Origin: Candidatus Nomurabacteria bacterium
Lineage (GTDB): Bacteria; Patescibacteriota; Minisyncoccia; Phycocordibacterales; UBA9973
Length of the DNA: 49,600 nucleotides
Assembly (NCBI GenBank): GCA_028286485.1
Contig: JAQBRM010000007.1
Span: 1 to 49,600 of the forward strand
Reading direction: 5' to 3'
How positions within the stretch are numbered: the first letter of the stretch is position 1; each line of letters begins with the position of its first letter. Of this stretch, positions 1-49,600 are shown piece by piece. Below the pieces are notes generated by a model. It was not told the DNA's origin. It worked only from the letters and a program-made list of their open reading frames with translations, and made no database searches. The position numbers were made by a program, and so were the translations under genes.

Positions 1-1777
1 ATTTGAGCGCCGGCGCATCATTGATACCGTCACCTTGATAGCCAACGACATAATTTGTCTTTAAGGCTTTAATAATAGCGTATTTTTGTGTCGGCGAAAC
101 GCGGGCAAAGACATGGGCGTTTAGAACCGCTTCCAGAAAGGCTTCCGGTGATAGGGCATCCAGTTCGTCTCCGGAGTATACGACGGTCTGATTATCCACG
201 AGACCCACTTGCCGGCCGATGTAGCCGGCTACTTCCTTGCTGTCCCCTGTCAAAATTTTAATTTGTATACCAAGTCGCTGTGCTTCCTCGATAGTATGCT
301 TGGCACTGGCGCGCAACGGATCACTGAGGCTGACGTATCCCAAGAAGAGCAGCGTATCCTCATGCTGCAATATATCGTACTGGTCATCGTAGTCAGCGAT
401 TTTTTTGTATGCAAAGGCGATGTGATGCAGGCCGGTCGCACCTTCTTGAGCGATGGTCTGCGAGTACTCCTTTTTATTGGCAGTGACTGCGATTGTCATG
501 ATGACTTCTGCCGGCCCTCCCACTACCATGTAGTAGTAATTGTTCTTTGTATCGTGCAACACGACTCGTCGTTGTTTATCATCAGGATCAAACGGCAGCT
601 CTTTCACAATGACAAAGGCTTTGGCTTTTTCTTGAATGTCTGGTGAGGTATACGACAAGAATGCATCGTCATAGGTGTTCTGAGTGCGTCGTTTGCGACT
701 TTTCAGCACCGTGATAGCAGCGAAGGCCAACGTTTCAAAAAATTCCGGATCGGGGCCGACGACTGTTTGAATAACCATTTTGTTTTCGGTCAGCGTGCCG
801 GTTTTGTCGGTACAAAGAATGGCGATGTTTCCCAAGTCTTCCATTGATGATAAGCGCTTCACTACCACGTGTTGTTTGGCCAGCTTCAATGCTCCGCTCG
901 ACAGTGAGACGGTGGCGATAACGGGCAATACTTCGGGTACTACGGCAATGGCCATGGAAATGATGAACAATAGCAGCTCCGTGAAGTGCAAGGGCCCTTG
1001 GTTTAAAAATAGCTTTAAAACAAACACGATCGTAAGCGCAATGATGACTATTTTAATCAGGACGGCGCTGAACGATTTCAAGGATTTCTCATACTCGGTA
1101 TCCTTTTTGGTTTCCGTCGAGAGTGCCACGATTGCACCGAACTCCGTTTGCGTACCGGTGGCGTAGACTACGCCGGTCGCCTCCCCTTTCTCGATCACGC
1201 TGCCGGTGAAAATAAGGCCGGTATCATCAGTTAAAGTGCCCGTGACACTTTTTTTCATGAGCGGTAATGACTCACCAGTCAGGGACGATTCATTTACCTG
1301 CAAGTCGTCCGCTGCGATGATGCGCATGTCGGCCGGTGCGATATCACCTTCATGCAGCACGAGGATATCTCCGGGCACGATCTCTGTTTGGTTGAGCAGC
1401 AGCATCTGCCCGTCGCGCTTCACGCGAATGGTTTTGGTGATGAAGAGTGAGAGCTTCTCGATGATTTTTTCCGATTTATATTCCTGAAAGAATCCCAGCA
1501 ACGTGTTGACCAATAAGATCACCAAGATAACGGTTCCATCGGAATAGTCCCTGATCGAGTATGAAATGATGCTGGCAATGAGCAGCAAGTACACCAGCGT
1601 GTTTTGAAATTGATGCCCTAAAACAGAAAACAAACTGACCGAGTGCGTCGGTAACATATTCTTGCCGTACATCGTTGTTCGCTTCGCCACTTCCTGCGTC
1701 GATAATCCTTCAACCGACGAATGTAATGCCTCAAACACCTCCTCTATCCCGCTCGCCATCACTTCCTTTTTCAGCAT
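1..1777 (-). CDS. Cation-transporting P-type ATPase (Ca2+/Mg2+-type), partial; C-terminus lies beyond the window start
   Basis: Absent from the ORF track because it is open at the window edge. Minus-strand translation from the ATG at 1777 gives MLKKEVMASGIEEVFEALHSSVEGLSTQEVAKRTTMYGKN (cation-ATPase N-terminal domain). The DKTGTLT phosphorylation motif is encoded at 788-808 and GDGINDAPAL at 5-34, both in frame with 1777. Confidence 0.9.
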   Translation of the reverse strand, partial: MLKKEVMASGIEEVFEALHSSVEGLSTQEVAKRTTMYGKNMLPTHSVSLFSVLGHQFQNTLVYLLLIASIISYSIRDYSDGTVILVILLVNTLLGFFQEYKSEKIIEKLSLFITKTIRVKRDGQMLLLNQTEIVPGDILVLHEGDIAPADMRIIAADDLQVNESSLTGESLPLMKKSVTGTLTDDTGLIFTGSVIEKGEATGVVYATGTQTEFGAIVALSTETKKDTEYEKSLKSFSAVLIKIVIIALTIVFVLKLFLNQGPLHFTELLLFIISMAIAVVPEVLPVIATVSLSSGALKLAKQHVVVKRLSSMEDLGNIAILCTDKTGTLTENKMVIQTVVGPDPEFFETLAFAAITVLKSRKRRTQNTYDDAFLSYTSPDIQEKAKAFVIVKELPFDPDDKQRRVVLHDTKNNYYYMVVGGPAEVIMTIAVTANKKEYSQTIAQEGATGLHHIAFAYKKIADYDDQYDILQHEDTLLFLGYVSLSDPLRASAKHTIEEAQRLGIQIKILTGDSKEVAGYIGRQVGLVDNQTVVYSGDELDALSPEAFLEAVLNAHVFARVSPTQKYAIIKALKTNYVVGYQGDGINDAPALK

Positions 1778-1849
1778 ATGGGGAAAGTATAGCAGATAAG
1801 GCGTGAAGGAAATAAAAAAAGTCCTGAACATGTCAGGGTATGAAAATAC

Positions 1850-2011
1850 TTACCGGAAAGGGATGAAGAAAATATAATAAGAATGAGGGTTCGCCCATGC
1901 AGCGGTGTAGCGCGATGAAGTAAAAATAAGCACTCCGAGAGTTGTCATGGCAATGAGGCTGGCGTATAAGAAAAATTCTTTGCTTAAATGTATGCTATGA
2001 GATTGCTTCAT
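1850..2011 (-). CDS. Hypothetical 53-aa single-TM mini-protein (below the ORF-track size cutoff)
   Basis: My own translation gives MKQSHSIHLSKEFFLYASLIAMTTLGVLIFTSSRYTAAWANPHSYYIFFIPFR, ending at a TAA at 1850-1852. It lies between the GT2 gene and the P-type ATPase on the same strand. I have no homology evidence. Confidence 0.2.
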   Translation of the reverse strand: MKQSHSIHLSKEFFLYASLIAMTTLGVLIFTSSRYTAAWANPHSYYIFFIPFR

Positions 2012-2064
2012 TACTTCTCAGTGTAGAAGTCAATTATGAAGCCAAGATGAACACGGGGAAGAAG

Positions 2065-2751
2065 TTATTTTCTGGCGGAAAAGAAATTGATGAAATATTT
2101 ATAAGAAATCGTGAGAAATCCTTCTCGCACGAAGCGACGGCCGGACGTTGGCATGATCAACCGGGGGTCGAAATGAATCGTGCCGAATTTTGAGATGCGT
2201 TTGGCGGTATTGGTATCTTCTCCGTAGAATTCGATACTGGTATCATAACCATGCGTTTTTTCCATCACCGAGGCACGGATCAATGTATTACCGCCTACCA
2301 ATACCCCACCCTGCTTGATAAATGATAGCTGCAACACGGTATTCATCAGACGAGAGAATATCTGAAAGGTCAGCAGGAAAAAATGTTGCGCCACAAATCC
2401 GAGGTCATAATACCAGTAGGGACCACTCACCCCCGCTACCCGTTCATCAGCAAAATGCACGATACCGCGACTCAGCCAATCCGGTGGCGGCAGACAATCA
2501 GCATCGATATTGGCAATGATATCTCCCGTAGCATGCTGTCGGCCGCATTCTCGGGCATATAAGATACCCTTTCGCGGTTCGTCTACTACGGTAATGGGAA
2601 ATTGCCGCGCTATTTCCTTAGTGCGATCGTTGGAATTATTATTGACTACAATGACTTCAAATGAAGGGTGGTCTTGGGCCAGAACGGCTTCAAGCGTGCG
2701 GGCGATAAACCCTTCTTCATTGTTGGCAGGAATGATAATGGAAACTTTCAT
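2065..2751 (-). CDS. Family 2 glycosyltransferase
   Basis: 228 aa. The N-terminus VSIIIPANNEE...VIVVNNNSNDRT and the DADC acidic motif are typical of the GT2 (GT-A) fold. Confidence 0.85.
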   Translation of the reverse strand: MKVSIIIPANNEEGFIARTLEAVLAQDHPSFEVIVVNNNSNDRTKEIARQFPITVVDEPRKGILYARECGRQHATGDIIANIDADCLPPPDWLSRGIVHFADERVAGVSGPYWYYDLGFVAQHFFLLTFQIFSRLMNTVLQLSFIKQGGVLVGGNTLIRASVMEKTHGYDTSIEFYGEDTNTAKRISKFGTIHFDPRLIMPTSGRRFVREGFLTISYKYFINFFSARK

Positions 2752-2760
2752 ATGAGGTAT

Positions 2761-3354
2761 TTATTCTAGCTTTTTTCGCAAACGCTTGAGGTAGTGGAAA
2801 ATGAATACGCCGGCAATTATAAGTACGGCAATCAACGATCCTTTCCCGATAATACCGTGGATGCGCGTATAGAGTTCCCCAAAGAAATACCCTAATGCCA
2901 ATAAGGCGCCGGACCATAGTAATTGTCCCAAGATATTGGTACGGATGTATTTCCAAAACGGAATGCGGACGATACCGGCCGTCGTCAGCACTACCATCGC
3001 CAAGCCCAACCCATTGCTGATTTTTGAAAAAAACAATATCTTGTATTTATTGTCGTGAAAAAGCATTTTGACCTTCTCAACCTTTTCTTCGGTGATAGTG
3101 AAATACTTTCTTAATTTATTGATCACCTTCTCGCCATAATGATAACCGATATGGTACAAGATCACATCGCCGATCAAATCCCCCAGCATCAGGGAAATAT
3201 AAACCGGAAGAAAATAAAAATGATTCAAACGCAATAGTACTCCCAACAGCACGGATAAAATCGGCCCTTCCGCCAAGGCAATAAGCACGATCATCAGATA
3301 GATGAGATATACATGCTGTGCGCCAAATTGTACGAGCCATTGTTGTAATTGCAT
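2761..3354 (-). CDS. DedA/VTT-domain membrane protein
   Basis: Multi-TM protein with a DedA-like core (LIALAEGPILSVL...GDLIGDVILYHIGYHYG). I chose the ATG at 3354 (MQLQQWLVQFG). The longer track ORF to 3432 would overlap the upstream ApbE gene. Confidence 0.8.
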   Translation of the reverse strand: MQLQQWLVQFGAQHVYLIYLMIVLIALAEGPILSVLLGVLLRLNHFYFLPVYISLMLGDLIGDVILYHIGYHYGEKVINKLRKYFTITEEKVEKVKMLFHDNKYKILFFSKISNGLGLAMVVLTTAGIVRIPFWKYIRTNILGQLLWSGALLALGYFFGELYTRIHGIIGKGSLIAVLIIAGVFIFHYLKRLRKKLE

Positions 3355-3364
3355 GAAATTCTTC

Positions 3365-4225
3365 CTATTGTAGCATGAGAAAACCGTCGGATTGCTCGAT
3401 GGAATAATCTGCTCGTACCAATAGGTATTCAAATTGATACTTGCTCAACATCCCGTGTTGAACAAAAAACAGGCACGTAGCAATGGCATCGGCCAATATC
3501 GTGCTGTCCGCCATGACCCATATGGCAATAATATCAGTTGGCGAAGATAGTTTCTGGGGATTGATAATGTGATGAAAATCCCCCCACTTTCTTCTATTAC
3601 CCGCCGAGCCACAGAGGCTTTTATTTTGTAATTCCACTACGCCGATAACTTGTGTCGGAACATCCGGATGTTCCAGTCCTACCCGCAATGGTTCAATATT
3701 ACGATGCAGTATGTCACCGCCGGCATCAACGCAGAATGCCTTAATGCCCTGCTCTTGCAGCAATTCCCCTACGATATCAATCAAATATCCCTTGCCGGCG
3801 GCGCCAAAATCAAATAAGAAGGGCTTTTTCACTTCCAATACCGGCGGAACATAACTCATGACCTCATCCCATTGCGGTGGAGCGGTTAATGGCCGGCTTT
3901 GCTGCAATGAATATGTTGCGTCATATCCTGCATCAGCCAAGACTTGTCCCATGAATGGCGTAAATAATCCTCCCGTTAGTGTATATAAATCGTGATAGAG
4001 GGACAGCATGGGTTCGGCATCCTGTGGTAACGTATACTCCCCCGCTTGTTGAGATATTTTTGTGACAATAGAATCCGCTCGGAATCGTGAATAGGTTTTT
4101 TCAAACAACTCAATGCGTTCACGAATCAATAATAAAAGAACACTTTCTTGCGCTGAAGAAAGTGCCTCATATATATCAATCTGCCAGTGCGTGCCAATGG
4201 CTTCAAATGCGAAATGAGAAGCCAT
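3365..4225 (-). CDS. apbE: ApbE-family FAD:protein FMN transferase
   Basis: 286 aa with ApbE-like segments (FEAIGTHWQIDIY, SRFRADSIV, GKGYLIDIV, VDAGGDI, LCGSAGNRRKW). It is adjacent to an FMN_bind-domain gene. No N-terminal signal peptide or lipobox is visible. Confidence 0.8.
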   Translation of the reverse strand: MASHFAFEAIGTHWQIDIYEALSSAQESVLLLLIRERIELFEKTYSRFRADSIVTKISQQAGEYTLPQDAEPMLSLYHDLYTLTGGLFTPFMGQVLADAGYDATYSLQQSRPLTAPPQWDEVMSYVPPVLEVKKPFLFDFGAAGKGYLIDIVGELLQEQGIKAFCVDAGGDILHRNIEPLRVGLEHPDVPTQVIGVVELQNKSLCGSAGNRRKWGDFHHIINPQKLSSPTDIIAIWVMADSTILADAIATCLFFVQHGMLSKYQFEYLLVRADYSIEQSDGFLMLQ

Positions 4226-4230
4226 GAATA

Positions 4231-4752
4231 CTATGCCTTAGCCTGTGCTTTAATTTGAGTGATAGCGTCATTGAAGCCGCGGCCGGTCAAAGAAGATCCG
4301 GAAACCTTATCAAGCTTCAATATACTGATATCTTTTCCTACCACATACGGTGTATAAGCGCCGGCAAAGATTTGTTGGTAGTGCGCAGAAGTACCATCGT
4401 TTGCCCCTTCTTTGAGAGAGACCGCGGTAATTTTATCGGCTTTCAGTGTGACGGTAACACCCAACTGATCCAATCCCCCTGGCGACATGTATGAACCGGT
4501 AGCGGTATACGTGCCATCCTTATAGGCACTTGCCGCTACAGGAGTAGTCGAAGGATTTCCCACCGGAGTAGTAGTCGGTGTCGTGGTTTGCGGAACAGCT
4601 GTCACTGGCGCCGTTGAGGTGGATGAATCTGTAGAGGTTGAAGCGGAATGTTGTGTTGCATACGTGATACCTATTAATGCGAGCAGTCCGACAATGGCGA
4701 CGCCGATGCCGAGATTTTTATTCGACTTCTTTTGTGTTTCTTGTGGTTCCAT
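4231..4752 (-). CDS. Membrane-anchored FMN-binding (FMN_bind) domain protein, likely ApbE substrate
   Basis: It has an N-terminal TM segment (LGIGVAIVGLLALIGITYA), an S/T/P-rich linker and a C-terminal domain. The domain carries DKVSGSSLT (encoded at 4285-4311), which resembles the [S/T]GA[S/T] flavinylation motif. Confidence 0.7.
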   Translation of the reverse strand: MEPQETQKKSNKNLGIGVAIVGLLALIGITYATQHSASTSTDSSTSTAPVTAVPQTTTPTTTPVGNPSTTPVAASAYKDGTYTATGSYMSPGGLDQLGVTVTLKADKITAVSLKEGANDGTSAHYQQIFAGAYTPYVVGKDISILKLDKVSGSSLTGRGFNDAITQIKAQAKA

Positions 4753-4777
4753 AGGGCCTAGTATAAATTATTTTTTA

Positions 4778-5155
4778 TTATATTGCTAAAATATCATCAC
4801 CGTACATAAAAATGCAGAACGTGGCAACTGCCAATCCAAAGTCACGCACGCCAATCTCGCCGTATCCTACCGTATACATGATATCGAACAGGTGCAGTGC
4901 CAATAGTAATGCTACCCATCGCACCTGCCAACCGAAGAGCAGTAATGTTCCCAATACTACTTCCACCAGTCCATTGAAGGTGACGAGGGTGGAAGCGCTG
5001 ACATGAGTAAGGGTTACAATTGAGTCCGGTATGTAGGCAATCCATTGCGCGTTATTGATCAGCTGCTGGACGCCGAACCAGAGTATTACCAGCGATAAGC
5101 CATAGCGGAGCACGGCAGGGGCATACAGGCGAAGTTTCATTGCGGCGGTATTCAT
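4778..5155 (-). CDS. DoxX-family small membrane protein
   Basis: 125 aa with about four hydrophobic segments. The LSLVILWFGVQQL and LLLFGW patterns resemble DoxX. Confidence 0.65.
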   Translation of the reverse strand: MNTAAMKLRLYAPAVLRYGLSLVILWFGVQQLINNAQWIAYIPDSIVTLTHVSASTLVTFNGLVEVVLGTLLLFGWQVRWVALLLALHLFDIMYTVGYGEIGVRDFGLAVATFCIFMYGDDILAI

Positions 5156-5205
5156 GATAGCAGTATAAACTTATACGTATAATTTCTCAATTTCTTTCAC
5201 TGCTA

Positions 5206-6696
5206 CTATTCCACGTGCACCGTGATATCAGTGCGCTCATTTTTTAATTTCAATGTCAGTGCAAAGAACGCACCGATCAGCACAACGATGCCGGAAATAA
5301 TGAACACGTAGTTGTAGGCATCAATCTGCGCTTTCAGCTCAATCAGCGAAACATACCGTTGAATATCCAACACGGCATGGCTGTGCAGCACACTCCATTG
5401 ATTGATGAATAAAATATTACTGTTCGTCCTATTGGCCAGAATGGTGCCGAACAAGGCGATACCGAATGCGCCGGCCACGTTGCGCGCCAATGCCAAGATT
5501 GATGATGCGACGCCGATTTCATGCGGATCAACCACCGATGCAATGATATTGGTACGCTGCGCCATGCCGAAACCGAGACCAAAGGCCATGACACATAGTG
5601 GAATGATCAAACCCACTGCCGTAGTCTTGGGATCAAGGTGCGCGAACATGAACAAGCCAATGGCGGTGACGAGCGTGCTGGCAAAAATCACATAGCGAGA
5701 CTGTACCCTGCCCATCAATGCGCCGCCGACCGGCGCGGCCAGCATCATGGCAGCCGCCATGGGCATGAAAAGATAGCCGGCTTCCGTGGCGCTGTAGCCA
5801 AGGAATGTTTGGGCAAAGACCGGCAAGAGGAATAATCCGCCCATCAATCCCATGAAGACCACGAAGTTATTGAACAATGTGTTGACGAAGGCGGGGATTT
5901 TGAAGAAGCGCAAATCCACAATCGGCTCAGGAACATTTTTCTCAATGCGAATAAATACTGCGAGAAATATCACTATCAATGAATAGCAGAGGATGCTCAG
6001 ACCGGAAAGCCAACCCCATGTCGCGCCTTGGTCGAGCACTAACACCAATGATGACAGCATGCCACCCAAGGTGATAGCACCCCACCAGTCAAAGAAAACT
6101 GACTTCACTTCGGAGCGGGACTCATTGATGAATCTCATGGCCATGAGCAACCCCAGAATACCGACCGGTAAATTTATTAGAAAAACCGATCGCCAACCGA
6201 AGTTATCGATCAATGGGCCGCCCAGTAACGGTCCGAAGACACTGGCCGCCGCAAATGAACTGGACCAGATGCCCAAGGCTTGCGCGCGTTCTTTTTGTTC
6301 CTTGAATGTCACCGCCAAGATGGCCATAGCGGTCGGATAATCGGCTGATCCGGCAATGGCTTGAATGACTCGGAAGACGATCAATGAGGACAGGTTCCAC
6401 GCCAAACCGGCCAAGACCGAGCCGAGGATGAAAATAGTGAAGCCCAGAATATACACTTTCTTTCGTCCGATGGTATCGCCGAGCTTGCCCCAAATAGGCA
6501 CAAAGATGGCATTGGCCAGAATATACGCCGTGGCAATCCAGCCGGCCGCACTGACCGTAATGTGAAAGTCACTGATGATATTGGGCAGTGCCAAGTTGAC
6601 GATTGTTTGATCGAGACGGCCCAAGAAGGTACCGATAATCACCGTCAATAAAATCCACCAGCGCAGACTGCTTTTCTTTTCGACCGCTTTGTCCAT
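5206..6696 (-). CDS. MFS transporter, DHA2 (EmrB/QacA-like) drug:H+ antiporter
   Basis: 496 aa with about 14 TM segments. It shows MFS motif A-like GKLGDTIGRKKV and DHA2-like LDQTIVNLALP. It starts 1 nt after the upstream adaptor gene. Confidence 0.9.
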   Translation of the reverse strand: MDKAVEKKSSLRWWILLTVIIGTFLGRLDQTIVNLALPNIISDFHITVSAAGWIATAYILANAIFVPIWGKLGDTIGRKKVYILGFTIFILGSVLAGLAWNLSSLIVFRVIQAIAGSADYPTAMAILAVTFKEQKERAQALGIWSSSFAAASVFGPLLGGPLIDNFGWRSVFLINLPVGILGLLMAMRFINESRSEVKSVFFDWWGAITLGGMLSSLVLVLDQGATWGWLSGLSILCYSLIVIFLAVFIRIEKNVPEPIVDLRFFKIPAFVNTLFNNFVVFMGLMGGLFLLPVFAQTFLGYSATEAGYLFMPMAAAMMLAAPVGGALMGRVQSRYVIFASTLVTAIGLFMFAHLDPKTTAVGLIIPLCVMAFGLGFGMAQRTNIIASVVDPHEIGVASSILALARNVAGAFGIALFGTILANRTNSNILFINQWSVLHSHAVLDIQRYVSLIELKAQIDAYNYVFIISGIVVLIGAFFALTLKLKNERTDITVHVE

Positions 6697-6697
6697 A

Positions 6698-7336
6698 CTA
6701 TTTGATATAGACTGTTATCTTGGCGGACATGCCATTCTTGAATTCCGGATGCGCTGCGACATCGTAACGAACTTTCACTTGGAAATTTTGCGCGGCACGC
6801 TTGTCGGAAATATTAAAGACGATGCTGGTCTGATCGGAGGTCGGACTGATCTCATCCACCACGCCGGTGAACTGTTTGCTGCCGAATGCATCGACGGTGA
6901 AGATTACCGGCTGCCCGACTTTGATATTGGCAAGGCCTTTGTCTTCTTGAACGGTACCGACAACGCGAAGTTGTGTGGGATCAATCATGGTAACTACCGG
7001 TGTACCGGGCATGATAACTTGTCCCGGAGTATTTTGCGTAGCGATGACCGTACCGGTAACCTTGGCGGTCAGAATTTCCGAGCCGACATGCGCCACTGTT
7101 TCGCCGGCCGTGACCGTGTCCCCAGGCTGTACATCGACTTCTTGCAACACCCCTTCGGCTTGCGGGCCGATTGCAATAGCGGGAGCAATAACTTGAGAGT
7201 TATCAATGGAGACATGAGATGACATTGATTTCCAGATGATCAATGCGCCCACGGCTAATACGATGATGATAATGCCTACGAGACTTTGCACCCATGGTTT
7301 TGAGAAGATACTTTGTTTTATTTCAGATTGTTCCAT
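6698..7336 (-). CDS. HlyD-family adaptor, short form (TM anchor + lipoyl + beta-barrel, no hairpin)
   Basis: I chose the ATG at 7336 (MEQSEIKQ), which lies 1 nt after the upstream TAA at 7338-7340. It has a TM segment (LVGIIIIVLAVGALIIW) and lipoyl-like VQPGDTVTAGETVA. The beta-barrel-like C-terminus includes GQPVIFTVDAFG. Confidence 0.75.
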   Translation of the reverse strand: MEQSEIKQSIFSKPWVQSLVGIIIIVLAVGALIIWKSMSSHVSIDNSQVIAPAIAIGPQAEGVLQEVDVQPGDTVTAGETVAHVGSEILTAKVTGTVIATQNTPGQVIMPGTPVVTMIDPTQLRVVGTVQEDKGLANIKVGQPVIFTVDAFGSKQFTGVVDEISPTSDQTSIVFNISDKRAAQNFQVKVRYDVAAHPEFKNGMSAKITVYIK

Positions 7337-7337
7337 A

Positions 7338-8309
7338 TTATTGGGTAGTGATGCTAATAACGGCTTTGTTGGCAGTGGCGGATGCACCGGCTTTCAGATC
7401 GGCATCGATGAATGACACAGTGCCGTTGCTTGGCGCGATGATGAAGTTGTTGCGATAGTTGGCCAGAGCGGATTGATAGACGCCTTGTGCGGCATCAACG
7501 GCGGCTTGTGAGGTATTGGCGCTGGATGACTGGTTGAGGTTGGCGGCAAATTGGTTGAGGACTTGATCACGCGTGCTGACTGCCAAGTCGTATGCATTCT
7601 TGTTGGTGACATAGCTTGCTGACTTGGTATTGGGAATACTGACCGTCCACTTTGTCGCTCCGGCAAATCCTGAAGTGAATGAAATGAAGAGCCCGCAACT
7701 TCCCAACGGCTGGGGCGTATTGAAGGTCACTACGCCATTGCCGCTTTCGAGGCCGCTATAGTTGAATGAAAATCCTGAGTTGGTGCCGGATGGATAGGGA
7801 TCGATTTCATATGAGCCTTCATTGGCACAATTATACGTACCGGTAATGATCGGCAAATGGCTGTCATCTTGTACGGATGGCACTGCTGCCAACCCGCTTG
7901 AAAGCAAAGTACGGTAAGCATTCTGCACCAACGTATCCTGCTGCTTTTTTGCATTGGCATACTGCACGTTCATGGAAGCGTACTGTGCTTGCGCCAGCTC
8001 CAATGCACCCTTGGCCTGTGTCAGTGATCCGGCAGCGGCTCCGGCATCCAATGAGGCCAGCACTTCCCCTTTGGTAACATGATCCCCTACTTTGACGGAA
8101 ACGCTGGCAATACGGCCGCCTTGCGGAAAGCCTAATGCCACGGAATTATTAGTAGTGTCGGTACTGATGACATTGGCATTGCTGGCAACATCGCTCGGCA
8201 CGTTGACGGTCGGCGCTTTGCCGACGGAATGATATAAGAAAACTCCCGCGATAATTGCCACGATAGCAACGATTGGGATGATGATTTTGGGTTTATGGAA
8301 TATGTTCAT
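7338..8309 (-). CDS. HlyD-like adaptor, hairpin/insert form (TM + lipoyl halves + coiled coil + beta-rich insert; lacks beta-barrel)
   Basis: 323 aa. It has an N-terminal TM segment, the lipoyl half VKVGDHVTKGEVLASLD and a coiled coil. An insert of about 100 aa (nt 7590-7910) is paralogous to the insert in the 13437-14999 protein. The protein ends just after the second lipoyl half (IIAPSNGTVSFID). Confidence 0.7.
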   Translation of the reverse strand: MNIFHKPKIIIPIVAIVAIIAGVFLYHSVGKAPTVNVPSDVASNANVISTDTTNNSVALGFPQGGRIASVSVKVGDHVTKGEVLASLDAGAAAGSLTQAKGALELAQAQYASMNVQYANAKKQQDTLVQNAYRTLLSSGLAAVPSVQDDSHLPIITGTYNCANEGSYEIDPYPSGTNSGFSFNYSGLESGNGVVTFNTPQPLGSCGLFISFTSGFAGATKWTVSIPNTKSASYVTNKNAYDLAVSTRDQVLNQFAANLNQSSSANTSQAAVDAAQGVYQSALANYRNNFIIAPSNGTVSFIDADLKAGASATANKAVISITTQ

Positions 8310-8316
8310 ACGAAAA

Positions 8317-8763
8317 TTATTTTACGAGCGTTCGGATAATGGCTGATAACTGTTGTTTTTGTTCAAGGCTTAATTTCTTGAGCAGGGCGGTCAACAGTAC
8401 GGTTTTCTTTTTCTGCAGGCTTTGCTGTACTTTCTTGGCTTGCGGGGTGAGTATCACTCGCACGCTGCGACGATCACCCACGGCATTCTCGCGCTTGACC
8501 AGCTTGTTCCCTACCATGGCATCAATCAATGTCGTGGCGGAGGGCGGCGTGATACGTAGGTGATGGGCGATGTCTTTCATGGTCGGATGCTGCTGTTCGC
8601 CGAGGTACTGCATGATTTCCAAGTGAGACATCGAGCAGTGCATGGTGCGGACTTCCTTGCGGTACAAGTCCCCGAAGGTGTGCTTGAACACGTTCAGCAA
8701 GGCTTGCAGCTCCGCAATATCGAATTCCTTGCGTGTTTTTGTTACGGGTTTTTTCATTGGCAT
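8317..8763 (-). CDS. MarR-family transcriptional regulator
   Basis: 148 aa with a winged-HTH signature (LEIMQYLGEQQHPTMKDIAHHLRITPPSATTLIDAMVGNKLVKRENAVGDRR). It is the first gene of the adaptor/MFS operon. Confidence 0.9.
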   Translation of the reverse strand: MPMKKPVTKTRKEFDIAELQALLNVFKHTFGDLYRKEVRTMHCSMSHLEIMQYLGEQQHPTMKDIAHHLRITPPSATTLIDAMVGNKLVKRENAVGDRRSVRVILTPQAKKVQQSLQKKKTVLLTALLKKLSLEQKQQLSAIIRTLVK

Positions 8764-8785
8764 ATATGGGTACTATTCTTAATAC

Positions 8786-8805
8786 TTAGTAAAACTAACT
8801 ATTAG
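8786..8805. promoter_or_regulatory. Overlapping TTAG/CTAA palindromes in the marR leader (candidate MarR operator)
   Basis: TTAGT-AAA-ACTAA lies at 8786-8798 and CTAA-CTA-TTAG at 8795-8805. Both sit between the predicted -10 element and the marR start. Confidence 0.3.
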
Positions 8806-8813
8806 ATATCCTT

Positions 8814-8841
8814 ATATTATCGGAAAATACCATTTTGTCAA
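8814..8841 (-). promoter_or_regulatory. Sigma70-like promoter for the marR operon
   Basis: On the minus strand, TTGACA (8836-8841) is followed by a 16-nt spacer and TAATAT (8814-8819). Confidence 0.5.
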
Positions 8842-8872
8842 ATAAAAAATCCCCTCAGGTAGAGGGGATTTT
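8841..8872 (-). terminator. Rho-independent terminator overlapping the stop of the 8855-9244 gene
   Basis: The stem pairs AAAATCCCCTC (8846-8856) with GAGGGGATTTT (8862-8872). It is followed on the minus strand by a T-run. Confidence 0.65.
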
Positions 8873-9244
8873 GATGATGCAGGGGGCTTCTTGGTGCACC
8901 ATAAACATCCGGCTGGTAGTGTTAGGAATCAATTTACACAGCCACCACTGAACGTCACTTATCTTTTCCGGCATCTTTTCCAAAGAAAATCGCGGGCTTA
9001 CGATTGATATGTGATTCTTCAAAGACGGTGTGGTAGTAAAAAATATTCTGAATTGGTCATGCCACATGTCAAATTTATTGGAATGAGAAATTCTTTCGAT
9101 GGCGGTTATATGAGTGGCGTATTTCCCATTGTCATAATTCACGGTTATTTCAATCGTCTTCCCTATCAACTCTATGGGTTCTGTACACCCAGCCATCCGA
9201 CACATCAGCTCCAATATTTTTTCAATAATTATCCTGTCTTCCAT
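8855..9244 (-). CDS. Hypothetical protein (129 aa), no recognisable family
   Basis: Intact ORF in a visibly AT-rich stretch, with its own terminator. I recognise no motif. Confidence 0.5.
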   Translation of the reverse strand: MEDRIIIEKILELMCRMAGCTEPIELIGKTIEITVNYDNGKYATHITAIERISHSNKFDMWHDQFRIFFTTTPSLKNHISIVSPRFSLEKMPEKISDVQWWLCKLIPNTTSRMFMVHQEAPCIIKIPST

Positions 9245-9334
9245 GTTCGTAGGTTTTTTGTCACGATACTTTTATTCCATAATTTTGTCAATATTAAACA
9301 AAAAAGACTCCTTAAAAAAGGGTCTTTTATTAAT

Positions 9335-9778
9335 TTAGCAGGAAGTTGCGGCCAAATGTAGGTATATTTTTCCGGAATGAGATTGAATGAGGAATGCCAC
9401 TCTTAAAAGATCATTATGGAATAAAATCTCTTGTGTGGGAAGGTACATCCATTCGGTACTTTGAGCCCGCGAGAAATTACCCGCTGCGGCTTCTTGAAGC
9501 ATGCGGCACATGCGGGGTTTTATTACTCCCTTGGCATACAATGCCAGCGCCACGCAAGAACTGCAATCAATACGAAAGAGGTCATTAAACCGCCGTTGCT
9601 CATTCAATAATTCTTTTTCAAAATAATCGTACACTTCATCGATCGTTTTGCCATTGAGCGTTCTGGCGGTCGCTTCGTCATACTGCCATGCCCCGTCGTT
9701 TCCTTTTAGGATTGCCTTATTTTGAAATACAACCCTGTCATCGCTGATGCAATGGCTTGCGCCTTGTATTGTTTCCAT
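9335..9778 (-). CDS. Hypothetical protein (147 aa), no recognisable family
   Basis: Intact ORF in the same AT-rich stretch. It contains a CSSC motif plus two further Cys residues. I recognise no family. Confidence 0.5.
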   Translation of the reverse strand: METIQGASHCISDDRVVFQNKAILKGNDGAWQYDEATARTLNGKTIDEVYDYFEKELLNEQRRFNDLFRIDCSSCVALALYAKGVIKPRMCRMLQEAAAGNFSRAQSTEWMYLPTQEILFHNDLLRVAFLIQSHSGKIYLHLAATSC

Positions 9779-9920
9779 ATGCGTATATTTTAATTTTCCT
9801 TACTCTACTCTATTGGGTTATAAAGTCAATTAAGCGGGTAAAATCAATTTTTGCGGGCCGTGGAAAAGTGGGTTGACGAATCATGGGCGGATACGGTTTA
9901 ATTGAGTAAATCTAACTACC

Positions 9921-10052
9921 ATGAAAAACAACAAGCACCGGGTGAGTACACTCACACTCTGCCTTGACGTTATCACACTGTACCTTCTGCATTGGGGAGT
10001 TTTATCCTATCGGCATGAGCTGGTAAAAATTCCTCTGTATGCGTTTTATTAA
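9921..10052 (+). CDS. Hypothetical 43-aa hydrophobic mini-protein with its own promoter-like element and hairpin
   Basis: My own translation is MKNNKHRVSTLTLCLDVITLYLLHWGVLSYRHELVKIPLYAFY. Upstream, TTGACG (9873-9878) is followed by 18 nt and TTTAAT (9897-9902). A GC-rich hairpin lies 8 nt after the stop. Confidence 0.3.
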   Translation: MKNNKHRVSTLTLCLDVITLYLLHWGVLSYRHELVKIPLYAFY

Positions 10053-10059
10053 TGTATTT

Positions 10060-10087
10060 AAAAAACCGGGTCATCATGACCCGGTTT
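10060..10087. terminator. GC-rich hairpin (possible terminator)
   Basis: ACCGGGTCA (10065-10073) pairs with TGACCCGGT (10077-10085). An A-run lies on the left and only a short T-run on the right, so the better U-tail is on the minus strand. Confidence 0.45.
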
Positions 10088-10199
10088 CATTGCTTATTGA
10101 CTTTCTATAAAAATATGTAATAATATTAAAAGCTATGGTATTTAACACAACGTGAAATACCCCCTAGTTCTTCGACATAGAATATGTAATCATATACAG

Positions 10200-10985
10200 A
10201 TGAATGACCAAATAACACCCATTATCACCGATGTCCTTGAAACGATGGCCCGTTCCCCTGAAACAAAACAATTCGCCGTATTTGATTTCGACAATACCTG
10301 CATCGAGCATGACATTGCCGAAGCATTGCTGTCGTACTTGTGCGCCAATCAATTACTGAAAAATAATGCTTTGCTCGATATTCAATTCGAAAACAAAGAA
10401 GTGTACCATCAAAAGGTACTGGCTCATTATTATGAGCTGTTGGAAAAAGGCGAGATAGAACGTGCGTATCGATTTACCACGCAAATGCTCGCCGGCTTCC
10501 ATGAAAGGGATATCAAGCATTTGGTATCAAAAACCATTGTAGCCGAGGGTACGGAGATCGGCACCGCTACTTTATACGATGTCACGGTCGCGAAAGGGTT
10601 GCGGGTGCGTACGGATGTCATTGCGCTGCTGACTGCCTTACAGACCCGGCACATCAAGATATGGATCGTCAGCGCTTCGCCGGAAGTGGTGGTGAAGGCC
10701 GCCTTGAGTCACTACAATATCCCCGGAAATTGCATCGGTATGCGATTGCAAAACCTCGGCCACGTCTTTAGTGATGTTGTCGTTGAGCCGCTGAGTACCT
10801 TGGAAGGAAAAGTGACGTGTATTCAGCGTTACATTCATCCTGCCCAGCAACCCATCCTCGGCATCGGCGACAGCATGAATGACTTCCCTATGCTCGACTA
10901 TTCACACATAAAAGTGGTAGTGAATCGCCATAACAAACTGGCAGAGGAAGCCGCTCAAAACAACTGGCATTTGATTACCGCCTAA
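10200..10985 (+). CDS. HAD-superfamily hydrolase (phosphoserine-phosphatase-like subfamily)
   Basis: It carries DxDxT motif I (FDFDNTCIEHD), motif II (VSAS) and motif IV (GDSMNDFPML). I chose the ATG at 10200 (MNDQITP), which lies 9 nt downstream of TGTAAT. The track ORF starts at the GTG at 10152. Confidence 0.8.
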   Translation: MNDQITPIITDVLETMARSPETKQFAVFDFDNTCIEHDIAEALLSYLCANQLLKNNALLDIQFENKEVYHQKVLAHYYELLEKGEIERAYRFTTQMLAGFHERDIKHLVSKTIVAEGTEIGTATLYDVTVAKGLRVRTDVIALLTALQTRHIKIWIVSASPEVVVKAALSHYNIPGNCIGMRLQNLGHVFSDVVVEPLSTLEGKVTCIQRYIHPAQQPILGIGDSMNDFPMLDYSHIKVVVNRHNKLAEEAAQNNWHLITA

Positions 10986-10987
10986 AC

Positions 10988-11018
10988 AAAAAGCCCCGTG
11001 CATGCACGGGGCTTTTTT
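10988..11018. terminator. Bidirectional rho-independent terminator
   Basis: A perfect 20-nt palindrome GCCCCGTGCATGCACGGGGC (10993-11012) is flanked by an A-run and a T-run. It sits between convergent genes. Confidence 0.8.
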
Positions 11019-11035
11019 ACTTCATATTGTTTCTA

Positions 11036-11461
11036 TTACTGACCAGTGGGAGCAGCCGGTGCTGCCGGCATTGAACCGGCCGGACGAATTTGAATGGATG
11101 TAGCGGTGATGCTGCCATCAGGATTGGTTGTACCGGTAGCACTAATAGTTGCTCCGGTAGTAATATCATTCACGTTACCTGTAGCACTCTTGGAGATGGT
11201 AGTGGACGGAGAGTAGAGAATAATCCTTGACCCACCGGTCGGAATTGAAACGGCCACACTGGTCGCGTCTTTGGCTACCACTTGCCCAAGCGTAGCGCCA
11301 CCACCCGCGCGAGCACCAAATCCGCCGGCGCGTCCCGTACGACTAGTCAGAGCGGCTTGTTGAGTGCTAGCAGTTTGCTTAGCGCCGTACGCCTTACCAC
11401 CCAAGAAGGCAGCGATAACCAAGACGATGGCAAGGATCCACATTGTTGTTGTATTTTTCAT
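11036..11461 (-). CDS. Small secreted/membrane-anchored protein, possibly DUF5666-like beta domain
   Basis: 141 aa with an N-terminal TM or signal segment (MWILAIVLVIAAFLGG) and a Gly/Arg/Ala low-complexity stretch. An S/T-rich beta-like segment follows (GQVVAKDATSVAVSIP...ITATSIQI). The family assignment is tentative. Confidence 0.5.
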   Translation of the reverse strand: MKNTTTMWILAIVLVIAAFLGGKAYGAKQTASTQQAALTSRTGRAGGFGARAGGGATLGQVVAKDATSVAVSIPTGGSRIILYSPSTTISKSATGNVNDITTGATISATGTTNPDGSITATSIQIRPAGSMPAAPAAPTGQ

Positions 11462-11509
11462 ATGCTAAATATTTATGCAATTACATTTAATAATAAGTAC
11501 GCTGTTACA

Positions 11510-12730
11510 TTATTCAAATCTCAGCGCATCGATCGGATTGAGATTGGCCGCACGTCGTGCCGGATAATAGCCGAACACGATACCGATCAGTGCAGAGACA
11601 CCGAACGCAAGCAACACGGATGACATGCTGACCGTTGATTGAATGATGCCGAGCTTGGTTACCAAAAAGGAAATTCCCCACCCTAGAATAACACCAATAA
11701 TTCCTCCCACCACGGTGAGCATGATCGCTTCAATCAAGAATTGCGTATTGATATCGGATTTTTTCGCTCCAATGGCTTTGCGCAAGCCGATTTCCCGCGT
11801 GCGCTCGGTCACGGTGGTGAGCATCATATTCATGATGCCGATGCCGCCCACCAGCAATGATATTCCTGCCACCGCTCCCAACAAAATAGTGAAGGTACCC
11901 GTCACGGAAGAAGCCGTGGCAATAATATCGGATTGATTGAGTGTGGAAAAGTCGGCTTTGGTAGGGTCACTGATATTGTGACGCGCCAGCAACAGCGTCG
12001 TAATATCATTTTGCACTTGCGTGGTATCGGCGGCGGTGGCGGCCGATACATCTATTTCGCTCAGGTATTGATTGCCAGTCAGGTAGTGTTGCGCAGTTGT
12101 ATAAGGAATATAAATGGAATCATCGGCATTATTGAAGCCGGACCCCCCTTTGGATACCGTCACCCCAATGACCGTATAGATGGCGCCATTGACGCGAATT
12201 TGCTGTCCGACCGGCTCGCTGCCATCGGAGAATAAGTCAGTGACCACTGTCGGACCGATCACTGCCACTTTATTACTCGTAGCCACGTCACTGTCAGCGA
12301 AGAAAGCGCCGTCACTGACTTGTACGTTGCGCACCGTCGTATATGAGGGTGTAGTGCCGGTAATGGTGGTATTGGTATTGGTGCCCGCCGCCACGACTTG
12401 TTCACGTGCAGTAACATCAAATGCAATGCCGGAAATACTACTGACCTGAGATTGCACGGCCTTGCCATCATCGACGGTCAATGTTTGCGCGCTGCCCCGC
12501 CCCTGGGAAGGTCCGCCGAAACTTTTTTGCGCCCCAGGAGTGATAATTACCAAATTCGATCCGATGGATTGAATACTGGATTGGATGGAACTTTGCGCCC
12601 CGTTACCAATGGCTACCATGGCAATGACGGAACTGATGCCGATAATAATACCGAGCATTGTCAAACCGGTGCGGACTTTGTTCGCAGCCAAGGCGCCATA
12701 TGTTTCATGAAGAATGTCTCGTATGGTCAT
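11510..12730 (-). CDS. MacB-type ABC transporter permease (FtsX domain)
   Basis: 406 aa. It has an N-terminal TM segment, a large extracytoplasmic domain and three C-terminal TM segments. The FtsX-like signature is TERTREIGLRKAIGAKKSDI. Confidence 0.9.
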   Translation of the reverse strand: MTIRDILHETYGALAANKVRTGLTMLGIIIGISSVIAMVAIGNGAQSSIQSSIQSIGSNLVIITPGAQKSFGGPSQGRGSAQTLTVDDGKAVQSQVSSISGIAFDVTAREQVVAAGTNTNTTITGTTPSYTTVRNVQVSDGAFFADSDVATSNKVAVIGPTVVTDLFSDGSEPVGQQIRVNGAIYTVIGVTVSKGGSGFNNADDSIYIPYTTAQHYLTGNQYLSEIDVSAATAADTTQVQNDITTLLLARHNISDPTKADFSTLNQSDIIATASSVTGTFTILLGAVAGISLLVGGIGIMNMMLTTVTERTREIGLRKAIGAKKSDINTQFLIEAIMLTVVGGIIGVILGWGISFLVTKLGIIQSTVSMSSVLLAFGVSALIGIVFGYYPARRAANLNPIDALRFE

Positions 12731-13434
12731 ATTATGTTTGCTTTACGCTTATGATGATTTTTCGTGTCACTGACGATGACACCATCACGGATGATGATAA
12801 TGCGGTCGGCATGTTCCGCTACTTCCGGTTCATGGGTGATCAGTATGATAGTACGGCCCAAAGCCTCATTCAATCGTTGAAAGGTGCCGAGTACGATCTC
12901 GCCCGTCCTGCTATCCAAGTTGCCCGTCGGTTCATCTGCCAAGATCATCGTGGGATTGTTCACCAATGCACGGGCAATAGCCACACGTTGGATTTGTCCA
13001 CCGGAGAGTTGGTTCGACTTGTGTGAAAAATATCGCTCATCCAAACCGGCAGCAGCCAATGCGGCGCGTGCATCCTTCTCACGCTTTTCTTCCGGTTCAT
13101 TGGCATAGATCAAGGGAATCATGACATTGCGAAGTGCGGTGGTGCGTGGCAGCAGATTGAACGATTGAAAGACGAAGCCGATCTTGTCGCGACGAATATC
13201 CGCCAGTTCATCATCGGATAATTTGGAAACATCTTTATGGTCCAAGAAATAGGTACCGGCTGTTGGAGTATCGAGGCAACCGAGAATATGCATCAACGTG
13301 GACTTCCCTGACCCCGATGGGCCCATAATGGCAATGAACTCACCATCATTAATGGAAAAACTTACTCCTTTTAATGCCTGAAATGCAACATCGCCTGATT
13401 GATATGTTTTTGTAATGTCAGTGACCTTAATCAT
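12727..13434 (-). CDS. ABC transporter ATP-binding protein (MacB/LolD-like)
   Basis: It shows Walker A (GPSGSGKST), the ABC signature (LSGGQIQR) and Walker B (ILADEPT). It overlaps the permease gene by 4 nt. Confidence 0.95.
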
Positions 13435-13436
13435 AT

Positions 13437-14999
13437 TTATCCGCCTATTCGGCCTGCGGCACGTGTGGCTCCGCCACCACCGCCGAGCAGACTTGGAGCG
13501 GCAGTCGTAGCCTTGGCGGCAGTAGTTCCTGTAGCAGCAATGGTTTTTGTCACGATCTTATCTCCTTCATTCAATCCTGAAGTAATCTCAGTAGCGGTGC
13601 CATCGGTAATGCCGATTTGTACGGAAGTTTGTACGGGAGCAATAGCGAGACTGATACCGGTAGTGGCGGGCGTGTCGGATGGCACAGTAAGAACATAACT
13701 GGAGCCATTGGTAGTTTTCACCGCCGAAGAAGGCACCTCCAACACATCTTGCGCCACGGCAGCTTGAATCGCGGCAGTCACACTCATGCCGGATTTTACA
13801 CGCGGATCTTGCGTATCGAGGCTGATAGTTACGGTATAGTTGACCACCCCAGAAGCAACGGTTCCCACCGGATCAATGTTTGATACGGTACCCGCCAATG
13901 TCAGCCCGCTGATGGCATCAAAACTGAGGGTCGCTTTATCACCACGCTGTACTTTTGAGACATCGACTTCATTCAATGCCAGTGTTACCACTTCTTGAGT
14001 CGTAATAATGGTACCTAAGGTGGTGCTGGCAGAGACCTGATCACCGACATTTACCGGCACCGTGGCAATCGTACCGCTGAACGGCGCGGTGACAGTGTAT
14101 TTGGCCAGTGTTTCTTCGGCACTGGCAAGATTGTTTTGTGCCTGGGTTACTGCGAGCTGCTTGCCCTGTAATGTTACCGCCGCGGAGCCATTTTGGTCTT
14201 CCGCTTGACTTTGATTTTCCAACGCCGTTTGATAGGCATTCTCATTGCTAAGATAACTGGAAGAGTTTTTATTGGGAATAGTGATGGTCCACGTCAGGCC
14301 GCCCTTGACGGGGCTGGCAAAAAGAATATACAGGCCGGAATCCCCGATCGGTTGCGGAGAAGTCGTGCTCGTTAAATTATTACCTGATGTTAATCCTGTC
14401 ACTGCATATGAAATGCCTCCTTCGGAAGAATATGTCGTTACGGTAATAGTACCCTCCATGCCCAACGCGTAGTTGCCGCTAATAGTCGGTGCTTGGTAGC
14501 CCGAGGTAGTGAGATCGGCCGGCTGGGCTTGCAAGCCGGAGCTTAATAGGGTGGTGTACGCCGTTTTTACGGCCTTGGCATTATCGGCGGTGGCATTTAT
14601 GGCTTGAGTTTGGGTGGATCGAAGATCAAGCTGAGCGGCTGTCACGCTTTCGCGAGCGGTTTCAACCGCTCGCGCGGCATCAGTGGCACTGATGCTAAAC
14701 AATGCTTGCCCGCGACTAACGCTATCACCTGCCTTAACACGAACAGAAACAAGCGGCCCTGAAACTTGTGGCTGTAAATTCACGGATTCTGAGGTCGAAA
14801 TCTGCCCGCTGCCGGTAACAGTGGAAACAATAGTGCCTTTTTGCACAGTGCCAATGGCGTAGGTCGGCGCCGGAGTTTTAGCAGTGGCCGCATGAATGAT
14901 AAAATAGCCTGCTATAAGGACACCAAGGCCAACGAGTATGGAAGTAATTTTGTGAGTTTTAACATACAGGGCTGTTTTCTGAAAAAAGGAATTATTCAT
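13437..14999 (-). CDS. HlyD/MacA-like membrane-fusion protein with inserted beta-rich domain
   Basis: 520 aa. It has an N-terminal TM segment and the lipoyl halves VRVKAGDSVSRGQALFS and VTAPFSGTIATV. It also has a coiled coil, beta-barrel and membrane-proximal regions, and a Gly-rich tail. The insert is encoded at about 14235-14552. Confidence 0.85.
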   Translation of the reverse strand: MNNSFFQKTALYVKTHKITSILVGLGVLIAGYFIIHAATAKTPAPTYAIGTVQKGTIVSTVTGSGQISTSESVNLQPQVSGPLVSVRVKAGDSVSRGQALFSISATDAARAVETARESVTAAQLDLRSTQTQAINATADNAKAVKTAYTTLLSSGLQAQPADLTTSGYQAPTISGNYALGMEGTITVTTYSSEGGISYAVTGLTSGNNLTSTTSPQPIGDSGLYILFASPVKGGLTWTITIPNKNSSSYLSNENAYQTALENQSQAEDQNGSAAVTLQGKQLAVTQAQNNLASAEETLAKYTVTAPFSGTIATVPVNVGDQVSASTTLGTIITTQEVVTLALNEVDVSKVQRGDKATLSFDAISGLTLAGTVSNIDPVGTVASGVVNYTVTISLDTQDPRVKSGMSVTAAIQAAVAQDVLEVPSSAVKTTNGSSYVLTVPSDTPATTGISLAIAPVQTSVQIGITDGTATEITSGLNEGDKIVTKTIAATGTTAAKATTAAPSLLGGGGGATRAAGRIGG

Positions 15000-15039
15000 A
15001 TTTTATACTACGTACAATATCGACAATTTGGTGCATACT

Positions 15040-15074
15040 AAAAACCGCCTGAGGTTTAACCTCAGGCGGTTTTT
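15040..15074 (-). terminator. Rho-independent terminator after the nitroreductase gene
   Basis: CCGCCTGAGG (15045-15054) pairs with CCTCAGGCGG (15060-15069). A-runs and T-runs flank it on both sides. Confidence 0.75.
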
Positions 15075-15078
15075 AGTA

Positions 15079-15702
15079 TTAGGTGATAATTTCCACCACC
15101 TCGTCATGAGTACGACGAGCTTTTGGCCGTGGTTCCTCACCGCGATAGCCGAGCGCTACCATGGTGACAGCCGATAGATTTTTCGCTGAGAGACCGAGAA
15201 TTTCATTGACTTGCTCGGTATTAAATCCTTCCATGGCTGCATTGTCGATATTGAGCAGGCTGGCAGTTTCCATCATGATACCGAGCGGGATGTAGGTTTG
15301 GGATTTCAGCCACGCTTTAGCCTGATCGGCCGGCATGCGATTGACCGCACCGCTAGCCATGGTCTTTAACATCTCGAGTTCTGCCACCGGCTTATTCTGC
15401 GCGGCGGCAGTACGAGCAACCAATTCATCAGTCAGATGTTCGGTGTCAGTGCGCTGTGCAATGATGATGAGGTCTGAGGCATCGGTGATTCTCGGCTGGT
15501 CATAACCGACCGCGCGCAGCTTGGCACGCACGTCGGCATTTTTCACCACGATGAATTTCCACGCTTCAAAGCCGAAGGAACTCGGCGCCAAGCGTCCGCT
15601 TTCCAAAACGGCGTTCAAATCCTCATCGCTGACTTTTTTTGTCGTGTCAAAGGCATATGTAGCGTAGCGCCACTGCAATGCCTGTAAAATTTCTTGTTTC
15701 AT
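15079..15702 (-). CDS. NAD(P)H nitroreductase-family flavoprotein
   Basis: 207 aa with nitroreductase-like segments (RYATYAFD, GRLAPSSFGFEAWKFIVV). It is divergent from an HxlR regulator gene. Confidence 0.85.
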   Translation of the reverse strand: MKQEILQALQWRYATYAFDTTKKVSDEDLNAVLESGRLAPSSFGFEAWKFIVVKNADVRAKLRAVGYDQPRITDASDLIIIAQRTDTEHLTDELVARTAAAQNKPVAELEMLKTMASGAVNRMPADQAKAWLKSQTYIPLGIMMETASLLNIDNAAMEGFNTEQVNEILGLSAKNLSAVTMVALGYRGEEPRPKARRTHDEVVEIIT

Positions 15703-15760
15703 AGTATACTTGTGTTTATAATGAATTCTGATAAAGTACTTACATTATTATAGTACTATA
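15703..15760. promoter_or_regulatory. Three AGTACT-type palindromes in the divergent nitroreductase/HxlR intergenic region (candidate operator sites)
   Basis: AGTATACT lies at 15703-15710, AAGTACTT at 15734-15741 and the perfect 12-mer TATAGTACTATA at 15749-15760. Confidence 0.35.
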
Positions 15761-15776
15761 GAAAGTATAGCAAGTT

Positions 15777-16097
15777 ATGAAATCCCGTCAACCTAGTAGC
15801 ACAACCATCCCCTGTAGCGCCGCCCTGAAAGTGATCGGCGATTACTGGACCATCAGCATCGTGCAAGCCATGGGCGTGCACAAGCGTCGTTTTTGCGAAT
15901 TGGAACGCCTGCTCCCCGATAGCAATCCGGTCACGCTCACTTCCCGCTTGAAAAAGATGGAGTCTTTGGGGCTGCTGACTCGCACCAAAAGCCCGAAGGA
16001 TAAAATTTCCGTTATTTACACTTTGACGCGGCAAGGCAAGGCGCTGTTGCCGATTGTTATCCGTATTGAAAAATTCGCGGAAGGGCTGCATGCCTAA
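15777..16097 (+). CDS. HxlR-family transcriptional regulator
   Basis: 106 aa with the HxlR-type signature CSAALKVIGDYWTISIV...RRFCELERLLPDSNPVTLTSRLKKMESLGLL. Confidence 0.85.
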   Translation: MKSRQPSSTTIPCSAALKVIGDYWTISIVQAMGVHKRRFCELERLLPDSNPVTLTSRLKKMESLGLLTRTKSPKDKISVIYTLTRQGKALLPIVIRIEKFAEGLHA

Positions 16098-16107
16098 GCG
16101 CATTTAT

Positions 16108-17352
16108 TTATGCGTGAGTGCCGGCGATAAAGCCCGTAGTCCAACACAGTTGCAGTGAGAAGCCGCCGGAAGGGCGTGTGATATGCAGCAAGTCACCGGT
16201 GATGTAGAGATTACTGAAAAGTTTTGAACGCATGGTTTTCATATCCATTTCCGTCAGCGGAATACCACCGTCGGCCACCACGGCACGATCAAACCCCATC
16301 AGGCCGGTAATAGTCATCGGCAATGCTTTCAATGTATCAGCTAATAATTTGCGCTGCTCTTTCGTTACGCTGTGTACTTTTGTTTCTCGGTCTATGGTTG
16401 GTACTAGTGAGAATACGGCTTCGATCATGCCATGAGGGACGATATCGTCCATGACATTTTTCAGTAATTTATTCTTATTGTTTTCAAATACCGTGAGAAT
16501 TTTTTGCTCCAATGCACCGTGATCCGTATCGGGGTAGGCATCAATAGCGGCAGTCACCGTTCCTTCTTGCAGCAAATCCCCCACCTTGCCGGCCAGATTT
16601 AAAATCAACGGCCCGGACAAGCCGAAGTGCGTGAAGAGCAGCTTGCCGGTTTTGAAAAATTTCTTTTTCCCTTCCGCAAAGAACGTGATTTTCATGAATG
16701 ACAATGAGGTACCGGATAATGACTTCACCCATGATTCCTTCACCGCCAAGGGCACGATGCTGGGGGTTGGCGCAGCCACACTGTGACCAAGCATTTTCAA
16801 CCAGTTGAAGCCATCGCCCGTAGAACCTGTTTCGGCATGTGATACGCCGCCTGTTGCCAAGACGTATGACGTGGCAACGATTGTTTCCTTGCCTGCCTTT
16901 ACTCCATGTATCATGCCGTCTTTGGCAATAATTTCTGATACGGGACTACTGGTCTTCACCGCCACCTTACCGTCTTTCATATATTGCTCTAAGACCTTAA
17001 AAACATCTTCTGATTTTTCAGTATGAGGAAAGGCGCGTTTTCGGGCCTGCACCACTAATGGCAATCCTTTGCCTTCGAAGAAGGTGAAGGTATCCTTATT
17101 GCTGAATTGTGCAAAGGCCGAATATAAAAATTGCTCCGCATCACCGTAGTGTTTCAATAGGGTGCGTATATCTTCCTCGGCATTGGTAATATTACATCGT
17201 CCCCCGCCGCTGATTTTTAATTTCTCGCCCAATGCCTTATTTTTCTCCAACAACAATACTTTTTTGCCCCGCTCGGCCGCACGTCCTGCCGCCATTATTC
17301 CTGCAGGTCCGCCGCCGATCACAATGACATCATATGGCATGGAAGTAGTCAT
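16108..17352 (-). CDS. NAD(P)/FAD-dependent oxidoreductase, HI0933/BaiN-like flavoprotein
   Basis: 414 aa with an N-terminal dinucleotide fold (VIVIGGGPAGIMAAGRAAERG). The GGGRCNITN and GDLLHITRPSGGF motifs are typical of the HI0933 family. Confidence 0.85.
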   Translation of the reverse strand: MTTSMPYDVIVIGGGPAGIMAAGRAAERGKKVLLLEKNKALGEKLKISGGGRCNITNAEEDIRTLLKHYGDAEQFLYSAFAQFSNKDTFTFFEGKGLPLVVQARKRAFPHTEKSEDVFKVLEQYMKDGKVAVKTSSPVSEIIAKDGMIHGVKAGKETIVATSYVLATGGVSHAETGSTGDGFNWLKMLGHSVAAPTPSIVPLAVKESWVKSLSGTSLSFMKITFFAEGKKKFFKTGKLLFTHFGLSGPLILNLAGKVGDLLQEGTVTAAIDAYPDTDHGALEQKILTVFENNKNKLLKNVMDDIVPHGMIEAVFSLVPTIDRETKVHSVTKEQRKLLADTLKALPMTITGLMGFDRAVVADGGIPLTEMDMKTMRSKLFSNLYITGDLLHITRPSGGFSLQLCWTTGFIAGTHA

Positions 17353-17353
17353 A

Positions 17354-18826
17354 TTATTTTTCCAAGTCTAATATTTCATCAATACGAATCTGATGCACGA
17401 ATTCCGGCACGTGCGATACCAGTATCATCGCTCCGGCATAACTGCTCAAGGCTTTGGCAATGACGGGGAGATGGCGAAAGTTAATGTGGTTGGTCGGCTC
17501 ATCAAGAATCAGCAAGCCGGGTTCGAGCAGCACCAATGTAGCGAATGCCACCAATCCTTTCTGCCCCTCTGACAGATCACCGATACGAGTACCGATAACA
17601 TCGGAGGTGATGAGAAAGCTGGCTGCCACCGATCTGATACGGTCTTCCGCCGGACGAGCACCCGATAACGCCATGGACTTCTTCAATGCTTCATAAACCG
17701 TATCATGAAAATCAAGGGTCGAGAAATCCTGCCGATAGTACCCTACCCTGACATTGCTGCCGATATTTGAACCTTCAGCGGTACCATGGGCGATGGATTC
17801 CAGCAACGTACTCTTGCCGATACCATTAGGGCCCCGCAGCAGCAGATGCTGGTTCTTACGCAAGGAAATAGCGGCTTTGCGAGAAACTACTTTATGGTCT
17901 TTCAAGACAGTAAAAGCCGTGACGGAAATGATTTCGCCAATAGTATTGGTTTGTGCGGGAATGGTGAATGGACGAATAGTCTTGTCTTCTTTTCGCACAT
18001 CAACGATATCTTCTTCGAGCTCCTCGGCTTTTTCACGCATGCGTTTTGCCACGAGGCGCATCTGGCCGCCTTTGTAGGCAAATTGATTGGCCTTTTCCTT
18101 CTTGGCTTGTATTTCCTTGGCCAGCATGGCATTTTTCATATTTTCCTTTTCAATACGAACGGCGATATCCTTGACTACGTCGTTATAGTTACCGACATAC
18201 TGCTCGATCTTGCGCGTGAAGACATCGAGATACAGGACACCATGCGTGAAGGCATTCAGAAAGGCCGCATCATGGGAAATAACCATGACGGTCTTTTTGT
18301 AGTCGATCAGAAATTGCGTGAGATGGGCAATGCCTTCCTTGTCCAAATTGTTAGTTGGTTCATCCAATAGTAGTAAGTCTGGGTCTTGAATCAAGGCTGA
18401 AGCTAAAAGGAGCCGCGCTTGCTGGCCGCCGGAAAATGTCTTGATGATTTTCTCATGAATGCCCTTGCCGACCTTCAAGTTCACGACCTCGAGTACGGCA
18501 TCAATACGCGGATCGATATCGTAGACCGGTTTGGAAAATTGCGATTGAAAAAATTCCCGCACGGTCAGCTCCATCTGATCGCGGCTGATAACCTGTCGGG
18601 CGGTGGCAATAGTAGTGCCCTTGACCACATTGATGATGCCTTCTTCAGGCGTAAATGCTCCTGTTAAAAGATTGAAAATAGTGCTTTTACCGGCACCATT
18701 TTGCCCCATGAGGGTGATCTTGGAACCCTTGCGCAAAGAGAAAGAAACCTGATCCAAGATGGGCTTATTGACGTTATATTCGAATGATACGCCGTCGAAA
18801 CGAGCGATGGTGGCCTCTTTTGACAT
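17354..18826 (-). CDS. ABC-F family ATPase (two fused ABC domains, no TMD)
   Basis: Two Walker A motifs (GQNGAGKST, GPNGIGKST) and two signature motifs (FSGGQQ, LSEGQK) are present. They are separated by a charged Lys/Glu-rich linker. Confidence 0.9.
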   Translation of the reverse strand: MSKEATIARFDGVSFEYNVNKPILDQVSFSLRKGSKITLMGQNGAGKSTIFNLLTGAFTPEEGIINVVKGTTIATARQVISRDQMELTVREFFQSQFSKPVYDIDPRIDAVLEVVNLKVGKGIHEKIIKTFSGGQQARLLLASALIQDPDLLLLDEPTNNLDKEGIAHLTQFLIDYKKTVMVISHDAAFLNAFTHGVLYLDVFTRKIEQYVGNYNDVVKDIAVRIEKENMKNAMLAKEIQAKKEKANQFAYKGGQMRLVAKRMREKAEELEEDIVDVRKEDKTIRPFTIPAQTNTIGEIISVTAFTVLKDHKVVSRKAAISLRKNQHLLLRGPNGIGKSTLLESIAHGTAEGSNIGSNVRVGYYRQDFSTLDFHDTVYEALKKSMALSGARPAEDRIRSVAASFLITSDVIGTRIGDLSEGQKGLVAFATLVLLEPGLLILDEPTNHINFRHLPVIAKALSSYAGAMILVSHVPEFVHQIRIDEILDLEK

Positions 18827-18858
18827 ATGAAATAAAAAGTGTCATGAGTATAGCACAC

Positions 18859-19422
18859 TTAATATTTTCGCATGACACTGCGCACGATACCGACGATGCT
18901 GAGCTCATATTCGGGATAGATCGGCTTGTAGTTTTTATTGGCCGGTTCCAACCATAGCTTGCTTGCCTTGGTGCGCAAATACTTCATGGTGAATTCCCCA
19001 TCAACTTGCGCGATGACAATGTCACCATCCTTGGCCGTCGCAGTTCGCTCAACAATCACAATATCCCCATCGGCAATATGGGCTTCGATCATGGAGTCCC
19101 CGTCCACTTCGAACAGATAGGTCGATGCTTTCTTTGGTACGAGATACTCTTCGATATTCAAGCTGTCATTCAATACGTCTCCGGGAGCGGGCAAGCCGGC
19201 TTTGATAAAACCGACCATGGGAATCTCATTGAAGCTGGTAGAAGGAATAAGCTTGCCGAGCCTGTCCTTGGTCACGATGCCGGCGGCAATCATTTTCGTC
19301 ACCACACGATAGACCGCATTCTTGGACTTGAAGTCGAACAGCTTCATCATTTCCGCATACGTCGGCATACGGCGGTGTGATTGATAGAATGAGAGCAATT
19401 TTTCCTTGTAGTCTGGTGACAT
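18859..19422 (-). CDS. lexA: LexA repressor (S24 peptidase)
   Basis: 187 aa with an N-terminal wHTH. An Ala-Gly cleavage-site candidate lies in FIKAGLPAPG. The catalytic Ser sits in GDSMIEAHIADGDIVIV and the Lys in FTMKYL. Confidence 0.9.
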   Translation of the reverse strand: MSPDYKEKLLSFYQSHRRMPTYAEMMKLFDFKSKNAVYRVVTKMIAAGIVTKDRLGKLIPSTSFNEIPMVGFIKAGLPAPGDVLNDSLNIEEYLVPKKASTYLFEVDGDSMIEAHIADGDIVIVERTATAKDGDIVIAQVDGEFTMKYLRTKASKLWLEPANKNYKPIYPEYELSIVGIVRSVMRKY

Positions 19423-19423
19423 G

Positions 19424-19603
19424 TTAAAAACTTAGACGATATCGCAGAAACGATAAAAATGAGAATTTATTTCGGCTGGTAAACTTGTGCGCTCGAGGTT
19501 GTACTAACAGTATAGTACTATTTTCGCCCGTGCGCTCGGTGAATAGCGTTTCCAGGCGGTTAAGTTCATTATTGAGTGCTTGTTGGAATGGAGTGATTTT
19601 CAT
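19424..19603 (-). CDS. Hypothetical 59-aa ORF whose stop abuts the lexA start (just below the ORF-track cutoff)
   Basis: My own translation is MKITPFQQALNNELNRLETLFTERTGENSTILLVQPRAHKFTSRNKFSFLSFLRYRLSF. The TAA at 19424-19426 is followed by one nt and then the lexA ATG at 19422. I have no homology evidence. Confidence 0.3.
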   Translation of the reverse strand: MKITPFQQALNNELNRLETLFTERTGENSTILLVQPRAHKFTSRNKFSFLSFLRYRLSF

Positions 19604-19614
19604 ACTAGTGATTG

Positions 19615-19803
19615 TTATGCGAATAATGAAAACCGGCCAAACAGTCCATTGCCTCGGCGCTGCTCGCGAAGCTTCCGTAGCAATGCGCGGTGCCTCTGAG
19701 ACTCTTCGACATAGCGCTGACCGCTCATGATCTTGGCGTCTATGCGTTCGTTCAAGACCTTTATCTGACGCTCCAATGTGGTGATGTATTGATGTTGTGA
19801 CAT
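19615..19803 (-). CDS. Hypothetical 62-aa helical protein, first ORF of the lexA transcription unit
   Basis: The protein is MSQHQYITTLERQIKVLNERIDAKIMSGQRYVEESQRHRALLRKLREQRRGNGLFGRFSLFA. An AAGGAG motif lies upstream at 19822-19827. It is downstream of a promoter containing a LexA-box-like palindrome. Confidence 0.45.
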   Translation of the reverse strand: MSQHQYITTLERQIKVLNERIDAKIMSGQRYVEESQRHRALLRKLREQRRGNGLFGRFSLFA

Positions 19804-19842
19804 ATATTTTATAAATAATTACTCCTTAATAACTATAGTATT

Positions 19843-19871
19843 AGTATAGGTGAACGTTCGTTCACATGCAA
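19843..19871 (-). promoter_or_regulatory. Sigma70-like promoter with a Cheo-type LexA box filling the spacer
   Basis: On the minus strand, TTGCAT (19866-19871) is followed by a 17-nt spacer, GTGAACGAACGTTCACC (19849-19865), and then TATACT (19843-19848). The spacer carries GAAC-N4-GTTC with 6-bp inverted arms GTGAAC/GTTCAC. Confidence 0.6.
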
Positions 19872-19965
19872 GCAATAAGGTGTGGATAACCCTACCCCTA
19901 CTCTCTTCATCCTTGCTAAAGTCAGGGTGAAGTTGTATCGTAAGATAAACCTAAAAATCATTGAA

Positions 19966-20280
19966 ATGAAAAAGAAGATAAATAAGATCATTCACCTGTG
20001 GCATGTATTATTTCCTTTCCATAGCAAGAATATGAACGAATTCATTGCCATGGCAAAAAAGGAATCATTTGAATTGATAAGGATAGAGGGTAAAGATATT
20101 GTGGTGTGTACGGCCCAAAACTTGGAAGGGCGTACGATAATCTACAGAGAAAATTGTTTTAAGAAGGGCGCTCTTGAACCGAAAGAAATTATTGAGAAAT
20201 TAAAAAAAGGTCTTCCATATACACAAATAATCGAGTATATGGAAATACCAAGAAGGTATTCTCTTTTTAAGGTCAAGTAA
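19966..20280 (+). CDS. Hypothetical protein (104 aa from the ATG at 19966; track ORF starts at the GTG at 19882)
   Basis: Intact ORF followed by a strong terminator. It lies in an AT-rich stretch and I recognise no family. Confidence 0.45.
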   Translation: MKKKINKIIHLWHVLFPFHSKNMNEFIAMAKKESFELIRIEGKDIVVCTAQNLEGRTIIYRENCFKKGALEPKEIIEKLKKGLPYTQIIEYMEIPRRYSLFKVK

Positions 20281-20309
20281 AGGTCATTCCATTTGGAATG
20301 ACCTTTTTT
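20279..20309 (+). terminator. Rho-independent terminator
   Basis: AGGTCATTCC (20281-20290) pairs with GGAATGACCT (20295-20304). A T-run follows. Confidence 0.8.
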
Positions 20310-20341
20310 ATTTCCCCTTTATTTTTGTATACTGTATAGCG

Positions 20342-20965
20342 ATGAATGAGACACAGGAAATCATAAGGCAGTTGGGTGCCCTCTCGTATGGAGGAGTTTT
20401 TATTGTGTCACTGTTGGCCAATATAGTGATTCCGGTGCCGGAAGAAGTGGCATTGTTGGTTATTGGTTTTGCGGCACGAGCCGGCGGGTTCAGTCTTTTC
20501 TTGATTATTCCCATTGTCATGGCGGGATTGCTGACCAGTGACATTGCGCTGTATTATGCCTCCCGCAGAGGCAACCGGCTCGTGACCGGTTTTTATAACC
20601 GTATTTTTAAAAACCGTTTGACCGAGCGTCAGCAGTGGCTGGAGGATAATGTCAAAAAGGTTATTTTCTTCTCCCGTTTTTTAGTGCAACTGCGTTTCTT
20701 GGGACCGTTTTTCGCCGGTCAGACCAAAGTATCATGGAAAACCTTCATTACCTATGAGCTGGCAGCGCTTATTATCTACGTGCCGTTGGTAGTGGGTATC
20801 GGCTGGTTCTTCCATAGCGGTATTGAAAATATCATTAGCGGTATTAATGTGCTACGCAACGTATTCTTGATTTTCTTGGGATTACTCTTCCTCTTTTCCT
20901 TATACGAATCAATTCGTATAAATACGTTTGGTAAGCGTACTCGCAAGAAGAACAAGAAAAAATAG
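20342..20965 (+). CDS. DedA/VTT-domain membrane protein (second paralogue)
   Basis: 207 aa. The DedA-like core includes VPEEVALLVIGF, TSDIALYYASRRG and FFSRFLVQLRFLGPFFAG. Confidence 0.8.
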   Translation: MNETQEIIRQLGALSYGGVFIVSLLANIVIPVPEEVALLVIGFAARAGGFSLFLIIPIVMAGLLTSDIALYYASRRGNRLVTGFYNRIFKNRLTERQQWLEDNVKKVIFFSRFLVQLRFLGPFFAGQTKVSWKTFITYELAALIIYVPLVVGIGWFFHSGIENIISGINVLRNVFLIFLGLLFLFSLYESIRINTFGKRTRKKNKKK

Positions 20966-20971
20966 CACGGT

Positions 20972-21000
20972 AAAAGCCTTCCCGGAACGGGAAGGCTTTT
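20972..21000 (+). terminator. Rho-independent terminator
   Basis: GCCTTCCCG (20976-20984) pairs with CGGGAAGGC (20988-20996). A T-run follows. Confidence 0.8.
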
Positions 21001-21132
21001 ACGAGAAAACTGTCATTTATTATATTTATTTGTTGAAGAAAAATTATTGTTATGAATCTATAGGCAGTTTGGATATTACGTTGGTAATCATCGACACATA
21101 AGGTCTCTATCGGTTTGTTATTCAGTTGTTAT

Positions 21133-21465
21133 TCAGTTGTGAGGGGCTTGTATGCCCGCTTGTTGCAATATTTGTTGTGCGGCTGTATCACTGCCGTTCT
21201 CGTGAAGCTTGTAGGCATGAACAAGCGCATCAAACTGGGTATGGGTAATCGCTTGGGCTCCCGGCTTTCCCTTTATGGCATTGGCAAAGGCATTGTAATC
21301 ATCACTTTCAATGGCTTTGCCAACAGTTTCGTGTAGCAACGGAGCACTCATTTTTTGCACCCAAGCAGGCTGTTGTTCGGCCGCAAACCCTGTAGAGGTA
21401 ATTGCACCGGCATACACCATGCCGAGGAGCCCGCAAAGAAGAATCTTTCGTGTTGCTACTGTCAT
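21133..21465 (-). CDS. Hypothetical small secreted protein (110 aa)
   Basis: It has a signal-peptide-like N-terminus (RKILLCGLLGMVYAGAITSTGFA) and a helical remainder. I recognise no family. Confidence 0.5.
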   Translation of the reverse strand: MTVATRKILLCGLLGMVYAGAITSTGFAAEQQPAWVQKMSAPLLHETVGKAIESDDYNAFANAIKGKPGAQAITHTQFDALVHAYKLHENGSDTAAQQILQQAGIQAPHN

Positions 21466-21498
21466 ATTACTTATGAATTACTAATAAATTACTTATAT
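21466..21498. repeat. Three tandem 11-bp direct repeats abutting the start codon of the 21133-21465 gene
   Basis: The units are ATTACTTATGA (21466-21476), ATTACTAATAA (21477-21487) and ATTACTTATAT (21488-21498). Confidence 0.6.
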
Positions 21499-21561
21499 GA
21501 GACGCTGCTTATGGACATCTCATGCCTAATCATACGTCAGCTAAAAAACTTTCTTTCACTT

Positions 21562-22353
21562 TTATTTCGAAATGTACTGCTGTAGGATCTCATCACAAGA
21601 AATTGCTTGTTGGGAGCCGGTAAAAGACTCGGCCACCGAAGGTTGAGCGGGAAAAAGCTCCCATGGCAGGACGCGACAGGCGAGAAAGGAGTGGCTGGCA
21701 GTAATAGCCCCCACAATACGAACAGCATTTCCTACCTGTAATAATACAGGGTCTGGAGCAGAGGAGAGCTTACTGATGTCCACAGTCCATACAAATCCAT
21801 TAAAAGCCCTTATTGTTAGCGTGGTGGGGCTTGTAGCGCTGACAACACCGGAAATACGGCCTTCCGTGGGGCTATTCCAGACGTATTCTTGTTGATTTTG
21901 AGTTGGGTGACGATAGTACGTTTCCACCCCATCATTCAGCGAATTGGCGGTCATGGCATAGAACAACATACCGATGATAATACTGCTCGCCACACTGATT
22001 AGCAGCAACTGTAGGGCCGTATGGCGATACCCCGTATTGGTTTTGCGCAGTAATGCGATAGTGATCAATGAGAAGAGTGCGAATGAAATAATCCATAATA
22101 ACGGGATAATAGCGATAAATACCAGCGGACCCCTATATTGGACATACTCTCTATTTTCCCAATGGGCATGCAAAATGCCGTACAATCCTCCAGCTATGGT
22201 ATAGGCTCCCAAGAGTGTGGTGATTACACCGGGAATCCACATCAATGTATTTCGCACCCTGAAATACCATTTCGGTCGCGGGGTGACTTTTTGCTGATCG
22301 ATAGCGGCAATGATTTTTTCGGTTGTATTAGATGTTGGTTCCATAGTCGGCAA
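21562..22353 (-). CDS. Polytopic membrane protein, putative anti-sigma factor
   Basis: 263 aa with several TM segments and a C-terminal soluble domain. It overlaps the 3' end of the ECF sigma gene by 26 nt. The function is inferred from position only. Confidence 0.45.
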   Translation of the reverse strand: MPTMEPTSNTTEKIIAAIDQQKVTPRPKWYFRVRNTLMWIPGVITTLLGAYTIAGGLYGILHAHWENREYVQYRGPLVFIAIIPLLWIISFALFSLITIALLRKTNTGYRHTALQLLLISVASSIIIGMLFYAMTANSLNDGVETYYRHPTQNQQEYVWNSPTEGRISGVVSATSPTTLTIRAFNGFVWTVDISKLSSAPDPVLLQVGNAVRIVGAITASHSFLACRVLPWELFPAQPSVAESFTGSQQAISCDEILQQYISK

Positions 22354-22906
22354 TCTTTTTTTGTAATTGTTTCTTGGCTCTATTGATACGCACCGCCACG
22401 GTACCGGCGGGGATTTTTAAAATATCAGCGATCTCTTCATATGATTTCTCCTCAAAAAAACGCAGGAGCAGGATTTCTTTGTATTTTTCATCAAGACCAT
22501 TGAGTGTGTTGATAATGTACTTTTTTTGTTCTTCATTACTGAAACGGGTGGTGAGGTCATCGTCGGACATGAGCTTGGTGACAATATCTTGGGCATCGTC
22601 ATCGAGCGACAGCGTGGCCCGCCGCTTCTCACGACGATACCAATCAATCATTTCGTTATGGGCGATGCGATAGATCCAAGAGGAAAATAATAGCGTCGTA
22701 TCATAGTCATTGAGGTTGCGATAGACCTTTATAAAAATATTTTGCAGCAAGTCCTCGATATCATCACTGGTGGCCAAGCTGCGCCGCCGGATGTATCGAG
22801 TCAATTTTGGCACGTATCGATCAACCAGCAATGCGAAATACTCAGAATCTTTCTTGCATTCAATGACAATCGCTTCATCGGAAAGCTGACCGGTATCTTG
22901 GAGCAT
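22328..22906 (-). CDS. ECF-type sigma-70 family RNA polymerase sigma factor
   Basis: 192 aa with region 2 (DIEDLLQNIFIKVYRNLNDYD...WIYRIAHNEMIDWYRR). Region 4 has an HTH (SYEEIADILKIPAGTVAVRINRAKKQL). Confidence 0.85.
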   Translation of the reverse strand: MLQDTGQLSDEAIVIECKKDSEYFALLVDRYVPKLTRYIRRRSLATSDDIEDLLQNIFIKVYRNLNDYDTTLLFSSWIYRIAHNEMIDWYRREKRRATLSLDDDAQDIVTKLMSDDDLTTRFSNEEQKKYIINTLNGLDEKYKEILLLRFFEEKSYEEIADILKIPAGTVAVRINRAKKQLQKKIADYGTNI

Positions 22907-22930
22907 TTTTATAGTATACGACAGAAATCG

Positions 22931-23536
22931 CTATTTACTTTCATGTGAATTGTCGTGCGTTTTCACATAGTTATCATAGGCGGTTTGATAATGCATGACA
23001 GTCTCGTCTTTTGGAAAATAATGCGATGTTGTTTTGCTCCCCGGAATGTTTTCCGGATCTGATAAAACATCCAATACATGCCCATCTGCCAGCGTAGCCT
23101 TTCCTTCCGCTACACGCTGAATAAGCCATTCCCTATAATTTTTAAAATAAACTTGAATATTTCTGACATCATCAAGTTCCAAGGCAGTGTTTGGGTTTTC
23201 GTCAATAAATTGCTGAAGCATTTCCTGCGCCTTATTCCCTCTGTCTAATTCCTCACTGCCTCTTAACTTTTTTGCTTCAAGCCAATCCAAGTAGTGGTCC
23301 CACGCATGTTTCTTTTCAATTCTTATTTCTATATTGTTTTCCTTATGATGTACCGTTTCTGTTTTATCTCCCGGTTTATCCGGTGTTTCAGTATGATGCT
23401 CGGTGGCCAGTGCTCCTGTTGAAGCGGCCGCCAGCCCTACCGCCATAGCCGCTTTTCTCATCCAACTTGGTGTTTCAATGCTTGATGTCTCTTTTTCCTC
23501 GTTATTTTGCGGTATTGGTGGGTTTTCCATGCTCAT
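22931..23536 (-). CDS. Hypothetical membrane-anchored/secreted protein (201 aa), His-rich N-proximal segment
   Basis: Intact ORF with a hydrophobic segment (AAMAVGLAAASTGALA). It is divergent from the response regulator gene. I recognise no family. Confidence 0.5.
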   Translation of the reverse strand: MSMENPPIPQNNEEKETSSIETPSWMRKAAMAVGLAAASTGALATEHHTETPDKPGDKTETVHHKENNIEIRIEKKHAWDHYLDWLEAKKLRGSEELDRGNKAQEMLQQFIDENPNTALELDDVRNIQVYFKNYREWLIQRVAEGKATLADGHVLDVLSDPENIPGSKTTSHYFPKDETVMHYQTAYDNYVKTHDNSHESK

Positions 23537-23646
23537 ATACCCCAGTATATACCACTTCTCAAGAAATTCTAAAGCATTTCAGGGGGTCTTCCCCACTTTC
23601 AGCTCGTTTTTTAAAAATCCTTATCTTATAATGAATATATAACCAT

Positions 23647-24321
23647 ATGCGTATTTTATTGATTGAAGATGACACTGAGACTCAGGAATTCTTACTGAGA
23701 CGATTGGAAGAGAAAGGGTTTGCTGTTGATATTGCCAAGACCGGCAACCGGGGCATATTTCTTGCCAAAACAAATGAGTATGATGTCATTCTTTTGGACT
23801 ATGGGTTGCCGGAAAAGAACGGCTTCATGGTCTGTGAGGAAATACGGAGCAGTGGCAAGCATACCCCCATTATCATGATATCGGTCAGTGATGCCGTGGA
23901 TTACAAAATCAAAGGCCTGACTGCCGGCGCCGATGACTATGTGGCCAAGCCGTTTTACTTTGAGGAATTATTCGCGCGCATCCAAGCCATGCTGCGTCGA
24001 CCGGCTGTCCTGGAAAGCAGCTTTTACAGCATCGATGATTTGAAGGTGGACATCGATCGCCAAACGGTCATGCGAGCCAATGCGCCTATTTATCTGACAC
24101 GCAAAGAGTTCTCATTGTTGGAATATTTATTGAAACATACCGGCACGGTGGTAACACGCGGCGAACTCATGGAGCATATTTGGGATATGACACTCGACCC
24201 CTTTTCCAATACCATTGAAACCCATGTGCTTAATCTTCGTCGCAAGATCGAGCAACCGTCAAAAATCAAACTAATTCATAGCATCCCGGGTCGCGGTTAC
24301 AAAATCGATCTTATACGATAA
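23647..24321 (+). CDS. OmpR/PhoB-family response regulator
   Basis: 224 aa. The receiver domain includes ILLIEDD and DVILLDYGLP, and a winged-helix output domain follows (LTRKEFSLLEYLLKH...IHSIPGRGYKI). Confidence 0.95.
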   Translation: MRILLIEDDTETQEFLLRRLEEKGFAVDIAKTGNRGIFLAKTNEYDVILLDYGLPEKNGFMVCEEIRSSGKHTPIIMISVSDAVDYKIKGLTAGADDYVAKPFYFEELFARIQAMLRRPAVLESSFYSIDDLKVDIDRQTVMRANAPIYLTRKEFSLLEYLLKHTGTVVTRGELMEHIWDMTLDPFSNTIETHVLNLRRKIEQPSKIKLIHSIPGRGYKIDLIR

Positions 24322-24375
24322 TTTAGAAAAACTTCGGCTAAATTTTATCACTGATTTTCTATACTACAGGGGCTA

Positions 24376-24404
24376 TTGGTCGAATAGCACATACTAGCTA
24401 TAAT
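24376..24404 (+). promoter_or_regulatory. Promoter-like element inside the RR-HK gap
   Basis: TTGGTC (24376-24381) is followed by 17 nt and TATAAT (24399-24404), which ends 17 nt upstream of the mini-ORF ATG. The spacer overlaps the hairpin GCTATT-GGTCG-AATAGC. Confidence 0.3.
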
Positions 24405-24421
24405 TACTCCATTATTCCCCT

Positions 24422-24535
24422 ATGAATAAATTAGTAGAAACCATGCTTGCCACCCCCTCCGCCCGCAATGCCGAAACCCTGAAAACGGTAGCCCTGTCCC
24501 AGAGCACGTTCACCCCTTGGGAAGGTACCGAATAA
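24422..24535 (+). CDS. Hypothetical 37-aa ORF with one C-proximal Trp (candidate signalling-peptide precursor)
   Basis: My own translation is MNKLVETMLATPSARNAETLKTVALSQSTFTPWEGTE. It occupies the otherwise unexplained 234-nt gap between the RR stop and the HK ATG. I saw no SD sequence and have no homology evidence. Confidence 0.3.
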   Translation: MNKLVETMLATPSARNAETLKTVALSQSTFTPWEGTE

Positions 24536-24555
24536 ATCCCATACGGACCCATACA

Positions 24556-26049
24556 ATGAATACTCGTCATCGATTAAGCCATTCCTTCCTTTCTTTCAAG
24601 GCTTTATTCGACCGCGGTATTCATTTTATGTATAGGCGGTGCATCGCTCCGCGCTCCGACACGGAAGATGAGAAACGCCATGAATTCATCCTCAACACCA
24701 TTTTGTGCGGCATTATCCCACTGCTCATTATTCTGGATACTTTTATTGCCCATGCGGCTCTGGAGCAACGCAATGCATATCAAGGAGTGCCGTTTCCCAT
24801 CTTTAGTTTTATTGTCATTCTGTTTGTCTATCTCCTTATTCTGTCTCGCAATACCTACCATAGGCTGGCCAGCTTTATCCTGATCGGCTTGTATTTCATC
24901 AGTACGACGTATGGCGCGATTCATTGGGGTATTGAATTACCGCTCGTGGCTATCAGCTATGTCGTCATTATCGTGATTTCCAGTATTTTAATTTCCACGC
25001 GGTTTGGCTTCTTTGTCACCTCTACGATTACCCTTACGATCATTGCCATCTGTGAACTGCAACTGCATCAGATAGTACATCCATCGCTGCAATGGAAATA
25101 TGCGTCCATAAGCATTCATGACCCTATTCAGCTCTCGGTGATATTTTTCCTCATCACCATTATCTCTTGGCTGTCCAATAGGGAAATGGAACGGTCATTG
25201 ATCCGAGCACGGGCATCCGAACACTTGCTGGTGGAAGAAAGAAATCTCTTGGAGATAAAAGTCGAGGAACGCACCAAGGAATTGAAGGAGGTGCAGCATG
25301 ATAAAGTGGCACAACTCTATCGCGTGGCGGAATTTGGCCGCATCTCAGCCGGCGTATTCCATGATTTGATGAACTCTCTGCAAGTAGTGGTATCAAATAT
25401 CAGCCAAGTGGAGGCGGGACCCGAACATCTGCCGGAAGTAAGGTTGCAGCTGGCCAAGACCGTGGCGGCCAGCAAGCGCATGGGCCGCTACATTGATACC
25501 GTGCGCAAACAAATCAGAAATGATGATACTCTTGCCGCAGAATTCTCAGTGGAAAAAGAAATTACCGACGCGATGGATATGTTGCAATTTCACGCTCGTA
25601 AGGCAAACGTGTCACTGCATTTCATCAAGAAACATTCCCTGATCTTGCATGGCAATCCCTTGAAATTTTACCAAGCCATTCTTAACCTGTTAGCCAATGC
25701 CATTGATGCCTGCGATGACAATGATAAACAGGGACAGATAGACATTATCCTCCAGTCTCACATACAAAATACCCATGCTGTTGTTATCATTCGGGATAAC
25801 GGGTGCGGCATACCCGTTGATGTCCTAGACCATATCTTTGATCAATTTTTCACCACCAAGGGCGCTCATAAAGGCATCGGCTTAGGCCTGTCCCAAACCA
25901 AGGAAATTATCGAGAAGGAATTCAAGGGAACCATTACGGTGACCAGCGAAGAATATCGCGGCACGACATTTACCATTACCCTGCCCATCATTCATGACAC
26001 CATTCAATTATCAGCCGGCGCTGCAATACCTGCTCTCACAACAACATGA
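24556..26049 (+). CDS. Sensor histidine kinase with about six N-terminal TM helices and no large extracytoplasmic domain
   Basis: The H-box is ISAGVFHDLMNSL, the N-box LLANAIDA, G1 DNGCGI and G2 GIGLGL. I chose the ATG at 24556. The track TTG at 24517 would overlap the mini-ORF. Confidence 0.9.
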   Translation: MNTRHRLSHSFLSFKALFDRGIHFMYRRCIAPRSDTEDEKRHEFILNTILCGIIPLLIILDTFIAHAALEQRNAYQGVPFPIFSFIVILFVYLLILSRNTYHRLASFILIGLYFISTTYGAIHWGIELPLVAISYVVIIVISSILISTRFGFFVTSTITLTIIAICELQLHQIVHPSLQWKYASISIHDPIQLSVIFFLITIISWLSNREMERSLIRARASEHLLVEERNLLEIKVEERTKELKEVQHDKVAQLYRVAEFGRISAGVFHDLMNSLQVVVSNISQVEAGPEHLPEVRLQLAKTVAASKRMGRYIDTVRKQIRNDDTLAAEFSVEKEITDAMDMLQFHARKANVSLHFIKKHSLILHGNPLKFYQAILNLLANAIDACDDNDKQGQIDIILQSHIQNTHAVVIIRDNGCGIPVDVLDHIFDQFFTTKGAHKGIGLGLSQTKEIIEKEFKGTITVTSEEYRGTTFTITLPIIHDTIQLSAGAAIPALTTT

Positions 26050-27868
26050 GGACGGCTCTTTTGATACTACCTTTTATACGGGACTCATCGTCAATGCATT
26101 AGAACAATTTGACGATACTATCAGTCTTCTTATCAAAAAACGCGCCGTACGGTTTTTACTGCAAGAAAAAAGCAGGCAGTGGTCGTTTAATTACGATCGT
26201 CGAGATGCCGTGGACAACCGATATCCTGATGATTTGGATGATACGTTCGTGGCACTGAAAGCCATTAGCATATGCCGGCCTGCCATGCTGACAGGCGAAA
26301 CATGGCAAGCTATCACTGCATTGCTTATTGCCAATGAGGAAAAACCGGCCGGTCCATATCAGACATGGATCATGCCATTGGCTGCGCGATCGGTTGAATG
26401 GCAGGACATCGATATTGTCGTTAACAGCAACATTGCCTCTTTTTTATCGCGTTTCAATATCGTCTTGCCGAGCATGCAGGAATATTTTGATGGTTTTATA
26501 GAGGCGGGGAATTTTTCTTCACGCTATTACCACCATGAATGCATCATTGTGTATTTCTTATCAAAAGCCTATCGGGGAACACATGCCGGCTTGTTACGCG
26601 AAACGTTGTTGAAAAAACGCAATGAAAATAATTATTGGGATTCAGCGTTTATTGCCGCTTTGTCTGTCAGTGCCTTGTTGGCATTAGGACAGGCGTCTGC
26701 CAGCCTTACTCCTGCTATTCAATACATTATGGATGGTGAGAAAGACGGACAGTGGACAGCTGAATCTTTTTTTATTGAATCGAAAAGTAATTCCGGGGTA
26801 ACCTATAGCGTTTCAGCTGCTCATACTACCGCCTGTTGTATCGAGGCATTACGCGCATATGAAGCCGCTGTTCGTCTTTCTACCACTGCTTCTATTTCCA
26901 ATGGTAATGACACTGAAGAAACACTTTTTATTGAAAAAGTCATTAGCAGCTGCAAGGAAATATTCTGTAACAGTGGTTCATTACTAACACAGCACATTCA
27001 TGGGGCACTTGATGTACTGATGAAGAAAGACCCGCATGCCGAGGTGATATTATTACCGTATCATTTTTCAAAAAACATGATGTGTGGTGGAGCGGTGTCG
27101 ACTGAACAACTGGCCGTAGCGACCACCCTTGGTTGGATTGGGTATACATTCCTTGATAAGACCATGGATGGCGAAGATACTATCGGCCGATTACCGTTGG
27201 CTGCTAAATGTATTCGCGAGTCCTATAATATTTTTCAATTATTCAATAAAGACCATGGTTCTGTTGTCCAAAGAATTCTCGATGGTATAGAAAGTGCCGT
27301 GTTGTCTGAGTATGTGACCTGTATATTACAAAAAGATGGTGATGATTTTCTTATGCCTTTTACCCTGCCTGACTATGGTGACTATCAGTGCTTGGCGGAA
27401 AAATCATTAGGGTTTGCTTTGGCGCCTATTATTCTTTGCCTGCAGGCGCAGGAATATGATCAGGCGGTACTGATGGAAAGGTTTTTCATTCATTATCTCA
27501 TTGCCCGACAGCTGAATGATGATGCACATGACTGGCTGGAGGATTTGGAACATGGTTTCATCAACAGTGTCAGTGTCGATATCATTAAGGACTGGCACAC
27601 ACAATATGTTTCAAGGAAATTAAACATGCGCCATGATAAGAAAATACTGCAAACGATTTTTTGGGAGAAACATATCGATACTGTCAGTACTACTATTGTT
27701 TTTCATTGCCAGAAGGCCAGCGATGTATTGAAAAAAATCACCGTACTGGCCGATAACACATTCTTAGAAAATTTACTCCATCCCTTGCAGCATTCCGCCA
27801 CGGAAGCATTGACGGAGCGGGACAAGGTCAGGCAATTCATATATACTTTGCATACTAACGATGAGTAA
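25994..27868 (+). CDS. Fusion protein: N-terminal terminal-cyclase/prenyltransferase-like alpha/alpha-toroid domain + C-terminal isoprenoid-synthase-like (two Asp-rich motifs) domain
   Basis: 624 aa. QW-like repeats are ALQYLLSQQHEDGSF, AVRFLLQEKSRQWSF and AIQYIMDGEKDGQW. YPDDLDDTF (DLDDT encoded within 26228-26245) resembles the DxDDTA motif of class II cyclases. The C-terminal half has DKTMDGED (27155-27178) and QLNDDAHDWLEDLEHG (motif core 27515-27544), 121 residues apart. Coding status is confident; the functional call is tentative. Confidence 0.6.
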   Translation: MTPFNYQPALQYLLSQQHEDGSFDTTFYTGLIVNALEQFDDTISLLIKKRAVRFLLQEKSRQWSFNYDRRDAVDNRYPDDLDDTFVALKAISICRPAMLTGETWQAITALLIANEEKPAGPYQTWIMPLAARSVEWQDIDIVVNSNIASFLSRFNIVLPSMQEYFDGFIEAGNFSSRYYHHECIIVYFLSKAYRGTHAGLLRETLLKKRNENNYWDSAFIAALSVSALLALGQASASLTPAIQYIMDGEKDGQWTAESFFIESKSNSGVTYSVSAAHTTACCIEALRAYEAAVRLSTTASISNGNDTEETLFIEKVISSCKEIFCNSGSLLTQHIHGALDVLMKKDPHAEVILLPYHFSKNMMCGGAVSTEQLAVATTLGWIGYTFLDKTMDGEDTIGRLPLAAKCIRESYNIFQLFNKDHGSVVQRILDGIESAVLSEYVTCILQKDGDDFLMPFTLPDYGDYQCLAEKSLGFALAPIILCLQAQEYDQAVLMERFFIHYLIARQLNDDAHDWLEDLEHGFINSVSVDIIKDWHTQYVSRKLNMRHDKKILQTIFWEKHIDTVSTTIVFHCQKASDVLKKITVLADNTFLENLLHPLQHSATEALTERDKVRQFIYTLHTNDE

Positions 27869-28730
27869 GATCAGCAGCCTGACCAAAGAAACGTTTTCGC
27901 ACTGGTATGACCATAGCGCCCCTCGTATGGGGGCGGCATTGTCTTTCTATGCCCTCTTTTCCATTGCACCGTTATTCATTTTAGTGATCGGTGTCATTAG
28001 GACGATTTTTGATAGGGCGACCGTGCACATGGCTATTGATCATACCTTGCGCGCTACGGTCGGAAGCAATTTGGCGGCATCGATTCAAGGTCTCATTAAT
28101 GGCGCCTATCATGCCCCGGCCGGCGTAATGACCACCATCATAAGCGGGGTAATTCTGATCGTGGCCGCCATCAGCGTCTTTGCGGAACTGAATACAGACC
28201 TCGATGAGTTGTGGAAATTGCCATCACCTCGGCCCGTAGTCGAAAATACTTCCACCAAACAAGCGATCGTGCATTTTCTCAAAGATCGTTTATTGGCATT
28301 ATTCCTTATTTTACTATTCAGCCTGCTCTCCCTTTTCAGCGTGGCTTTTACGGTATTTATTTCTTTTTTTCACACGGCAACTATCTTGCTTCAAAATACT
28401 TTTTTATTGCAAGGCATTAATATAGCACTCACCCTCATTATCACCACCATTCTTTTCGCGCTGATTTATCGCATCCTGCCAGACACCAAGCTTACTTGGG
28501 GTGACATATTTCGCGGAGCGATCGTCACCTCCCTGCTTTTCTTGTTCGGCAAATACCTGATCGGCTGGTACATTGATGCCTTTGGCGGCACCTCCGCCTT
28601 CGGAACGGCCGGTTCCGTTGTCGGCCTGCTCTTATGGATATACTACTCCGCGCAAGTCTTCTTTATCGGCGCCTCATTTACCTTTGTCTATTCCAAACGA
28701 TACGGATTTCTATCGAGGATGATGAACTAG
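27861..28730 (+). CDS. YihY/BrkB-family polytopic membrane protein
   Basis: 289 aa. The N-terminus (FSHWYDHSAPRMGAALSFYALFSIAPL) and the C-terminal GSVVGLLLWIYYSAQVFFIGA are typical of YihY. It overlaps the upstream gene by 8 nt. Confidence 0.85.
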   Translation: MSKISSLTKETFSHWYDHSAPRMGAALSFYALFSIAPLFILVIGVIRTIFDRATVHMAIDHTLRATVGSNLAASIQGLINGAYHAPAGVMTTIISGVILIVAAISVFAELNTDLDELWKLPSPRPVVENTSTKQAIVHFLKDRLLALFLILLFSLLSLFSVAFTVFISFFHTATILLQNTFLLQGINIALTLIITTILFALIYRILPDTKLTWGDIFRGAIVTSLLFLFGKYLIGWYIDAFGGTSAFGTAGSVVGLLLWIYYSAQVFFIGASFTFVYSKRYGFLSRMMN

Positions 28731-30484
28731 CTGCTTCTTTTGGCATGCATCAATAGATCCACGGCGTGTTCAAATGATCCGGCGGCCGTTAATGAACTTC
28801 CATTGACGAAGAAAATTTCATCGGCATTTTGAATAGTGTTCAAACGGTGTGCAATGATGACTTTAGTGGTGGTGGGAGGAAGCGTTTCAATTACTTTCTC
28901 CAGCAATGCTTCGGTGACCGTATCAATGTTTGCGGTGGCTTCATCCAGAATAATCAAATCAGGTTTGCGTAAAACGGCGCGCATAAAGGCAATGAGTTGG
29001 CGCTGCCCCAGACTGATGCTTTCTCCACTCTGGGTGACCGGTGTAGCCAAGCCGGATTCAAACCGTTGCACTAAATCATACAGGCCGTTTTCATGCAGGG
29101 CTTTTTCCAAGTGCTCGACAGGGGTGCCGTCATAGGCGGTATTGCCATAAAAAATATTTTCTCCCACCGTGCCGCTGAATAGAAACGGTTCCTGTAAAAT
29201 AAATCCGATTTTCTGTACGCGTTCGGCATCGGGTACGGTGCGCATATCTTTTCCTTCCAACCACACGGTGCCATGAGAAGGATCGTACAGACGAGCCATC
29301 AACGAAGCAGTGGTGGTTTTGCCGCCGCCGGTCGGACCGACCAATGCGTATGTTTTGCCTGGCAGTAATGCCACGGTCACATCGTGCAGGACAGTTTTCT
29401 GACTGTCGCTATACATAAACCCCACATCTTGAAATGAAATAGTGGTGGCTAGATCCGCTCTCGCCGGAGCAGCGGCCAGTAAGGGCATATCATTAGGCAT
29501 GGCGACAATGCCGGCAATACGGTCCCAGCTAGCCATAGCGGTTTGAAAAGTGGCCCACAGTGAAGCCATTTGTCGTAACGGGTCATACAAGCGGCTGCAG
29601 TACGTGATATAACTGATCAAAAAACCCAGCGTGAAATTACCAATCAAAATAAGATGTATGCCGTATATCAGTACCAGCAATTGCGCGGCATTGGCGGCAA
29701 ACCCGTATAGTGCCACGAAAATGTTGTTGGCGATGCCGGCCCGCACGGAGGTTAGGAAATTTTTGTGATTGGCGGCATTGAATTTTTCCCGGAAGTAATC
29801 ACGACGGTTGAATGCCACAATGACTTTGAAGTTGCCGAGGCTCTCTTGGATCTCAGCGCTCATACCCCCCACTTCCTGCAAACTTTTTGCATTCTGCGTT
29901 TTAACCCATGAGCCGATCAGTTGTGTCACCACCAACACGACCGCCAATGGGATCAAGGCAATAAGGCCAAGTCGCGGATTGATACTGAGGATAAATATAG
30001 CCGCGCCGATCATGACAAAGATATTGCCGATGAATTGCATCAAGGACTGGGAGAAAAATTGGTTCAAGTTGTCTGTATCGGTGTTGATGCGGGAAATAAG
30101 ATCACCGGCCTTGTTTTGGTTGAAGAAGGCAATAGGCAACTCCTGCAACTTTTCAAATATGGTGTTGCGCAAGGTAAAGAGCAAGCGCTGGCTGACGCCG
30201 CCCATGACTTTGGTTTGAACGTAGCTGGCAATGAACGCACCAATGTAGACCAATAACACCAATCCCGCGTACAAGGGCAAACCGGCATAGTGTTTCGTAA
30301 TAATGTACGTATTGATAGCGCGACCGATCAAGAGCGGGGTCAGCAGGGTCAGTCCGGCATTGGTAATAATGGCGGTAAAAGTAACGGCTAGTTGCACGGT
30401 GTCATTTTTCAGCAACGGCAAAAGCTTGCGCAGTGCCGCGAAGACTGATGATCTTTCTTGATGTGTATTCAATGAATAATTCAT
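28727..30484 (-). CDS. ABC exporter, fused TMD-NBD (half-transporter, partner B)
   Basis: 585 aa with six TM segments followed by an NBD. The NBD has Walker A (GPTGGGKTT), signature (LSLGQRQ) and Walker B (LILDEAT). Confidence 0.9.
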   Translation of the reverse strand: MNYSLNTHQERSSVFAALRKLLPLLKNDTVQLAVTFTAIITNAGLTLLTPLLIGRAINTYIITKHYAGLPLYAGLVLLVYIGAFIASYVQTKVMGGVSQRLLFTLRNTIFEKLQELPIAFFNQNKAGDLISRINTDTDNLNQFFSQSLMQFIGNIFVMIGAAIFILSINPRLGLIALIPLAVVLVVTQLIGSWVKTQNAKSLQEVGGMSAEIQESLGNFKVIVAFNRRDYFREKFNAANHKNFLTSVRAGIANNIFVALYGFAANAAQLLVLIYGIHLILIGNFTLGFLISYITYCSRLYDPLRQMASLWATFQTAMASWDRIAGIVAMPNDMPLLAAAPARADLATTISFQDVGFMYSDSQKTVLHDVTVALLPGKTYALVGPTGGGKTTTASLMARLYDPSHGTVWLEGKDMRTVPDAERVQKIGFILQEPFLFSGTVGENIFYGNTAYDGTPVEHLEKALHENGLYDLVQRFESGLATPVTQSGESISLGQRQLIAFMRAVLRKPDLIILDEATANIDTVTEALLEKVIETLPPTTTKVIIAHRLNTIQNADEIFFVNGSSLTAAGSFEHAVDLLMHAKRSS

Positions 30485-32190
30485 GCCGGTTCCACGCTCT
30501 GTTGTGATTGATAAATTTGCACATACTCGGGAGAAGATTCCATCAGTTGACGATGGGTGCCTTGCGCCAATAACTCCCCTTCCATGACCACGATGATATT
30601 GTCATAGTCGGTAATGGACGCTATTTTTTGCGTGATGGAAATAAGCGTCAGATCGGGATAGTTGGCACGCACATTGGCCAGGATATTTTGCTCGGTCTGC
30701 GGATCAACGCGGGCGGTAAAATCATCCAACAGTAAAATTTTCGGATTAAGCGCCAGTGCCCGAGCCAGCATGATGCGCTGCTTCTGACCGCCGGATAAGC
30801 TGGTGCCGCGCTCGGAAATAATGGTGTTCAAGCCGTCCGGCAACGCCGCAATGAAATCATCCAGCTCGGCCGTGTCGATCGCCCGCTCCACATCCGCGTC
30901 GCTGACCGTCGTACTGAAGGCGATATTTTCTCGAACGGTGGTATTGAAAATAATGCTGTCTTGAAACACGAAACCGATCTGGCTATGAATGGTGCGCTGA
31001 TCATACGCATCCAACGGAATACCGTCATACAAGACCGTACCGTTAGTGGCTGACAATAACCCAGTCATGATATACAGGAGTTGCGTTTTACCGGCGGCGG
31101 TCGGGCCGATAATGGCATTCTTGGTGCGAGGCCTGATGGTAAATGACACATCTTTCAGGGCATGCTTTTCTCCGAACACCATGCCGATATCCTGCACGGT
31201 GATTGCGCCGGTCAGGCGCGTAGTGACAGTACCGGTCTTTTCCGGCAACGGAGCATGTAAAACCAGTGACAGGCGCTGGTAAGAAGCGGTGGCGCGGGCG
31301 ATGACATTGCTCATGAAGCCGATGATGATGATAGGAAAGATTAGAATGGCAATGTAGCTATTGAAGGCGGTAAAATTGCCGATGCTCATATGCCCGACAA
31401 TCACGGATCTGCCGCCGAACAGCAATACGGCCACGATGGCCACGTTGGCTACAAAGCCGATAAACGGAATGAGGAAGGCGAACATGCCGAGAATTTTGAA
31501 GCCGTTGTTTTTGGCATCGGTGTTGACGGTCAGGAATTTCTGATACTCGTACTGTTGGGAATTAAGCACGCGAATGAGCGCCGCACCCAAGATACTCTCA
31601 TTGATGACCTTGTTCAATCGATCGATAATGGATTGCGTTTTCAAAAAAAGCGGTCGTACCTTGCTCAAGATAAAAAAGAAGGTACCGCCAATGACGGGAA
31701 TGATGGCCAAGACGCCGAGTGCCAGCTGCCAATTCAATCCGATCAACAGTATGGCCACGCCGACAATGATGAAGATGGAGGAAATAATCGATACGACAGC
31801 TTGCGAGACGAAAACCTTGATGGCATCGGCATCGGACGTGATATTGGTCAGCAAGACGGAAGGGTTGGCGGACTGGATGTAGGCGAAATTTTGCAATGAA
31901 ATTTTTCCCATCAAATTTTCACGCAGATCGCGCGCGACCCGCTCGGACACGTAGGTCTGCATGACGTTCTGCCCGTAGGTGGTGATGAGGATACCGATGG
32001 CCGCCAAAACAAAAAAGGTTGCCATGTGAGCGACCACCAAGGTGCCGGCGGTGAATTGGTCGAGGGTGGAAGCAATAAGCTTCGGCACAACCAGTGTAAT
32101 GCCGTTACTGAACAACGCTAAAAAGGTCAGGGCGACAAGCAGCCCTCGGTATGGGCGAAGGAGTGAAAAAATGGAAGTATTATTGTTCAT
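30481..32190 (-). CDS. ABC exporter, fused TMD-NBD (half-transporter, partner A)
   Basis: It shows Walker A (GPTAAGKTQ), signature (LSGGQKQR) and Walker B (LLLDDFT). It overlaps partner B by 4 nt. I chose the ATG at 32190 (MNNNTSIF). The track TTG at 32223 would overlap murG by 44 nt. Confidence 0.9.
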   Translation of the reverse strand: MNNNTSIFSLLRPYRGLLVALTFLALFSNGITLVVPKLIASTLDQFTAGTLVVAHMATFFVLAAIGILITTYGQNVMQTYVSERVARDLRENLMGKISLQNFAYIQSANPSVLLTNITSDADAIKVFVSQAVVSIISSIFIIVGVAILLIGLNWQLALGVLAIIPVIGGTFFFILSKVRPLFLKTQSIIDRLNKVINESILGAALIRVLNSQQYEYQKFLTVNTDAKNNGFKILGMFAFLIPFIGFVANVAIVAVLLFGGRSVIVGHMSIGNFTAFNSYIAILIFPIIIIGFMSNVIARATASYQRLSLVLHAPLPEKTGTVTTRLTGAITVQDIGMVFGEKHALKDVSFTIRPRTKNAIIGPTAAGKTQLLYIMTGLLSATNGTVLYDGIPLDAYDQRTIHSQIGFVFQDSIIFNTTVRENIAFSTTVSDADVERAIDTAELDDFIAALPDGLNTIISERGTSLSGGQKQRIMLARALALNPKILLLDDFTARVDPQTEQNILANVRANYPDLTLISITQKIASITDYDNIIVVMEGELLAQGTHRQLMESSPEYVQIYQSQQSVEPA

Positions 32191-33313
32191 GTTCAAAGGC
32201 GATGCTGACAGCTTCCGCGGCAATCAAGCGGGCGGCTTCGGGTTTGTAAAATGCCTTGGCGCGAGCAGCCATGGCATCATAATGATCTTTGTGGCCCAAG
32301 ATCAGGTCAATTTCATTTTTCAATACTGAGGGCGTGAGGTTTACTTCCTCAATGACGGCACAAGCGCCGGTGCGGGCATAGTGATAGGCATTCTTACGCT
32401 GGTGATCGCCGTGAAAGACAGCGGCACTGCCGGGAATGATGATAGAGGGTTTGCCCCACGCGGCGATTTCAAAAATCTGCGAGCCGGCCCGGGAAATGAT
32501 GATATCGGCGGCGCCACCGAACATTTTTGTCTGCAAATCGTTGAAGTACGGAAAGAGTTTATACCGGTTTCGTTTAGTGTCATCGCTGAGCAGTACTTCC
32601 ACATCGGTTTTTGTTTCTTCAAAATTCTTCCTGCCGGTCTGATGGATGATCTGATAGTGCTGCACCAACCCGGGCAGCAATGACGTGAGCGCATCATTGA
32701 TCTTCTTGGCACCCGATGAACCGCCGATTACGCCGATGGTGGGAATACCGGGTGTCAGTTCAAAAAATTCCTTTGCTCCTTCCGTGGCAGCATAGGAAAT
32801 ACTTCTCCGTACCGGTTGTCCGGTCAGCGCGATTTTCTTCTGATCAAAATATTCCGCCGCTTCGGGATAGGATAATGCCACTTTGCGCGCGAATCGTCCC
32901 GACCATTTATTGACGCGTCCCGGCACGGTGTCAGACTCATGCACGATGACGGGAACACGCAAGATACGAGCTGCCACCAAGACCGGAAAAGCCGCATAGC
33001 CGCCCTTGCTGATGATGACATCGGGGTAGAGATTGAAGAGTTTGAATAGGGCACCAACGGTACCAACCGCGGTTTTGATAGCATCGACAAAATTCTGCAA
33101 AGAAAAGTAGACGCGCATCTTGCCGGCCGTGATGGGAATGTAGGTAATGAACTGTTCGGCCAATGCTTCTTGGTCATACGGCCCGTCGGACATGTAGTAC
33201 AGCTTGAAGTTGGCGATCTTCTCCTCGTCAGCAATACGGTTCAATTCTTCCGCCACCGCGATCAATGGGTAAAAATGCCCTCCCGTTCCCCCGCCTATCA
33301 GTAAAATCTTCAT
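32180..33313 (-). CDS. murG: UDP-GlcNAc:lipid I N-acetylglucosaminyltransferase MurG
   Basis: 377 aa with the N-terminal ILLIGGGTGGHFYP motif. It sits next to ftsW and mraY. Confidence 0.9.
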   Translation of the reverse strand: MKILLIGGGTGGHFYPLIAVAEELNRIADEEKIANFKLYYMSDGPYDQEALAEQFITYIPITAGKMRVYFSLQNFVDAIKTAVGTVGALFKLFNLYPDVIISKGGYAAFPVLVAARILRVPVIVHESDTVPGRVNKWSGRFARKVALSYPEAAEYFDQKKIALTGQPVRRSISYAATEGAKEFFELTPGIPTIGVIGGSSGAKKINDALTSLLPGLVQHYQIIHQTGRKNFEETKTDVEVLLSDDTKRNRYKLFPYFNDLQTKMFGGAADIIISRAGSQIFEIAAWGKPSIIIPGSAAVFHGDHQRKNAYHYARTGACAVIEEVNLTPSVLKNEIDLILGHKDHYDAMAARAKAFYKPEAARLIAAEAVSIAFEHEQ

Positions 33314-33325
33314 AGTATCTCTATT

Positions 33326-34435
33326 TTACACTTTCTTTTCATATCTTGAAACATTAAGCACAATGCCGGAGGCGAAGAGGGCGATGAAGAGTGAGGTGCC
33401 GCCTTGGGAAATGAAGACGAGCGGCACGCCGGTTAAAGGGAAAAGGCCGACGAGTGAGGCCATGTTGAGGAAGGATTGGGCCACGAGCGTGGTGACGATG
33501 CCGATGACGAGGTACTGGCCGAAGGCGTCGCGGGATTGCATGGCAATCTTGTAGCCGCGGATGGCCAGGAAGACATACAGCACCACCAGCAACGCGCTGC
33601 CGATGAAGCCGAACTCTTCGCCGATCACCGCATAGATGGAGTCGCCTTGCGGTTCCGGCAAGTAGTTGAACTTCTGCACACTCTGGCCCAATCCCCGTCC
33701 CATAATACCGCCCGAACCGATGGCGATAAGGCCCTGCTGTAATTGATACGACGAACCCTGCGCGTCGCTCGAAGGATTGATGTATGTCTTGATGCGGTTC
33801 ATGAGGTACGGGCGGAAGAGTGCCAAGACAATGACCCCCATCAATCCCACCACTACAATGCCAATGATTTTTTTCCATGACACGCCCGAGACAAACAGCA
33901 TGGCACTGGCGGAGGCAGTAATCAGAATAAGACTCTTGGTATCCGGCTGCACCAATAAGACTCCCGCCACTACTCCTAATAATATGGCGAACGGCAAGAG
34001 CTTGTATTTGAATTCTTCATGCTGATTTTTGGTCCAAGCCAGCCATGCCGCAAAGTAGATTACAAAGCCGATTTTCAAAATCTCCGCCGGCTGAAAAGAA
34101 ACATGCGCGATGGAGATCCAGCGACGCGCGCCGCCATGGGCAAAACCGAGGTGGGGCACGAACACTGCGGCTGTTAATCCCAACGTTATGATGAAAATTG
34201 CCAAGGCGTGATTGCGCCAAAAGTGATACGGCACTTTGATGGCCAGCCATAGACCAGCCAAGCCGCCGATGAAGCCGAGCACTATTTGCCCGAACAAGAG
34301 GCCGTAAAACTTCGCGGTACTCTGGGCCAAGACTCCCAATGAAGCAGACACGAAAGCAAAAATGCCAATGAAGGTGATGAGCAGCACGATACCGAAGAAG
34401 TATGTATCAAATTGTTTTGGTTTTACCACTACCAT
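33326..34435 (-). CDS. ftsW: SEDS-family peptidoglycan glycosyltransferase FtsW
   Basis: 369 aa polytopic protein with SEDS-like motifs (FQPAEILKI, LQPDTKS, PEPQGDSIYAVIGEEFGFIG). It lies between mraY and murG. Confidence 0.85.
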   Translation of the reverse strand: MVVVKPKQFDTYFFGIVLLITFIGIFAFVSASLGVLAQSTAKFYGLLFGQIVLGFIGGLAGLWLAIKVPYHFWRNHALAIFIITLGLTAAVFVPHLGFAHGGARRWISIAHVSFQPAEILKIGFVIYFAAWLAWTKNQHEEFKYKLLPFAILLGVVAGVLLVQPDTKSLILITASASAMLFVSGVSWKKIIGIVVVGLMGVIVLALFRPYLMNRIKTYINPSSDAQGSSYQLQQGLIAIGSGGIMGRGLGQSVQKFNYLPEPQGDSIYAVIGEEFGFIGSALLVVLYVFLAIRGYKIAMQSRDAFGQYLVIGIVTTLVAQSFLNMASLVGLFPLTGVPLVFISQGGTSLFIALFASGIVLNVSRYEKKV

Positions 34436-34436
34436 G

Positions 34437-35504
34437 TTACTTGCTGATCAAGGTAATGACTACGCCGATAATAGCCGCGATGATCGACACTACCCAGTAC
34501 CGCATCACGACTTTTTCACGAGACCAGCCCATGGCGCGGAAGTGATGATGCAGGGGAGCGATTTTGAATACACGACGATGACCGCAATATTTATAGCTGA
34601 TAACCTGCAAAATGACGGATACTGTGGTAGCGGTCAATGGCAATGCGATCAATGGCAATAGCAACACCGTATTGGTCAAAAAGGCGATAACCGTCAGCAC
34701 CACCGTCAAGCCAATCATGCCTGTCTCCCCCATGTAAAATCGAGCCGGGGGAATATTGAACCACAGAAAGGCCAGGATGCCGCCGGAAATAACGCCGCAC
34801 AAGGCGCCGATATCTATTTGCTGCTGTCCCACTGCAATGACGGCATAGGCCGCAAAGACAATGGCCAAGACTCCGCCGGCCAAGCCATCAAGCCCATCGA
34901 TAACTGAGGTGGAAAATACTCCTAGCAATACAATGATGAAAAATGGGATAAAAAAGACGCCGAAATTGAAAAGCGGATGAACGAAAGGAATGGAAATGCC
35001 GCTCACGCCCAGTTTGAAATAAAACCATGATCCTACCACCGCGCCGATAATAGTGATCAAACCTATCTTGATCCACCGGTTACCCAAGACATCGCTCGAC
35101 ATCTCGCCGATCGAGCCTTTGACTTGCAGCAAGTCATCGATCAAGCCAATGATGGAACCGAACAGCAATGCCCCGAGCGGCACGACGGTTTGGTTCTTGC
35201 TGAAGAAGTCCAACTTCTGGGAAAGATCGGAGGGAAAGACTTTTGAAATAATCCACATGAGGGAAATACAGATCAATACGGACAGCCAAATGATGACGCC
35301 GCCGACACGTGGCGTGGCAATTTCCGCCGCTCCGTCGTGTACTTTGGAAAATTCAGTATTGGTAATATCGGACTCTTGGGCTCGGTTATTTTTTTTCCAT
35401 AGCTTATGCTTATACATGAGAGAGGTAAGACGCGGGGTAATTAAAATACCGATGATGAAGGCCAAGGTAGTGGGCAGGAAAATTTTAATGGCGTTGATCA
35501 TCAT
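34437..35504 (-). CDS. mraY: Phospho-N-acetylmuramoyl-pentapeptide transferase MraY
   Basis: 355 aa with MraY motifs (GLIDDLLQV, VIDGLDGLAGG, FYMGETG, APLHHHF). Confidence 0.95.
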   Translation of the reverse strand: MMINAIKIFLPTTLAFIIGILITPRLTSLMYKHKLWKKNNRAQESDITNTEFSKVHDGAAEIATPRVGGVIIWLSVLICISLMWIISKVFPSDLSQKLDFFSKNQTVVPLGALLFGSIIGLIDDLLQVKGSIGEMSSDVLGNRWIKIGLITIIGAVVGSWFYFKLGVSGISIPFVHPLFNFGVFFIPFFIIVLLGVFSTSVIDGLDGLAGGVLAIVFAAYAVIAVGQQQIDIGALCGVISGGILAFLWFNIPPARFYMGETGMIGLTVVLTVIAFLTNTVLLLPLIALPLTATTVSVILQVISYKYCGHRRVFKIAPLHHHFRAMGWSREKVVMRYWVVSIIAAIIGVVITLISK

Positions 35505-36013
35505 AGCAGTGCGTCGATTTTATTTTTTGTTTCCGCGTACTGCGGCAATGCTTCAATGGAAGCTACGCCATAGGACTCAAGTAATTCTACGGTCGGATGA
35601 TAGGTCATGCTGCGGCCGTTATTTTTTGTCTCAATCAATCCCCTGATCTGCAATGCGCGTAATGAATATGAGGCATTCACGCCGCGAATCAATTCTATTT
35701 CCGCCTTAGTCGCCCCCGGATGATACACCACCACTGCCAGCGTTTCGGCACTGGCCTTACTGAGGTCTTTTTGCAATTCTTCCTTGCGTAATGCTTCCAA
35801 TATCATACTGTGGTCTGGACGGGTAGCCAGCGTTACCACCTCACCTTGTCGCACCAGCATCATGGCGTGGTCGGCCAATGAGGATTCCAACACAGCCAGG
35901 GCTTCCGTGATTTCTCCCGCAGAAACATTCAAGAGTTTTGCCAAGGAAGTTACTGAATACGGTTCAGCGGTGACAAAGAGGATGGCTTCGATTGTTTGAG
36001 AAAGGCTAGGCAT
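35501..36013 (-). CDS. scpB: Segregation and condensation protein B
   Basis: The ScpB-like N-terminus is IEAILFVTAEPYSVTSLAKLL. I chose the ATG at 36013 (MPSLSQ), giving an 8-nt overlap with scpA. The track TTG is at 36061. Confidence 0.85.
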   Translation of the reverse strand: MPSLSQTIEAILFVTAEPYSVTSLAKLLNVSAGEITEALAVLESSLADHAMMLVRQGEVVTLATRPDHSMILEALRKEELQKDLSKASAETLAVVVYHPGATKAEIELIRGVNASYSLRALQIRGLIETKNNGRSMTYHPTVELLESYGVASIEALPQYAETKNKIDALL

Positions 36014-36734
36014 GTTTTTGTAAGGTGATGTCTTCAAACAATTCGTTTTGTTCGGCGGCAACCAAGCCGCGTCGTACCAGCTCTAGCATACCAAGAAAAG
36101 ACACGATCGTGTAGACCTTCTGGCTGCGCTCATCCATATCGGGAGATGCCACGCGGATGGCATTGAAGCTGGTGTGCATGGCATGCTCGATGCGTTCTTG
36201 CAACGTGTTCAAGACTTCCGCAATCGATATGGTCTTGAATATGCGAGCCTCCGGCTTCTTCGGTTCAACCGGCGGAATACGGCCGATGATATCATCGATC
36301 AATTTCGGGAGTTGCTCAACGGGTAATTTCTCATCCGGTGCAAAAACGACGCCGGTCAATCGCCGTACCCCTTCAAAGGAAACTTTTTTGTTGTACTGCC
36401 GTATCAGCTCACCGGAGATATGGCTGATAATCTGATAGAGCGCCACGCGTCGTTCCAAATCCCCGATCGATTCACTCTCTTCCGCTGTCAGCTCGATGTT
36501 GGGCAACAAGGATCGGGCTTTGATCAAAATCAGTGTCGCGGCCACTGCCAAGAAATTCGCCGCTTCTCCCGGCTGCATCCCGACCGTCTGCATGTACTGG
36601 ATGAAATCGTCCGTCACCGATGCCAATGACACGTCATTCACGAACAACTTCCGCTTCTCGATCAACTCCAACAGCACCTCCACCGGTCCTTCAAACACTT
36701 CCTGTTTTACTTTGAATACAACCTCGGTTTCCAC
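36006..36734 (-). CDS. scpA: Segregation and condensation protein A
   Basis: 242 aa with a kleisin-like N-terminus (FEGPVEVLLELIEKRKLFVNDVSLASVTDDFIQYM). Confidence 0.85.
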   Translation of the reverse strand: METEVVFKVKQEVFEGPVEVLLELIEKRKLFVNDVSLASVTDDFIQYMQTVGMQPGEAANFLAVAATLILIKARSLLPNIELTAEESESIGDLERRVALYQIISHISGELIRQYNKKVSFEGVRRLTGVVFAPDEKLPVEQLPKLIDDIIGRIPPVEPKKPEARIFKTISIAEVLNTLQERIEHAMHTSFNAIRVASPDMDERSQKVYTIVSFLGMLELVRRGLVAAEQNELFEDITLQKHA

Positions 36735-36736
36735 GA

Positions 36737-38161
36737 TTATTGCTTTGGTTTTTTTAATACGATGTGCAATTCATCAATCTGTTTGTCAGAAATTGTTGAA
36801 GGTGCATTCATCATCGGATCCCTGCCCTCACCGGTTTTTGGAAAAGCCATGACTTCGCGGATATTGGCTTCGTTCAGGAGCAGCATCATGAGACGATCAA
36901 AGCCCCACGCAATACCGCCATGTGGGGGTGTGCCGACTTTAAAGGCTTGCAGCATATGGCCGAAATCTTTTTCAATAGCCTCCGCTTCATGACCGAGCAA
37001 TTCGAAGACTTTTGAAAGTGCTTCAAAAGAATGGTTACGGATGGAACCGCCGCCGATTTCAAAGCCGTTCAGACAAATATCGTACTGGGTGGTCAAAATA
37101 TTACCCACCGCTTCTTTATTCATGAGGTTATCCATATGCTCTTCAATCGGTCGAGAAAATGGGTTATGCGTATAGGTCCATTGTCCTTGGGCGTCAGGGT
37201 TGTCACTCTTGCTGGTTGATTCAAAAAATGGGAAGTCTATCACCCAACAAAATGCCAAGAGATTCGGATCATTTTTATCTTCGCGAATATCGGGACGATC
37301 GTTGCCATATTTTTCCATTGCATCCTTGTATGAAATACGAGGAAATGGGAGTTGTTGAATCTTTTTCTCAGGAAATAACTTAGTCACCATGTTAATAAGG
37401 AGTGCTTCATTTGTCTGCATGACATCTTCACGAGTAACGAAGCTCATTTCCATGTCGAGCTGGGTGAATTCCGGCTGGCGATCCCCTCGCCCGTCTTCAT
37501 CACGCATGCATTTTGCAAATTGAAAATATCGTTCCATGCCCGCAGTCATCAGAAGCTGCTTGTACTGCTGAGGAGATTGCGGCAAGGCATAAAAATTTCC
37601 CGGATAGACACGAGAAGGAACCACATAGTCGCGCGCTCCTTCCGGAGTCGACTTGGTCAGCATCGGTGTTTCCACTTCGATGAATTTCCGCTCATGTAAA
37701 AAATCGCGGATGTATTTCTGTACCTCGTCGCGCTTGCGCATGTTACGTTGCATGCGAACACTGCGGAGATCAAGGTAGCGATGTTTCAAACGCACTTCCT
37801 CGTTCACATCCACCGTATCGATGTTGATTTCAAACGGTAACGGTTCCGCCTTGTTCAAGATAGTCAGGGCGGTAATTTCCAGCTCAATATCTCCGTTCTG
37901 TTTATCAGCTTGCACATTACGTTCCGGACGCTTGTTCACCATACCCTCCACAACTATCACTGATTCCGGGCGGGCATCCTTCACCGCCTCGGCCATTTCA
38001 GCCGCCCGATTGGGCAATACGACTCCTTGGATATAGCCCGTCATATCGCGAAAATCAAAAAAGACCATTTTGCCCTGATCTCGACGTACATCAATCCATC
38101 CTTTCAATAAAACAGTTTCGCCCGCGTGCTGCCCCGTTTCTCCAATATATGTTCGTTCCAT
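36737..38161 (-). CDS. aspS: Aspartate--tRNA ligase, bacterial-type core without the GAD insertion domain
   Basis: 474 aa with class II motifs (FRDEDxRxDRQPEFTQLDMEMSF-like, GGGSIR, GIAWGFDRL). The sequence DRPDIREDKNDPNLLAFCWVIDFPFFE joins directly where bacterial AspRS normally carries the GAD domain. Confidence 0.9.
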   Translation of the reverse strand: MERTYIGETGQHAGETVLLKGWIDVRRDQGKMVFFDFRDMTGYIQGVVLPNRAAEMAEAVKDARPESVIVVEGMVNKRPERNVQADKQNGDIELEITALTILNKAEPLPFEINIDTVDVNEEVRLKHRYLDLRSVRMQRNMRKRDEVQKYIRDFLHERKFIEVETPMLTKSTPEGARDYVVPSRVYPGNFYALPQSPQQYKQLLMTAGMERYFQFAKCMRDEDGRGDRQPEFTQLDMEMSFVTREDVMQTNEALLINMVTKLFPEKKIQQLPFPRISYKDAMEKYGNDRPDIREDKNDPNLLAFCWVIDFPFFESTSKSDNPDAQGQWTYTHNPFSRPIEEHMDNLMNKEAVGNILTTQYDICLNGFEIGGGSIRNHSFEALSKVFELLGHEAEAIEKDFGHMLQAFKVGTPPHGGIAWGFDRLMMLLLNEANIREVMAFPKTGEGRDPMMNAPSTISDKQIDELHIVLKKPKQ

Positions 38162-38201
38162 AATCCCCTTATTCTACCTGAAAAAGGGCGATATTAAAAG
38201 C

Positions 38202-38660
38202 CTAATGCAGGAAATTCAACTTTGGATTTCTGAGATAGTTATTTTCCACTTTTTCCAATCGTGTATCGATGTTTTCCATCCTATATTCCACACGCTCTAG
38301 CCGATTCTCAATTTTATCAAATCGATCATCCATGCTGTCAAAACGCCGACCAACTGCTTCAAATTCTTTAGCAGTAATAATAGCCAGTTCTTCAACCTTT
38401 TCATCTATTTTTTGTAATAAGTTTGTTTCTACAGCTTCTATTTTAGCTAATAATTTTGTTTCAACGCCGTCTATTTTAGCAGTCAGCTCAGTTCTCACAC
38501 TATGAACTTCTGCTCCCAGTCCATCAATTTTAGTTAATAATATTGTTTCAACACCATCTATTTTTTGATCCAACTGTTTGTTTTGCGCTCCAAGCCCAAT
38601 GATCATTTCAGCCAGATCTTCATTCGTGACGTCTTTTTTGGTTGGTTTGGTACTACTCAT
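38202..38660 (-). CDS. Hypothetical coiled-coil protein with 11-residue repeats
   Basis: 152 aa with repeats KIDGVETILLT / KIDGVETKLLA / KIEAVETNLLQ / KIDEKVEELAI. I see no TM segment and recognise no family. Confidence 0.55.
   Translation of the reverse strand: MSSTKPTKKDVTNEDLAEMIIGLGAQNKQLDQKIDGVETILLTKIDGLGAEVHSVRTELTAKIDGVETKLLAKIEAVETNLLQKIDEKVEELAIITAKEFEAVGRRFDSMDDRFDKIENRLERVEYRMENIDTRLEKVENNYLRNPKLNFLH
38391..38564 (-). repeat. Intragenic tandem ~33-nt (11-aa) repeats
   Basis: The DNA repeats GTTTCAAC(G/A)CC(G/A)TCTATTTT-type units. They encode the KIDGVET-x-LL-x units at protein residues 33-90. Confidence 0.6.
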
Positions 38661-38712
38661 GACCAGAGTATAGCATGTGACATATCAAGAAAAACCAAAG
38701 ATTTTCTAAAGA

Positions 38713-38741
38713 TTGACTTTAATTAAAAATCGTTATATAAT
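38713..38741 (+). promoter_or_regulatory. Near-consensus sigma70 promoter for the ABC exporter at 38777
   Basis: TTGACT (38713-38718) is followed by 17 nt and TATAAT (38736-38741). The start codon lies 35 nt downstream. Confidence 0.55.
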
Positions 38742-38776
38742 ATAGAAAATTTCACTCATTCATTAAAAATTTAAGT

Positions 38777-40603
38777 ATGAAAAAAGAACTCACTTCTAGT
38801 ATTTCCCTTCTACGGCGAATAGTTTCATTTGCGAAACCCTTTCGAAAACCTCTTATTACCATCTTTATATGTATTTGCGCTGTAACCATAATTGATGCTG
38901 CAAACAGCTTCTGGTTCAGTCAAATATTTAACTTAGTTCAAAAACACGGTACATCTCCACAACTTCTCCCCAAAGCATTAATGTTTATAGGGATAGCGGT
39001 AGTATTTGCTTTTGTTCGCATAGGGGTGGTAAGCAAGCAAACTAAAACAAAGATCAAACATATTGACCTGTCGGTTATGAATCATCTTAACCACGAGTCA
39101 ATTAAAAAATTCTTTTCGTTTTCAAACGGTCAACACATTAATGAGCATTCCGGGGTAAAACAAAATGTTGTAAACACCGGGACCAACTCCATTAAAAGCC
39201 AAATGGATCTATTATTTTTCAAGTTATTCCCTACTATCACTCAGTTTATAGTAGCGCTTGGAATTTTGCTGTATTGCAGCCTGTGGATCGGGACTATTTT
39301 TATTCTAATCGGAATAGTTTTTTGTTTGATGATGAATCGCATAAACAAAAGACTTGTTCCGGGAGTAAGGAAAATAAGAGATCGCGCTCAATTAAATTCC
39401 CGCCTTATCTCAGAGTTATACCGTTGTGTTACCTCGGTAAAACTTGAAAGTCAGGAAGAGCGATCCCTTGATGAGCTGACAGCGGTACAACAACAGCACC
39501 AGCTAATATCAATGGAAACATGGCTTCCTGCTTTGAAATCACTTACCAAGGTACGTTCCGTGGTGGTGGTGATACGATTTGCGGCCTTGTTTTTGGTTGT
39601 GTATCTTGTTTTTCAAAAACAATTCAGCATGGGGGCAATGTTTCTAGTGTTTACTTATTCAAATACATTTCTCAGTAATTTATGGGATTTCATGGATATG
39701 CATAAGCAGTTCCTGATCGATCGCATTAATATTGAAAGGTATTTTGAACTACTCGAGGTAGAGCCTGACATTGTCATTGTTGAAAACCCTATTAAACTGA
39801 AAAGATTGTACGGGAAGATTGAATTCAAAAATGTTTCTTTCTATTACCCACAACGAGTTAAGTCCTATGAAAATGTAGAGTACTTGCAGGAAGATGAGTT
39901 GCAAAATGATGCCATATTAAAATCGGTTTCATTTGTAATCAATGCCGGCGAAAAGGTTGGTATTGTAGGAGAATCGGGATCAGGTAAATCAACATTGGTA
40001 AATCTGATCAGGCGGTCGTTTGACGCCCAAGAAGGTCAAATTTTAATCGATGGCCACGATCTTCGCTTGCTTGATTTAGGGTTATTCTTAGAACATGTAG
40101 GCAATGTCGAGCAAGAGGTGGTTATTTTCGATCGTTCCATCAGGGATAATATTACGTTCGGGTTAAACAGCCGAACAAAAGCAATCACTCAGGAAAAATT
40201 AGAAAAAATCACTGAAATTGCCCGCGTGAATGCTTTCTTCCCTCGCCTTGAACATGGCTTTGATACCATGGTGGGAGAAAAGGGATTTAAACTATCCGGC
40301 GGTGAACGTCAGCGTGTTGGGATTGCGCGAGCTCTCGCAAAGGATCCCAGCCTCATTATTTTTGATGAGGCAACTTCTTCACTTGATGCAGTGAGCGAAC
40401 GTCTCGTTCAGGAAGCAATTGATGAAGCCTGTAAAGGTAAGACAGCGATTGTTATTGCCCATCGCCTTTCTACGGTAAAAAATTGTGACCGTATTCTGGT
40501 TTTCCGTTATGGTGTCCTTCTAGCCCAAGGAACACACGACGAACTGTTAACCGACTGCGAGTATTATGCTGAGCTGGTTCAGCATCAAATGATAACCGCT
40601 TGA
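38777..40603 (+). CDS. ABC exporter, fused TMD-NBD (paralogue 1)
   Basis: 608 aa with Walker A (GESGSGKST), signature (LSGGERQR) and Walker B (IIFDEAT). It shares the GQHINEHSGVKQ motif and an acidic NBD insert with the 41670-43469 protein. Confidence 0.9.
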   Translation: MKKELTSSISLLRRIVSFAKPFRKPLITIFICICAVTIIDAANSFWFSQIFNLVQKHGTSPQLLPKALMFIGIAVVFAFVRIGVVSKQTKTKIKHIDLSVMNHLNHESIKKFFSFSNGQHINEHSGVKQNVVNTGTNSIKSQMDLLFFKLFPTITQFIVALGILLYCSLWIGTIFILIGIVFCLMMNRINKRLVPGVRKIRDRAQLNSRLISELYRCVTSVKLESQEERSLDELTAVQQQHQLISMETWLPALKSLTKVRSVVVVIRFAALFLVVYLVFQKQFSMGAMFLVFTYSNTFLSNLWDFMDMHKQFLIDRINIERYFELLEVEPDIVIVENPIKLKRLYGKIEFKNVSFYYPQRVKSYENVEYLQEDELQNDAILKSVSFVINAGEKVGIVGESGSGKSTLVNLIRRSFDAQEGQILIDGHDLRLLDLGLFLEHVGNVEQEVVIFDRSIRDNITFGLNSRTKAITQEKLEKITEIARVNAFFPRLEHGFDTMVGEKGFKLSGGERQRVGIARALAKDPSLIIFDEATSSLDAVSERLVQEAIDEACKGKTAIVIAHRLSTVKNCDRILVFRYGVLLAQGTHDELLTDCEYYAELVQHQMITA

Positions 40604-40610
40604 GTTAGTA

Positions 40611-40641
40611 AGCTCCGACATATTAAAGTCGGAGCTTTTTT
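40611..40641 (+). terminator. Rho-independent terminator
   Basis: AGCTCCGAC (40611-40619) pairs with GTCGGAGCT (40628-40636). A T-run follows. Confidence 0.75.
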
Positions 40642-40660
40642 AATATATACTACATACTAT

Positions 40661-40966
40661 ATGCAAATACCCGAAAATGGCTTCTACTATCATTATAAGC
40701 ACGACGAATCAAAAGGGTTCAATGACCATGCATATGAAATCACCGGCATTGTTCGCCATTCCGAAGACGGCACATTGTTGGCAACCTATACTCCCTTATT
40801 TGAAACTGATTGGCTGTCCCCTGCCACCCAATGCGTCCGCCCCATCGAACTGTTTTTTGACAAGGTGATGGTGGAAGGCGTATCGCTCCCTCATTTCGTA
40901 AAAATCACCGATCTGGAAATTATTGCCAAGCTGCAAGAGTATAAAAATACGATATCTTCCAAGTAA
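40661..40966 (+). CDS. DUF1653-family protein
   Basis: 101 aa. The segment GFYYHYKHD...HAYEITGIVRHSEDGTLLATYTPLF resembles the DUF1653 core (YRHYKG..YEV...A.HSET). This is recalled from memory and was not searched. Confidence 0.65.
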   Translation: MQIPENGFYYHYKHDESKGFNDHAYEITGIVRHSEDGTLLATYTPLFETDWLSPATQCVRPIELFFDKVMVEGVSLPHFVKITDLEIIAKLQEYKNTISSK

Positions 40967-40995
40967 AAAAATAAACCCCATATGAGGGGGTTTAT
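40965..40995. terminator. Hairpin between convergent genes (better U-tail on the minus strand)
   Basis: AAACCCC (40973-40979) pairs with GGGGTTT (40987-40993). An A-run lies on the left flank. Confidence 0.5.
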
Positions 40996-41002
40996 GTGGA
41001 AC

Positions 41003-41602
41003 TTATTGCTTCGTAGCAATTACGACAATCTCATGCCTGACTCCATAGTTGGTCTTTCCGCCTTTCACCGGCTGAAGCGGCAGTTCTCTCAGTGCTATTA
41101 TTTTAAAACCATTTTCTTCATACAAATGCACGAGCTGGGGTTTTGAATAATGAATAGGTCGAAAGGTATCTCCCTTACTGGCCCATACTGCACAAAATAT
41201 TCCATGAAAGGTTAAAGATCGCTCAATCTTACTCATTATGGTCTGAGCAATATCCTTCGGAGTATTCGCTATGGTCTTGCCATAAATGAAATCGAATAAT
41301 GATAGTGGGAATTCGTAGTGCTGAAATTCCATTTGAACTCTTTCAAGGCGATCGTCCGATATGGGAATGACTTCTTCATCGAACAATGCTTGATTTGCAT
41401 CCACAACGGTAACGTTTGAAAAGTTTGCCGATTCCAATAAATATTTTGATTGAATCAACGAGACATCTCCCAAAACCAAGGCTTTGTTTCTGTTCCGCAA
41501 TAATGATAATGAAGTGGTCATTGGCGAGTTCACCCGTATACTCTCGTGATCAGCTGAAGATGTTGATTGCCGCTTCTGGGCCACTGCTGTTTGTGTTTCC
41601 AT
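41003..41602 (-). CDS. Class I methyltransferase-fold-like protein with degenerate SAM-binding motif I (tentative)
   Basis: 199 aa. ALVLGDVSL sits where VLDLGCGxG is expected. VTVVDAN resembles the post-I motif and FDFIYG resembles motif II. This is a low-confidence fold call. Confidence 0.35.
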   Translation of the reverse strand: METQTAVAQKRQSTSSADHESIRVNSPMTTSLSLLRNRNKALVLGDVSLIQSKYLLESANFSNVTVVDANQALFDEEVIPISDDRLERVQMEFQHYEFPLSLFDFIYGKTIANTPKDIAQTIMSKIERSLTFHGIFCAVWASKGDTFRPIHYSKPQLVHLYEENGFKIIALRELPLQPVKGGKTNYGVRHEIVVIATKQ

Positions 41603-41669
41603 GGTATTTGTTTTTTAAAATGTAGATTTAAAAAACTATATCACGGGTGTGGTAAAAATCAATACCTTC

Positions 41670-43469
41670 CTATGACATCAGAATCTGATTCTTGATCAGT
41701 TCCTTATAATCTTCTGAGTTCTTTTCCAATTCCTTGTGAGTGCCTTGCGCTACAATCTTCCCTTTTGCTACGACAAAAATAATATCAGCATCCATGACAG
41801 TTGAGAGTCGATGAGCGATGATAATAGTAGTGCGGCCTTGGGCGCTGCGGTTGATGGCATCGTGAATGAGCTTTTCATTGATTGAGTCGAGCGCACTGGT
41901 AGCCTCATCAAAGATGAGAATCTTCGGGTCTTTGATAAGCGCGCGAGCAATGCCGATACGCTGACGCTCCCCGCCTGACACCTTGATGCCGCCTTCGCCG
42001 ATGACCGTATCCAGTCCATGATCTTTCAACTTTTCAATGAATTCCGTCAGTGATGCGTCTTCCACGGCTTTTTGCACTTTCTCATCTGGTACCTCAGCTC
42101 CTGATGGCAAACCGAACAAGATATTGTCTTTGATGCTGCGATCAAAGAGGTCGATCTTTTGCTCGACATTGCCGATGCGCGAACGCAGCCAGTGCAGATT
42201 CATGTCTTTCAGGTTGACATCATCAATCAATATTTCTCCCTCCGTAGGATCGTAGAAACGACGCATAAGATTCACTATCGTACTCTTCCCCGATCCGGAA
42301 ACACCCACAAACCCTATCTTTGCTCCCGCGGGAATAGTGAAGCTGATATGAGAAACGGTATTATCTTCCTGTTTATCTGGCCCCTCGATTTCTTCTCTAT
42401 CTTCCTTGGTGGATTTACGGTACGGATACGCGAAGCTCACATCTTTGAATTCAATTTTGCCTTGTAGATTTTCAATAACCATACCATTTTCATTTGGGTT
42501 TATATCTGGTTTGATATCAAGTAAGTCAAAGAATTTTCTTATCTCTGCCACCTGTAATAATATTGAACGTTGATAATTAGTAATTTGCTGCAAATTATTA
42601 AAAATCGTCCCAGTCCAGGAAAATAATGTAATGAACATTCCGGTAGTGTGTTGCCCGATAAGGATAAGGTATACGCCCACTGCCAGTGTGGTGTATTGAC
42701 CGATAGTAATAAGACTTTTAGTAGTGTAATAAGGTCGGAGATACCCTAGCCATGTGGAAGTAGAAAAATCAGCTACTTCTTGGGAAAAAGAGGAGAAGTC
42801 CTTAATGGTAGCAGTCTCTTGCGCTTCTGAGATTACCAATGTTGAATTGCGATATAATTCTGATTCGGTTTTTGACTTAGCTTGATTCTTTTTTCTGACC
42901 TCAACAATCTTGGGGAAAAATCCTTGATTCACGAATGTTGCGATAGTTATATAGAGAATGACAAAAAATAAAGCAGTGAGCGCTACTCTGTAATCAAAAA
43001 TAGCAAGTACGGTTAACGTAACCAGTACCTGTAAAATCGCTGGCAAAACAGTATAGAGGATCGTATAGAGCAAGTTAGTCATTGAGTTTTGACCCTTAGA
43101 GACAATGCTTTGCTTTACCCCTGAATGTTCATTGATATGCTGACCGATTGAAAAGCCAAACATGGTATTCAATGCCTCAACAGACAGGGCCTTATTTACA
43201 TGGTCATCAAGAAATTTTAATTCGTAACTTTCCTTAAACCACCATAATAACTGCGATGAAGTAAACGATATACAAAATGCGATAAATAGATAAACAAACG
43301 TTAAGTGAACATTTTTATGTATGACCGCATCAACACTTAATCCAAACAAGTAAGGCGAAAGTGTACCCAGCAACTGGGTAATGATTAGAATTCCTACTAT
43401 TACGGCAAGGTGTTTCCAAAACGGCCGAAAAAACTGAAGTAATTTTTTAATAAATATTTTATTGTTCAT
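41670..43469 (-). CDS. ABC exporter, fused TMD-NBD (paralogue 2)
   Basis: 599 aa with Walker A (GVSGSGKST), signature (VSGGERQR) and Walker B (LIFDEAT). It is a paralogue of the 38777-40603 protein. Confidence 0.9.
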   Translation of the reverse strand: MNNKIFIKKLLQFFRPFWKHLAVIVGILIITQLLGTLSPYLFGLSVDAVIHKNVHLTFVYLFIAFCISFTSSQLLWWFKESYELKFLDDHVNKALSVEALNTMFGFSIGQHINEHSGVKQSIVSKGQNSMTNLLYTILYTVLPAILQVLVTLTVLAIFDYRVALTALFFVILYITIATFVNQGFFPKIVEVRKKNQAKSKTESELYRNSTLVISEAQETATIKDFSSFSQEVADFSTSTWLGYLRPYYTTKSLITIGQYTTLAVGVYLILIGQHTTGMFITLFSWTGTIFNNLQQITNYQRSILLQVAEIRKFFDLLDIKPDINPNENGMVIENLQGKIEFKDVSFAYPYRKSTKEDREEIEGPDKQEDNTVSHISFTIPAGAKIGFVGVSGSGKSTIVNLMRRFYDPTEGEILIDDVNLKDMNLHWLRSRIGNVEQKIDLFDRSIKDNILFGLPSGAEVPDEKVQKAVEDASLTEFIEKLKDHGLDTVIGEGGIKVSGGERQRIGIARALIKDPKILIFDEATSALDSINEKLIHDAINRSAQGRTTIIIAHRLSTVMDADIIFVVAKGKIVAQGTHKELEKNSEDYKELIKNQILMS

Positions 43470-43470
43470 A

Positions 43471-44442
43471 TTATTGTGTTAGCCCCACCGCTTCATAGAC
43501 GTCAAACATTTTTTTCATGGCGATGTCGTTGGCTTTCATGGCGCCGGAAATGAGGATTTCCTGCACGAGTTTCGGGTTGGCGGCAAAGGTGGCGCGGCGT
43601 TCACGCATGGGAGTAACGAAGGTAATGATGTCTTGGATGAGCATTTTCTTGGCGTCGCCATAGCCGAGACCTTTCGCATAACTTGCCCTGAGCTCCGGCG
43701 AAGGGTTGAAATATTTATGAATCTGGTACAAGATCAATTCATCGGGATCTTTTTCCTCGTCTTTACCGCGTGAGTCCGTCGGAATGCTCATGACCGCTTT
43801 CGTAATCTCTTCGTCGGTGGCAAACAATGGAATAGTATTGTTGTAGCTCTTGGACATTTTGCGTCCGTCGGTTCCCGGAATGATGGCGGTGTTTTCGAGA
43901 ATTTTCTCTTGGGGCAACGTAAACAGGGTGCCGAACTGATTGTTGAACTTAATGGCGATATCGCGTGCATACTCCACATGCTGCTTCTGATCCTTGCCGA
44001 CCGGTACGATCGTCGCGTCGTATAATAGAATGTCAGCGGCCATTAGGACAGGGTACATGAACGTACCGGCAGACACTTCCTTACCTTTAGCTTCAGCATC
44101 TTTGTAGGCATGGGCACGCATCAGATACGGCACCGTTACAAGACAATCAAATATCCACGCAAGACTGGCATGGGCCGGTACATCCGACTGTTTGAACAGT
44201 GTCACCTTCTCCGGATCAATACCGACAGCCAGATAATCCAAGACCACATCCATTGTTCGTGTGATAAGTTCCTCTTTGGAAGGGATGCTTTCGGTCAACG
44301 CGTGTAGGTTGGGAATGAAGATAAATGAGTCATAGTCATGCTGTAATTTCACGAACTGTTCAATGGCACCGAAGTAGTTGCCGACATGAATACGGCCAGT
44401 TGGCTTCACACCGGAGACTAGACGAGGTTTTGGGGATTGCAT
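43471..44442 (-). CDS. trpS: Tryptophan--tRNA ligase
   Basis: 323 aa with a HIGH-like motif (TGRIHVGNYFG) and KMSKS (RKMSKS). Confidence 0.95.
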   Translation of the reverse strand: MQSPKPRLVSGVKPTGRIHVGNYFGAIEQFVKLQHDYDSFIFIPNLHALTESIPSKEELITRTMDVVLDYLAVGIDPEKVTLFKQSDVPAHASLAWIFDCLVTVPYLMRAHAYKDAEAKGKEVSAGTFMYPVLMAADILLYDATIVPVGKDQKQHVEYARDIAIKFNNQFGTLFTLPQEKILENTAIIPGTDGRKMSKSYNNTIPLFATDEEITKAVMSIPTDSRGKDEEKDPDELILYQIHKYFNPSPELRASYAKGLGYGDAKKMLIQDIITFVTPMRERRATFAANPKLVQEILISGAMKANDIAMKKMFDVYEAVGLTQ

Positions 44443-44533
44443 GGGGATATCATACCAAAAAATAAGGCTGTTTGGAAACAGTGGCGAAATACATCAATTT
44501 TTTCTCAAGGAATAATAATGATACAATCAAGGA
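44443..44533. promoter_or_regulatory. Divergent trpS/dnaB intergenic region with back-to-back extended -10 elements 6 nt from each ATG
   Basis: On the minus strand, TGgTATGAT (hexamer at 44449-44454) is followed by ATCCCC and the trpS ATG. On the plus strand, TGaTACAAT (hexamer at 44522-44527) is followed by CAAGGA and the dnaB ATG. Confidence 0.45.
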
Positions 44534-45919
44534 ATGCCAAAACCTCCTACCGCGCCTCAGACACTTCGCATTCCCCCTCACGACCTTGAGGCGGAGCAGG
44601 CTGTCCTTGGGGCTTTGATGCTGCGCCCCAGTGCAATCCATGACATCGTGGACTTGTTGGTGCCGGAAATGTTCTACGCACGCAAGCACAGCATTCTCTA
44701 TAAGACCATTTCGGAGCTTTCCAATAAAAACGAGCCGATTGATGTACTGTCCGTAGCCGCCAAACTGAAAGAGAAGAAAAGCCTCGATGATATCGGCGGC
44801 AATGCGTACCTCAATGAACTGATGAGCAATGTGCCTTCAACGGTGAATATCCGTCACTACGCCGATATCGTGTACAAGAAATACATTTTGCGCTCATTGA
44901 TCGACGCTTCTGAAAACATCGCCACCATTGCCTACGATCAAAATGAAATGGAGGTGACGGAAATTCTCGATACGGCCGAGAAAAGCATCTTCCGTATTTC
45001 TTCCGGCATGAACGTAAAGCATGCCTTTGTCTCCATTAAAACTTCATTGATGGAAACCATGGAGCACACGCTGCATCTGCATGAGAGCAAGGATGAGATT
45101 CGCGGCGTACCGACCGGCTACAGCGACCTCGACAACCTCACCGCCGGCCTGCAAAAGTCCGATCTTATTATTCTGGCGGCACGACCGAGTATGGGTAAGA
45201 CTACCTTTGCATTGGACATGGCGCGTAACGTGGCGTTGGCCGGCATTCCTGTCGGTATCTTCTCATTGGAAATGAGCGCGCAGCAGCTCGTACAGCGCAT
45301 GCTGTCAGCCGAGAGTCGCGTGGATGCCTGGAGCATCCGTACCGGTCATGGCCTCAATGCCGGACATTTCACTGCCTTGCAGGAAGCGGCCAGTCGTTTG
45401 CAAAAGGCACCGATCTATATTGATGACCAAGCCGGCAACTCCATCGTCAAGATGCGTTCCGTGGCGCGCCGATTGAAAAGCGAGCACGGCCTGGGGTTGA
45501 TCGTGATTGACTACTTACAGCTCATGACTACCAGCAAGAACTATGACAACATGGTCAACCAAGTGACGGAAATTTCCCGTTCCTTGAAGCAGCTGGCCCG
45601 TGAGCTTGATGTGCCCGTCCTAGCCTTGTCACAGCTCTCTCGTGCCGTGGAATCCCGTGGCGGACGCCCTCGCTTATCCGACCTCCGTGACTCCGGTTCC
45701 ATCGAGCAAGATGCCGACCTTGTGATGTTCCTGCACCGCGAAGATCGCTACAAGGAGCAGCATGAGAAGGATAATATTACCGAAATCCTGATTGAAAAGC
45801 ACCGTAATGGTCCGGTGGGCATGATTCAGCTCTTATTTGACGGTAAGACTACTTCCTTCCTCGCCATGGACAAGGCGCATGCTCCTGCCACCAAGGCAGT
45901 GTCACTGGAAGACTTCTAA
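44534..45919 (+). CDS. dnaB: Replicative DNA helicase DnaB
   Basis: 461 aa. The N-terminus is PPHDLEAEQAVLGALM and Walker A is ARPSMGKTTFAL. It also has IVIDYLQLM and SQLSRAVE. Confidence 0.95.
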   Translation: MPKPPTAPQTLRIPPHDLEAEQAVLGALMLRPSAIHDIVDLLVPEMFYARKHSILYKTISELSNKNEPIDVLSVAAKLKEKKSLDDIGGNAYLNELMSNVPSTVNIRHYADIVYKKYILRSLIDASENIATIAYDQNEMEVTEILDTAEKSIFRISSGMNVKHAFVSIKTSLMETMEHTLHLHESKDEIRGVPTGYSDLDNLTAGLQKSDLIILAARPSMGKTTFALDMARNVALAGIPVGIFSLEMSAQQLVQRMLSAESRVDAWSIRTGHGLNAGHFTALQEAASRLQKAPIYIDDQAGNSIVKMRSVARRLKSEHGLGLIVIDYLQLMTTSKNYDNMVNQVTEISRSLKQLARELDVPVLALSQLSRAVESRGGRPRLSDLRDSGSIEQDADLVMFLHREDRYKEQHEKDNITEILIEKHRNGPVGMIQLLFDGKTTSFLAMDKAHAPATKAVSLEDF

Positions 45920-45922
45920 TAT

Positions 45923-46540
45923 ATGAATGACTCGGTTGATCGATTGGCAAAGTTATTCTTGAAATTTCCCGGCATTGGCGAGCGCCAAGCGCGGCGTTTC
46001 GCCTACTTCATACTGACACAGCAGGAAGGGTATGTGGATACGCTATCTCGCGCCTTGGTGGCAGCCCGTGCCCATGCCAATATGTGCAATCGTTGTTTGC
46101 GAATTTTCGAAGGGACGACGGATTCCAACTCTGGTTTGTGTGAAATTTGCAGTGATGAGCATCGCGATCAAGGCAGTATCGTGGTGGTGGAAAAAAGCCA
46201 GGACATCGAGAGTTTTGCGCGGACAGACTATAACGGATTGTTTTTCGTGTTGGGCGGACTGATTCCCATCGTGCAGAAGGACATCATTCAAGGCACCAAT
46301 GCGGCAAAACTGATCGCGCGCGTACAAGCGGAGCGCGCCGACGGCGCGCTGCGCGAAGTCATCCTCGCGTTTCCCATCACTCCTAACGGTGAACACACCG
46401 ACAGCGCCCTGCGCGAACTGCTCGCTCCCGTCAGTGACACCCTGACTATCACCTCGCTCGGCCGCGGCCTGTCCACCGGCGCCGAACTCGAATACGCCGA
46501 CCCCGCTTCCTTGGAGGCCTCATTGAAAAAACGGGAATAA
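45923..46540 (+). CDS. recR: Recombination protein RecR
   Basis: 205 aa with LPGIGERQARRFA (HhH), a C4 zinc finger (CNRC...CEIC) and a Toprim-like core. Confidence 0.95.
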   Translation: MNDSVDRLAKLFLKFPGIGERQARRFAYFILTQQEGYVDTLSRALVAARAHANMCNRCLRIFEGTTDSNSGLCEICSDEHRDQGSIVVVEKSQDIESFARTDYNGLFFVLGGLIPIVQKDIIQGTNAAKLIARVQAERADGALREVILAFPITPNGEHTDSALRELLAPVSDTLTITSLGRGLSTGAELEYADPASLEASLKKRE

Positions 46541-46568
46541 AAAAACCTCTCATATGAGAGGTTTTTTT
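46539..46568. terminator. Bidirectional rho-independent terminator between recR and rplU
   Basis: CCTCTC (46546-46551) pairs with GAGAGG (46556-46561). The stem is flanked by an A-run and a 7-nt T-run. Confidence 0.8.
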
Positions 46569-46569
46569 A

Positions 46570-46962
46570 TTAAGCGATTGCTGCAATCTTTACTTTGATG
46601 TACGGTTGGCGGTGGCCGTTTTTCTTCATGTAGCGGCTCTTCTGCTTGTATTTGATGACGGTGACTTTCGGAGCGCGGCCGACAATGGTCACTTCACCCG
46701 TTACTACTGCGCCGGTAATGAACGGGGTGCCGATAACGGTATCAACGCCATTGTCCGTAAGGAGCACTTGGTCAAAAGACACGGCATCGCCCTTCTTGCT
46801 CTCTTCCTTGAACTTCTCAATCATGATCGTTTCGCCGACTGATACGCGGTACTGCTTGCCGCCTGTGGCAATAACAGCGAATTCGCTCATGTTGGTTTTT
46901 GTTGTTTTAGGTGCCGCAGCCTTCTTGACAGGGGCTGGGGTCTTTTTTGTTACTGTTGCCAT
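46570..46962 (-). CDS. rplU: 50S ribosomal protein L21 with a Lys/Ala/Pro-rich N-terminal extension
   Basis: The canonical L21 core begins MSEFAVIATGGKQYRV. I chose the ATG at 46962 (MATVTKKTPAPVKK...). It lies 11 nt downstream of TATACT (46974-46979), with TTGCAA (46996-47001) 16 nt further upstream. An alternative start is the ATG at 46890. Confidence 0.85.
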   Translation of the reverse strand: MATVTKKTPAPVKKAAAPKTTKTNMSEFAVIATGGKQYRVSVGETIMIEKFKEESKKGDAVSFDQVLLTDNGVDTVIGTPFITGAVVTGEVTIVGRAPKVTVIKYKQKSRYMKKNGHRQPYIKVKIAAIA

Positions 46963-47091
46963 ATTGAGCCAATAGTATACCTGTTTCGTCATATTTTGCA
47001 AGCATCCACGGCGCAAGGCAGGGATACTTGCAAAATCAATCCAATAGCGCAAGAATCTTACTAATTACTTAAAAAATGCTACAATATCCCC

Positions 47092-48009
47092 ATGATTTCC
47101 CGCTATACCTACCACGGCCTGACTTGGGTCGACCTTGAGTCCCCGAGCCGGGAAGAGATCCTGCATATCAGCGAGGAATTCGGCCTGTCCAAGCTGGTCG
47201 AGGAAGAGATATTCTCCACCACCCTCCGTTCAAAAGTGGACCTGTACGACAACTTCATTTACCTCATCCTGCACTTCCCTATTTTCAATAAAAAGAACAA
47301 GGTGCGCAGCGATCAAGAGCTGGACTTCATCATTGGCAAGAAATTCATCGTGACCGTACGCTATGAAATGATTGATCCCATCCACCAATTTGCCACGCTG
47401 TTCGAAAATGTCGAGCAATTGGACCAGCACAAGAAAATTTCAGATACCGGCATCATGTTCATGGAAATGATGAAGCAGCTGTACAAAGCCTCCGCCAAAG
47501 AACTGGAAGATATCACCAATCGCATTCCGGAAATAGAACGCAATATTTTTGACGGCAAGGAAGAGGCCATGGTGAAAATTATCTCCCATACCAATCGCAA
47601 GCTGCTCGACTTCAAGCAAGCCATTCGTTTTCACGGCGATATTTTGCAATCCTATGAAGCGGCCAGTAAGCGCTTCTTTGGTGATGACTATGGTTACTAT
47701 GCCACACTGATCACTTCGGAATTCAATAAAGTAAACAGTGTCTTGGAAGGCCATCATGACTTGTTGAAAGAATTGCAACTTACCAACGACTCATTATTGT
47801 CGGCCAAATCAAATGAGATACTGCGCACCTTTACTATTTTGACCTTCGTCATGCTGCCGCTCACCCTTATTACCGGTATTTTCAGTATGAACACCGGCGG
47901 CAACCTGATTTTTATCAAAAGCATTAATGATTTTTATATCATAATCGCCGCCATGACCCTTACCGGTCTGTGCATGTTTATCTTTTTCCGATTACGGAAG
48001 TGGATTTAA
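47092..48009 (+). CDS. corA: CorA-family divalent-cation transporter (SMN variant of the GMN motif)
   Basis: 305 aa with a cytoplasmic alpha/beta plus helical domain and two C-terminal TM segments. FSMNTGG (SMN encoded at 47884-47892) sits where YGMNF is expected. Confidence 0.8.
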   Translation: MISRYTYHGLTWVDLESPSREEILHISEEFGLSKLVEEEIFSTTLRSKVDLYDNFIYLILHFPIFNKKNKVRSDQELDFIIGKKFIVTVRYEMIDPIHQFATLFENVEQLDQHKKISDTGIMFMEMMKQLYKASAKELEDITNRIPEIERNIFDGKEEAMVKIISHTNRKLLDFKQAIRFHGDILQSYEAASKRFFGDDYGYYATLITSEFNKVNSVLEGHHDLLKELQLTNDSLLSAKSNEILRTFTILTFVMLPLTLITGIFSMNTGGNLIFIKSINDFYIIIAAMTLTGLCMFIFFRLRKWI

Positions 48010-48024
48010 CAACGGATATACCAT

Positions 48025-49401
48025 ATGGCCTTGAAACTCTACAATACCAAATCCCGCACCGTTGAAGAATTCATTCCTTTGAATGAAAAGACTGTGAGTA
48101 TGTATGCTTGCGGGCCAACAGTCTATGACTATACCCATATCGGCCACATACGAAAATATGTCGGTGATGATATCCTGCGCCGTACGCTGACATTGCTCGG
48201 CTATGACGTGAAGCATGTGATGAATATTACCGATGTGGGGCATCTGACCGATGATGCTGATACCGGTGATGATAAGTTTGAAAAAAGCGCTCTGAAAGAA
48301 GGTAAAGACGTCTGGGATATTGCCGCATTTTATACGGACTATTTTCATGACACGATGCGAGCAGTGAATGCCCTGCCGCCCACCATTGAAGCAAGGGCTA
48401 CTGACCATATTGCGGAAATGATTGCCTTGATTGAAACGCTTGTCGCAGAAGGCGTAGCGTACGAAACTCCTCACGCTATTTATTTTGATGTCACAAAAGA
48501 TCCGCACTACGGTGAATTGTCCGGCCAGAAACTCAGTGACAAGGAAACCGCCGCACGTGATGACGTTGTTATTGATCCGGACAAGAAAAATCCCGCCGAC
48601 TTTTCACTATGGTTTAAACGCGTGGGCAAGTTTGCCGATCATGTCATGCACTGGCCGAGTCCGTGGGGTGACGGCTTTCCCGGTTGGCATATCGAATGCT
48701 CGGCCATGGCCATGCATTTCCTGGGAGAGACGATCGATATTCATACCGGTGGCATCGATCACGTTCCCGTCCATCATGAAAATGAGATTGCCCAGAGTGA
48801 ATGCGCTACTCATAAACAATTCGTACGATATTGGGTACACCATGAATTCCTATTGGTGGATGGCGTGAAAATGTCCAAGAGCCTGCAAAATTTTTATACC
48901 ATCGATGATATTACTGCCCGACATATTGATCCTTTGGCGACTCGTTTAATGTTCATGCAAACAAGCTACCGCAAACCGATTAATTTCACATGGGATTCCT
49001 TGGAGGTTGCCAATCAGCAATATAAAAAGCTGCAAAAATTTGCCGCTCATCATGAAGAAGTGGGTGAAGTAAATGAGGGGTATAAAAATATTTTTATAGA
49101 AGGGCTTTCAGATGATATAAATACCGCCAAAGCGTTAGCGACTGTCTGGGAATTGCTGGCGGATGCTGCAGTATCTGAAGCAGACAAATGGGCTACATTG
49201 CTTCATTTTGATACGGTCTTGGGATTGAATTTAAAGGATGTGGAAAAATTCAGCATTTCCGACGAGGCAATGGAACTTATGAAAAAACGCGATAGCGCCC
49301 GTCAGGAAAAAGATTTCGCGCAATCCGATGAACTGCGCCGCCAATTGGAAGGCTTGGGCTATGAAGTCTTGGACACAGCGGAAGGAACAAAATTACAATA
49401 A
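48025..49401 (+). CDS. cysS: Cysteine--tRNA ligase
   Basis: 458 aa with HIGH (YTHIGHIRKY), KMSKS (GVKMSKS) and the WPSPWG...GWHIECS zinc-site region. Confidence 0.95.
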   Translation: MALKLYNTKSRTVEEFIPLNEKTVSMYACGPTVYDYTHIGHIRKYVGDDILRRTLTLLGYDVKHVMNITDVGHLTDDADTGDDKFEKSALKEGKDVWDIAAFYTDYFHDTMRAVNALPPTIEARATDHIAEMIALIETLVAEGVAYETPHAIYFDVTKDPHYGELSGQKLSDKETAARDDVVIDPDKKNPADFSLWFKRVGKFADHVMHWPSPWGDGFPGWHIECSAMAMHFLGETIDIHTGGIDHVPVHHENEIAQSECATHKQFVRYWVHHEFLLVDGVKMSKSLQNFYTIDDITARHIDPLATRLMFMQTSYRKPINFTWDSLEVANQQYKKLQKFAAHHEEVGEVNEGYKNIFIEGLSDDINTAKALATVWELLADAAVSEADKWATLLHFDTVLGLNLKDVEKFSISDEAMELMKKRDSARQEKDFAQSDELRRQLEGLGYEVLDTAEGTKLQ

Positions 49402-49422
49402 AAAGGTACTGGGTACCTTTTT
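49399..49422. terminator. Bidirectional hairpin between cysS and lysS
   Basis: AAAGGTAC (49402-49409) pairs with GTACCTTT (49413-49420). It is flanked by A-runs and T-runs. Confidence 0.7.
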
Positions 49423-49427
49423 ATTAT

Positions 49428-49600
49428 TTATTGATGTTTTGGTTTCAATAGCGGGAAAAGCTGTGTTTCGCGCAGCGGTTTATCCACAAGGAAGGCAAAG
49501 AATCGTTCGCCCATGCCGAAACCAAAGGCCGGCGGCATGCCATGTTCCAGCATTTCCACAAATTCATCATCGGGCATCATAGCTTCGCCATCCCCCTCTT
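49428..49600 (-). CDS. lysS: Lysine--tRNA ligase (class II), C-terminal fragment; N-terminus beyond the window end
   Basis: My own minus-strand translation is EGDGEAMMPDDEFVEMLEHGMPPAFGFGMGERFFAFLVDKPLRETQLFPLLKPKHQ, ending at the stop at 49428-49430. The GDxEAM...EYGMPP...G.G.DR pattern is LysRS-like. Confidence 0.75.
   Translation of the reverse strand, partial: EGDGEAMMPDDEFVEMLEHGMPPAFGFGMGERFFAFLVDKPLRETQLFPLLKPKHQ

Follow-up and report, generated by a model that had tools for sequence, protein, structure and literature searches.

Kinase-linked prenylation of a peptide Trp is known from ComQXPA of Bacillus, where four adjacent same-strand genes encode a prenyltransferase (ComQ), a pre-peptide (ComX), a histidine kinase (ComP) and a regulator (ComA), and from the PalP-PalX-PalQ cassette of Paenibacillus alvei, which combines a kinase, a precursor and a prenyltransferase (PMC10853753). 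In ComX and PalX, as well as in StheX, the precursor of the StheQ-StheX pair of Sphaerobacter, the Trp is placed near the C-terminus (PMC10853753; bioRxiv 10.64898/2026.08.29.745113). Fused maturases are known as well: ChrPC is reported to join a trans-IDS-like Trp prenyltransferase to a cyclase that cyclises the installed chain (Hubrich et al. 2024, Chem 10:3224, as reviewed in PMC13290415).

In a 49,600-nt stretch of a Candidatus Nomurabacteria contig (the window), a sequence-only reading had proposed a ComQXPA-like signalling cassette. As in ComQXPA, four adjacent same-strand genes can be assigned the same four roles, with a short precursor bearing a C-proximal Trp, a modifying enzyme of trans-IPPS fold and a polytopic histidine kinase. 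The locus differs from ComQXPA in its gene order (regulator, peptide, kinase, enzyme), in its OmpR-type regulator where ComA is of NarL/LuxR type, in an enzyme that adds a class II terpene cyclase domain and lacks detectable sequence similarity to ComQ/polyprenyl synthases, and in its hosts, which are mostly Patescibacteria. With PalPXQ and StheQ-StheX, it shares a gene for an isoprenoid-synthase-fold Trp prenyltransferase, here a putative one, adjoining a precursor gene, the precursor Trp of those systems lying at or next to the C-terminus, and with PalPXQ also an adjacent kinase gene; their enzymes, however, are without a cyclase domain and their phyla differ, and PalX is a long NHLP-type precursor from a cluster described without a regulator.

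In enzyme architecture, the locus resembles ChrPC and NctPC, which are reported to unite a Trp-directed prenyltransferase and a single-domain class II-type cyclase in one polypeptide and to have a precursor encoded nearby. Here, a trans-IDS-like and a class II cyclase domain also share one polypeptide and a Trp-bearing precursor is co-encoded, but the domain order, cyclase then transferase, is apparently reversed, judged solely from the name "PC". Their precursors are reportedly of the proteusin, Nif11 or lasso type, unlike the peptide of 32-40 residues found here, and they are not known to be strictly linked to a two-component system, a feature that is absent from the review (PMC13290415) and reportedly from the abstract of the original paper. 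By profile, the cyclase domain here lies nearer drimenol synthase (E=2e-15) than MstE (E about 1). The earlier statement that no such cassette exists beyond Firmicutes ComQXPA is thus outdated, given StheQ/StheX (Chloroflexi), kinase-linked PalPXQ, and the fused NctPC and ChrPC. As fused maturases and kinase-linked Trp prenylation are already known, the present cassette is a variation on these. In the literature searched, there was no description of a regulator-peptide-kinase-cyclase/prenyltransferase module or of such a communication system in CPR bacteria, and none of a pheromone that bears a cyclised terpene.

Gene layout and conservation of the module

We recovered the five tightly packed same-strand ORFs of the sequence-only reading (Table 1), together with both overlaps and the Asp-rich motifs of the enzyme. 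The gene for the 624-aa enzyme (25994-27868) shares 56 nt with the 3' end of the kinase gene and is itself overlapped by the YihY/BrkB gene by 8 nt. In the window and three gene-called relatives, the kinase gene runs 17-56 nt into the enzyme gene, which argues for co-transcription of the two.

Table 1. Features of the locus, with positions in the window
Feature	Position	Strand	Basis
OmpR-family response regulator	23647..24321	+	receiver and winged-helix; Pfam Response_reg 4e-26, Trans_reg_C 3e-23
TATACT box and hairpin in the leader of the peptide gene, accessory cis element	24360..24392 (box 24360-24365)	+	shared by nine close loci
Precursor-like peptide gene, 37 aa, MNKLVETMLATPSARNAETLKTVALSQSTFTPWEGTE	24422..24535	+	homologues, codon-level conservation
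Sensor histidine kinase	24556..26049	+	Pfam HATPase_c 8e-26, faint 6TM_PilS
Enzyme N-terminal domain (~residues 1-290), predicted class II terpene cyclase	25994..26863	+	profile, Foldseek, motif
Enzyme C-terminal domain (~residues 325-624), predicted trans-isoprenyl-diphosphate-synthase fold, prenyltransferase-like	26966..27868	+	domain model, motifs
YihY/BrkB polytopic membrane protein	27861..28730	+	Pfam Virul_fac_BrkB 1e-43

The regulator carries the two Pfam domains expected of the OmpR type. Hydropathy resolved the kinase sensor into six hydrophobic segments with short loops (residues 49-205), in line with the roughly six TM helices and minimal loops claimed before, followed by a coiled coil, a DHp H-box (H269) and HATPase_c; such a loop-poor, membrane-embedded sensor appears suited to lipidic ligands. 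ATG 24556 is the most likely start of the kinase, in preference to TTG 24517, since nine close relatives share this ATG and the sequence around it; with this start, the peptide ORF and the kinase gene lie 20 nt apart and do not overlap.

Upon comparing related loci, we found the four-gene module across many tiny-genome CPR bacteria. In 78 of 83 related loci, the enzyme directly follows a homologue of the six-TM kinase, and a peptide homologue lies immediately upstream of the kinase in all 72 usable ones, plus 2 more, so that the C-proximal-Trp peptide gene is always part of the module; 68 of the 83 contain a regulator homologue, 63 of these upstream on the same strand. Because the order peptide, kinase, enzyme recurs in essentially every related locus with sufficient flanking DNA, the arrangement is, by this count of gene neighbourhoods, far from chance, and its conserved core consists of regulator, peptide, kinase and enzyme, which are kept together in more than 70 loci. 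YihY had been counted as a fifth member of the cassette; it follows the enzyme in only 10 of 83 loci, all from the nearest, Nomurabacteria-like clade, and we rejected it as a system component and regard it as an accessory neighbour. Peptide divergence correlated better with divergence of the enzyme (rho 0.48) and of the kinase membrane domain (0.36) than with that of the catalytic core of the kinase (0.20) or of the regulator (0.19), a difference that is suggestive only.

The peptide gene and its leader

The mini-ORF is present in single copy in the window and matches its earlier description: 37 codons ending in ...STFTPWEGTE, with the sole Trp (TGG at 24518) at residue 33, fifth from the C-terminus. 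In the family, which spans 32-40 residues with 1-6 residues after the conserved Trp, the N-terminal half is conserved (consensus ...KKILTDKxARN...), the middle is variable and Trp33 falls in a PW motif with invariant Trp. Among 72 peptides, Trp was found in 72, Leu9 and Arg15 in 71 each and the Pro preceding the conserved Trp in 60, making the C-proximal Trp the only absolutely invariant non-Met residue. Leu9 and Arg15 each use all six synonymous codons, and entropy by codon position follows 3>1>2, a spread which points to selection of the peptide at the amino-acid level. A peptide HMM matched only kinase-upstream sites (E<=8.5e-6), the next best among 28,841 six-frame segments scoring E=0.48. 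By these codon-level signs of translation and its presence in 72/72 loci, the mini-ORF is a real gene.

Ahead of it, TTGGTC (24376-24381) and, after 17 nt, TATAAT (24399-24404) had been taken for a promoter. The sequence is present, but its promoter role is doubtful: TTGGTC belongs to a conserved hairpin, in whose loop it lies, relatives do not keep the TATAAT and a promoter scan did not call the pair. The hairpin (~24371-24392, GCTAT-TGGTCGA-ATAGC) shows compensatory stem changes across nine close loci and had no Rfam match. In 23 of 71 loci, a hairpin with a (G)GTCGA loop precedes the peptide start by 16-44 nt, a 35-fold enrichment over the rest of the loci. Together with the TATACT box, the hairpin is best described as an accessory, clade-limited candidate cis element.

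A fused cyclase and prenyltransferase-fold enzyme

The enzyme family comprises 1,529 clusters at E<=1e-30, mostly from Patescibacteria, and is without a Pfam model; the fusion of a cyclase to a prenyltransferase-fold domain is kept in all 150 best family members. The window enzyme itself had no Pfam or NCBIfam match, and among 32 relatives a single one gave a faint polyprenyl_synt signal (E=0.017).

By profile and motif, the extra, cyclase-like domain suggested before is a genuine terpene cyclase of class II. The N-domain family profile matched the cyclase domain of the Aquimarina drimenol synthase AsDMS (E=1.9e-15), with PDDLDDT aligned to PDDLD(333)TT, and matched MstE at E about 1; Foldseek (E=5e-7) placed 9m7d, 9mhs, 7xr7 and 1sqc at the top, and 13 of 32 family members carry a SQHop_cyclase_C match. 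An alpha/alpha-barrel fold and a DxDD(T) general-acid motif are both found: YPDDLDDT lies at 26222-26245, with P78, D80, L81, D82, D83 and T84 invariant in 32 sequences and D82 as the putative general acid. Hence, on profile and predicted structure (full-length pLDDT 91), the N-domain is a class II terpene cyclase that consists of a single alpha/alpha-barrel and retains its acid motif, homologous to AsDMS (9m7d, 9mhs) and the drimenyl-diphosphate synthase SsDMS (7xr7), whose DDLD(D/T)T acid motif aligns. AsDMS, by contrast, has a HAD phosphatase as its fusion partner and takes free farnesyl diphosphate as substrate, whereas the partner here has a prenyltransferase fold and the chain would be peptide-bound.

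The C-terminal half carries two Asp-rich motifs, D388xxxD392 and D509DxxD513, 121 residues apart, much as the proposed spacing of about 120. They lie in a FARM-like GWIGYTxxDxxxDxE (27131-27175) and a SARM-like RQLNDDAHDWxxDLxxG (27506-27556), with G, W, D388, D392, Q506, D509, D510, H512, D513 and W514 invariant. The predicted model (pLDDT 93, pTM 0.90) adopts a trans-isoprenyl-diphosphate-synthase fold: its 50 best PDB fold matches were all trans-polyprenyl-PP synthases or same-fold prenyltransferases. The Trp farnesyltransferase Ord1 (TM about 0.6) is among them, but chain-elongating synthases fit the fold no less well. A class I terpene cyclase was ruled out, as none appeared among these 50 matches, with a faint Terpene_syn_C_2 signal in 1 of 32 members. 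Classification as a canonical chain-elongating trans-isoprenyl diphosphate synthase was rejected as well, given a first motif of YxxxDxxxDxE (DxxxD), the lack of a canonical FARM DDxx(xx)D and the lack of a PF00348 match. The SARM-like QLNDDAHD is kept, with a Gln three residues before DDxxD; ordinary trans-IPPS enzymes, too, have Gln-x-x-DDxxD, which is therefore not discriminating. At the sequence level, the C-domain profile matched no PDB chain, Pfam polyprenyl_synt, ComQ or Ord1. The enzyme thus does not belong to the ComQ/polyprenyl synthetase sequence family (PF00348 / IPR033965), and the likeness is one of fold and motif. For the proposed ComQXPA-like cassette, the four roles map onto the co-conserved module, but with an enzyme from outside the ComQ family.

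Proposed mechanism and competing explanations

We favor, at a probability of roughly 0.55, a ComQXPA-like, RiPP-type signalling module in which the enzyme prenylates the peptide Trp and cyclises the chain, and the kinase senses the product. The 37-residue peptide would be the precursor, with the conserved N-terminal half as recognition or leader part and the PW Trp as modification site. In the cytoplasm, the C-terminal domain of the enzyme would move a prenyl group (C10-C20) from a prenyl diphosphate to the Trp indole, upon which the N-terminal cyclase would protonate the terminal double bond via D82 of DDLDDT and form a polycyclic terpenoid on the peptide; as the acid motif is intact, the predicted product carries a cyclised terpenoid on its Trp, as with ChrPC, in place of a simple prenyl group. 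The terpenoid-lipopeptide, possibly shortened by proteolysis, may then partition into or across the membrane, where the six-helix membrane domain of the adjacent kinase would sense it, and the kinase would phosphorylate the OmpR-type regulator. Whereas gene content, co-conservation, folds, motifs and the conservation of the peptide at the level of translation are observed, we infer that the peptide is the substrate of the enzyme, that prenylation precedes cyclisation, that the kinase senses the product, and that the module serves in self- or partner-signalling. Besides the likeness of the C-domain to prenyltransferases in fold and motif only, further observations count against this reading: no protease or exporter that would bring a peptide modified in the cytoplasm to the sensor is conserved in the module among the related loci; in one locus (L040), the enzyme occurs with a polyprenyl synthase but with neither peptide nor two-component system; and in a quarter to a third of loci, though not in the clade of the window, the peptide resembles a Sec signal peptide followed by just PW and a few residues.

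The L040 locus would also fit an enzyme that makes a free terpenoid, its C-domain elongating or handling a prenyl diphosphate and its N-domain forming a drimane/labdane-type product sensed by the kinase, with the peptide as an unmodified partner, e.g., a kinase modulator. The nearest characterised homologue of the N-domain indeed yields a free sesquiterpenoid, and many chain-elongating synthases are among the best fold matches of the C-domain. We nevertheless consider this unlikely, as the C-domain is without the canonical FARM and Pfam signal of such synthases, and a separate canonical polyprenyl-diphosphate synthase (Pfam 5e-38) adjoins the enzyme gene in 14 loci, which argues that the enzyme consumes prenyl diphosphate instead of making it. 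Moreover, the one absolutely invariant non-Met peptide residue is a C-proximal Trp, and Trp is, according to the review (PMC13290415), the acceptor of every characterised IPPS-fold peptide prenyltransferase.

A terpenylated peptide could instead be a bioactive lipopeptide (antimicrobial, host-directed or membrane-anchoring), with the two-component system regulating its production or giving immunity on another cue. ABC exporter pairs occur near the module in 17 loci, and a host-directed role is plausible as CPR bacteria live attached to hosts. Characterised cyclised-prenyl RiPPs are reportedly natural products with modest anti-cyanobacterial activity, not pheromones. Against this stand a kinase that is about as strictly conserved as peptide and enzyme and sits between them with overlapping genes, as well as its lipid-suited sensor, the absence of a conserved immunity gene or exporter among the loci, and the same kinase linkage in ComQXPA and PalPXQ, which make such a role quite improbable. 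Finally, the mini-ORF might be a Trp-dependent, TnaC-like leader or arrest peptide that controls, in cis, the translation or transcription of the kinase-enzyme operon and is neither modified nor released: it lies immediately upstream of the kinase gene, has a conserved 5' hairpin in a third of loci, and its conserved Pro-Trp near the stop codon recalls the arrest peptides TnaC and SecM. We regard this as very improbable, because the distances from Trp to stop (1-6 residues) and from stop to kinase start (-97 to +106 nt across loci) vary, so that arrest or coupling would have no set spacing to act through; the N-terminal half is, furthermore, conserved as protein over its whole length across phylum-level divergence, and a cis-acting leader gives no reason for the strict linkage to a prenyltransferase-cyclase.

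Beyond the signalling module as such, we tentatively envisage, as a possibility short of an even chance, a phylum-spanning autoinducer system of Patescibacteria, in which a ribosomal peptide with a polycyclic terpenoid on its Trp would be released, or displayed in the membrane, and detected by a dedicated kinase with intramembrane sensing. If this holds true, CPR bacteria would have in this module a candidate for a dedicated peptide-pheromone circuit, in which the divergent variable segment before the PW motif could define pherotypes, and these ultra-small episymbionts would sense kin density or host contact in a chemical language of their own.

Gene content and distribution of the module

All five same-strand ORFs that the sequence-only reading had joined into a ComQXPA-like cassette were found exactly as described, with the start of the 624-aa ORF overlapping the end of the kinase gene by 56 nt and the YihY/BrkB gene overlapping the 624-aa ORF by 8 nt. 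The regulator is of OmpR type, carrying Response_reg and Trans_reg_C domains (Pfam) with CopR/CusR-like families as its best NCBIfam matches, while the kinase combines a HATPase_c domain (Pfam), a sensor part with six hydrophobic segments joined by short loops within residues 49-205, and a coiled coil that precedes the H-box at H269. The most probable start codon of the kinase gene is ATG 24556, which nine relatives share together with its context. The overlap between kinase and enzyme genes recurs in three gene-called relatives and, with the window included, measures 17-56 nt. The surroundings in the window are an ordinary chromosomal context with housekeeping genes.

Upon taking a census of the neighbours of enzyme homologues in 83 related loci (L001-L083), we found that only four genes are conserved: regulator, peptide, kinase and enzyme (see table). 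The YihY gene, previously counted as a cassette member, was not borne out as such, lying 3' of the enzyme gene in only 10 loci, in the nearest Nomurabacteria-like clade. No exporter or protease is conserved in the module across the 83 loci, and a candidate ABC exporter pair was ruled out by the same census, these genes being convergent and sitting with a MurG/FtsW cluster. Comparison across loci bears out the five-ORF observation and puts it on much firmer ground than one sequence read alone could.

Features of the window locus and of related loci, with occurrence in the neighbour census
Feature	Locus	Position	Strand	Census	Remark
Response regulator	window	23647-24321	+	68/83 loci, 63 on same strand	
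TATACT box and hairpin	window	24360-24392	+		box conserved in close clade, 5' of hairpin
Peptide gene	window	24422-24535	+	72/72 usable loci, plus 2	37 codons; product MNKLVETMLATPSARNAETLKTVALSQSTFTPWEGTE; single Trp, residue 33
Kinase	window	24556-26049	+	78/83 loci, directly upstream of enzyme	
624-aa enzyme	window	25994-27868	+	83/83 loci	
YihY/BrkB gene	window	27861-28730	+		
Polyprenyl diphosphate synthase	L003	8908-9927			adjoins enzyme
Polyprenyl diphosphate synthase	L017, L019, L022, L036, L042, L069				downstream
Polyprenyl diphosphate synthase	L013, L014, L043, L071				between regulator and peptide
Polyprenyl diphosphate synthase	L040, L056, L081				opposite strand

Several neighbours of the module were recorded in passing. 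Divergently upstream of the regulator, the minus strand (21562-23536) encodes a 201-aa protein without a Pfam match and an ECF-type sigma factor (Sigma70_r2/r4_2), whose gene is overlapped by that of a 263-aa membrane protein, possibly an anti-sigma factor. The sigma factor was rejected as a module part, as it recurs in L001 but is replaced by MarR and efflux genes in L002. These two loci also carry a 67-aa ORF between enzyme and YihY (L001 8923-9126, L002 9225-9428) that matches no Pfam family and is absent from the window. Further downstream, G+C dips to 0.365-0.376 at 38000-40000, versus about 0.45-0.50 elsewhere, in the neighbourhood of a coiled-coil protein gene and an ABC transporter gene (38777-40603), with a strong negative GC skew at 38-39 kb; no tRNA gene occurs anywhere in the window.

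In species-representative genomes the enzyme family accounts for 308 loci, it forms 1,529 clusters at 50% identity (E<=1e-30), and about three quarters of the 80 loci listed bear Patescibacteria (CPR) labels. Fourteen loci come from third-party MAGs deposited as 'uncultured Gammaproteobacteria' (L020, L029, L041-L043, L050, L052, L061, L064, L067, L069, L070, L078, L080), and the labels of L019, L039 and L083 read Methylomirabilota, Vitreimonas or Sulfotelmatobacter. Such loci may be CPR contigs that were mislabelled or mis-binned; the alternative is that the module is not confined to Patescibacteria. PAS-GGDEF-EAL genes, which are uncommon in CPR, lie on the contig of L003. One locus, L040, is an exception in that the enzyme is present and the two-component system absent: its region 1-4500 holds a 705-aa enzyme ORF with DDLDAT instead of DDLDDT and a convergent polyprenyl synthase, a RadC-like gene stands upstream in place of kinase, regulator and peptide, and a reverse-transcriptase-like ORF lies nearby at 4617-5651.

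The peptide gene and its leader

Small ORFs between regulator and kinase were already present in the gene calls of three relatives. By extracting the ORFs upstream of the kinase from all fetched loci and then applying an HMM, we obtained a peptide homologue in every locus with enough upstream DNA, including five with a GTG or TTG start that were at first taken for absences; BLAST found the peptide in only ~20 loci, so that ORF extraction and the HMM were required for the rest. The HMM scored E<=8.5e-6 at the 72 peptide sites and at two more in the equivalent position, whereas the next best score among 28,841 six-frame segments (~1 Mb) was E=0.48, and only one copy occurs in the window. At 32-40 residues in length, the peptides have a conserved N-terminal half (Leu9 and Arg15 each in 71/72), a variable stretch preceding the Trp, and an invariant Trp, with Pro before it in 60 of 72 aligned columns and 1-6 residues after it.

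All six Leu codons are used for Leu9, all six Arg codons for Arg15 and all four Pro codons for the proline, and codon-position entropy follows the order 3>1>2, indicating selection on the peptide as a protein and therefore, as judged from these codon patterns, a translated gene. These two measures replaced a dN/dS test, which yielded 0.11 and 0.28 in the two closest pairs, the only informative ones, since the use of species-representative genomes left nearly all others saturated. Of the loci, a quarter to a third (L013, L014, L022, L024, L028, L031, L034, L044, L054, L059, L062, L065 and others) encode a Sec-signal-like peptide, in which a basic N-region is followed by at least 11 uncharged, hydrophobic residues in a row, then by small residues and PW plus 0-6 residues; the peptides of the window's clade are, unlike these, hydrophilic.

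The TTGGTC-17-TATAAT promoter proposed for the peptide gene is present in the sequence but overlaps a conserved hairpin, is not itself conserved and was not called by a promoter scan. The hairpin lies 16-44 nt 5' of the peptide start codon in 23/71 loci, a 35-fold enrichment over the rest of the loci, and combines a fixed loop, (G)GTCGA, with stems that are wholly different between clades yet always pair. It looks like a 5'-UTR RNA element, and Rfam gave no match within 23300-29000. The count comes from a pattern-plus-pairing scan with a locus-wide control rather than from a covariance model, because MAFFT lost the stem register with variable loop lengths. A possible OmpR-type direct repeat (TTTATCA twice, 5' of TATACT) was seen in the close clade but was not substantiated across clades, just TTTATC being enriched (23 vs 5 expected).

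The two-domain enzyme

On its own, the 624-aa protein has no Pfam or NCBIfam match. Its two-domain architecture is constant in 31 full-length homologues, the 150 best matches of a larger search were all full length as well, and an AlphaFold model of the full-length enzyme built on the family alignment reached a pLDDT of 91.4. The N-domain (residues ~1-290) is modelled as an alpha/alpha barrel, whose top structural matches are drimenol and drimenyl-diphosphate synthases, in their class II cyclase domains, and then squalene-hopene cyclase. The profile of the family scores E=1.9e-15 against the cyclase domain of Aquimarina drimenol synthase. The invariant PDDLDDT aligns with PDDLDTT of drimenol synthase, placing D82 of the window enzyme at D333, the position changed in the D333N crystal structures. 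Class II cyclases use the central Asp of DxDD as their general acid, so this alignment makes the N-domain look catalytically competent.

The C-domain (~325-624), modelled alone with a pLDDT of 93 and a pTM of 0.90, matched only trans-polyprenyl diphosphate synthases and prenyltransferases of the same fold, including the tryptophan-farnesylating Ord1; no class I cyclase was among its 50 best fold matches. It has D388xxxD392 and D509DxxD513 as Asp-rich motifs but not the canonical form of the first, and neither phmmer nor profiles linked its sequence to ComQ, Ord1 or IPPS enzymes when PDB, Pfam and NCBIfam were searched (matches to LegK7 and CksHs were short chance matches). Because only the fold matches, no sequence match exists and the canonical first motif is missing, the model points to a very divergent member of the ComQ-containing superfamily. 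A conserved Gln before the second Asp-rich motif, considered as a Trp-prenyltransferase signature, is not diagnostic, since ordinary trans-IPPS enzymes typically show the FQxxDDxxD context as well.

In 14 loci, a canonical polyprenyl diphosphate synthase (Pfam 5e-38; DDIID and DDYAD motifs) is encoded next to the enzyme or in the interval from regulator to peptide, and three loci (e.g., L081 10167-10730) have a nearby NUDIX protein that we take, from its WTNSCCGH motif, to be isopentenyl-diphosphate-isomerase-like. These neighbours tie the enzyme to prenyl diphosphate use, and the separate synthase argues for transferase over chain-elongating activity in the C-domain.

A signalling model, its rivals and known systems

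The best supported reading, to which we assign a probability of about 0.55, is a complete signalling circuit in which the peptide would serve as precursor and receive a prenyl group on its Trp from the C-domain, the attached prenyl chain would then be cyclised by the N-domain, and the resulting terpenoid-lipopeptide would be sensed by the loop-poor six-helix domain of the kinase. The chemistry by itself, with the peptide as the enzyme's substrate, is likely. Two points weigh against the model: the C-domain resembles prenyltransferases in fold only, and the module has no conserved exporter or protease. The same chemistry could yield a bioactive product instead of a signal, a reading that would share the substrate and differ in the role of the product, and that we consider improbable. 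It is slightly less doubtful, though still unlikely, that the enzyme makes a free terpenoid with the peptide as an unmodified partner. A cis-acting leader or arrest peptide is very improbable, as neither the Trp-stop nor the stop-kinase spacing is constant.

The module shares its four roles with Bacillus ComQXPA. The ComQXPA-like reading is partly supported, its core being upheld, while it erred on YihY membership and on the doubtful promoter and its novelty has been overtaken by recent literature. PalP-PalX-PalQ of Paenibacillus is a cassette of kinase, precursor with a C-terminal Trp, and prenyltransferase (PMC10853753), and with StheQ/StheX, where the Trp is second from the C-terminus, ComQ-like systems reach Chloroflexi (bioRxiv 10.64898/2026.08.29.745113, preprint). 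As summarised in a 2026 review (PMC13290415), ChrPC and NctPC (Hubrich et al. 2024) are fused prenyltransferase-cyclase maturases that attach a C10-C20 prenyl group to a peptide Trp and then cyclise it, the transferase domain of ChrPC being trans-IDS-like. The window enzyme has the cyclase-prenyltransferase fusion in common with them, a likeness drawn from the review's description, not from sequence. Hence, the enzyme logic and the kinase linkage were each known already, whereas no description of the combined regulator, peptide, kinase and cyclase-transferase module was found in the literature searched, whose reach stopped short of the primary ChrPC paper. Nor did that literature yield any such system in CPR bacteria, and a dedicated survey of CPR quorum sensing makes no mention of ComX or prenylation.

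CPR bacteria have genomes of ~1 Mb with few regulatory systems, and, to our knowledge, almost none of their cell-cell communication is understood experimentally; here, a four-gene module is kept in a large family whose enzyme is without a Pfam model. If the signalling model is true, Trp-prenyl peptide signalling of the ComX kind would extend far beyond Firmicutes and Chloroflexi, and the two characterised cyclase-prenyltransferase peptide maturases would be joined by a large, compact family with a 37-residue substrate, one attractive for peptide lipidation biocatalysis. It would also offer a testable handle, with three small genes expressible in E. coli, on how uncultivated episymbionts sense neighbours or hosts. 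What emerges is a large enzyme family that is still uncharacterised and, in CPR bacteria, a candidate peptide-signalling circuit open to direct testing.

Follow-up and report, generated by a model that had tools for sequence, protein, structure and literature searches.

A conserved Trp-containing peptide gene between a response regulator and a histidine kinase in Patescibacteria: a putative ComX-like precursor linked to a predicted terpene cyclase/prenyltransferase

In the comQXPA cluster of Bacillus, a short precursor with one Trp near its C-terminus, the residue modified in ComX, is encoded immediately 5' of a polytopic kinase, together with a trans-IPPS-superfamily enzyme and a response regulator (RR), and no dedicated exporter is encoded. 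In the PalP-PalX-PalQ system of Paenibacillus alvei (PMC10853753), a kinase and a Trp-ending precursor are accompanied by a Trp prenyltransferase, remote and trans-IDS-like, that sequence annotation had missed. A ComQ-like system outside Firmicutes, StheQ/StheX, is present in Sphaerobacter thermophilus (bioRxiv 10.64898/2026.08.29.745113); the Trp of StheX is second from the C-terminus, and StheQ combines an IPPS fold with a FARM and an N-D pseudo-SARM. In the ChrPC and NctPC maturases, as described in PMC13290415, a Trp-directed prenyltransferase (trans-IDS-like in ChrPC) is joined to a class II cyclase that acts on the peptide-bound prenyl group. The locus reported here resembles comQXPA and PalPXQ in these components and StheQ/StheX in a Trp near the C-terminus and in the fold and second Asp-rich motif of the enzyme, and shares with ChrPC/NctPC the fused domain pair, a likeness drawn from the account of Hubrich et al. 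(2024, Chem 10:3224) given in PMC13290415. It belongs to the phylum Patescibacteria, in contrast to the Firmicutes of comQXPA.

Patescibacteria account for a large part of bacterial diversity; their genomes are tiny, and they are mostly host-attached. To our knowledge, almost nothing is known of how they sense one another or their hosts, and our literature search returned nothing relevant on ComX or quorum sensing in the candidate phyla radiation, or on prenyltransferase RiPPs in Patescibacteria. The window analyzed here, 49,600 nucleotides of a Candidatus Nomurabacteria contig, contains a four-gene module in the order RR, peptide, six-TM histidine kinase (HK) and predicted fused terpene cyclase/prenyltransferase (RR-X-HK-Q, as opposed to Q-X-P-A in comQXPA), with the following features:

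23647 to 24321, + strand: OmpR-family response regulator (receiver domain and winged-helix Trans_reg_C), first gene of the module
24360 to 24365, + strand: TATACT, a -10-like box that lies 6 nt before the hairpin, conserved in the seven-relative alignment
24372 to 24388, + strand: stem-loop GCTATT-GGTCG-AATAGC, with GTCG at the 3' side of the loop, conserved
24399 to 24404, + strand: TATAAT proposed earlier as a promoter box (with TTGGTC), present, not alignable in relatives
24422 to 24535, + strand: gene of the putative 37-aa precursor peptide, with a conserved leader-like N-terminal part, a variable middle, and P32-W33 followed by four residues
24556 to 26049, + strand: sensor histidine kinase with six predicted TM helices (hydropathy) and a C-terminal HATPase_c domain (Pfam)
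25994 to 27868, + strand: 624-aa 'hypothetical' protein, predicted from model and motifs to be a fused enzyme with an N-terminal class II terpene cyclase and a C-terminal trans-IPPS-fold domain

A previous sequence-only reading of this DNA had pointed to a 234-nt gap between the RR and HK genes (24322–24555), and this is borne out by the RR end at 24321 and the HK ATG at 24556. The hairpin that it placed at 24372–24388 was found there with the same sequence, and the 37-codon ORF at 24422–24535 is present, encodes MNKLVETMLATPSARNAETLKTVALSQSTFTPWEGTE and stops 20 nt before the kinase ATG. The ORF had been read as the precursor of a ComX-like, Trp-centered pheromone, with a fortuitous ORF in a purely cis-regulatory leader as the alternative, and preservation of frame and Trp in orthologous gaps had been proposed as the deciding comparison.

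This comparison showed that frame and Trp are kept far beyond the close relatives of the window. Of 18 related Patescibacteria loci, 16 encode this peptide directly upstream of the kinase; reading frame, length (33–40 aa) and Trp are preserved in all 16, whose HKs are merely 34–59% identical. Stop codons are abundant in the other two frames. The variable alignment columns are distributed over the three codon positions as 24/18/30 of 35, and pN/pS is 0.45, with pS saturated at 0.70; because this substitution pattern is that of a coding sequence, it indicates coding selection on the peptide gene. A profile search of 1.84 billion proteins retrieved 359 representative clusters (E ≤ 1e-3), nearly all of 33–40 aa and matched end to end. 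The few family members with a name in the source are called 'hypothetical protein', and the genes are sometimes mis-called. A chance ORF would agree with the lack of a Shine-Dalgarno (SD) sequence before the peptide ATG and with the choice of another start by the source gene caller (P0045, 30 aa, starting at M8). However, SD sequences are nearly absent from this genome (4 of 39 genes), residues 1–8 are conserved in all relatives, and conservation of frame, length, N-terminal motif and Trp extends over the 16 loci and 359 clusters, in addition to the coding substitution pattern, leaving a negligible probability that the ORF is fortuitous and the gap a cis-regulatory leader only. The ORF at 24422–24535 is thus, on the comparative sequence evidence, a real gene under coding selection, and the earlier alternative is rejected for the ORF, although the gap also holds a conserved hairpin.

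The N-terminal 16 residues are the best-conserved part of the peptide and follow the motif M.K[LVI][IL]..[IV]LT[DN]K.AR, with M1, L9 and R15 invariant. The middle is variable, followed by the invariant Trp, usually as PW: exactly one W is present in 151 of 156 distinct family members, Pro precedes it in 83%, and it lies 0–7 residues from the C-terminus, mostly 1–4. A conserved N-terminus, a variable middle and tail and one invariant residue are, as judged from the alignment, the leader-plus-core layout of a precursor peptide. The peptide shares with precursors of the ComX/PalX type its short length, a Trp near the C-terminus and an adjacent gene for a trans-IPPS-superfamily enzyme. It differs from ComX in that it matched no Pfam or NCBIfam family, ComX (PF05952) included (hmmscan against Pfam of the window peptide and four relatives, E ≤ 10). 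It differs from PalX, in which the leader is a long NHLP one and the Trp strictly C-terminal, in having a leader of a new family, about 15–25 residues long, and 1–6 residues after the Trp, and from StheX in size (69 aa in StheX). In the window's clade, F.PWEG around the Trp is conserved. The Trp-flanking residues in this clade are not diversified into pherotypes, which would be as compatible with a conserved binding partner as with a signal.

The kinase contains HATPase_c (Pfam E 7e-26) preceded by six TM segments by hydropathy (residues 49–203) with short loops and no extracytoplasmic domain, and its N-terminus is conserved from residue 1 in L001–L006. Six TM helices with short loops are expected of a sensor for a membrane-embedded peptide or lipid. 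The likeness to ComP is one of analogy only, and no ComP-specific match was present among the best 25 of 76 NCBIfam families. The RR (Response_reg, E 4e-26; Trans_reg_C, E 3e-23) is of the OmpR type and not of the NarL/ComA type, which places the pair outside the ComP/ComA class. It lies 5' of peptide and HK in L001–L005, L007–L013, L016–L017 and L026–L028, and about 3 kb upstream of them in L006; no RR match was found in the stretch covered for L015.

The 624-aa protein provides the clue to the function of the peptide, and was overlooked in the sequence-only reading. Homologs are encoded downstream of the HK in L001–L013 and L015, and a single gene lies between peptide and enzyme in all 14 loci for which enough sequence is available. 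In 14 loci peptide and enzyme occur together; L014, with an RR-HK gap of just 68 nt, and L018 have neither. When three distant homologs of the enzyme were taken as the starting point, each contig contained an RR, a small ORF, an HK and the enzyme, and the small ORF was in each case a member of the peptide family. Co-occurrence of peptide and enzyme is thus strict in the loci examined.

No Pfam or NCBIfam match was obtained for the window 624-aa protein, and these scans detected no sequence homology to ComQ (IPR033965) or polyprenyl_synt; the prenyltransferase domain is recognized by fold only. Its only phmmer match among PDB sequences, LegK7, was spurious, and a family profile was needed. A second, word-indexed search with this profile found no members beyond the first 32. 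The AlphaFold (AF2) model (pLDDT 92) has two domains. By Foldseek, the model matched class II cyclases (drimenol synthase, E 6.5e-7; SHC), hexaprenyl-, octaprenyl- and GGPP synthases (target-normalized TM 0.65–0.74), and the indole prenyltransferase Ord1.

Both the alpha/alpha-toroid fold and the DxDD(T) acid motif of class II terpene cyclases are found in the N-terminal domain. The motif, D80-L81-D82-D83-T84 (DLDDT), is invariant in the family alignment. In profile comparison with the cyclase domain of drimenol synthase (E 7e-16), PdDLDDT is aligned to PDDLDTT, and the chain of the drimenol synthase D333N mutant reads PDDLNTT at the position aligned to DLDDT. Two homologs, P0009 and P0025, score above the Pfam threshold for SQHop_cyclase_C. 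The domain is therefore drimenol-synthase/AstC-like, in contrast to the cyclase domain of NctPC, which is described as MstE-like (PMC13290415); the family profile matched MstE with an E-value of 1.7. As far as the descriptions of ChrPC/NctPC allow comparison, the present enzyme further differs from them in that its cyclase is N-terminal to the prenyltransferase, and in being embedded in a two-component system and in Patescibacteria. ComQ, PalQ and StheQ are the other points of reference: an extra class II cyclase domain distinguishes the enzyme from comQXPA, PalQ and StheQ have no such domain, and no kinase/regulator pair is reported around StheQ/StheX. In the L024 lineage most of the cyclase domain is missing from the enzyme, which indicates that cyclization is not universal.

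The C-terminal domain of the predicted model has the all-alpha trans-IPPS fold, and its invariant residues are D388, D392, Q506, D509, D510, H512, D513, W514 and D517. The first Asp-rich motif reads LDKTMDGED, a D-x3-D (D388 and D392) instead of DDxxD, in a position that fits the FARM; in the L024 homolog it reads YDDFWDED. Q506 directly precedes the second Asp-rich motif, N-D509-D510-x-x-D513 (consensus ARQLNDDAHDW), and Q506, D509, D510, H512, D513 and W514 are invariant in 31 sequences. A Gln together with the first SARM Asp is the Trp-recognition feature of trans-IDS-like Trp prenyltransferases and of Ord1 (PMC13290415), and the enzyme contains the conserved Gln upstream of an (N)D SARM or pseudo-SARM (PMC13290415; bioRxiv 10.64898/2026.08.29.745113). 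One homolog gave sub-threshold Pfam matches to polyprenyl_synt (E 0.017) and Terpene_syn_C_2, and hhalign of the family against one bona fide GGPP synthase found nothing. Its model and motifs identify the 624-aa protein as a class II terpene cyclase joined in one chain to a predicted prenyltransferase of the trans-IPPS fold.

An improbable alternative is that the peptide is a small unmodified protein of the cytoplasm that binds the kinase or RR and modulates it, as connectors or anti-kinases such as Sda and MgrB do, and that a free cyclic terpenoid is the separate product of the enzyme. Terpene synthases in which class I and class II domains are fused and which act on free substrates are well known, the window peptide is hydrophilic (mean hydropathy -0.3) with no signal peptide, and the peptide gene lies 1–123 nt from the kinase start in all loci (13–26 nt in the window's clade). 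However, a single invariant, Pro-preceded Trp near the C-terminus behind a leader-like N-terminus is the layout of a precursor, and peptide and enzyme are present or absent together. In addition, the Gln before the SARM goes with Trp-directed prenyltransferases and not with chain-elongating synthases (PMC13290415).

We therefore favor the ComX-like reading: because it is accompanied by the fused terpene cyclase/prenyltransferase, the peptide is most likely a lipid-modified signaling precursor. In full, the ORF at 24422–24535 would encode a ribosomal precursor that is lipidated after translation, the resulting peptide being made by the module and sensed by its kinase as an autoinducer, and we consider this explanation probable. 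The conservation of ORF and Trp and the linked enzyme gene both support the pheromone-precursor part of the earlier proposal. The support is by analogy, not by homology, because it consists of enzyme folds, motifs and context, with no homology to ComX, ComP or ComA; the module is an analog, not a homolog, of comQXPA.

We infer modification, export and sensing of the peptide as follows. The TATACT box and the GTCG-loop hairpin would form the module's own regulatory region in the gap. The N-terminal part of the peptide (M.KhI..hLTDK.AR) would be the leader recognized by the enzyme, the C-terminal trans-IPPS-like domain of which, to judge from fold, motifs and linkage, may prenylate W33 in the manner of ComQ, PalQ, StheQ and the ChrPC P domain. 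The N-terminal cyclase (DLDDT) would then turn the attached prenyl chain into drimane-like rings, as in ChrPC/NctPC. Removal of the leader and release of the peptide would give a lipophilic C-terminal fragment that may be sensed in the membrane by the polytopic kinase, and signaling from kinase to RR would complete an autoinducing loop like comQXPA or PalPXQ, the steps from sensing onward being the least certain. The specific product, a pheromone of Patescibacteria (Paceibacteria/Parcubacteria lineages) in which a Trp carries a cyclized, drimane-like terpene made by the fused enzyme and sensed by the six-TM kinase, is put forward tentatively, with rather less than even expectation.

A polyprenyl/GGPP-synthase gene is located inside or next to the module in L013 and L026, and is a possible source of the prenyl donor. 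No homolog of the L013 synthase was found by tblastn in the window or the other loci among L001–L022, and none of the 20 window ORFs scanned against Pfam is a prenyl-diphosphate synthase. A neighboring donor synthase is therefore an occasional and not a constant part of the module. The module has no conserved exporter, leader protease or immunity gene alongside it, the two ABC exporters and BrkB being confined to close relatives.

In the strongest rival, the peptide is modified by the same enzyme and its product, instead of being a signal dedicated to cell density, is an effector, such as a membrane-active antimicrobial, a host-attachment factor or an episymbiont lipopeptide targeting the host membrane, with the two-component system only controlling or auto-inducing production, as NisRK does for nisin. 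The linkage and enzyme evidence applies equally to this explanation, the window's clade has kept the F.PWEG core, and the middle segment is strongly hydrophobic in many members of the family, P0055 (...SALMALIVTVMGVGLPW) among them. Terpene-cyclized ribosomal peptides were reportedly characterized by Hubrich and colleagues in 2024 as natural products, and for polytheonamide-type peptides the lipid moiety is said to have been proposed to direct membrane binding. However, neither immunity nor dedicated export genes are conserved, and a peptide gene kept between RR and HK over wide divergence is the typical arrangement of an autoinducer. We regard the effector role as unlikely, albeit the most serious of the alternatives. 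Effector and signal roles can coexist.

If the pheromone reading with its terpene-modified Trp is correct, the module would be the first cell–cell or cell–host signaling system described in these ultra-small episymbionts and would give terpene-cyclized ribosomal peptides their first signaling role. It would also extend ComX-type Trp lipidation to a new phylum and to enzymes with a terpene cyclase, which is relevant to biocatalytic lipidation of peptides. In the same reading, the hairpin with its GTCG loop would be a cis-regulatory RNA element not described before. The analysis defines a family of small proteins that is new and comprises at least 359 sequence clusters, and suggests a function for a family of 600-aa 'hypothetical' proteins. 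A regulator, a Trp peptide, a membrane kinase and a putative lipidating enzyme constitute a concrete hypothesis that is testable in E. coli, and a long RR-HK spacer can signal a hidden autoinducer gene.

The gap contains further conserved elements 5' of the peptide gene. GTCG is found 31–56 nt 5' of the peptide ATG in 17 of 17 loci, with stems of at least 6 bp in 13 of the 17, compared with 11% of 1542 other GTCG sites. The hairpin is unique in the window, and an Rfam scan of positions 23000–26000 (E ≤ 1) gave no match, the hairpin included. Its stems covary, with sequences differing between lineages, and T.G pairs occur on the + strand only, which favors an RNA hairpin. A palindromic operator was considered and rejected, as variable arms around a constant loop are the opposite of what half-site recognition predicts. 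The GTCG-loop hairpin is thus a conserved cis element of the gap, with a putative regulatory function.

The hairpin has also to be weighed in relation to a regulatory leader, in which ribosome stalling at PWEG would control translation or transcription of the kinase 20 nt downstream, as in TnaC or SecM. A conserved hairpin in the same gap, a conserved C-terminus in which Pro-Trp comes within a few codons of the stop, and a distance of 13–26 nt to the kinase ATG in the window's clade would suit such a leader. However, the hairpin lies 5' of the ORF and not between ORF and kinase, the residues after the Trp and the distance to the kinase start (1–123 nt) vary widely, and conservation is best in the N-terminal 16 residues, which are dispensable in arrest peptides. 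The C-terminal-only conservation and fixed geometry to the start codon that mark arrest or attenuation leaders were not found, and the strict co-occurrence with a Trp-prenyltransferase-like enzyme would be left unexplained, making stalling very improbable.

The promoter proposed by the sequence-only reading, TTGGTC (24376–24381) and TATAAT (24399–24404) with a 17-nt spacer, exists in the sequence; its TATAAT is not conserved in relatives. No more than 8 of 15 loci have a TAnnnT between hairpin and ATG, and its distance varies. A consensus promoter and terminator scan listed neither TTGGTC-17-TATAAT nor any terminator in the gap, the former because the first hexamer matches at 3 of 6 positions only. 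The GTCG loop as the -35 of a TATAAT promoter was likewise rejected, as the A/T-rich hexamers about 15 nt downstream in several loci are not consistently TAnnnT. The predicted transcription start near 24411 therefore loses its box, and TATACT at 24360–24365 is the conserved one instead (alignment of seven close relatives). In 13 of the 15 loci compared, a TAnnnT box begins 6–17 nt before the hairpin, suggesting TATACT as a candidate promoter of the peptide-HK-enzyme transcript. Many start codons of this genome, in which SD sequences are nearly absent, also have TATACT as the common box immediately before them. In L006, the box, hairpin and peptide have stayed with the HK despite the distant RR.

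The RR-HK gap of 234 nt described in the sequence-only reading was borne out (RR end at 24321, HK ATG at 24556), and the hairpin and 37-codon ORF were present there exactly as claimed. The locus comprises a module of four genes, encoding a response regulator (RR), a peptide, a histidine kinase (HK) and an enzyme:

23647-24321, + strand: OmpR-type RR, first gene of the module
24322-24555: RR-HK spacer, 234 nt
24360-24365, + strand: TATAC(T) box, a conserved block of the seven-spacer alignment
24372-24388, + strand: hairpin GCTATT-GGTCG-AATAGC
24376-24404, + strand: TTGGTC-17-TATAAT, the promoter proposed in the sequence-only reading
24422-24535, + strand: peptide ORF, 37 codons
24556, + strand: ATG of the HK, whose N-terminus is kept from residue 1 in relatives
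25994-27868, + strand: enzyme, 624 aa, conserved directly after the HK in the related Patescibacteria loci L001-L013 and L015

The closest relatives of the HK belong to MAGs labelled Candidatus Nomurabacteria or Paceibacterota. When the 37-aa product was compared by tblastn with the loci that the HK had retrieved, the peptide lay at the same position in the six closest species (HK 55-59% identical, peptide 43-60% identical), where it is 37-38 aa long and stops 13-26 nt before the HK ATG. In distant loci (HK 34-48% identical), the spacers of L007-L013 and L015-L017 proved on reading to contain this small ORF too. A loose peptide pattern (M-x7,8-L-x5-R-x10-22-W-x0-6-stop), searched in all six frames, had a single occurrence in each peptide-bearing locus and in the entire 49.6-kb window, and was not found in L014 or L018-L022. 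In the seven close sequences, 24, 18 and 30 of 35 columns varied at the three codon positions, mean pN was 0.31, with pS saturated at 0.70, and the other two frames were interrupted by stops. A profile of 16 members, run against 1.84 billion representative proteins, matched 359 clusters at E<=1e-3, nearly all of 33-40 aa and end-to-end. The comparison proposed with the original observation, whether orthologous gaps keep the ORF and its Trp, thus returned the same small ORF with Trp in related loci. We conclude from these comparisons that the ORF is a real gene; a fortuitous ORF, the alternative raised at the time, is contradicted by the conservation and the coding substitution pattern, and its probability is negligible.

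No Shine-Dalgarno motif precedes the peptide ATG, which is no objection to the gene, since only 4 of the 39 window genes have a Shine-Dalgarno-like motif. In many of these genes, TATACT or TATAAT lies 6-10 nt upstream of the ATG (e.g. 4231-4752, − strand; 20342-20965, + strand; 38202-38660, − strand), and the genome's gene starts suggest that leaderless or very short-leader mRNAs are widespread. The source's gene call for the peptide (database protein P0045, window 24443-24535) has 30 aa and takes the internal Met8 as its start; since residues 1-8 are conserved, M1 is favoured as the true start. Several database homologues bear spurious N-terminal extensions, and annotation of this small gene family is systematically wrong or missing.

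Inspection of 156 distinct family members gave an N-terminal consensus of M-[KN]-K-[LVI]-[IL]-[EK]-K-[IV]-L-T-[DN]-K-x-A-R-[NS], followed by a variable middle. Exactly one Trp (W33 in the window) is present in 151 of the 156, directly preceded by Pro in 83% and usually followed by 1-4 variable residues. By sequence, the peptide has the layout of a RiPP precursor, with a conserved leader, a variable core and one invariant residue. A PWCC ending defines a subfamily (P0043, P0049, P0051, P0066, P0094 and the peptides of L012 and L017).

The 624-aa protein had no match in Pfam or NCBIfam. Peptide and enzyme are jointly present in 14 loci and jointly absent from L018 and from L014, where an orthologous RR-HK pair has a spacer of only 68 nt. 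The sequences of L016 and L017 stop short of the expected enzyme position. Starting from three distant enzyme homologues, each contig contained RR, small ORF, HK and enzyme, the small ORF being a peptide family member in all three, and three look-ups from peptides gave the same gene order wherever the contig was long enough. Alongside this linkage, an identity of the ORF as an arrest or leader peptide is very improbable.

In 31 enzyme homologues, D80-L-D-D-T84 is invariant in the N-terminal half, and D388, D392, Q506, D509, D510, H512, D513, W514 and D517 in the C-terminal half. The AlphaFold model (pLDDT 92) was resolved by Foldseek into two domains. The N-terminal domain matched the class II terpene cyclases drimenol synthase (E 6.5e-7), drimenyl-diphosphate synthase and squalene-hopene cyclase. 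The family profile also matched the drimenol synthase cyclase domain at the sequence level (E 7e-16), with PdDLDDT aligned to PDDLDTT; the D333N mutant chain of drimenol synthase has PDDLNTT at this position. Two homologues passed the SQHop_cyclase_C Pfam threshold. The C-terminal domain matched hexaprenyl, octaprenyl and GGPP trans-isoprenyl-diphosphate synthases (target-normalised TM 0.65-0.74) and the indole prenyltransferase Ord1, and one homologue had sub-threshold polyprenyl_synt and Terpene_syn_C_2 matches in this half.

Trp is the target of the trans-IDS-like peptide prenyltransferases ComQ, PalQ and the ChrPC P domain, and of Ord1; in all of them a conserved Gln directly precedes the second Asp-rich motif (SARM), and this Gln and the motif's first Asp are positioned near the indole NH (PMC13290415, section 2.4). 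The invariant Q506-L-N-D509-D510 fits this description. Of the conserved ComQ features, a DDxxD first Asp-rich motif (FARM) and an N-D pseudo-SARM (bioRxiv 10.64898/2026.08.29.745113), the enzyme has the pseudo-SARM, and at the place of the FARM a non-canonical D-x3-D variant. That the peptide is an unmodified small regulator and the enzyme makes a free terpenoid is an unlikely alternative to Trp modification. The L024 enzyme (2309-3676, + strand, 455 aa) retains the prenyltransferase domain, including QLNDDAHDW and, at the FARM position, DDFWDED. Most of the cyclase domain is missing from it, and some module members therefore probably make linear prenyl-Trp peptides.

The HK has six predicted TM helices (residues 49-203) with short connecting loops, no extracytoplasmic domain and a standard HATPase_c domain. 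This predicted architecture is as expected for membrane sensing of a lipophilic ligand, as in AgrC, ComD or ComP.

Most likely, the peptide is a precursor whose W33 is prenylated and then cyclised by the enzyme, giving a product that acts through the HK and RR. Fold, catalytic motifs and strict gene linkage suggest that the C-terminal domain would prenylate W33, and that the N-terminal class II cyclase would cyclise the attached prenyl chain. Signalling of the modified product via the co-encoded HK and RR is proposed from the gene arrangement and the comQXPA and PalPXQ analogy only; it is possible, though distinctly less probable, that the modified peptide is an effector merely regulated by the two-component system. 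The hypothesis of a modified signalling peptide, whose chemical and signalling steps we infer, is specific, unexpected for Patescibacteria and directly testable.

The original ComX-like interpretation is therefore supported, corrected on promoter and homology: the module resembles comQXPA in its proposed working, yet is no member of it. A Pfam scan of the window peptide and four relatives gave no ComX match, the RR is of a different family, neither HK nor RR is homologous to ComP or ComA in a specific sense, and the enzyme is related to ComQ by fold only and has an additional cyclase domain. A class of fused prenyltransferase-cyclases, ChrPC and NctPC, was reportedly described by Hubrich et al. 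in 2024. This class is the closest enzymatic precedent; by the summary in PMC13290415, the NctPC cyclase domain resembles MstE, whereas that of the module is drimenol-synthase/AstC-like and N-terminal. For a kinase-linked cluster, PalP-PalX-PalQ (PMC10853753) comes closest, and for ComQ-like chemistry outside Firmicutes the precedent is StheQ/StheX (bioRxiv 10.64898/2026.08.29.745113). Full-text literature searches returned nothing on such a system in Patescibacteria. The peptide family, the enzyme architecture and context, and the occurrence in this phylum are new.

The TTGGTC-17-TATAAT promoter, though present, was not listed by a consensus scan, since TTGGTC shares just 3 of its 6 bases with TTGACA, and its TATAAT block is unalignable in relatives. 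Alignment of seven close spacers revealed four conserved blocks: one just past the RR stop, TTTTATC, the TATAC(T) box and the hairpin. In 17/17 loci, GTCG (often GGTCGA) occupies the 3' side of the hairpin loop, 31-56 nt ahead of the peptide ATG. Hairpin sites occur in the window, L001-L017 and L026. Stems of at least 6 bp were found in 13/17 loci; of the 1542 GTCG sites elsewhere in this DNA, 11% have them. Stem sequences vary (GCTATT, AGAGCTAT, GAGTCAT, TTTCCG, TGAAATTAAT, GGGCCTTT, GGGTCTTT, GGAAGAGT, ATGATGA and others) and covary, and several hold T.G pairs workable only on the + strand, which favours a stem-loop formed by the sense RNA. The differing stems and strand-specific pairs disfavour a palindromic operator. 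Rfam had no match in the RR-HK region, including the GTCG-loop hairpin, possibly a novel cis-regulatory RNA belonging to the module. In the more distant L024, L027 and L028, the RR-peptide spacers are short and have no such hairpin, and the element is thus clade-specific.

In 13 of the 15 loci examined, the start of a TAnnnT box falls 6-17 nt 5' of the hairpin, and in L011, L015 and L026 the box abuts the stem; between hairpin and ATG, TAnnnT occurs in 8 of the 15, at scattered distances. In L006, the RR is separated from the peptide-HK unit by an inserted gene for a 945-aa repetitive Gly/Thr/Ser-rich surface-type protein (906-3743, − strand). Box, hairpin, peptide and HK remain together despite this opposite-strand insertion, so the unit very probably has its own promoter. 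We tentatively predict a TSS at the hairpin base, near 24371-24374.

At 21562-22906 (− strand), the gene of an ECF-type sigma factor (192 aa, Sigma70_r2 + r4_2) overlaps a 263-aa ORF; the two sit some 750 nt upstream of the RR, on the strand opposite to it. The 263-aa ORF has a sub-threshold Tetraspanin-like Pfam match only (E 0.0066) and is possibly a membrane anti-sigma factor. The pair had no tblastn match (E<=1e-8) in L001-L022, and so apparently does not travel with the module. After the module, 27861-32223 encodes a BrkB-family membrane protein and two ABC exporters (ABC_membrane + ABC_tran, − strand). BrkB is also present in L001-L005, and an exporter homologue, lying where the sequence ends, in L001, L003 and L004; neither was found in the more distant loci examined, so these genes, confined to close relatives, were rejected as a conserved peptide exporter.

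The called enzyme start overlaps the HK gene end by 56 nt in the window (25994-26049), against 8-17 nt in L026 and L027, and the true start may therefore lie further downstream. A polyprenyl/GGPP-synthase gene lies between RR and peptide in L013 (2696-3739, + strand) and right after the enzyme in L026 (6908-7927, + strand), a plausible source of prenyl donor there; none was found in the window by tblastn with the L013 enzyme or by Pfam on 20 window ORFs. In L028, an ICMT-family (isoprenylcysteine carboxyl methyltransferase) gene (7637-8041, + strand) lies ~700 nt past the enzyme; set beside the PWCC-ending peptides, this may be a coincidence or a pointer to further modification.

Follow-up and report, generated by a model that had tools for sequence, protein, structure and literature searches.

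The locus raises the question of what is made by a protein that carries a terpene cyclase-like and an isoprenoid synthase-like domain on one chain. The window (the whole 49,600-nucleotide stretch of Candidatus Nomurabacteria DNA that was analyzed) contains the putative terpene cyclase-prenyltransferase ORF at 25994..27868 on the + strand, with an ATG start and a product of 624 aa. The preliminary description of the DNA proposed a single polypeptide here; the ORF proved to be real, and all the motif strings quoted at that time were found in its product. Of the checks suggested then, the Pfam search with the window protein gave 0 matches at E ≤ 10 (likewise 0 in NCBIfam), and the AF2 model reached a pLDDT of 91.4. 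The protein represents a large family, with 1,529 representatives at E ≤ 1e-30; the two-domain enzyme occurs in hundreds of ultra-small CPR/Patescibacteria bacteria. All of the 150 top representatives (150/150) were near full length, 568–698 aa, most of them 620–670 aa. Conservation was counted in 168 full-length representatives of mutual identity ≤50%. The doubt raised earlier, that the Asp motifs might not be conserved among homologues, was dispelled, as D80 and D82 were each retained in 167, and D388 and D509 in all, of the 168 sequences.

The N-terminal part (approximately residues 1–290; 25994..26863, + strand) is a class II terpene cyclase β domain built as a single α/α toroid, in agreement with the first proposal. 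Its best match in both sequence and structure is the bacterial drimenol synthase AsDMS (PDB 9mhs, 9m7d). The family profile compared with the PDB retrieved the AsDMS cyclase domain with an E value of 1.9e-15 (chain residues 264–524 of 9mhs_B), and the 168-sequence profile scored 70 bits against it. In Foldseek searches with the N-terminal half of the model AsDMS came on top (E 5e-7), followed by SsDMS and SHC; no γ domain was found. SQHop_cyclase_C matches were obtained for 13 of 32 family members. In the alignment D82 of the general-acid motif PDDLDDT (26225..26245, + strand) corresponds to the catalytic D333 of AsDMS and D80 to D331, the roles of the AsDMS catalytic and diphosphate-binding residues being those given in PMC12365925. 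Besides the two Asp residues, P78 (168/168), D83 (162/168) and T84 (164/168) are conserved in the motif, as are Y178 (166/168) and Y179 (168/168), the latter aligned with AsDMS Y427. The class II aromatics F27, Y67 and Y77 are also retained. AsDMS and this family thus have in common a β-only class II cyclase that carries PDDLD(T/D)T, both catalytic Asp residues with their accompanying Tyr, and the cation–π aromatics.

They differ in the handling of the diphosphate. In AsDMS, the FPP diphosphate is clamped by R378, R380, R425 and R513, which are unconserved here: R378 is replaced with W136 and R380 with D138 (each in 162/168), whereas R425, R513 and also Y373 fall on variable positions of the 168-member family. 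The loss of the clamp fits a substrate with a head group other than diphosphate. Furthermore, a GGPYxTW insertion, invariant in this family, is missing from AsDMS, and the fusion partners are different, an N-terminal HAD phosphatase in AsDMS and a C-terminal trans-IDS-like domain here. Since the diphosphate-binding residues are replaced or variable, the protein should not be classed as a drimenyl diphosphate synthase; the HAD phosphatase domain is absent as well. The same observations bear on a wider alternative, a synthase of free terpenoids, in which the class II domain would make a bicyclic diphosphate from FPP or GGPP and the C-terminal domain would release the cyclic terpene in a class I manner, with the two-component system acting only in regulation and the nearby small ORF being unrelated or regulatory. 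The conservation of both catalytic-type motif sets speaks for such an enzyme, as does the use of free FPP by AsDMS, the closest characterized relative of the N-terminal domain. We nevertheless consider it unlikely, given that Trp and Asp stand in place of the clamp and that drimenyl-type diphosphates are homoallylic compounds and serve class I enzymes poorly as substrates.

[quoted passage not shown] Foldseek matches of this half to trans-IDS enzymes ranged from 0.64 to 0.73 in TMt and included HexPPS (3aqb_B, E 1e-4), OPPS (3wjo_B, TMt 0.73) and the polyprenyl synthase 4jxy (TMt 0.72). Ord1, which farnesylates Trp, was matched as well (9v4g_B, TMt 0.70; range 0.65–0.70), with the ordinary chain-elongating synthases slightly outranking it. 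HMM–HMM comparison with a trans-IDS alignment gave E 1.5e-4 versus 0.52 and 0.23 for the controls. In hhalign the first Asp-rich motif (FARM) was aligned co-linearly with the FARM of IspB, a match weak on its own (E 0.05). Sequence searches of the PDB returned nothing relevant for this domain, and its sequence similarity to any prenyltransferase is marginal. The resemblance to squalene/phytoene synthases suggested earlier was not borne out: no such enzyme appeared among the 50 listed Foldseek matches, and SQS_PSY had 0 matches in 32 members. A class I terpene cyclase was also rejected, as no terpene cyclase α domain was present among the same 50 matches, which further disfavors the free-terpenoid synthase; Terpene_syn_C_2 was matched by one of the 32 members (E 0.042).

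The two Asp motifs lie 121 residues apart (D388 to D509), as previously noted. The FARM equivalent, DKTMD within FLDKTMDGED (27155..27169, + strand), is indeed a conserved Asp motif, but its form in the window is a minority variant of the family consensus DDxxD: D388 and D392 are present in 168/168 sequences and position 389 is Asp in 126/168. The second motif, QLNDDAHDWLED (27509..27544, + strand), contains Q506, D509, D510, H512, D513, W514 and D517. Q506, D509, D513 and D517 were found in 168/168, D510 in 166/168 and H512 in 167/168 sequences, so that the pattern QxxDDxHDWxxD is essentially invariant family-wide. Between the motifs residue 470 is basic (K or R) in 168/168 and is followed by S471 in 165/168. 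Trp prenyltransferases have a conserved Gln upstream of the SARM, proposed to recognize indole (PMC13290415). In the ComQ homologue StheQ it belongs to the series Q212/N215/D216/D219, with Q-x-x-[D/N]-D-x-x-D spacing (bioRxiv 10.64898/2026.08.29.745113). The second motif of this family shows the same spacing, Q506 lying at −3 from D509 like Q212 from N215. This Gln is not discriminating, because canonical IspA and IspB share it (FQxxDD). The second motif is degenerate in ComQ and StheQ, reading NDxxD (bioRxiv 10.64898/2026.08.29.745113), unlike the full DDxxD seen here, so the C-terminal domain may accept a second diphosphate substrate.

Alternatively, the C-terminal domain might build FPP or GGPP from IPP and DMAPP for cyclization by the N-terminal domain. 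An arrangement of this kind is reportedly found in PvCPS, a fungal copalyl diphosphate synthase combining prenyl elongation and class II cyclization. The FARM and the full DDxxD agree with this possibility, and the best Foldseek matches of the C-terminal half were to trans-IDS enzymes that elongate chains; still, we regard it as very unlikely. The RRG following the FARM in E. coli IspB aligns with non-conserved residues of this family, no GGKRxR-like motif was seen in the family consensus by inspection, the (nearly) invariant H512 and W514 are foreign to IspA and IspB, and the cyclase lacks the diphosphate clamp. Assignment to the chain-elongating enzymes (polyprenyl_synt, PF00348) was likewise rejected, with no Pfam match in the window protein and one in 32 members (E 0.017). 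Moreover, 13 of 81 loci have a genuine polyprenyl synthetase directly beside the module, in two different operon positions (PF00348 E 8e-55 for the one in locus L012). The recruitment of a separate canonical synthase makes an elongating role of the fused domain less likely and points to a prenyl diphosphate donor; it would also suit a free-terpenoid synthase. No prenyl-diphosphate synthase is encoded within the 49.6 kb of the window.

Directly upstream of the enzyme gene lies a gene of a membrane histidine kinase (24556..26049, + strand) with approximately six hydrophobic segments between residues 55 and 221, followed by HATPase_c (E 8e-26); HATPase_c_5 was also matched (26.3 bits versus the cut-off of 22). 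The kinase ORF opens at TTG 24517, with ATG 24556 as the probable start. A same-strand kinase occupies this place in 78 of 82 loci. The kinase and enzyme genes overlap by 56 nt (25994..26049, + strand), as stated in the preliminary description, which took the overlap to be probably real. This view is confirmed by Q17 of the first QW-like helix, kept in 160/168 sequences, because its codon (26042–26044) sits inside the overlap. Kinase stop and enzyme start are tightly coupled in the homologous loci, with overlaps of 4–80 nt or short gaps; the overlap spans 47–68 nt in close relatives and 4–23 nt in many distant loci. The response regulator of the OmpR type (23647..24321, + strand; Response_reg and Trans_reg_C, Pfam E 4e-26 and 3e-23) has a homologue within 3 kb of the enzyme gene in 66/82 loci (67/81 according to de novo clustering). 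Its position is variable, usually upstream, at times downstream or antisense.

Two genes upstream of the enzyme, at 24422..24535 on the + strand, a 37-aa precursor-like peptide is encoded, MNKLVETMLATPSARNAETLKTVALSQSTFTPWEGTE. Near its N-terminus the motif L-T-x-x-x-x-R is conserved, and five residues from the C-terminus stands an invariant Trp. With the peptide HMM, E < 1e-3 was reached in 71 of 72 eligible loci, each time immediately upstream of the kinase, and the best off-position match among 36,278 frames had E 0.25. The association of peptide, kinase and enzyme genes is near-obligate. Differences between the peptide genes numbered 1185 at third codon positions versus 687 and 630 at the other two. 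The 69 distinct peptides are 34–40 aa long and have W in 69/69, L in 69/69 and R in 68/69; Pro precedes W in 57/69 by direct count and in 60/69 by aligned column. One to six residues follow the Trp, so it is never terminal. The near-C-terminal Trp and the leader-like N-terminal motif are invariant but the hydrophobic core is not (window value 0.55), a pattern typical of a precursor and its leader. A synthase of free terpenoids leaves this peptide unexplained.

In 26 of 69 members the peptide has a hydrophobic middle part, so some of these 34–40-aa products could be small membrane proteins. This observation is compatible with a membrane anchor and with a different prenyl acceptor, such as free Trp or indole, the kinase or some lipid; in that case the small ORF would encode a kinase-modulating mini-protein of the MgrB type. 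Ord1, an enzyme of the same fold, farnesylates free Trp, and it is with the kinase gene, not the peptide gene, that the enzyme gene shows translational coupling. What is invariant in the peptide is, however, the near-C-terminal Trp and the leader-like motif and not the hydrophobic core, and clusters of a precursor, a kinase and a prenyltransferase are already known (PalPXQ). Altogether, another acceptor seems quite unlikely to us.

The intergenic region preceding the peptide gene (24322..24421, + strand) is conserved in the alignment of 10 related loci, a comparison that covered close relatives. It contains two TTTAT-A-like direct boxes, a TATACT −10-like box (24360–24365) and an inverted repeat (24370–24390). 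The hairpin formed by the latter had 92.9% of cells paired versus 29–41% in slid controls, with three pairs changed on both sides. The region is a candidate regulator-controlled promoter with a 5′ hairpin or operator. De novo neighborhood clustering revealed no further gene family broadly conserved near the enzyme gene besides the peptide, kinase and regulator, and no protease or dedicated exporter conserved with the module. The genes murG, ftsW and mraY are found nearby in the window and close relatives. Together with the obligate coupling to the kinase gene, they may suggest an accessory protein or sensor without catalytic activity, which would bind an isoprenoid lipid (such as undecaprenyl phosphate or lipid II) and report the envelope status to the kinase. 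We find this highly improbable: the cell-wall gene association is limited to approximately 10 close relatives, the protein is soluble, a single short hydrophobic segment (residues ~218–238) having been detected in it, and the acid triad and the Mg2+-binding Asp motifs are near-invariant in 168 divergent sequences, as expected of catalysis.

Hence, the architecture seen in the preliminary description, a class II cyclase joined to an isoprenoid-synthase fold, was upheld by the AF2 model, Foldseek and profiles, but the free-terpenoid function implied there is not the best reading in view of the C-terminal fold, the lost Arg clamp, the Trp-containing ORF with the two-component system and the precedent of ChrPC and NctPC. 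With moderate confidence, we favor a bifunctional maturase similar to ComQ and ChrPC, which would prenylate the Trp of the upstream peptide and cyclize the attached chain, giving a product sensed by the kinase. Against this proposal speak the marginal sequence similarity of the C-terminal domain to prenyltransferases, the full DDxxD of the second motif, the OmpR rather than NarL type of the regulator, the missing conserved protease or exporter, the lack of a prenyl-diphosphate synthase in the window and the hydrophobic middle of some peptides. We infer its chemical steps, which donor is used and how long it is, the Trp atom modified, processing and export, and the signaling role. In the first step, the trans-IDS-like domain would bind an allylic prenyl diphosphate, probably C15–C20, via Mg2+ at the FARM, ionize it and attach its prenyl group to the invariant, near-C-terminal Trp of the peptide, as do ComQ, PalQ and the P domain of ChrPC. 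Then D82, activated by Y179, would protonate the chain, by now bound to the peptide, at its terminal double bond, and cyclization would give a drimane-like or larger polycyclic unit, as with the C domains of ChrPC and NctPC. The resulting lipophilic molecule, whose conserved N-terminal leader would probably be cleaved off first, would be sensed by the co-encoded 6-TM kinase, which would signal via the OmpR-type regulator, so that the module would amount to a peptide pheromone circuit of the ComQXPA kind. The peptide–kinase–regulator context suggests a pheromone. We know of no terpene-decorated peptide signaling in CPR/Patescibacteria; such a signal would be the consequence if the proposal, the most likely reading of this locus, is true.

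Among the known systems, the bifunctional diterpene synthases of plants and fungi, to which the preliminary description compared the protein, also have a class II DxDD and a metal site rich in Asp in a single polypeptide. They are α–β–γ tridomain proteins whose α domain, a terpene cyclase, bears the DDxxD and NSE/DTE motifs, whereas here the γ domain is missing and the α domain resembles prenyl synthases/transferases. The PalP–PalX–PalQ cluster of Paenibacillus alvei encodes a kinase, a precursor and a prenyltransferase (PMC10853753). In contrast to this family, with its never-terminal Trp, PalQ needs a C-terminal Trp and loses activity upon extension, PalX carries an NHLP leader, and PalQ has no cyclase domain (PMC10853753).

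The likeness to ComQXPA lies in a trans-IDS-like enzyme prenylating a near-C-terminal Trp of a short ribosomal peptide, with a multi-pass kinase and a regulator in the cluster. The set of four genes (modifying enzyme, Trp peptide, membrane kinase, regulator) is shared as an organizational analogy only, the similarity to ComQ being at the level of spacing and organization, with none demonstrated at the sequence level. ComQ has no cyclase domain, its pseudo-SARM is the degenerate NDxxD versus DDxHD in this family, and the gene order is Q-X-P-A versus R-X-K-enzyme. ComA of Bacillus is a NarL-type regulator. The kinase and regulator were rejected as orthologues of ComP (HisKA_3) and ComA (NarL-type), as the regulator has Trans_reg_C of the OmpR type and the kinase matched only HATPase_c and HATPase_c_5.

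The known fused maturases reportedly act on proteusin, Nif11 or lasso-type precursors. ChrPC and NctPC are fused prenyltransferase-cyclase RiPP maturases, in which Trp is prenylated and the chain is then cyclized (Hubrich et al. 2024, Chem 10:3224, as summarized in PMC13290415). According to that summary, ChrPC has a trans-IDS-like P domain, which uses C10–C20 donors on an internal Trp of a ribosomal peptide, and a C domain that performs the cyclization; every characterized trans-IDS-like peptide prenyltransferase acts on Trp (PMC13290415). As described there, ChrPC, and NctPC more distantly, matches this family in having a prenyltransferase and a monodomain class II cyclase on one chain, and ChrPC also in the same folds, an internal Trp and an adjacent precursor gene. 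The cyclase studied here is nearest to the β domain of the AsDMS type, whereas MstE, the relative cited for the NctPC C domain, was matched at E of approximately 0.9. The cyclase domain is N-terminal in this family. Differently from ChrPC and NctPC as described, a precursor of 34–40 aa is here set within a two-component module, and the hosts are CPR/Patescibacteria.

The open reading frame at 25994-27868 (+) encodes 624 aa, and the motifs quoted for it in the preliminary description were present at the expected coordinates: PDDLDDT at 26225-26245, DKTMD at 27155-27169 and the second C-terminal motif, QLNDDAHDWLED, at 27509-27544 (all +). The kinase ORF upstream ends at 26049, so that 56 nt are shared by the two genes. 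This overlap had been held probably real, which was borne out, since the codon of Q17 (26042-26044), a residue kept in 160 of 168 homologues, lies within it. In 80 related loci the end of the kinase gene was likewise tightly coupled to the start of the target, with a typical overlap of 4-80 nt. Single-sequence searches were unhelpful: the protein gave no match in Pfam or NCBIfam at E<=10, and phmmer against the PDB sequences returned nothing but a spurious LegK7 match (E 0.24). Only profiles and structure were informative on its identity. PF28380 is listed in the precomputed annotations of two homologues (P0017 and P0030), and the Pfam copy searched was without that accession; a recently created family may already cover part of the target. 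A word-indexed search found 31 homologues, and an exhaustive profile search retrieved 3,610 cluster representatives (50% identity) within E<=1e-3, of which 1,529 also passed E<=1e-30. The best 150 representatives were all near full length (568-698 aa, most 620-670).

A profile built from 32 family members matched AsDMS, a bacterial drimenol synthase (PDB 9mhs, 9m7d), over its class II cyclase domain (TC-beta) at E 1.9e-15, aligning PDDLDDT of the target with PDDLDTT of AsDMS, and a 168-sequence family profile scored the AsDMS fragment at 70 bits. The AlphaFold2 model of the target was confident (pLDDT 91.4, pTM 0.77). In the Foldseek search against PDB, the AsDMS structures were the best matches to the N-terminal half (E 5e-7), followed by a Streptomyces drimenyl-PP synthase and squalene-hopene cyclase. 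Model and search thus yielded matches to both class II cyclase and isoprenoid-synthase folds, and confirmed the single toroid without a gamma domain that had been proposed. The AsDMS residues characterised in PMC12365925 were mapped onto the 168 family representatives. D331, D333 and Y427 of AsDMS correspond to D80, D82 and Y179 of the target, kept in 167, 167 and all 168 sequences, respectively, and the cation-pi aromatics F27, Y67 and Y77 were retained. In AsDMS, arginines hold the FPP diphosphate and replacement of R378 by Ala abolishes 96% of activity (PMC12365925). The positions of R378 and R380 are occupied in the family by Trp and Asp, each in 162 of 168 members, and those aligned with R425, R513 and Y373 are variable. 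Since the acid pair, the tyrosine and the aromatics are kept and the diphosphate arginines are lost, the N-terminal domain looks like a competent protonation-dependent cyclase acting on a substrate whose head group would be other than diphosphate.

[quoted passage not shown] The HMM-HMM comparison of the 168-sequence alignment with 15 genuine trans-IDS enzymes gave E 1.5e-4, against 0.52 and 0.23 for two controls, over the second Asp motif and the residues that follow it; hhalign of a 31-sequence C-terminal alignment with single IspA or IspB was not significant (E 0.05-0.065). A weak co-linear alignment placed D388 and D392 on the first Asp-rich motif (FARM) of IspB, and ARQLNDDAHDW on the second (SARM, AFQLIDDLLDY). 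Among the 168 representatives D388 and D392 were invariant, DKTMD of the window being a minority form of a canonical DDxxD consensus; Q506, D509, D513 and D517 were also invariant, H512 and W514 nearly so, and position 470 was K or R in all, followed by S471. The resemblance of the second motif to squalene/phytoene synthases claimed earlier was rejected, with neither an SQS_PSY profile match nor such a fold match obtained; the 50 Foldseek matches listed included no squalene/phytoene synthase and no terpene cyclase alpha domain. That the protein makes free terpenes, as its pairing of cyclase and isoprenoid-synthase folds might allow, is unlikely with no terpene cyclase alpha domain among the listed matches and with the diphosphate arginines lost. 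Chain-elongating synthases ranked slightly over Ord1 in Foldseek, which counts against a peptide maturase and would suit an elongating synthase joined to a cyclase; the elongation-specific RRG of IspB aligned with residues not conserved in the family, and we consider this combination very improbable. A non-catalytic lipid sensor is about as improbable, or slightly more so: it would fit the tight coupling to a kinase gene, and the motif aspartates (D80, D82, D388, D392, D509 and D513), whose lack of conservation would have pointed to a non-catalytic scaffold, are invariant or nearly so across the 168 representatives.

Gene context provided the decisive evidence for function. The neighbours of the target in the window were searched against 82 homologous loci: 78 have a histidine kinase directly upstream on the target's strand, and 66 a response regulator no more than 3 kb away. 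When all neighbouring ORFs were clustered de novo, the outcome agreed; no protease or exporter conserved with the module emerged, an absence that counts against the maturase model. BrkB, ABC exporters and murG were found near the target only in about ten close relatives; hence BrkB, ABC exporters or a link to the cell wall (murG, ftsW, mraY) were rejected as family properties. Analysis of hydrophobic segments showed that the target is soluble and that the kinase (24517-26049) has about six such segments without an extracytoplasmic domain. The kinase carries HATPase_c and HATPase_c_5 (PF14501, 26.3 bits vs. a cut-off of 22); Pfam detected no domain of the HisKA type in it. The GHKL family PF14501 includes the AgrC/ComD-type sensors of peptide pheromones, and the H-box FHDLMN has the H-D-x-x-N form of these sensors.

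The window has the gene content of an ordinary chromosomal region, including tRNA synthetases, dnaB, recR, murG, ftsW, mraY and many transporters. A BrkB-family gene (27861-28730) overlaps the target by 8 nt; between these genes a 67-aa ORF, absent in the window, is called in two homologous loci (L001, 9923-10126; L002, 10225-10428). The divergent neighbour block (21133-23536, -) is common to the window and L001, not to the wider family. It contains an ECF-type sigma-70 gene (22328-22906, -), the 3' end of which overlaps the gene (21562-22353, -) of a multi-pass membrane protein of 263 aa that could be an anti-sigma factor; the 201-aa and 110-aa proteins of the block had no Pfam match. The segment 38001-40000 is poor in GC (0.365-0.376), with a strongly negative GC skew that reaches -0.244 at 38-39 kb; here a 152-aa ORF without a Pfam match (38202-38660) and the 5' part of an ABC exporter gene (38777-40603) are located.

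A small ORF 5' of the kinase, mostly between regulator and kinase, was kept throughout the family; in the window it occupies 24422-24535 (+) and encodes 37 aa. With the peptide HMM, 71 of the 72 eligible loci gave a match below E 1e-3, in every case upstream of the kinase, and the best match elsewhere among 36,278 frames reached E 0.25. Among close relatives 1185 changes fell at the third codon position vs. 687 and 630 at the others, and this dominance is a coding signature. The 69 distinct peptides (34-40 aa) have an N-terminal motif like M-K-K-L-I-K-K-I-L-T-D-K-x-A-R-N (Leu in 69, Arg in 68), a variable middle and an invariant Trp followed by one to six residues. Pro precedes the Trp in 57 peptides by direct count and in 60 of 69 in the aligned column. 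The reading as a Sec signal peptide was rejected, a hydrophobic core being present in 26 of 69 peptides and not in that of the window. That the peptide modulates the kinase while the enzyme prenylates some other acceptor appears, set against the invariant Trp, decidedly unlikely.

The intergenic region between regulator and peptide genes (24322-24421) was conserved among close relatives (L001-L010 and L081; alignment A2). Two direct boxes resembling TTTAT-A stand about 22 nt from each other in it, together with a -10-like box, TATACT (24360-24365), and an inverted repeat of 7 bp that flanks an invariant TCGA (24370-24390). In alignment A2, 92.9% of the cells of the repeat were paired vs. 29-41% in slid controls, with compensatory changes in L081 and L005. 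The region could hold a candidate OmpR-type binding site, a promoter and a 5' hairpin or operator; such a site and promoter would imply autoregulation of the peptide-kinase-enzyme transcript. A promoter and terminator scan of 23400-28900 found sites no more numerous than in shuffled sequence.

A canonical polyprenyl synthetase gene (PF00348, E 8e-55; 397-1419 in L012) adjoins the module in 13 of the 81 loci, and none was found in the window. It is recruited at two different operon positions, between regulator and peptide gene in four loci (L012, L013, L042, L070) and directly after the target, on its strand, in six (L016, L018, L021, L035, L041, L068); in three (L039, L055, L080) it lies convergently downstream. 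In the four upstream copies Trp stands five positions ahead of FARM (EDWLLIHDD), and in the same-strand downstream copies small residues occupy that place, a difference which suggests that their products differ in chain length.

A scan of species-representative genomes confirmed 308 loci. The labels of nearly all 80 loci listed were Patescibacteria/CPR (Nomurabacteria, Paceibacterota, Saccharibacteria, Microgenomates, Doudnabacteria, CPR2 and others). L018, L019, L028, L038, L060, L068 and L082 come from MAGs titled Vitreimonas, Gammaproteobacteria, Methylomirabilota or Sulfotelmatobacter; their module organisation is CPR-like, and two are on contigs of 1.3-1.4 Mb. These labels are doubtful because the GC content of the loci (36-52%) falls inside the range of all loci (26-53%), and the record titles are probably wrong.

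We favour, with a little more confidence than doubt, the reading of the target as a cyclase-prenyltransferase maturase of the Trp peptide in a ComQXPA-like two-component circuit. The two-domain architecture of the class II plus class I terpene synthase proposed earlier stands, and the functional reading should shift to a Trp-peptide maturase. The C-terminal domain would move a prenyl chain from an allylic diphosphate onto the invariant Trp, and D82 of the N-terminal domain would protonate the distal double bond, cyclising the peptide-bound chain. The lipophilic product would be sensed by the 6-TM kinase. The analysis showed the folds, the residue conservation and the gene association; this chemistry, together with donor length, processing and export of the peptide and the signalling role of the module, is inferred. 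Prenylation would precede cyclisation because the diphosphate clamp is missing, the known fused maturases ChrPC and NctPC set a precedent, and a drimenyl-type diphosphate, being homoallylic, is hard to ionise.

More tentatively, and with somewhat less than even confidence, we propose a widespread CPR pheromone circuit composed of a short ribosomal peptide whose Trp carries a cyclised terpenoid, drimane-like or larger, the fusion enzyme, the 6-TM kinase and OmpR-type feedback on the peptide promoter. The CPR are ultra-small and mostly episymbiotic, and we know of no cell-cell signalling system in them. If true, CPR would have a RiPP class and a quorum-sensing-like system assigned to them for the first time, and these minimal genomes would gain a candidate signalling system testable with one enzyme, the 37-aa peptide and commercial prenyl diphosphates. 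A family without Pfam or NCBIfam assignment (the 1,529 representatives at E<=1e-30) would gain a function, and terpene-cyclised peptide lipidation, known since 2024 from a few pathways, would turn out to be widespread in CPR. The prenyltransferase-cyclase fusion would have arisen independently, and would be a second case, after the HAD fusion of AsDMS, of a partner completing a beta-only class II cyclase. It would also offer a compact biocatalyst to install polycyclic terpenoids on peptides.

Among known systems, ComQ of Bacillus is trans-IDS-like and prenylates an internal Trp of ComX. Two differences count against the maturase model: where ComQ has a degenerate second motif the target family has a complete DDxxD, and the regulator is OmpR-type in the module and NarL-type in ComQXPA. 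The spacing of Q506-x-x-D509-D510-x-x-D513 equals that of Q212/N215/D216/D219 in the ComQ homologue StheQ, residues required for Trp prenylation (bioRxiv 10.64898/2026.08.29.745113); the Gln is non-discriminating, because ordinary IspA and IspB carry it there too. In Paenibacillus, PalQ prenylates a C-terminal Trp; its gene adjoins histidine kinase and precursor genes (PMC10853753). According to the review PMC13290415, NctPC and ChrPC (Hubrich et al., Chem 2024) are bifunctional: a peptide Trp receives a prenyl chain from C10-C20 donors through the prenyltransferase domain, which in ChrPC is trans-IDS-like, and the fused monodomain class II cyclase cyclises the chain after prenylation. By the same review, all characterised trans-IDS-like peptide prenyltransferases target Trp. 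Our literature search found no report of a cyclase-prenyltransferase Trp-peptide system in Patescibacteria. What appears undescribed is the cyclase lineage close to AsDMS, the shortness of the precursor, the almost obligate pairing with a kinase (the regulator usually nearby) and the CPR-wide distribution, and the enzyme logic itself, prenylation of a peptide Trp and then cyclisation, is that already published in 2024.
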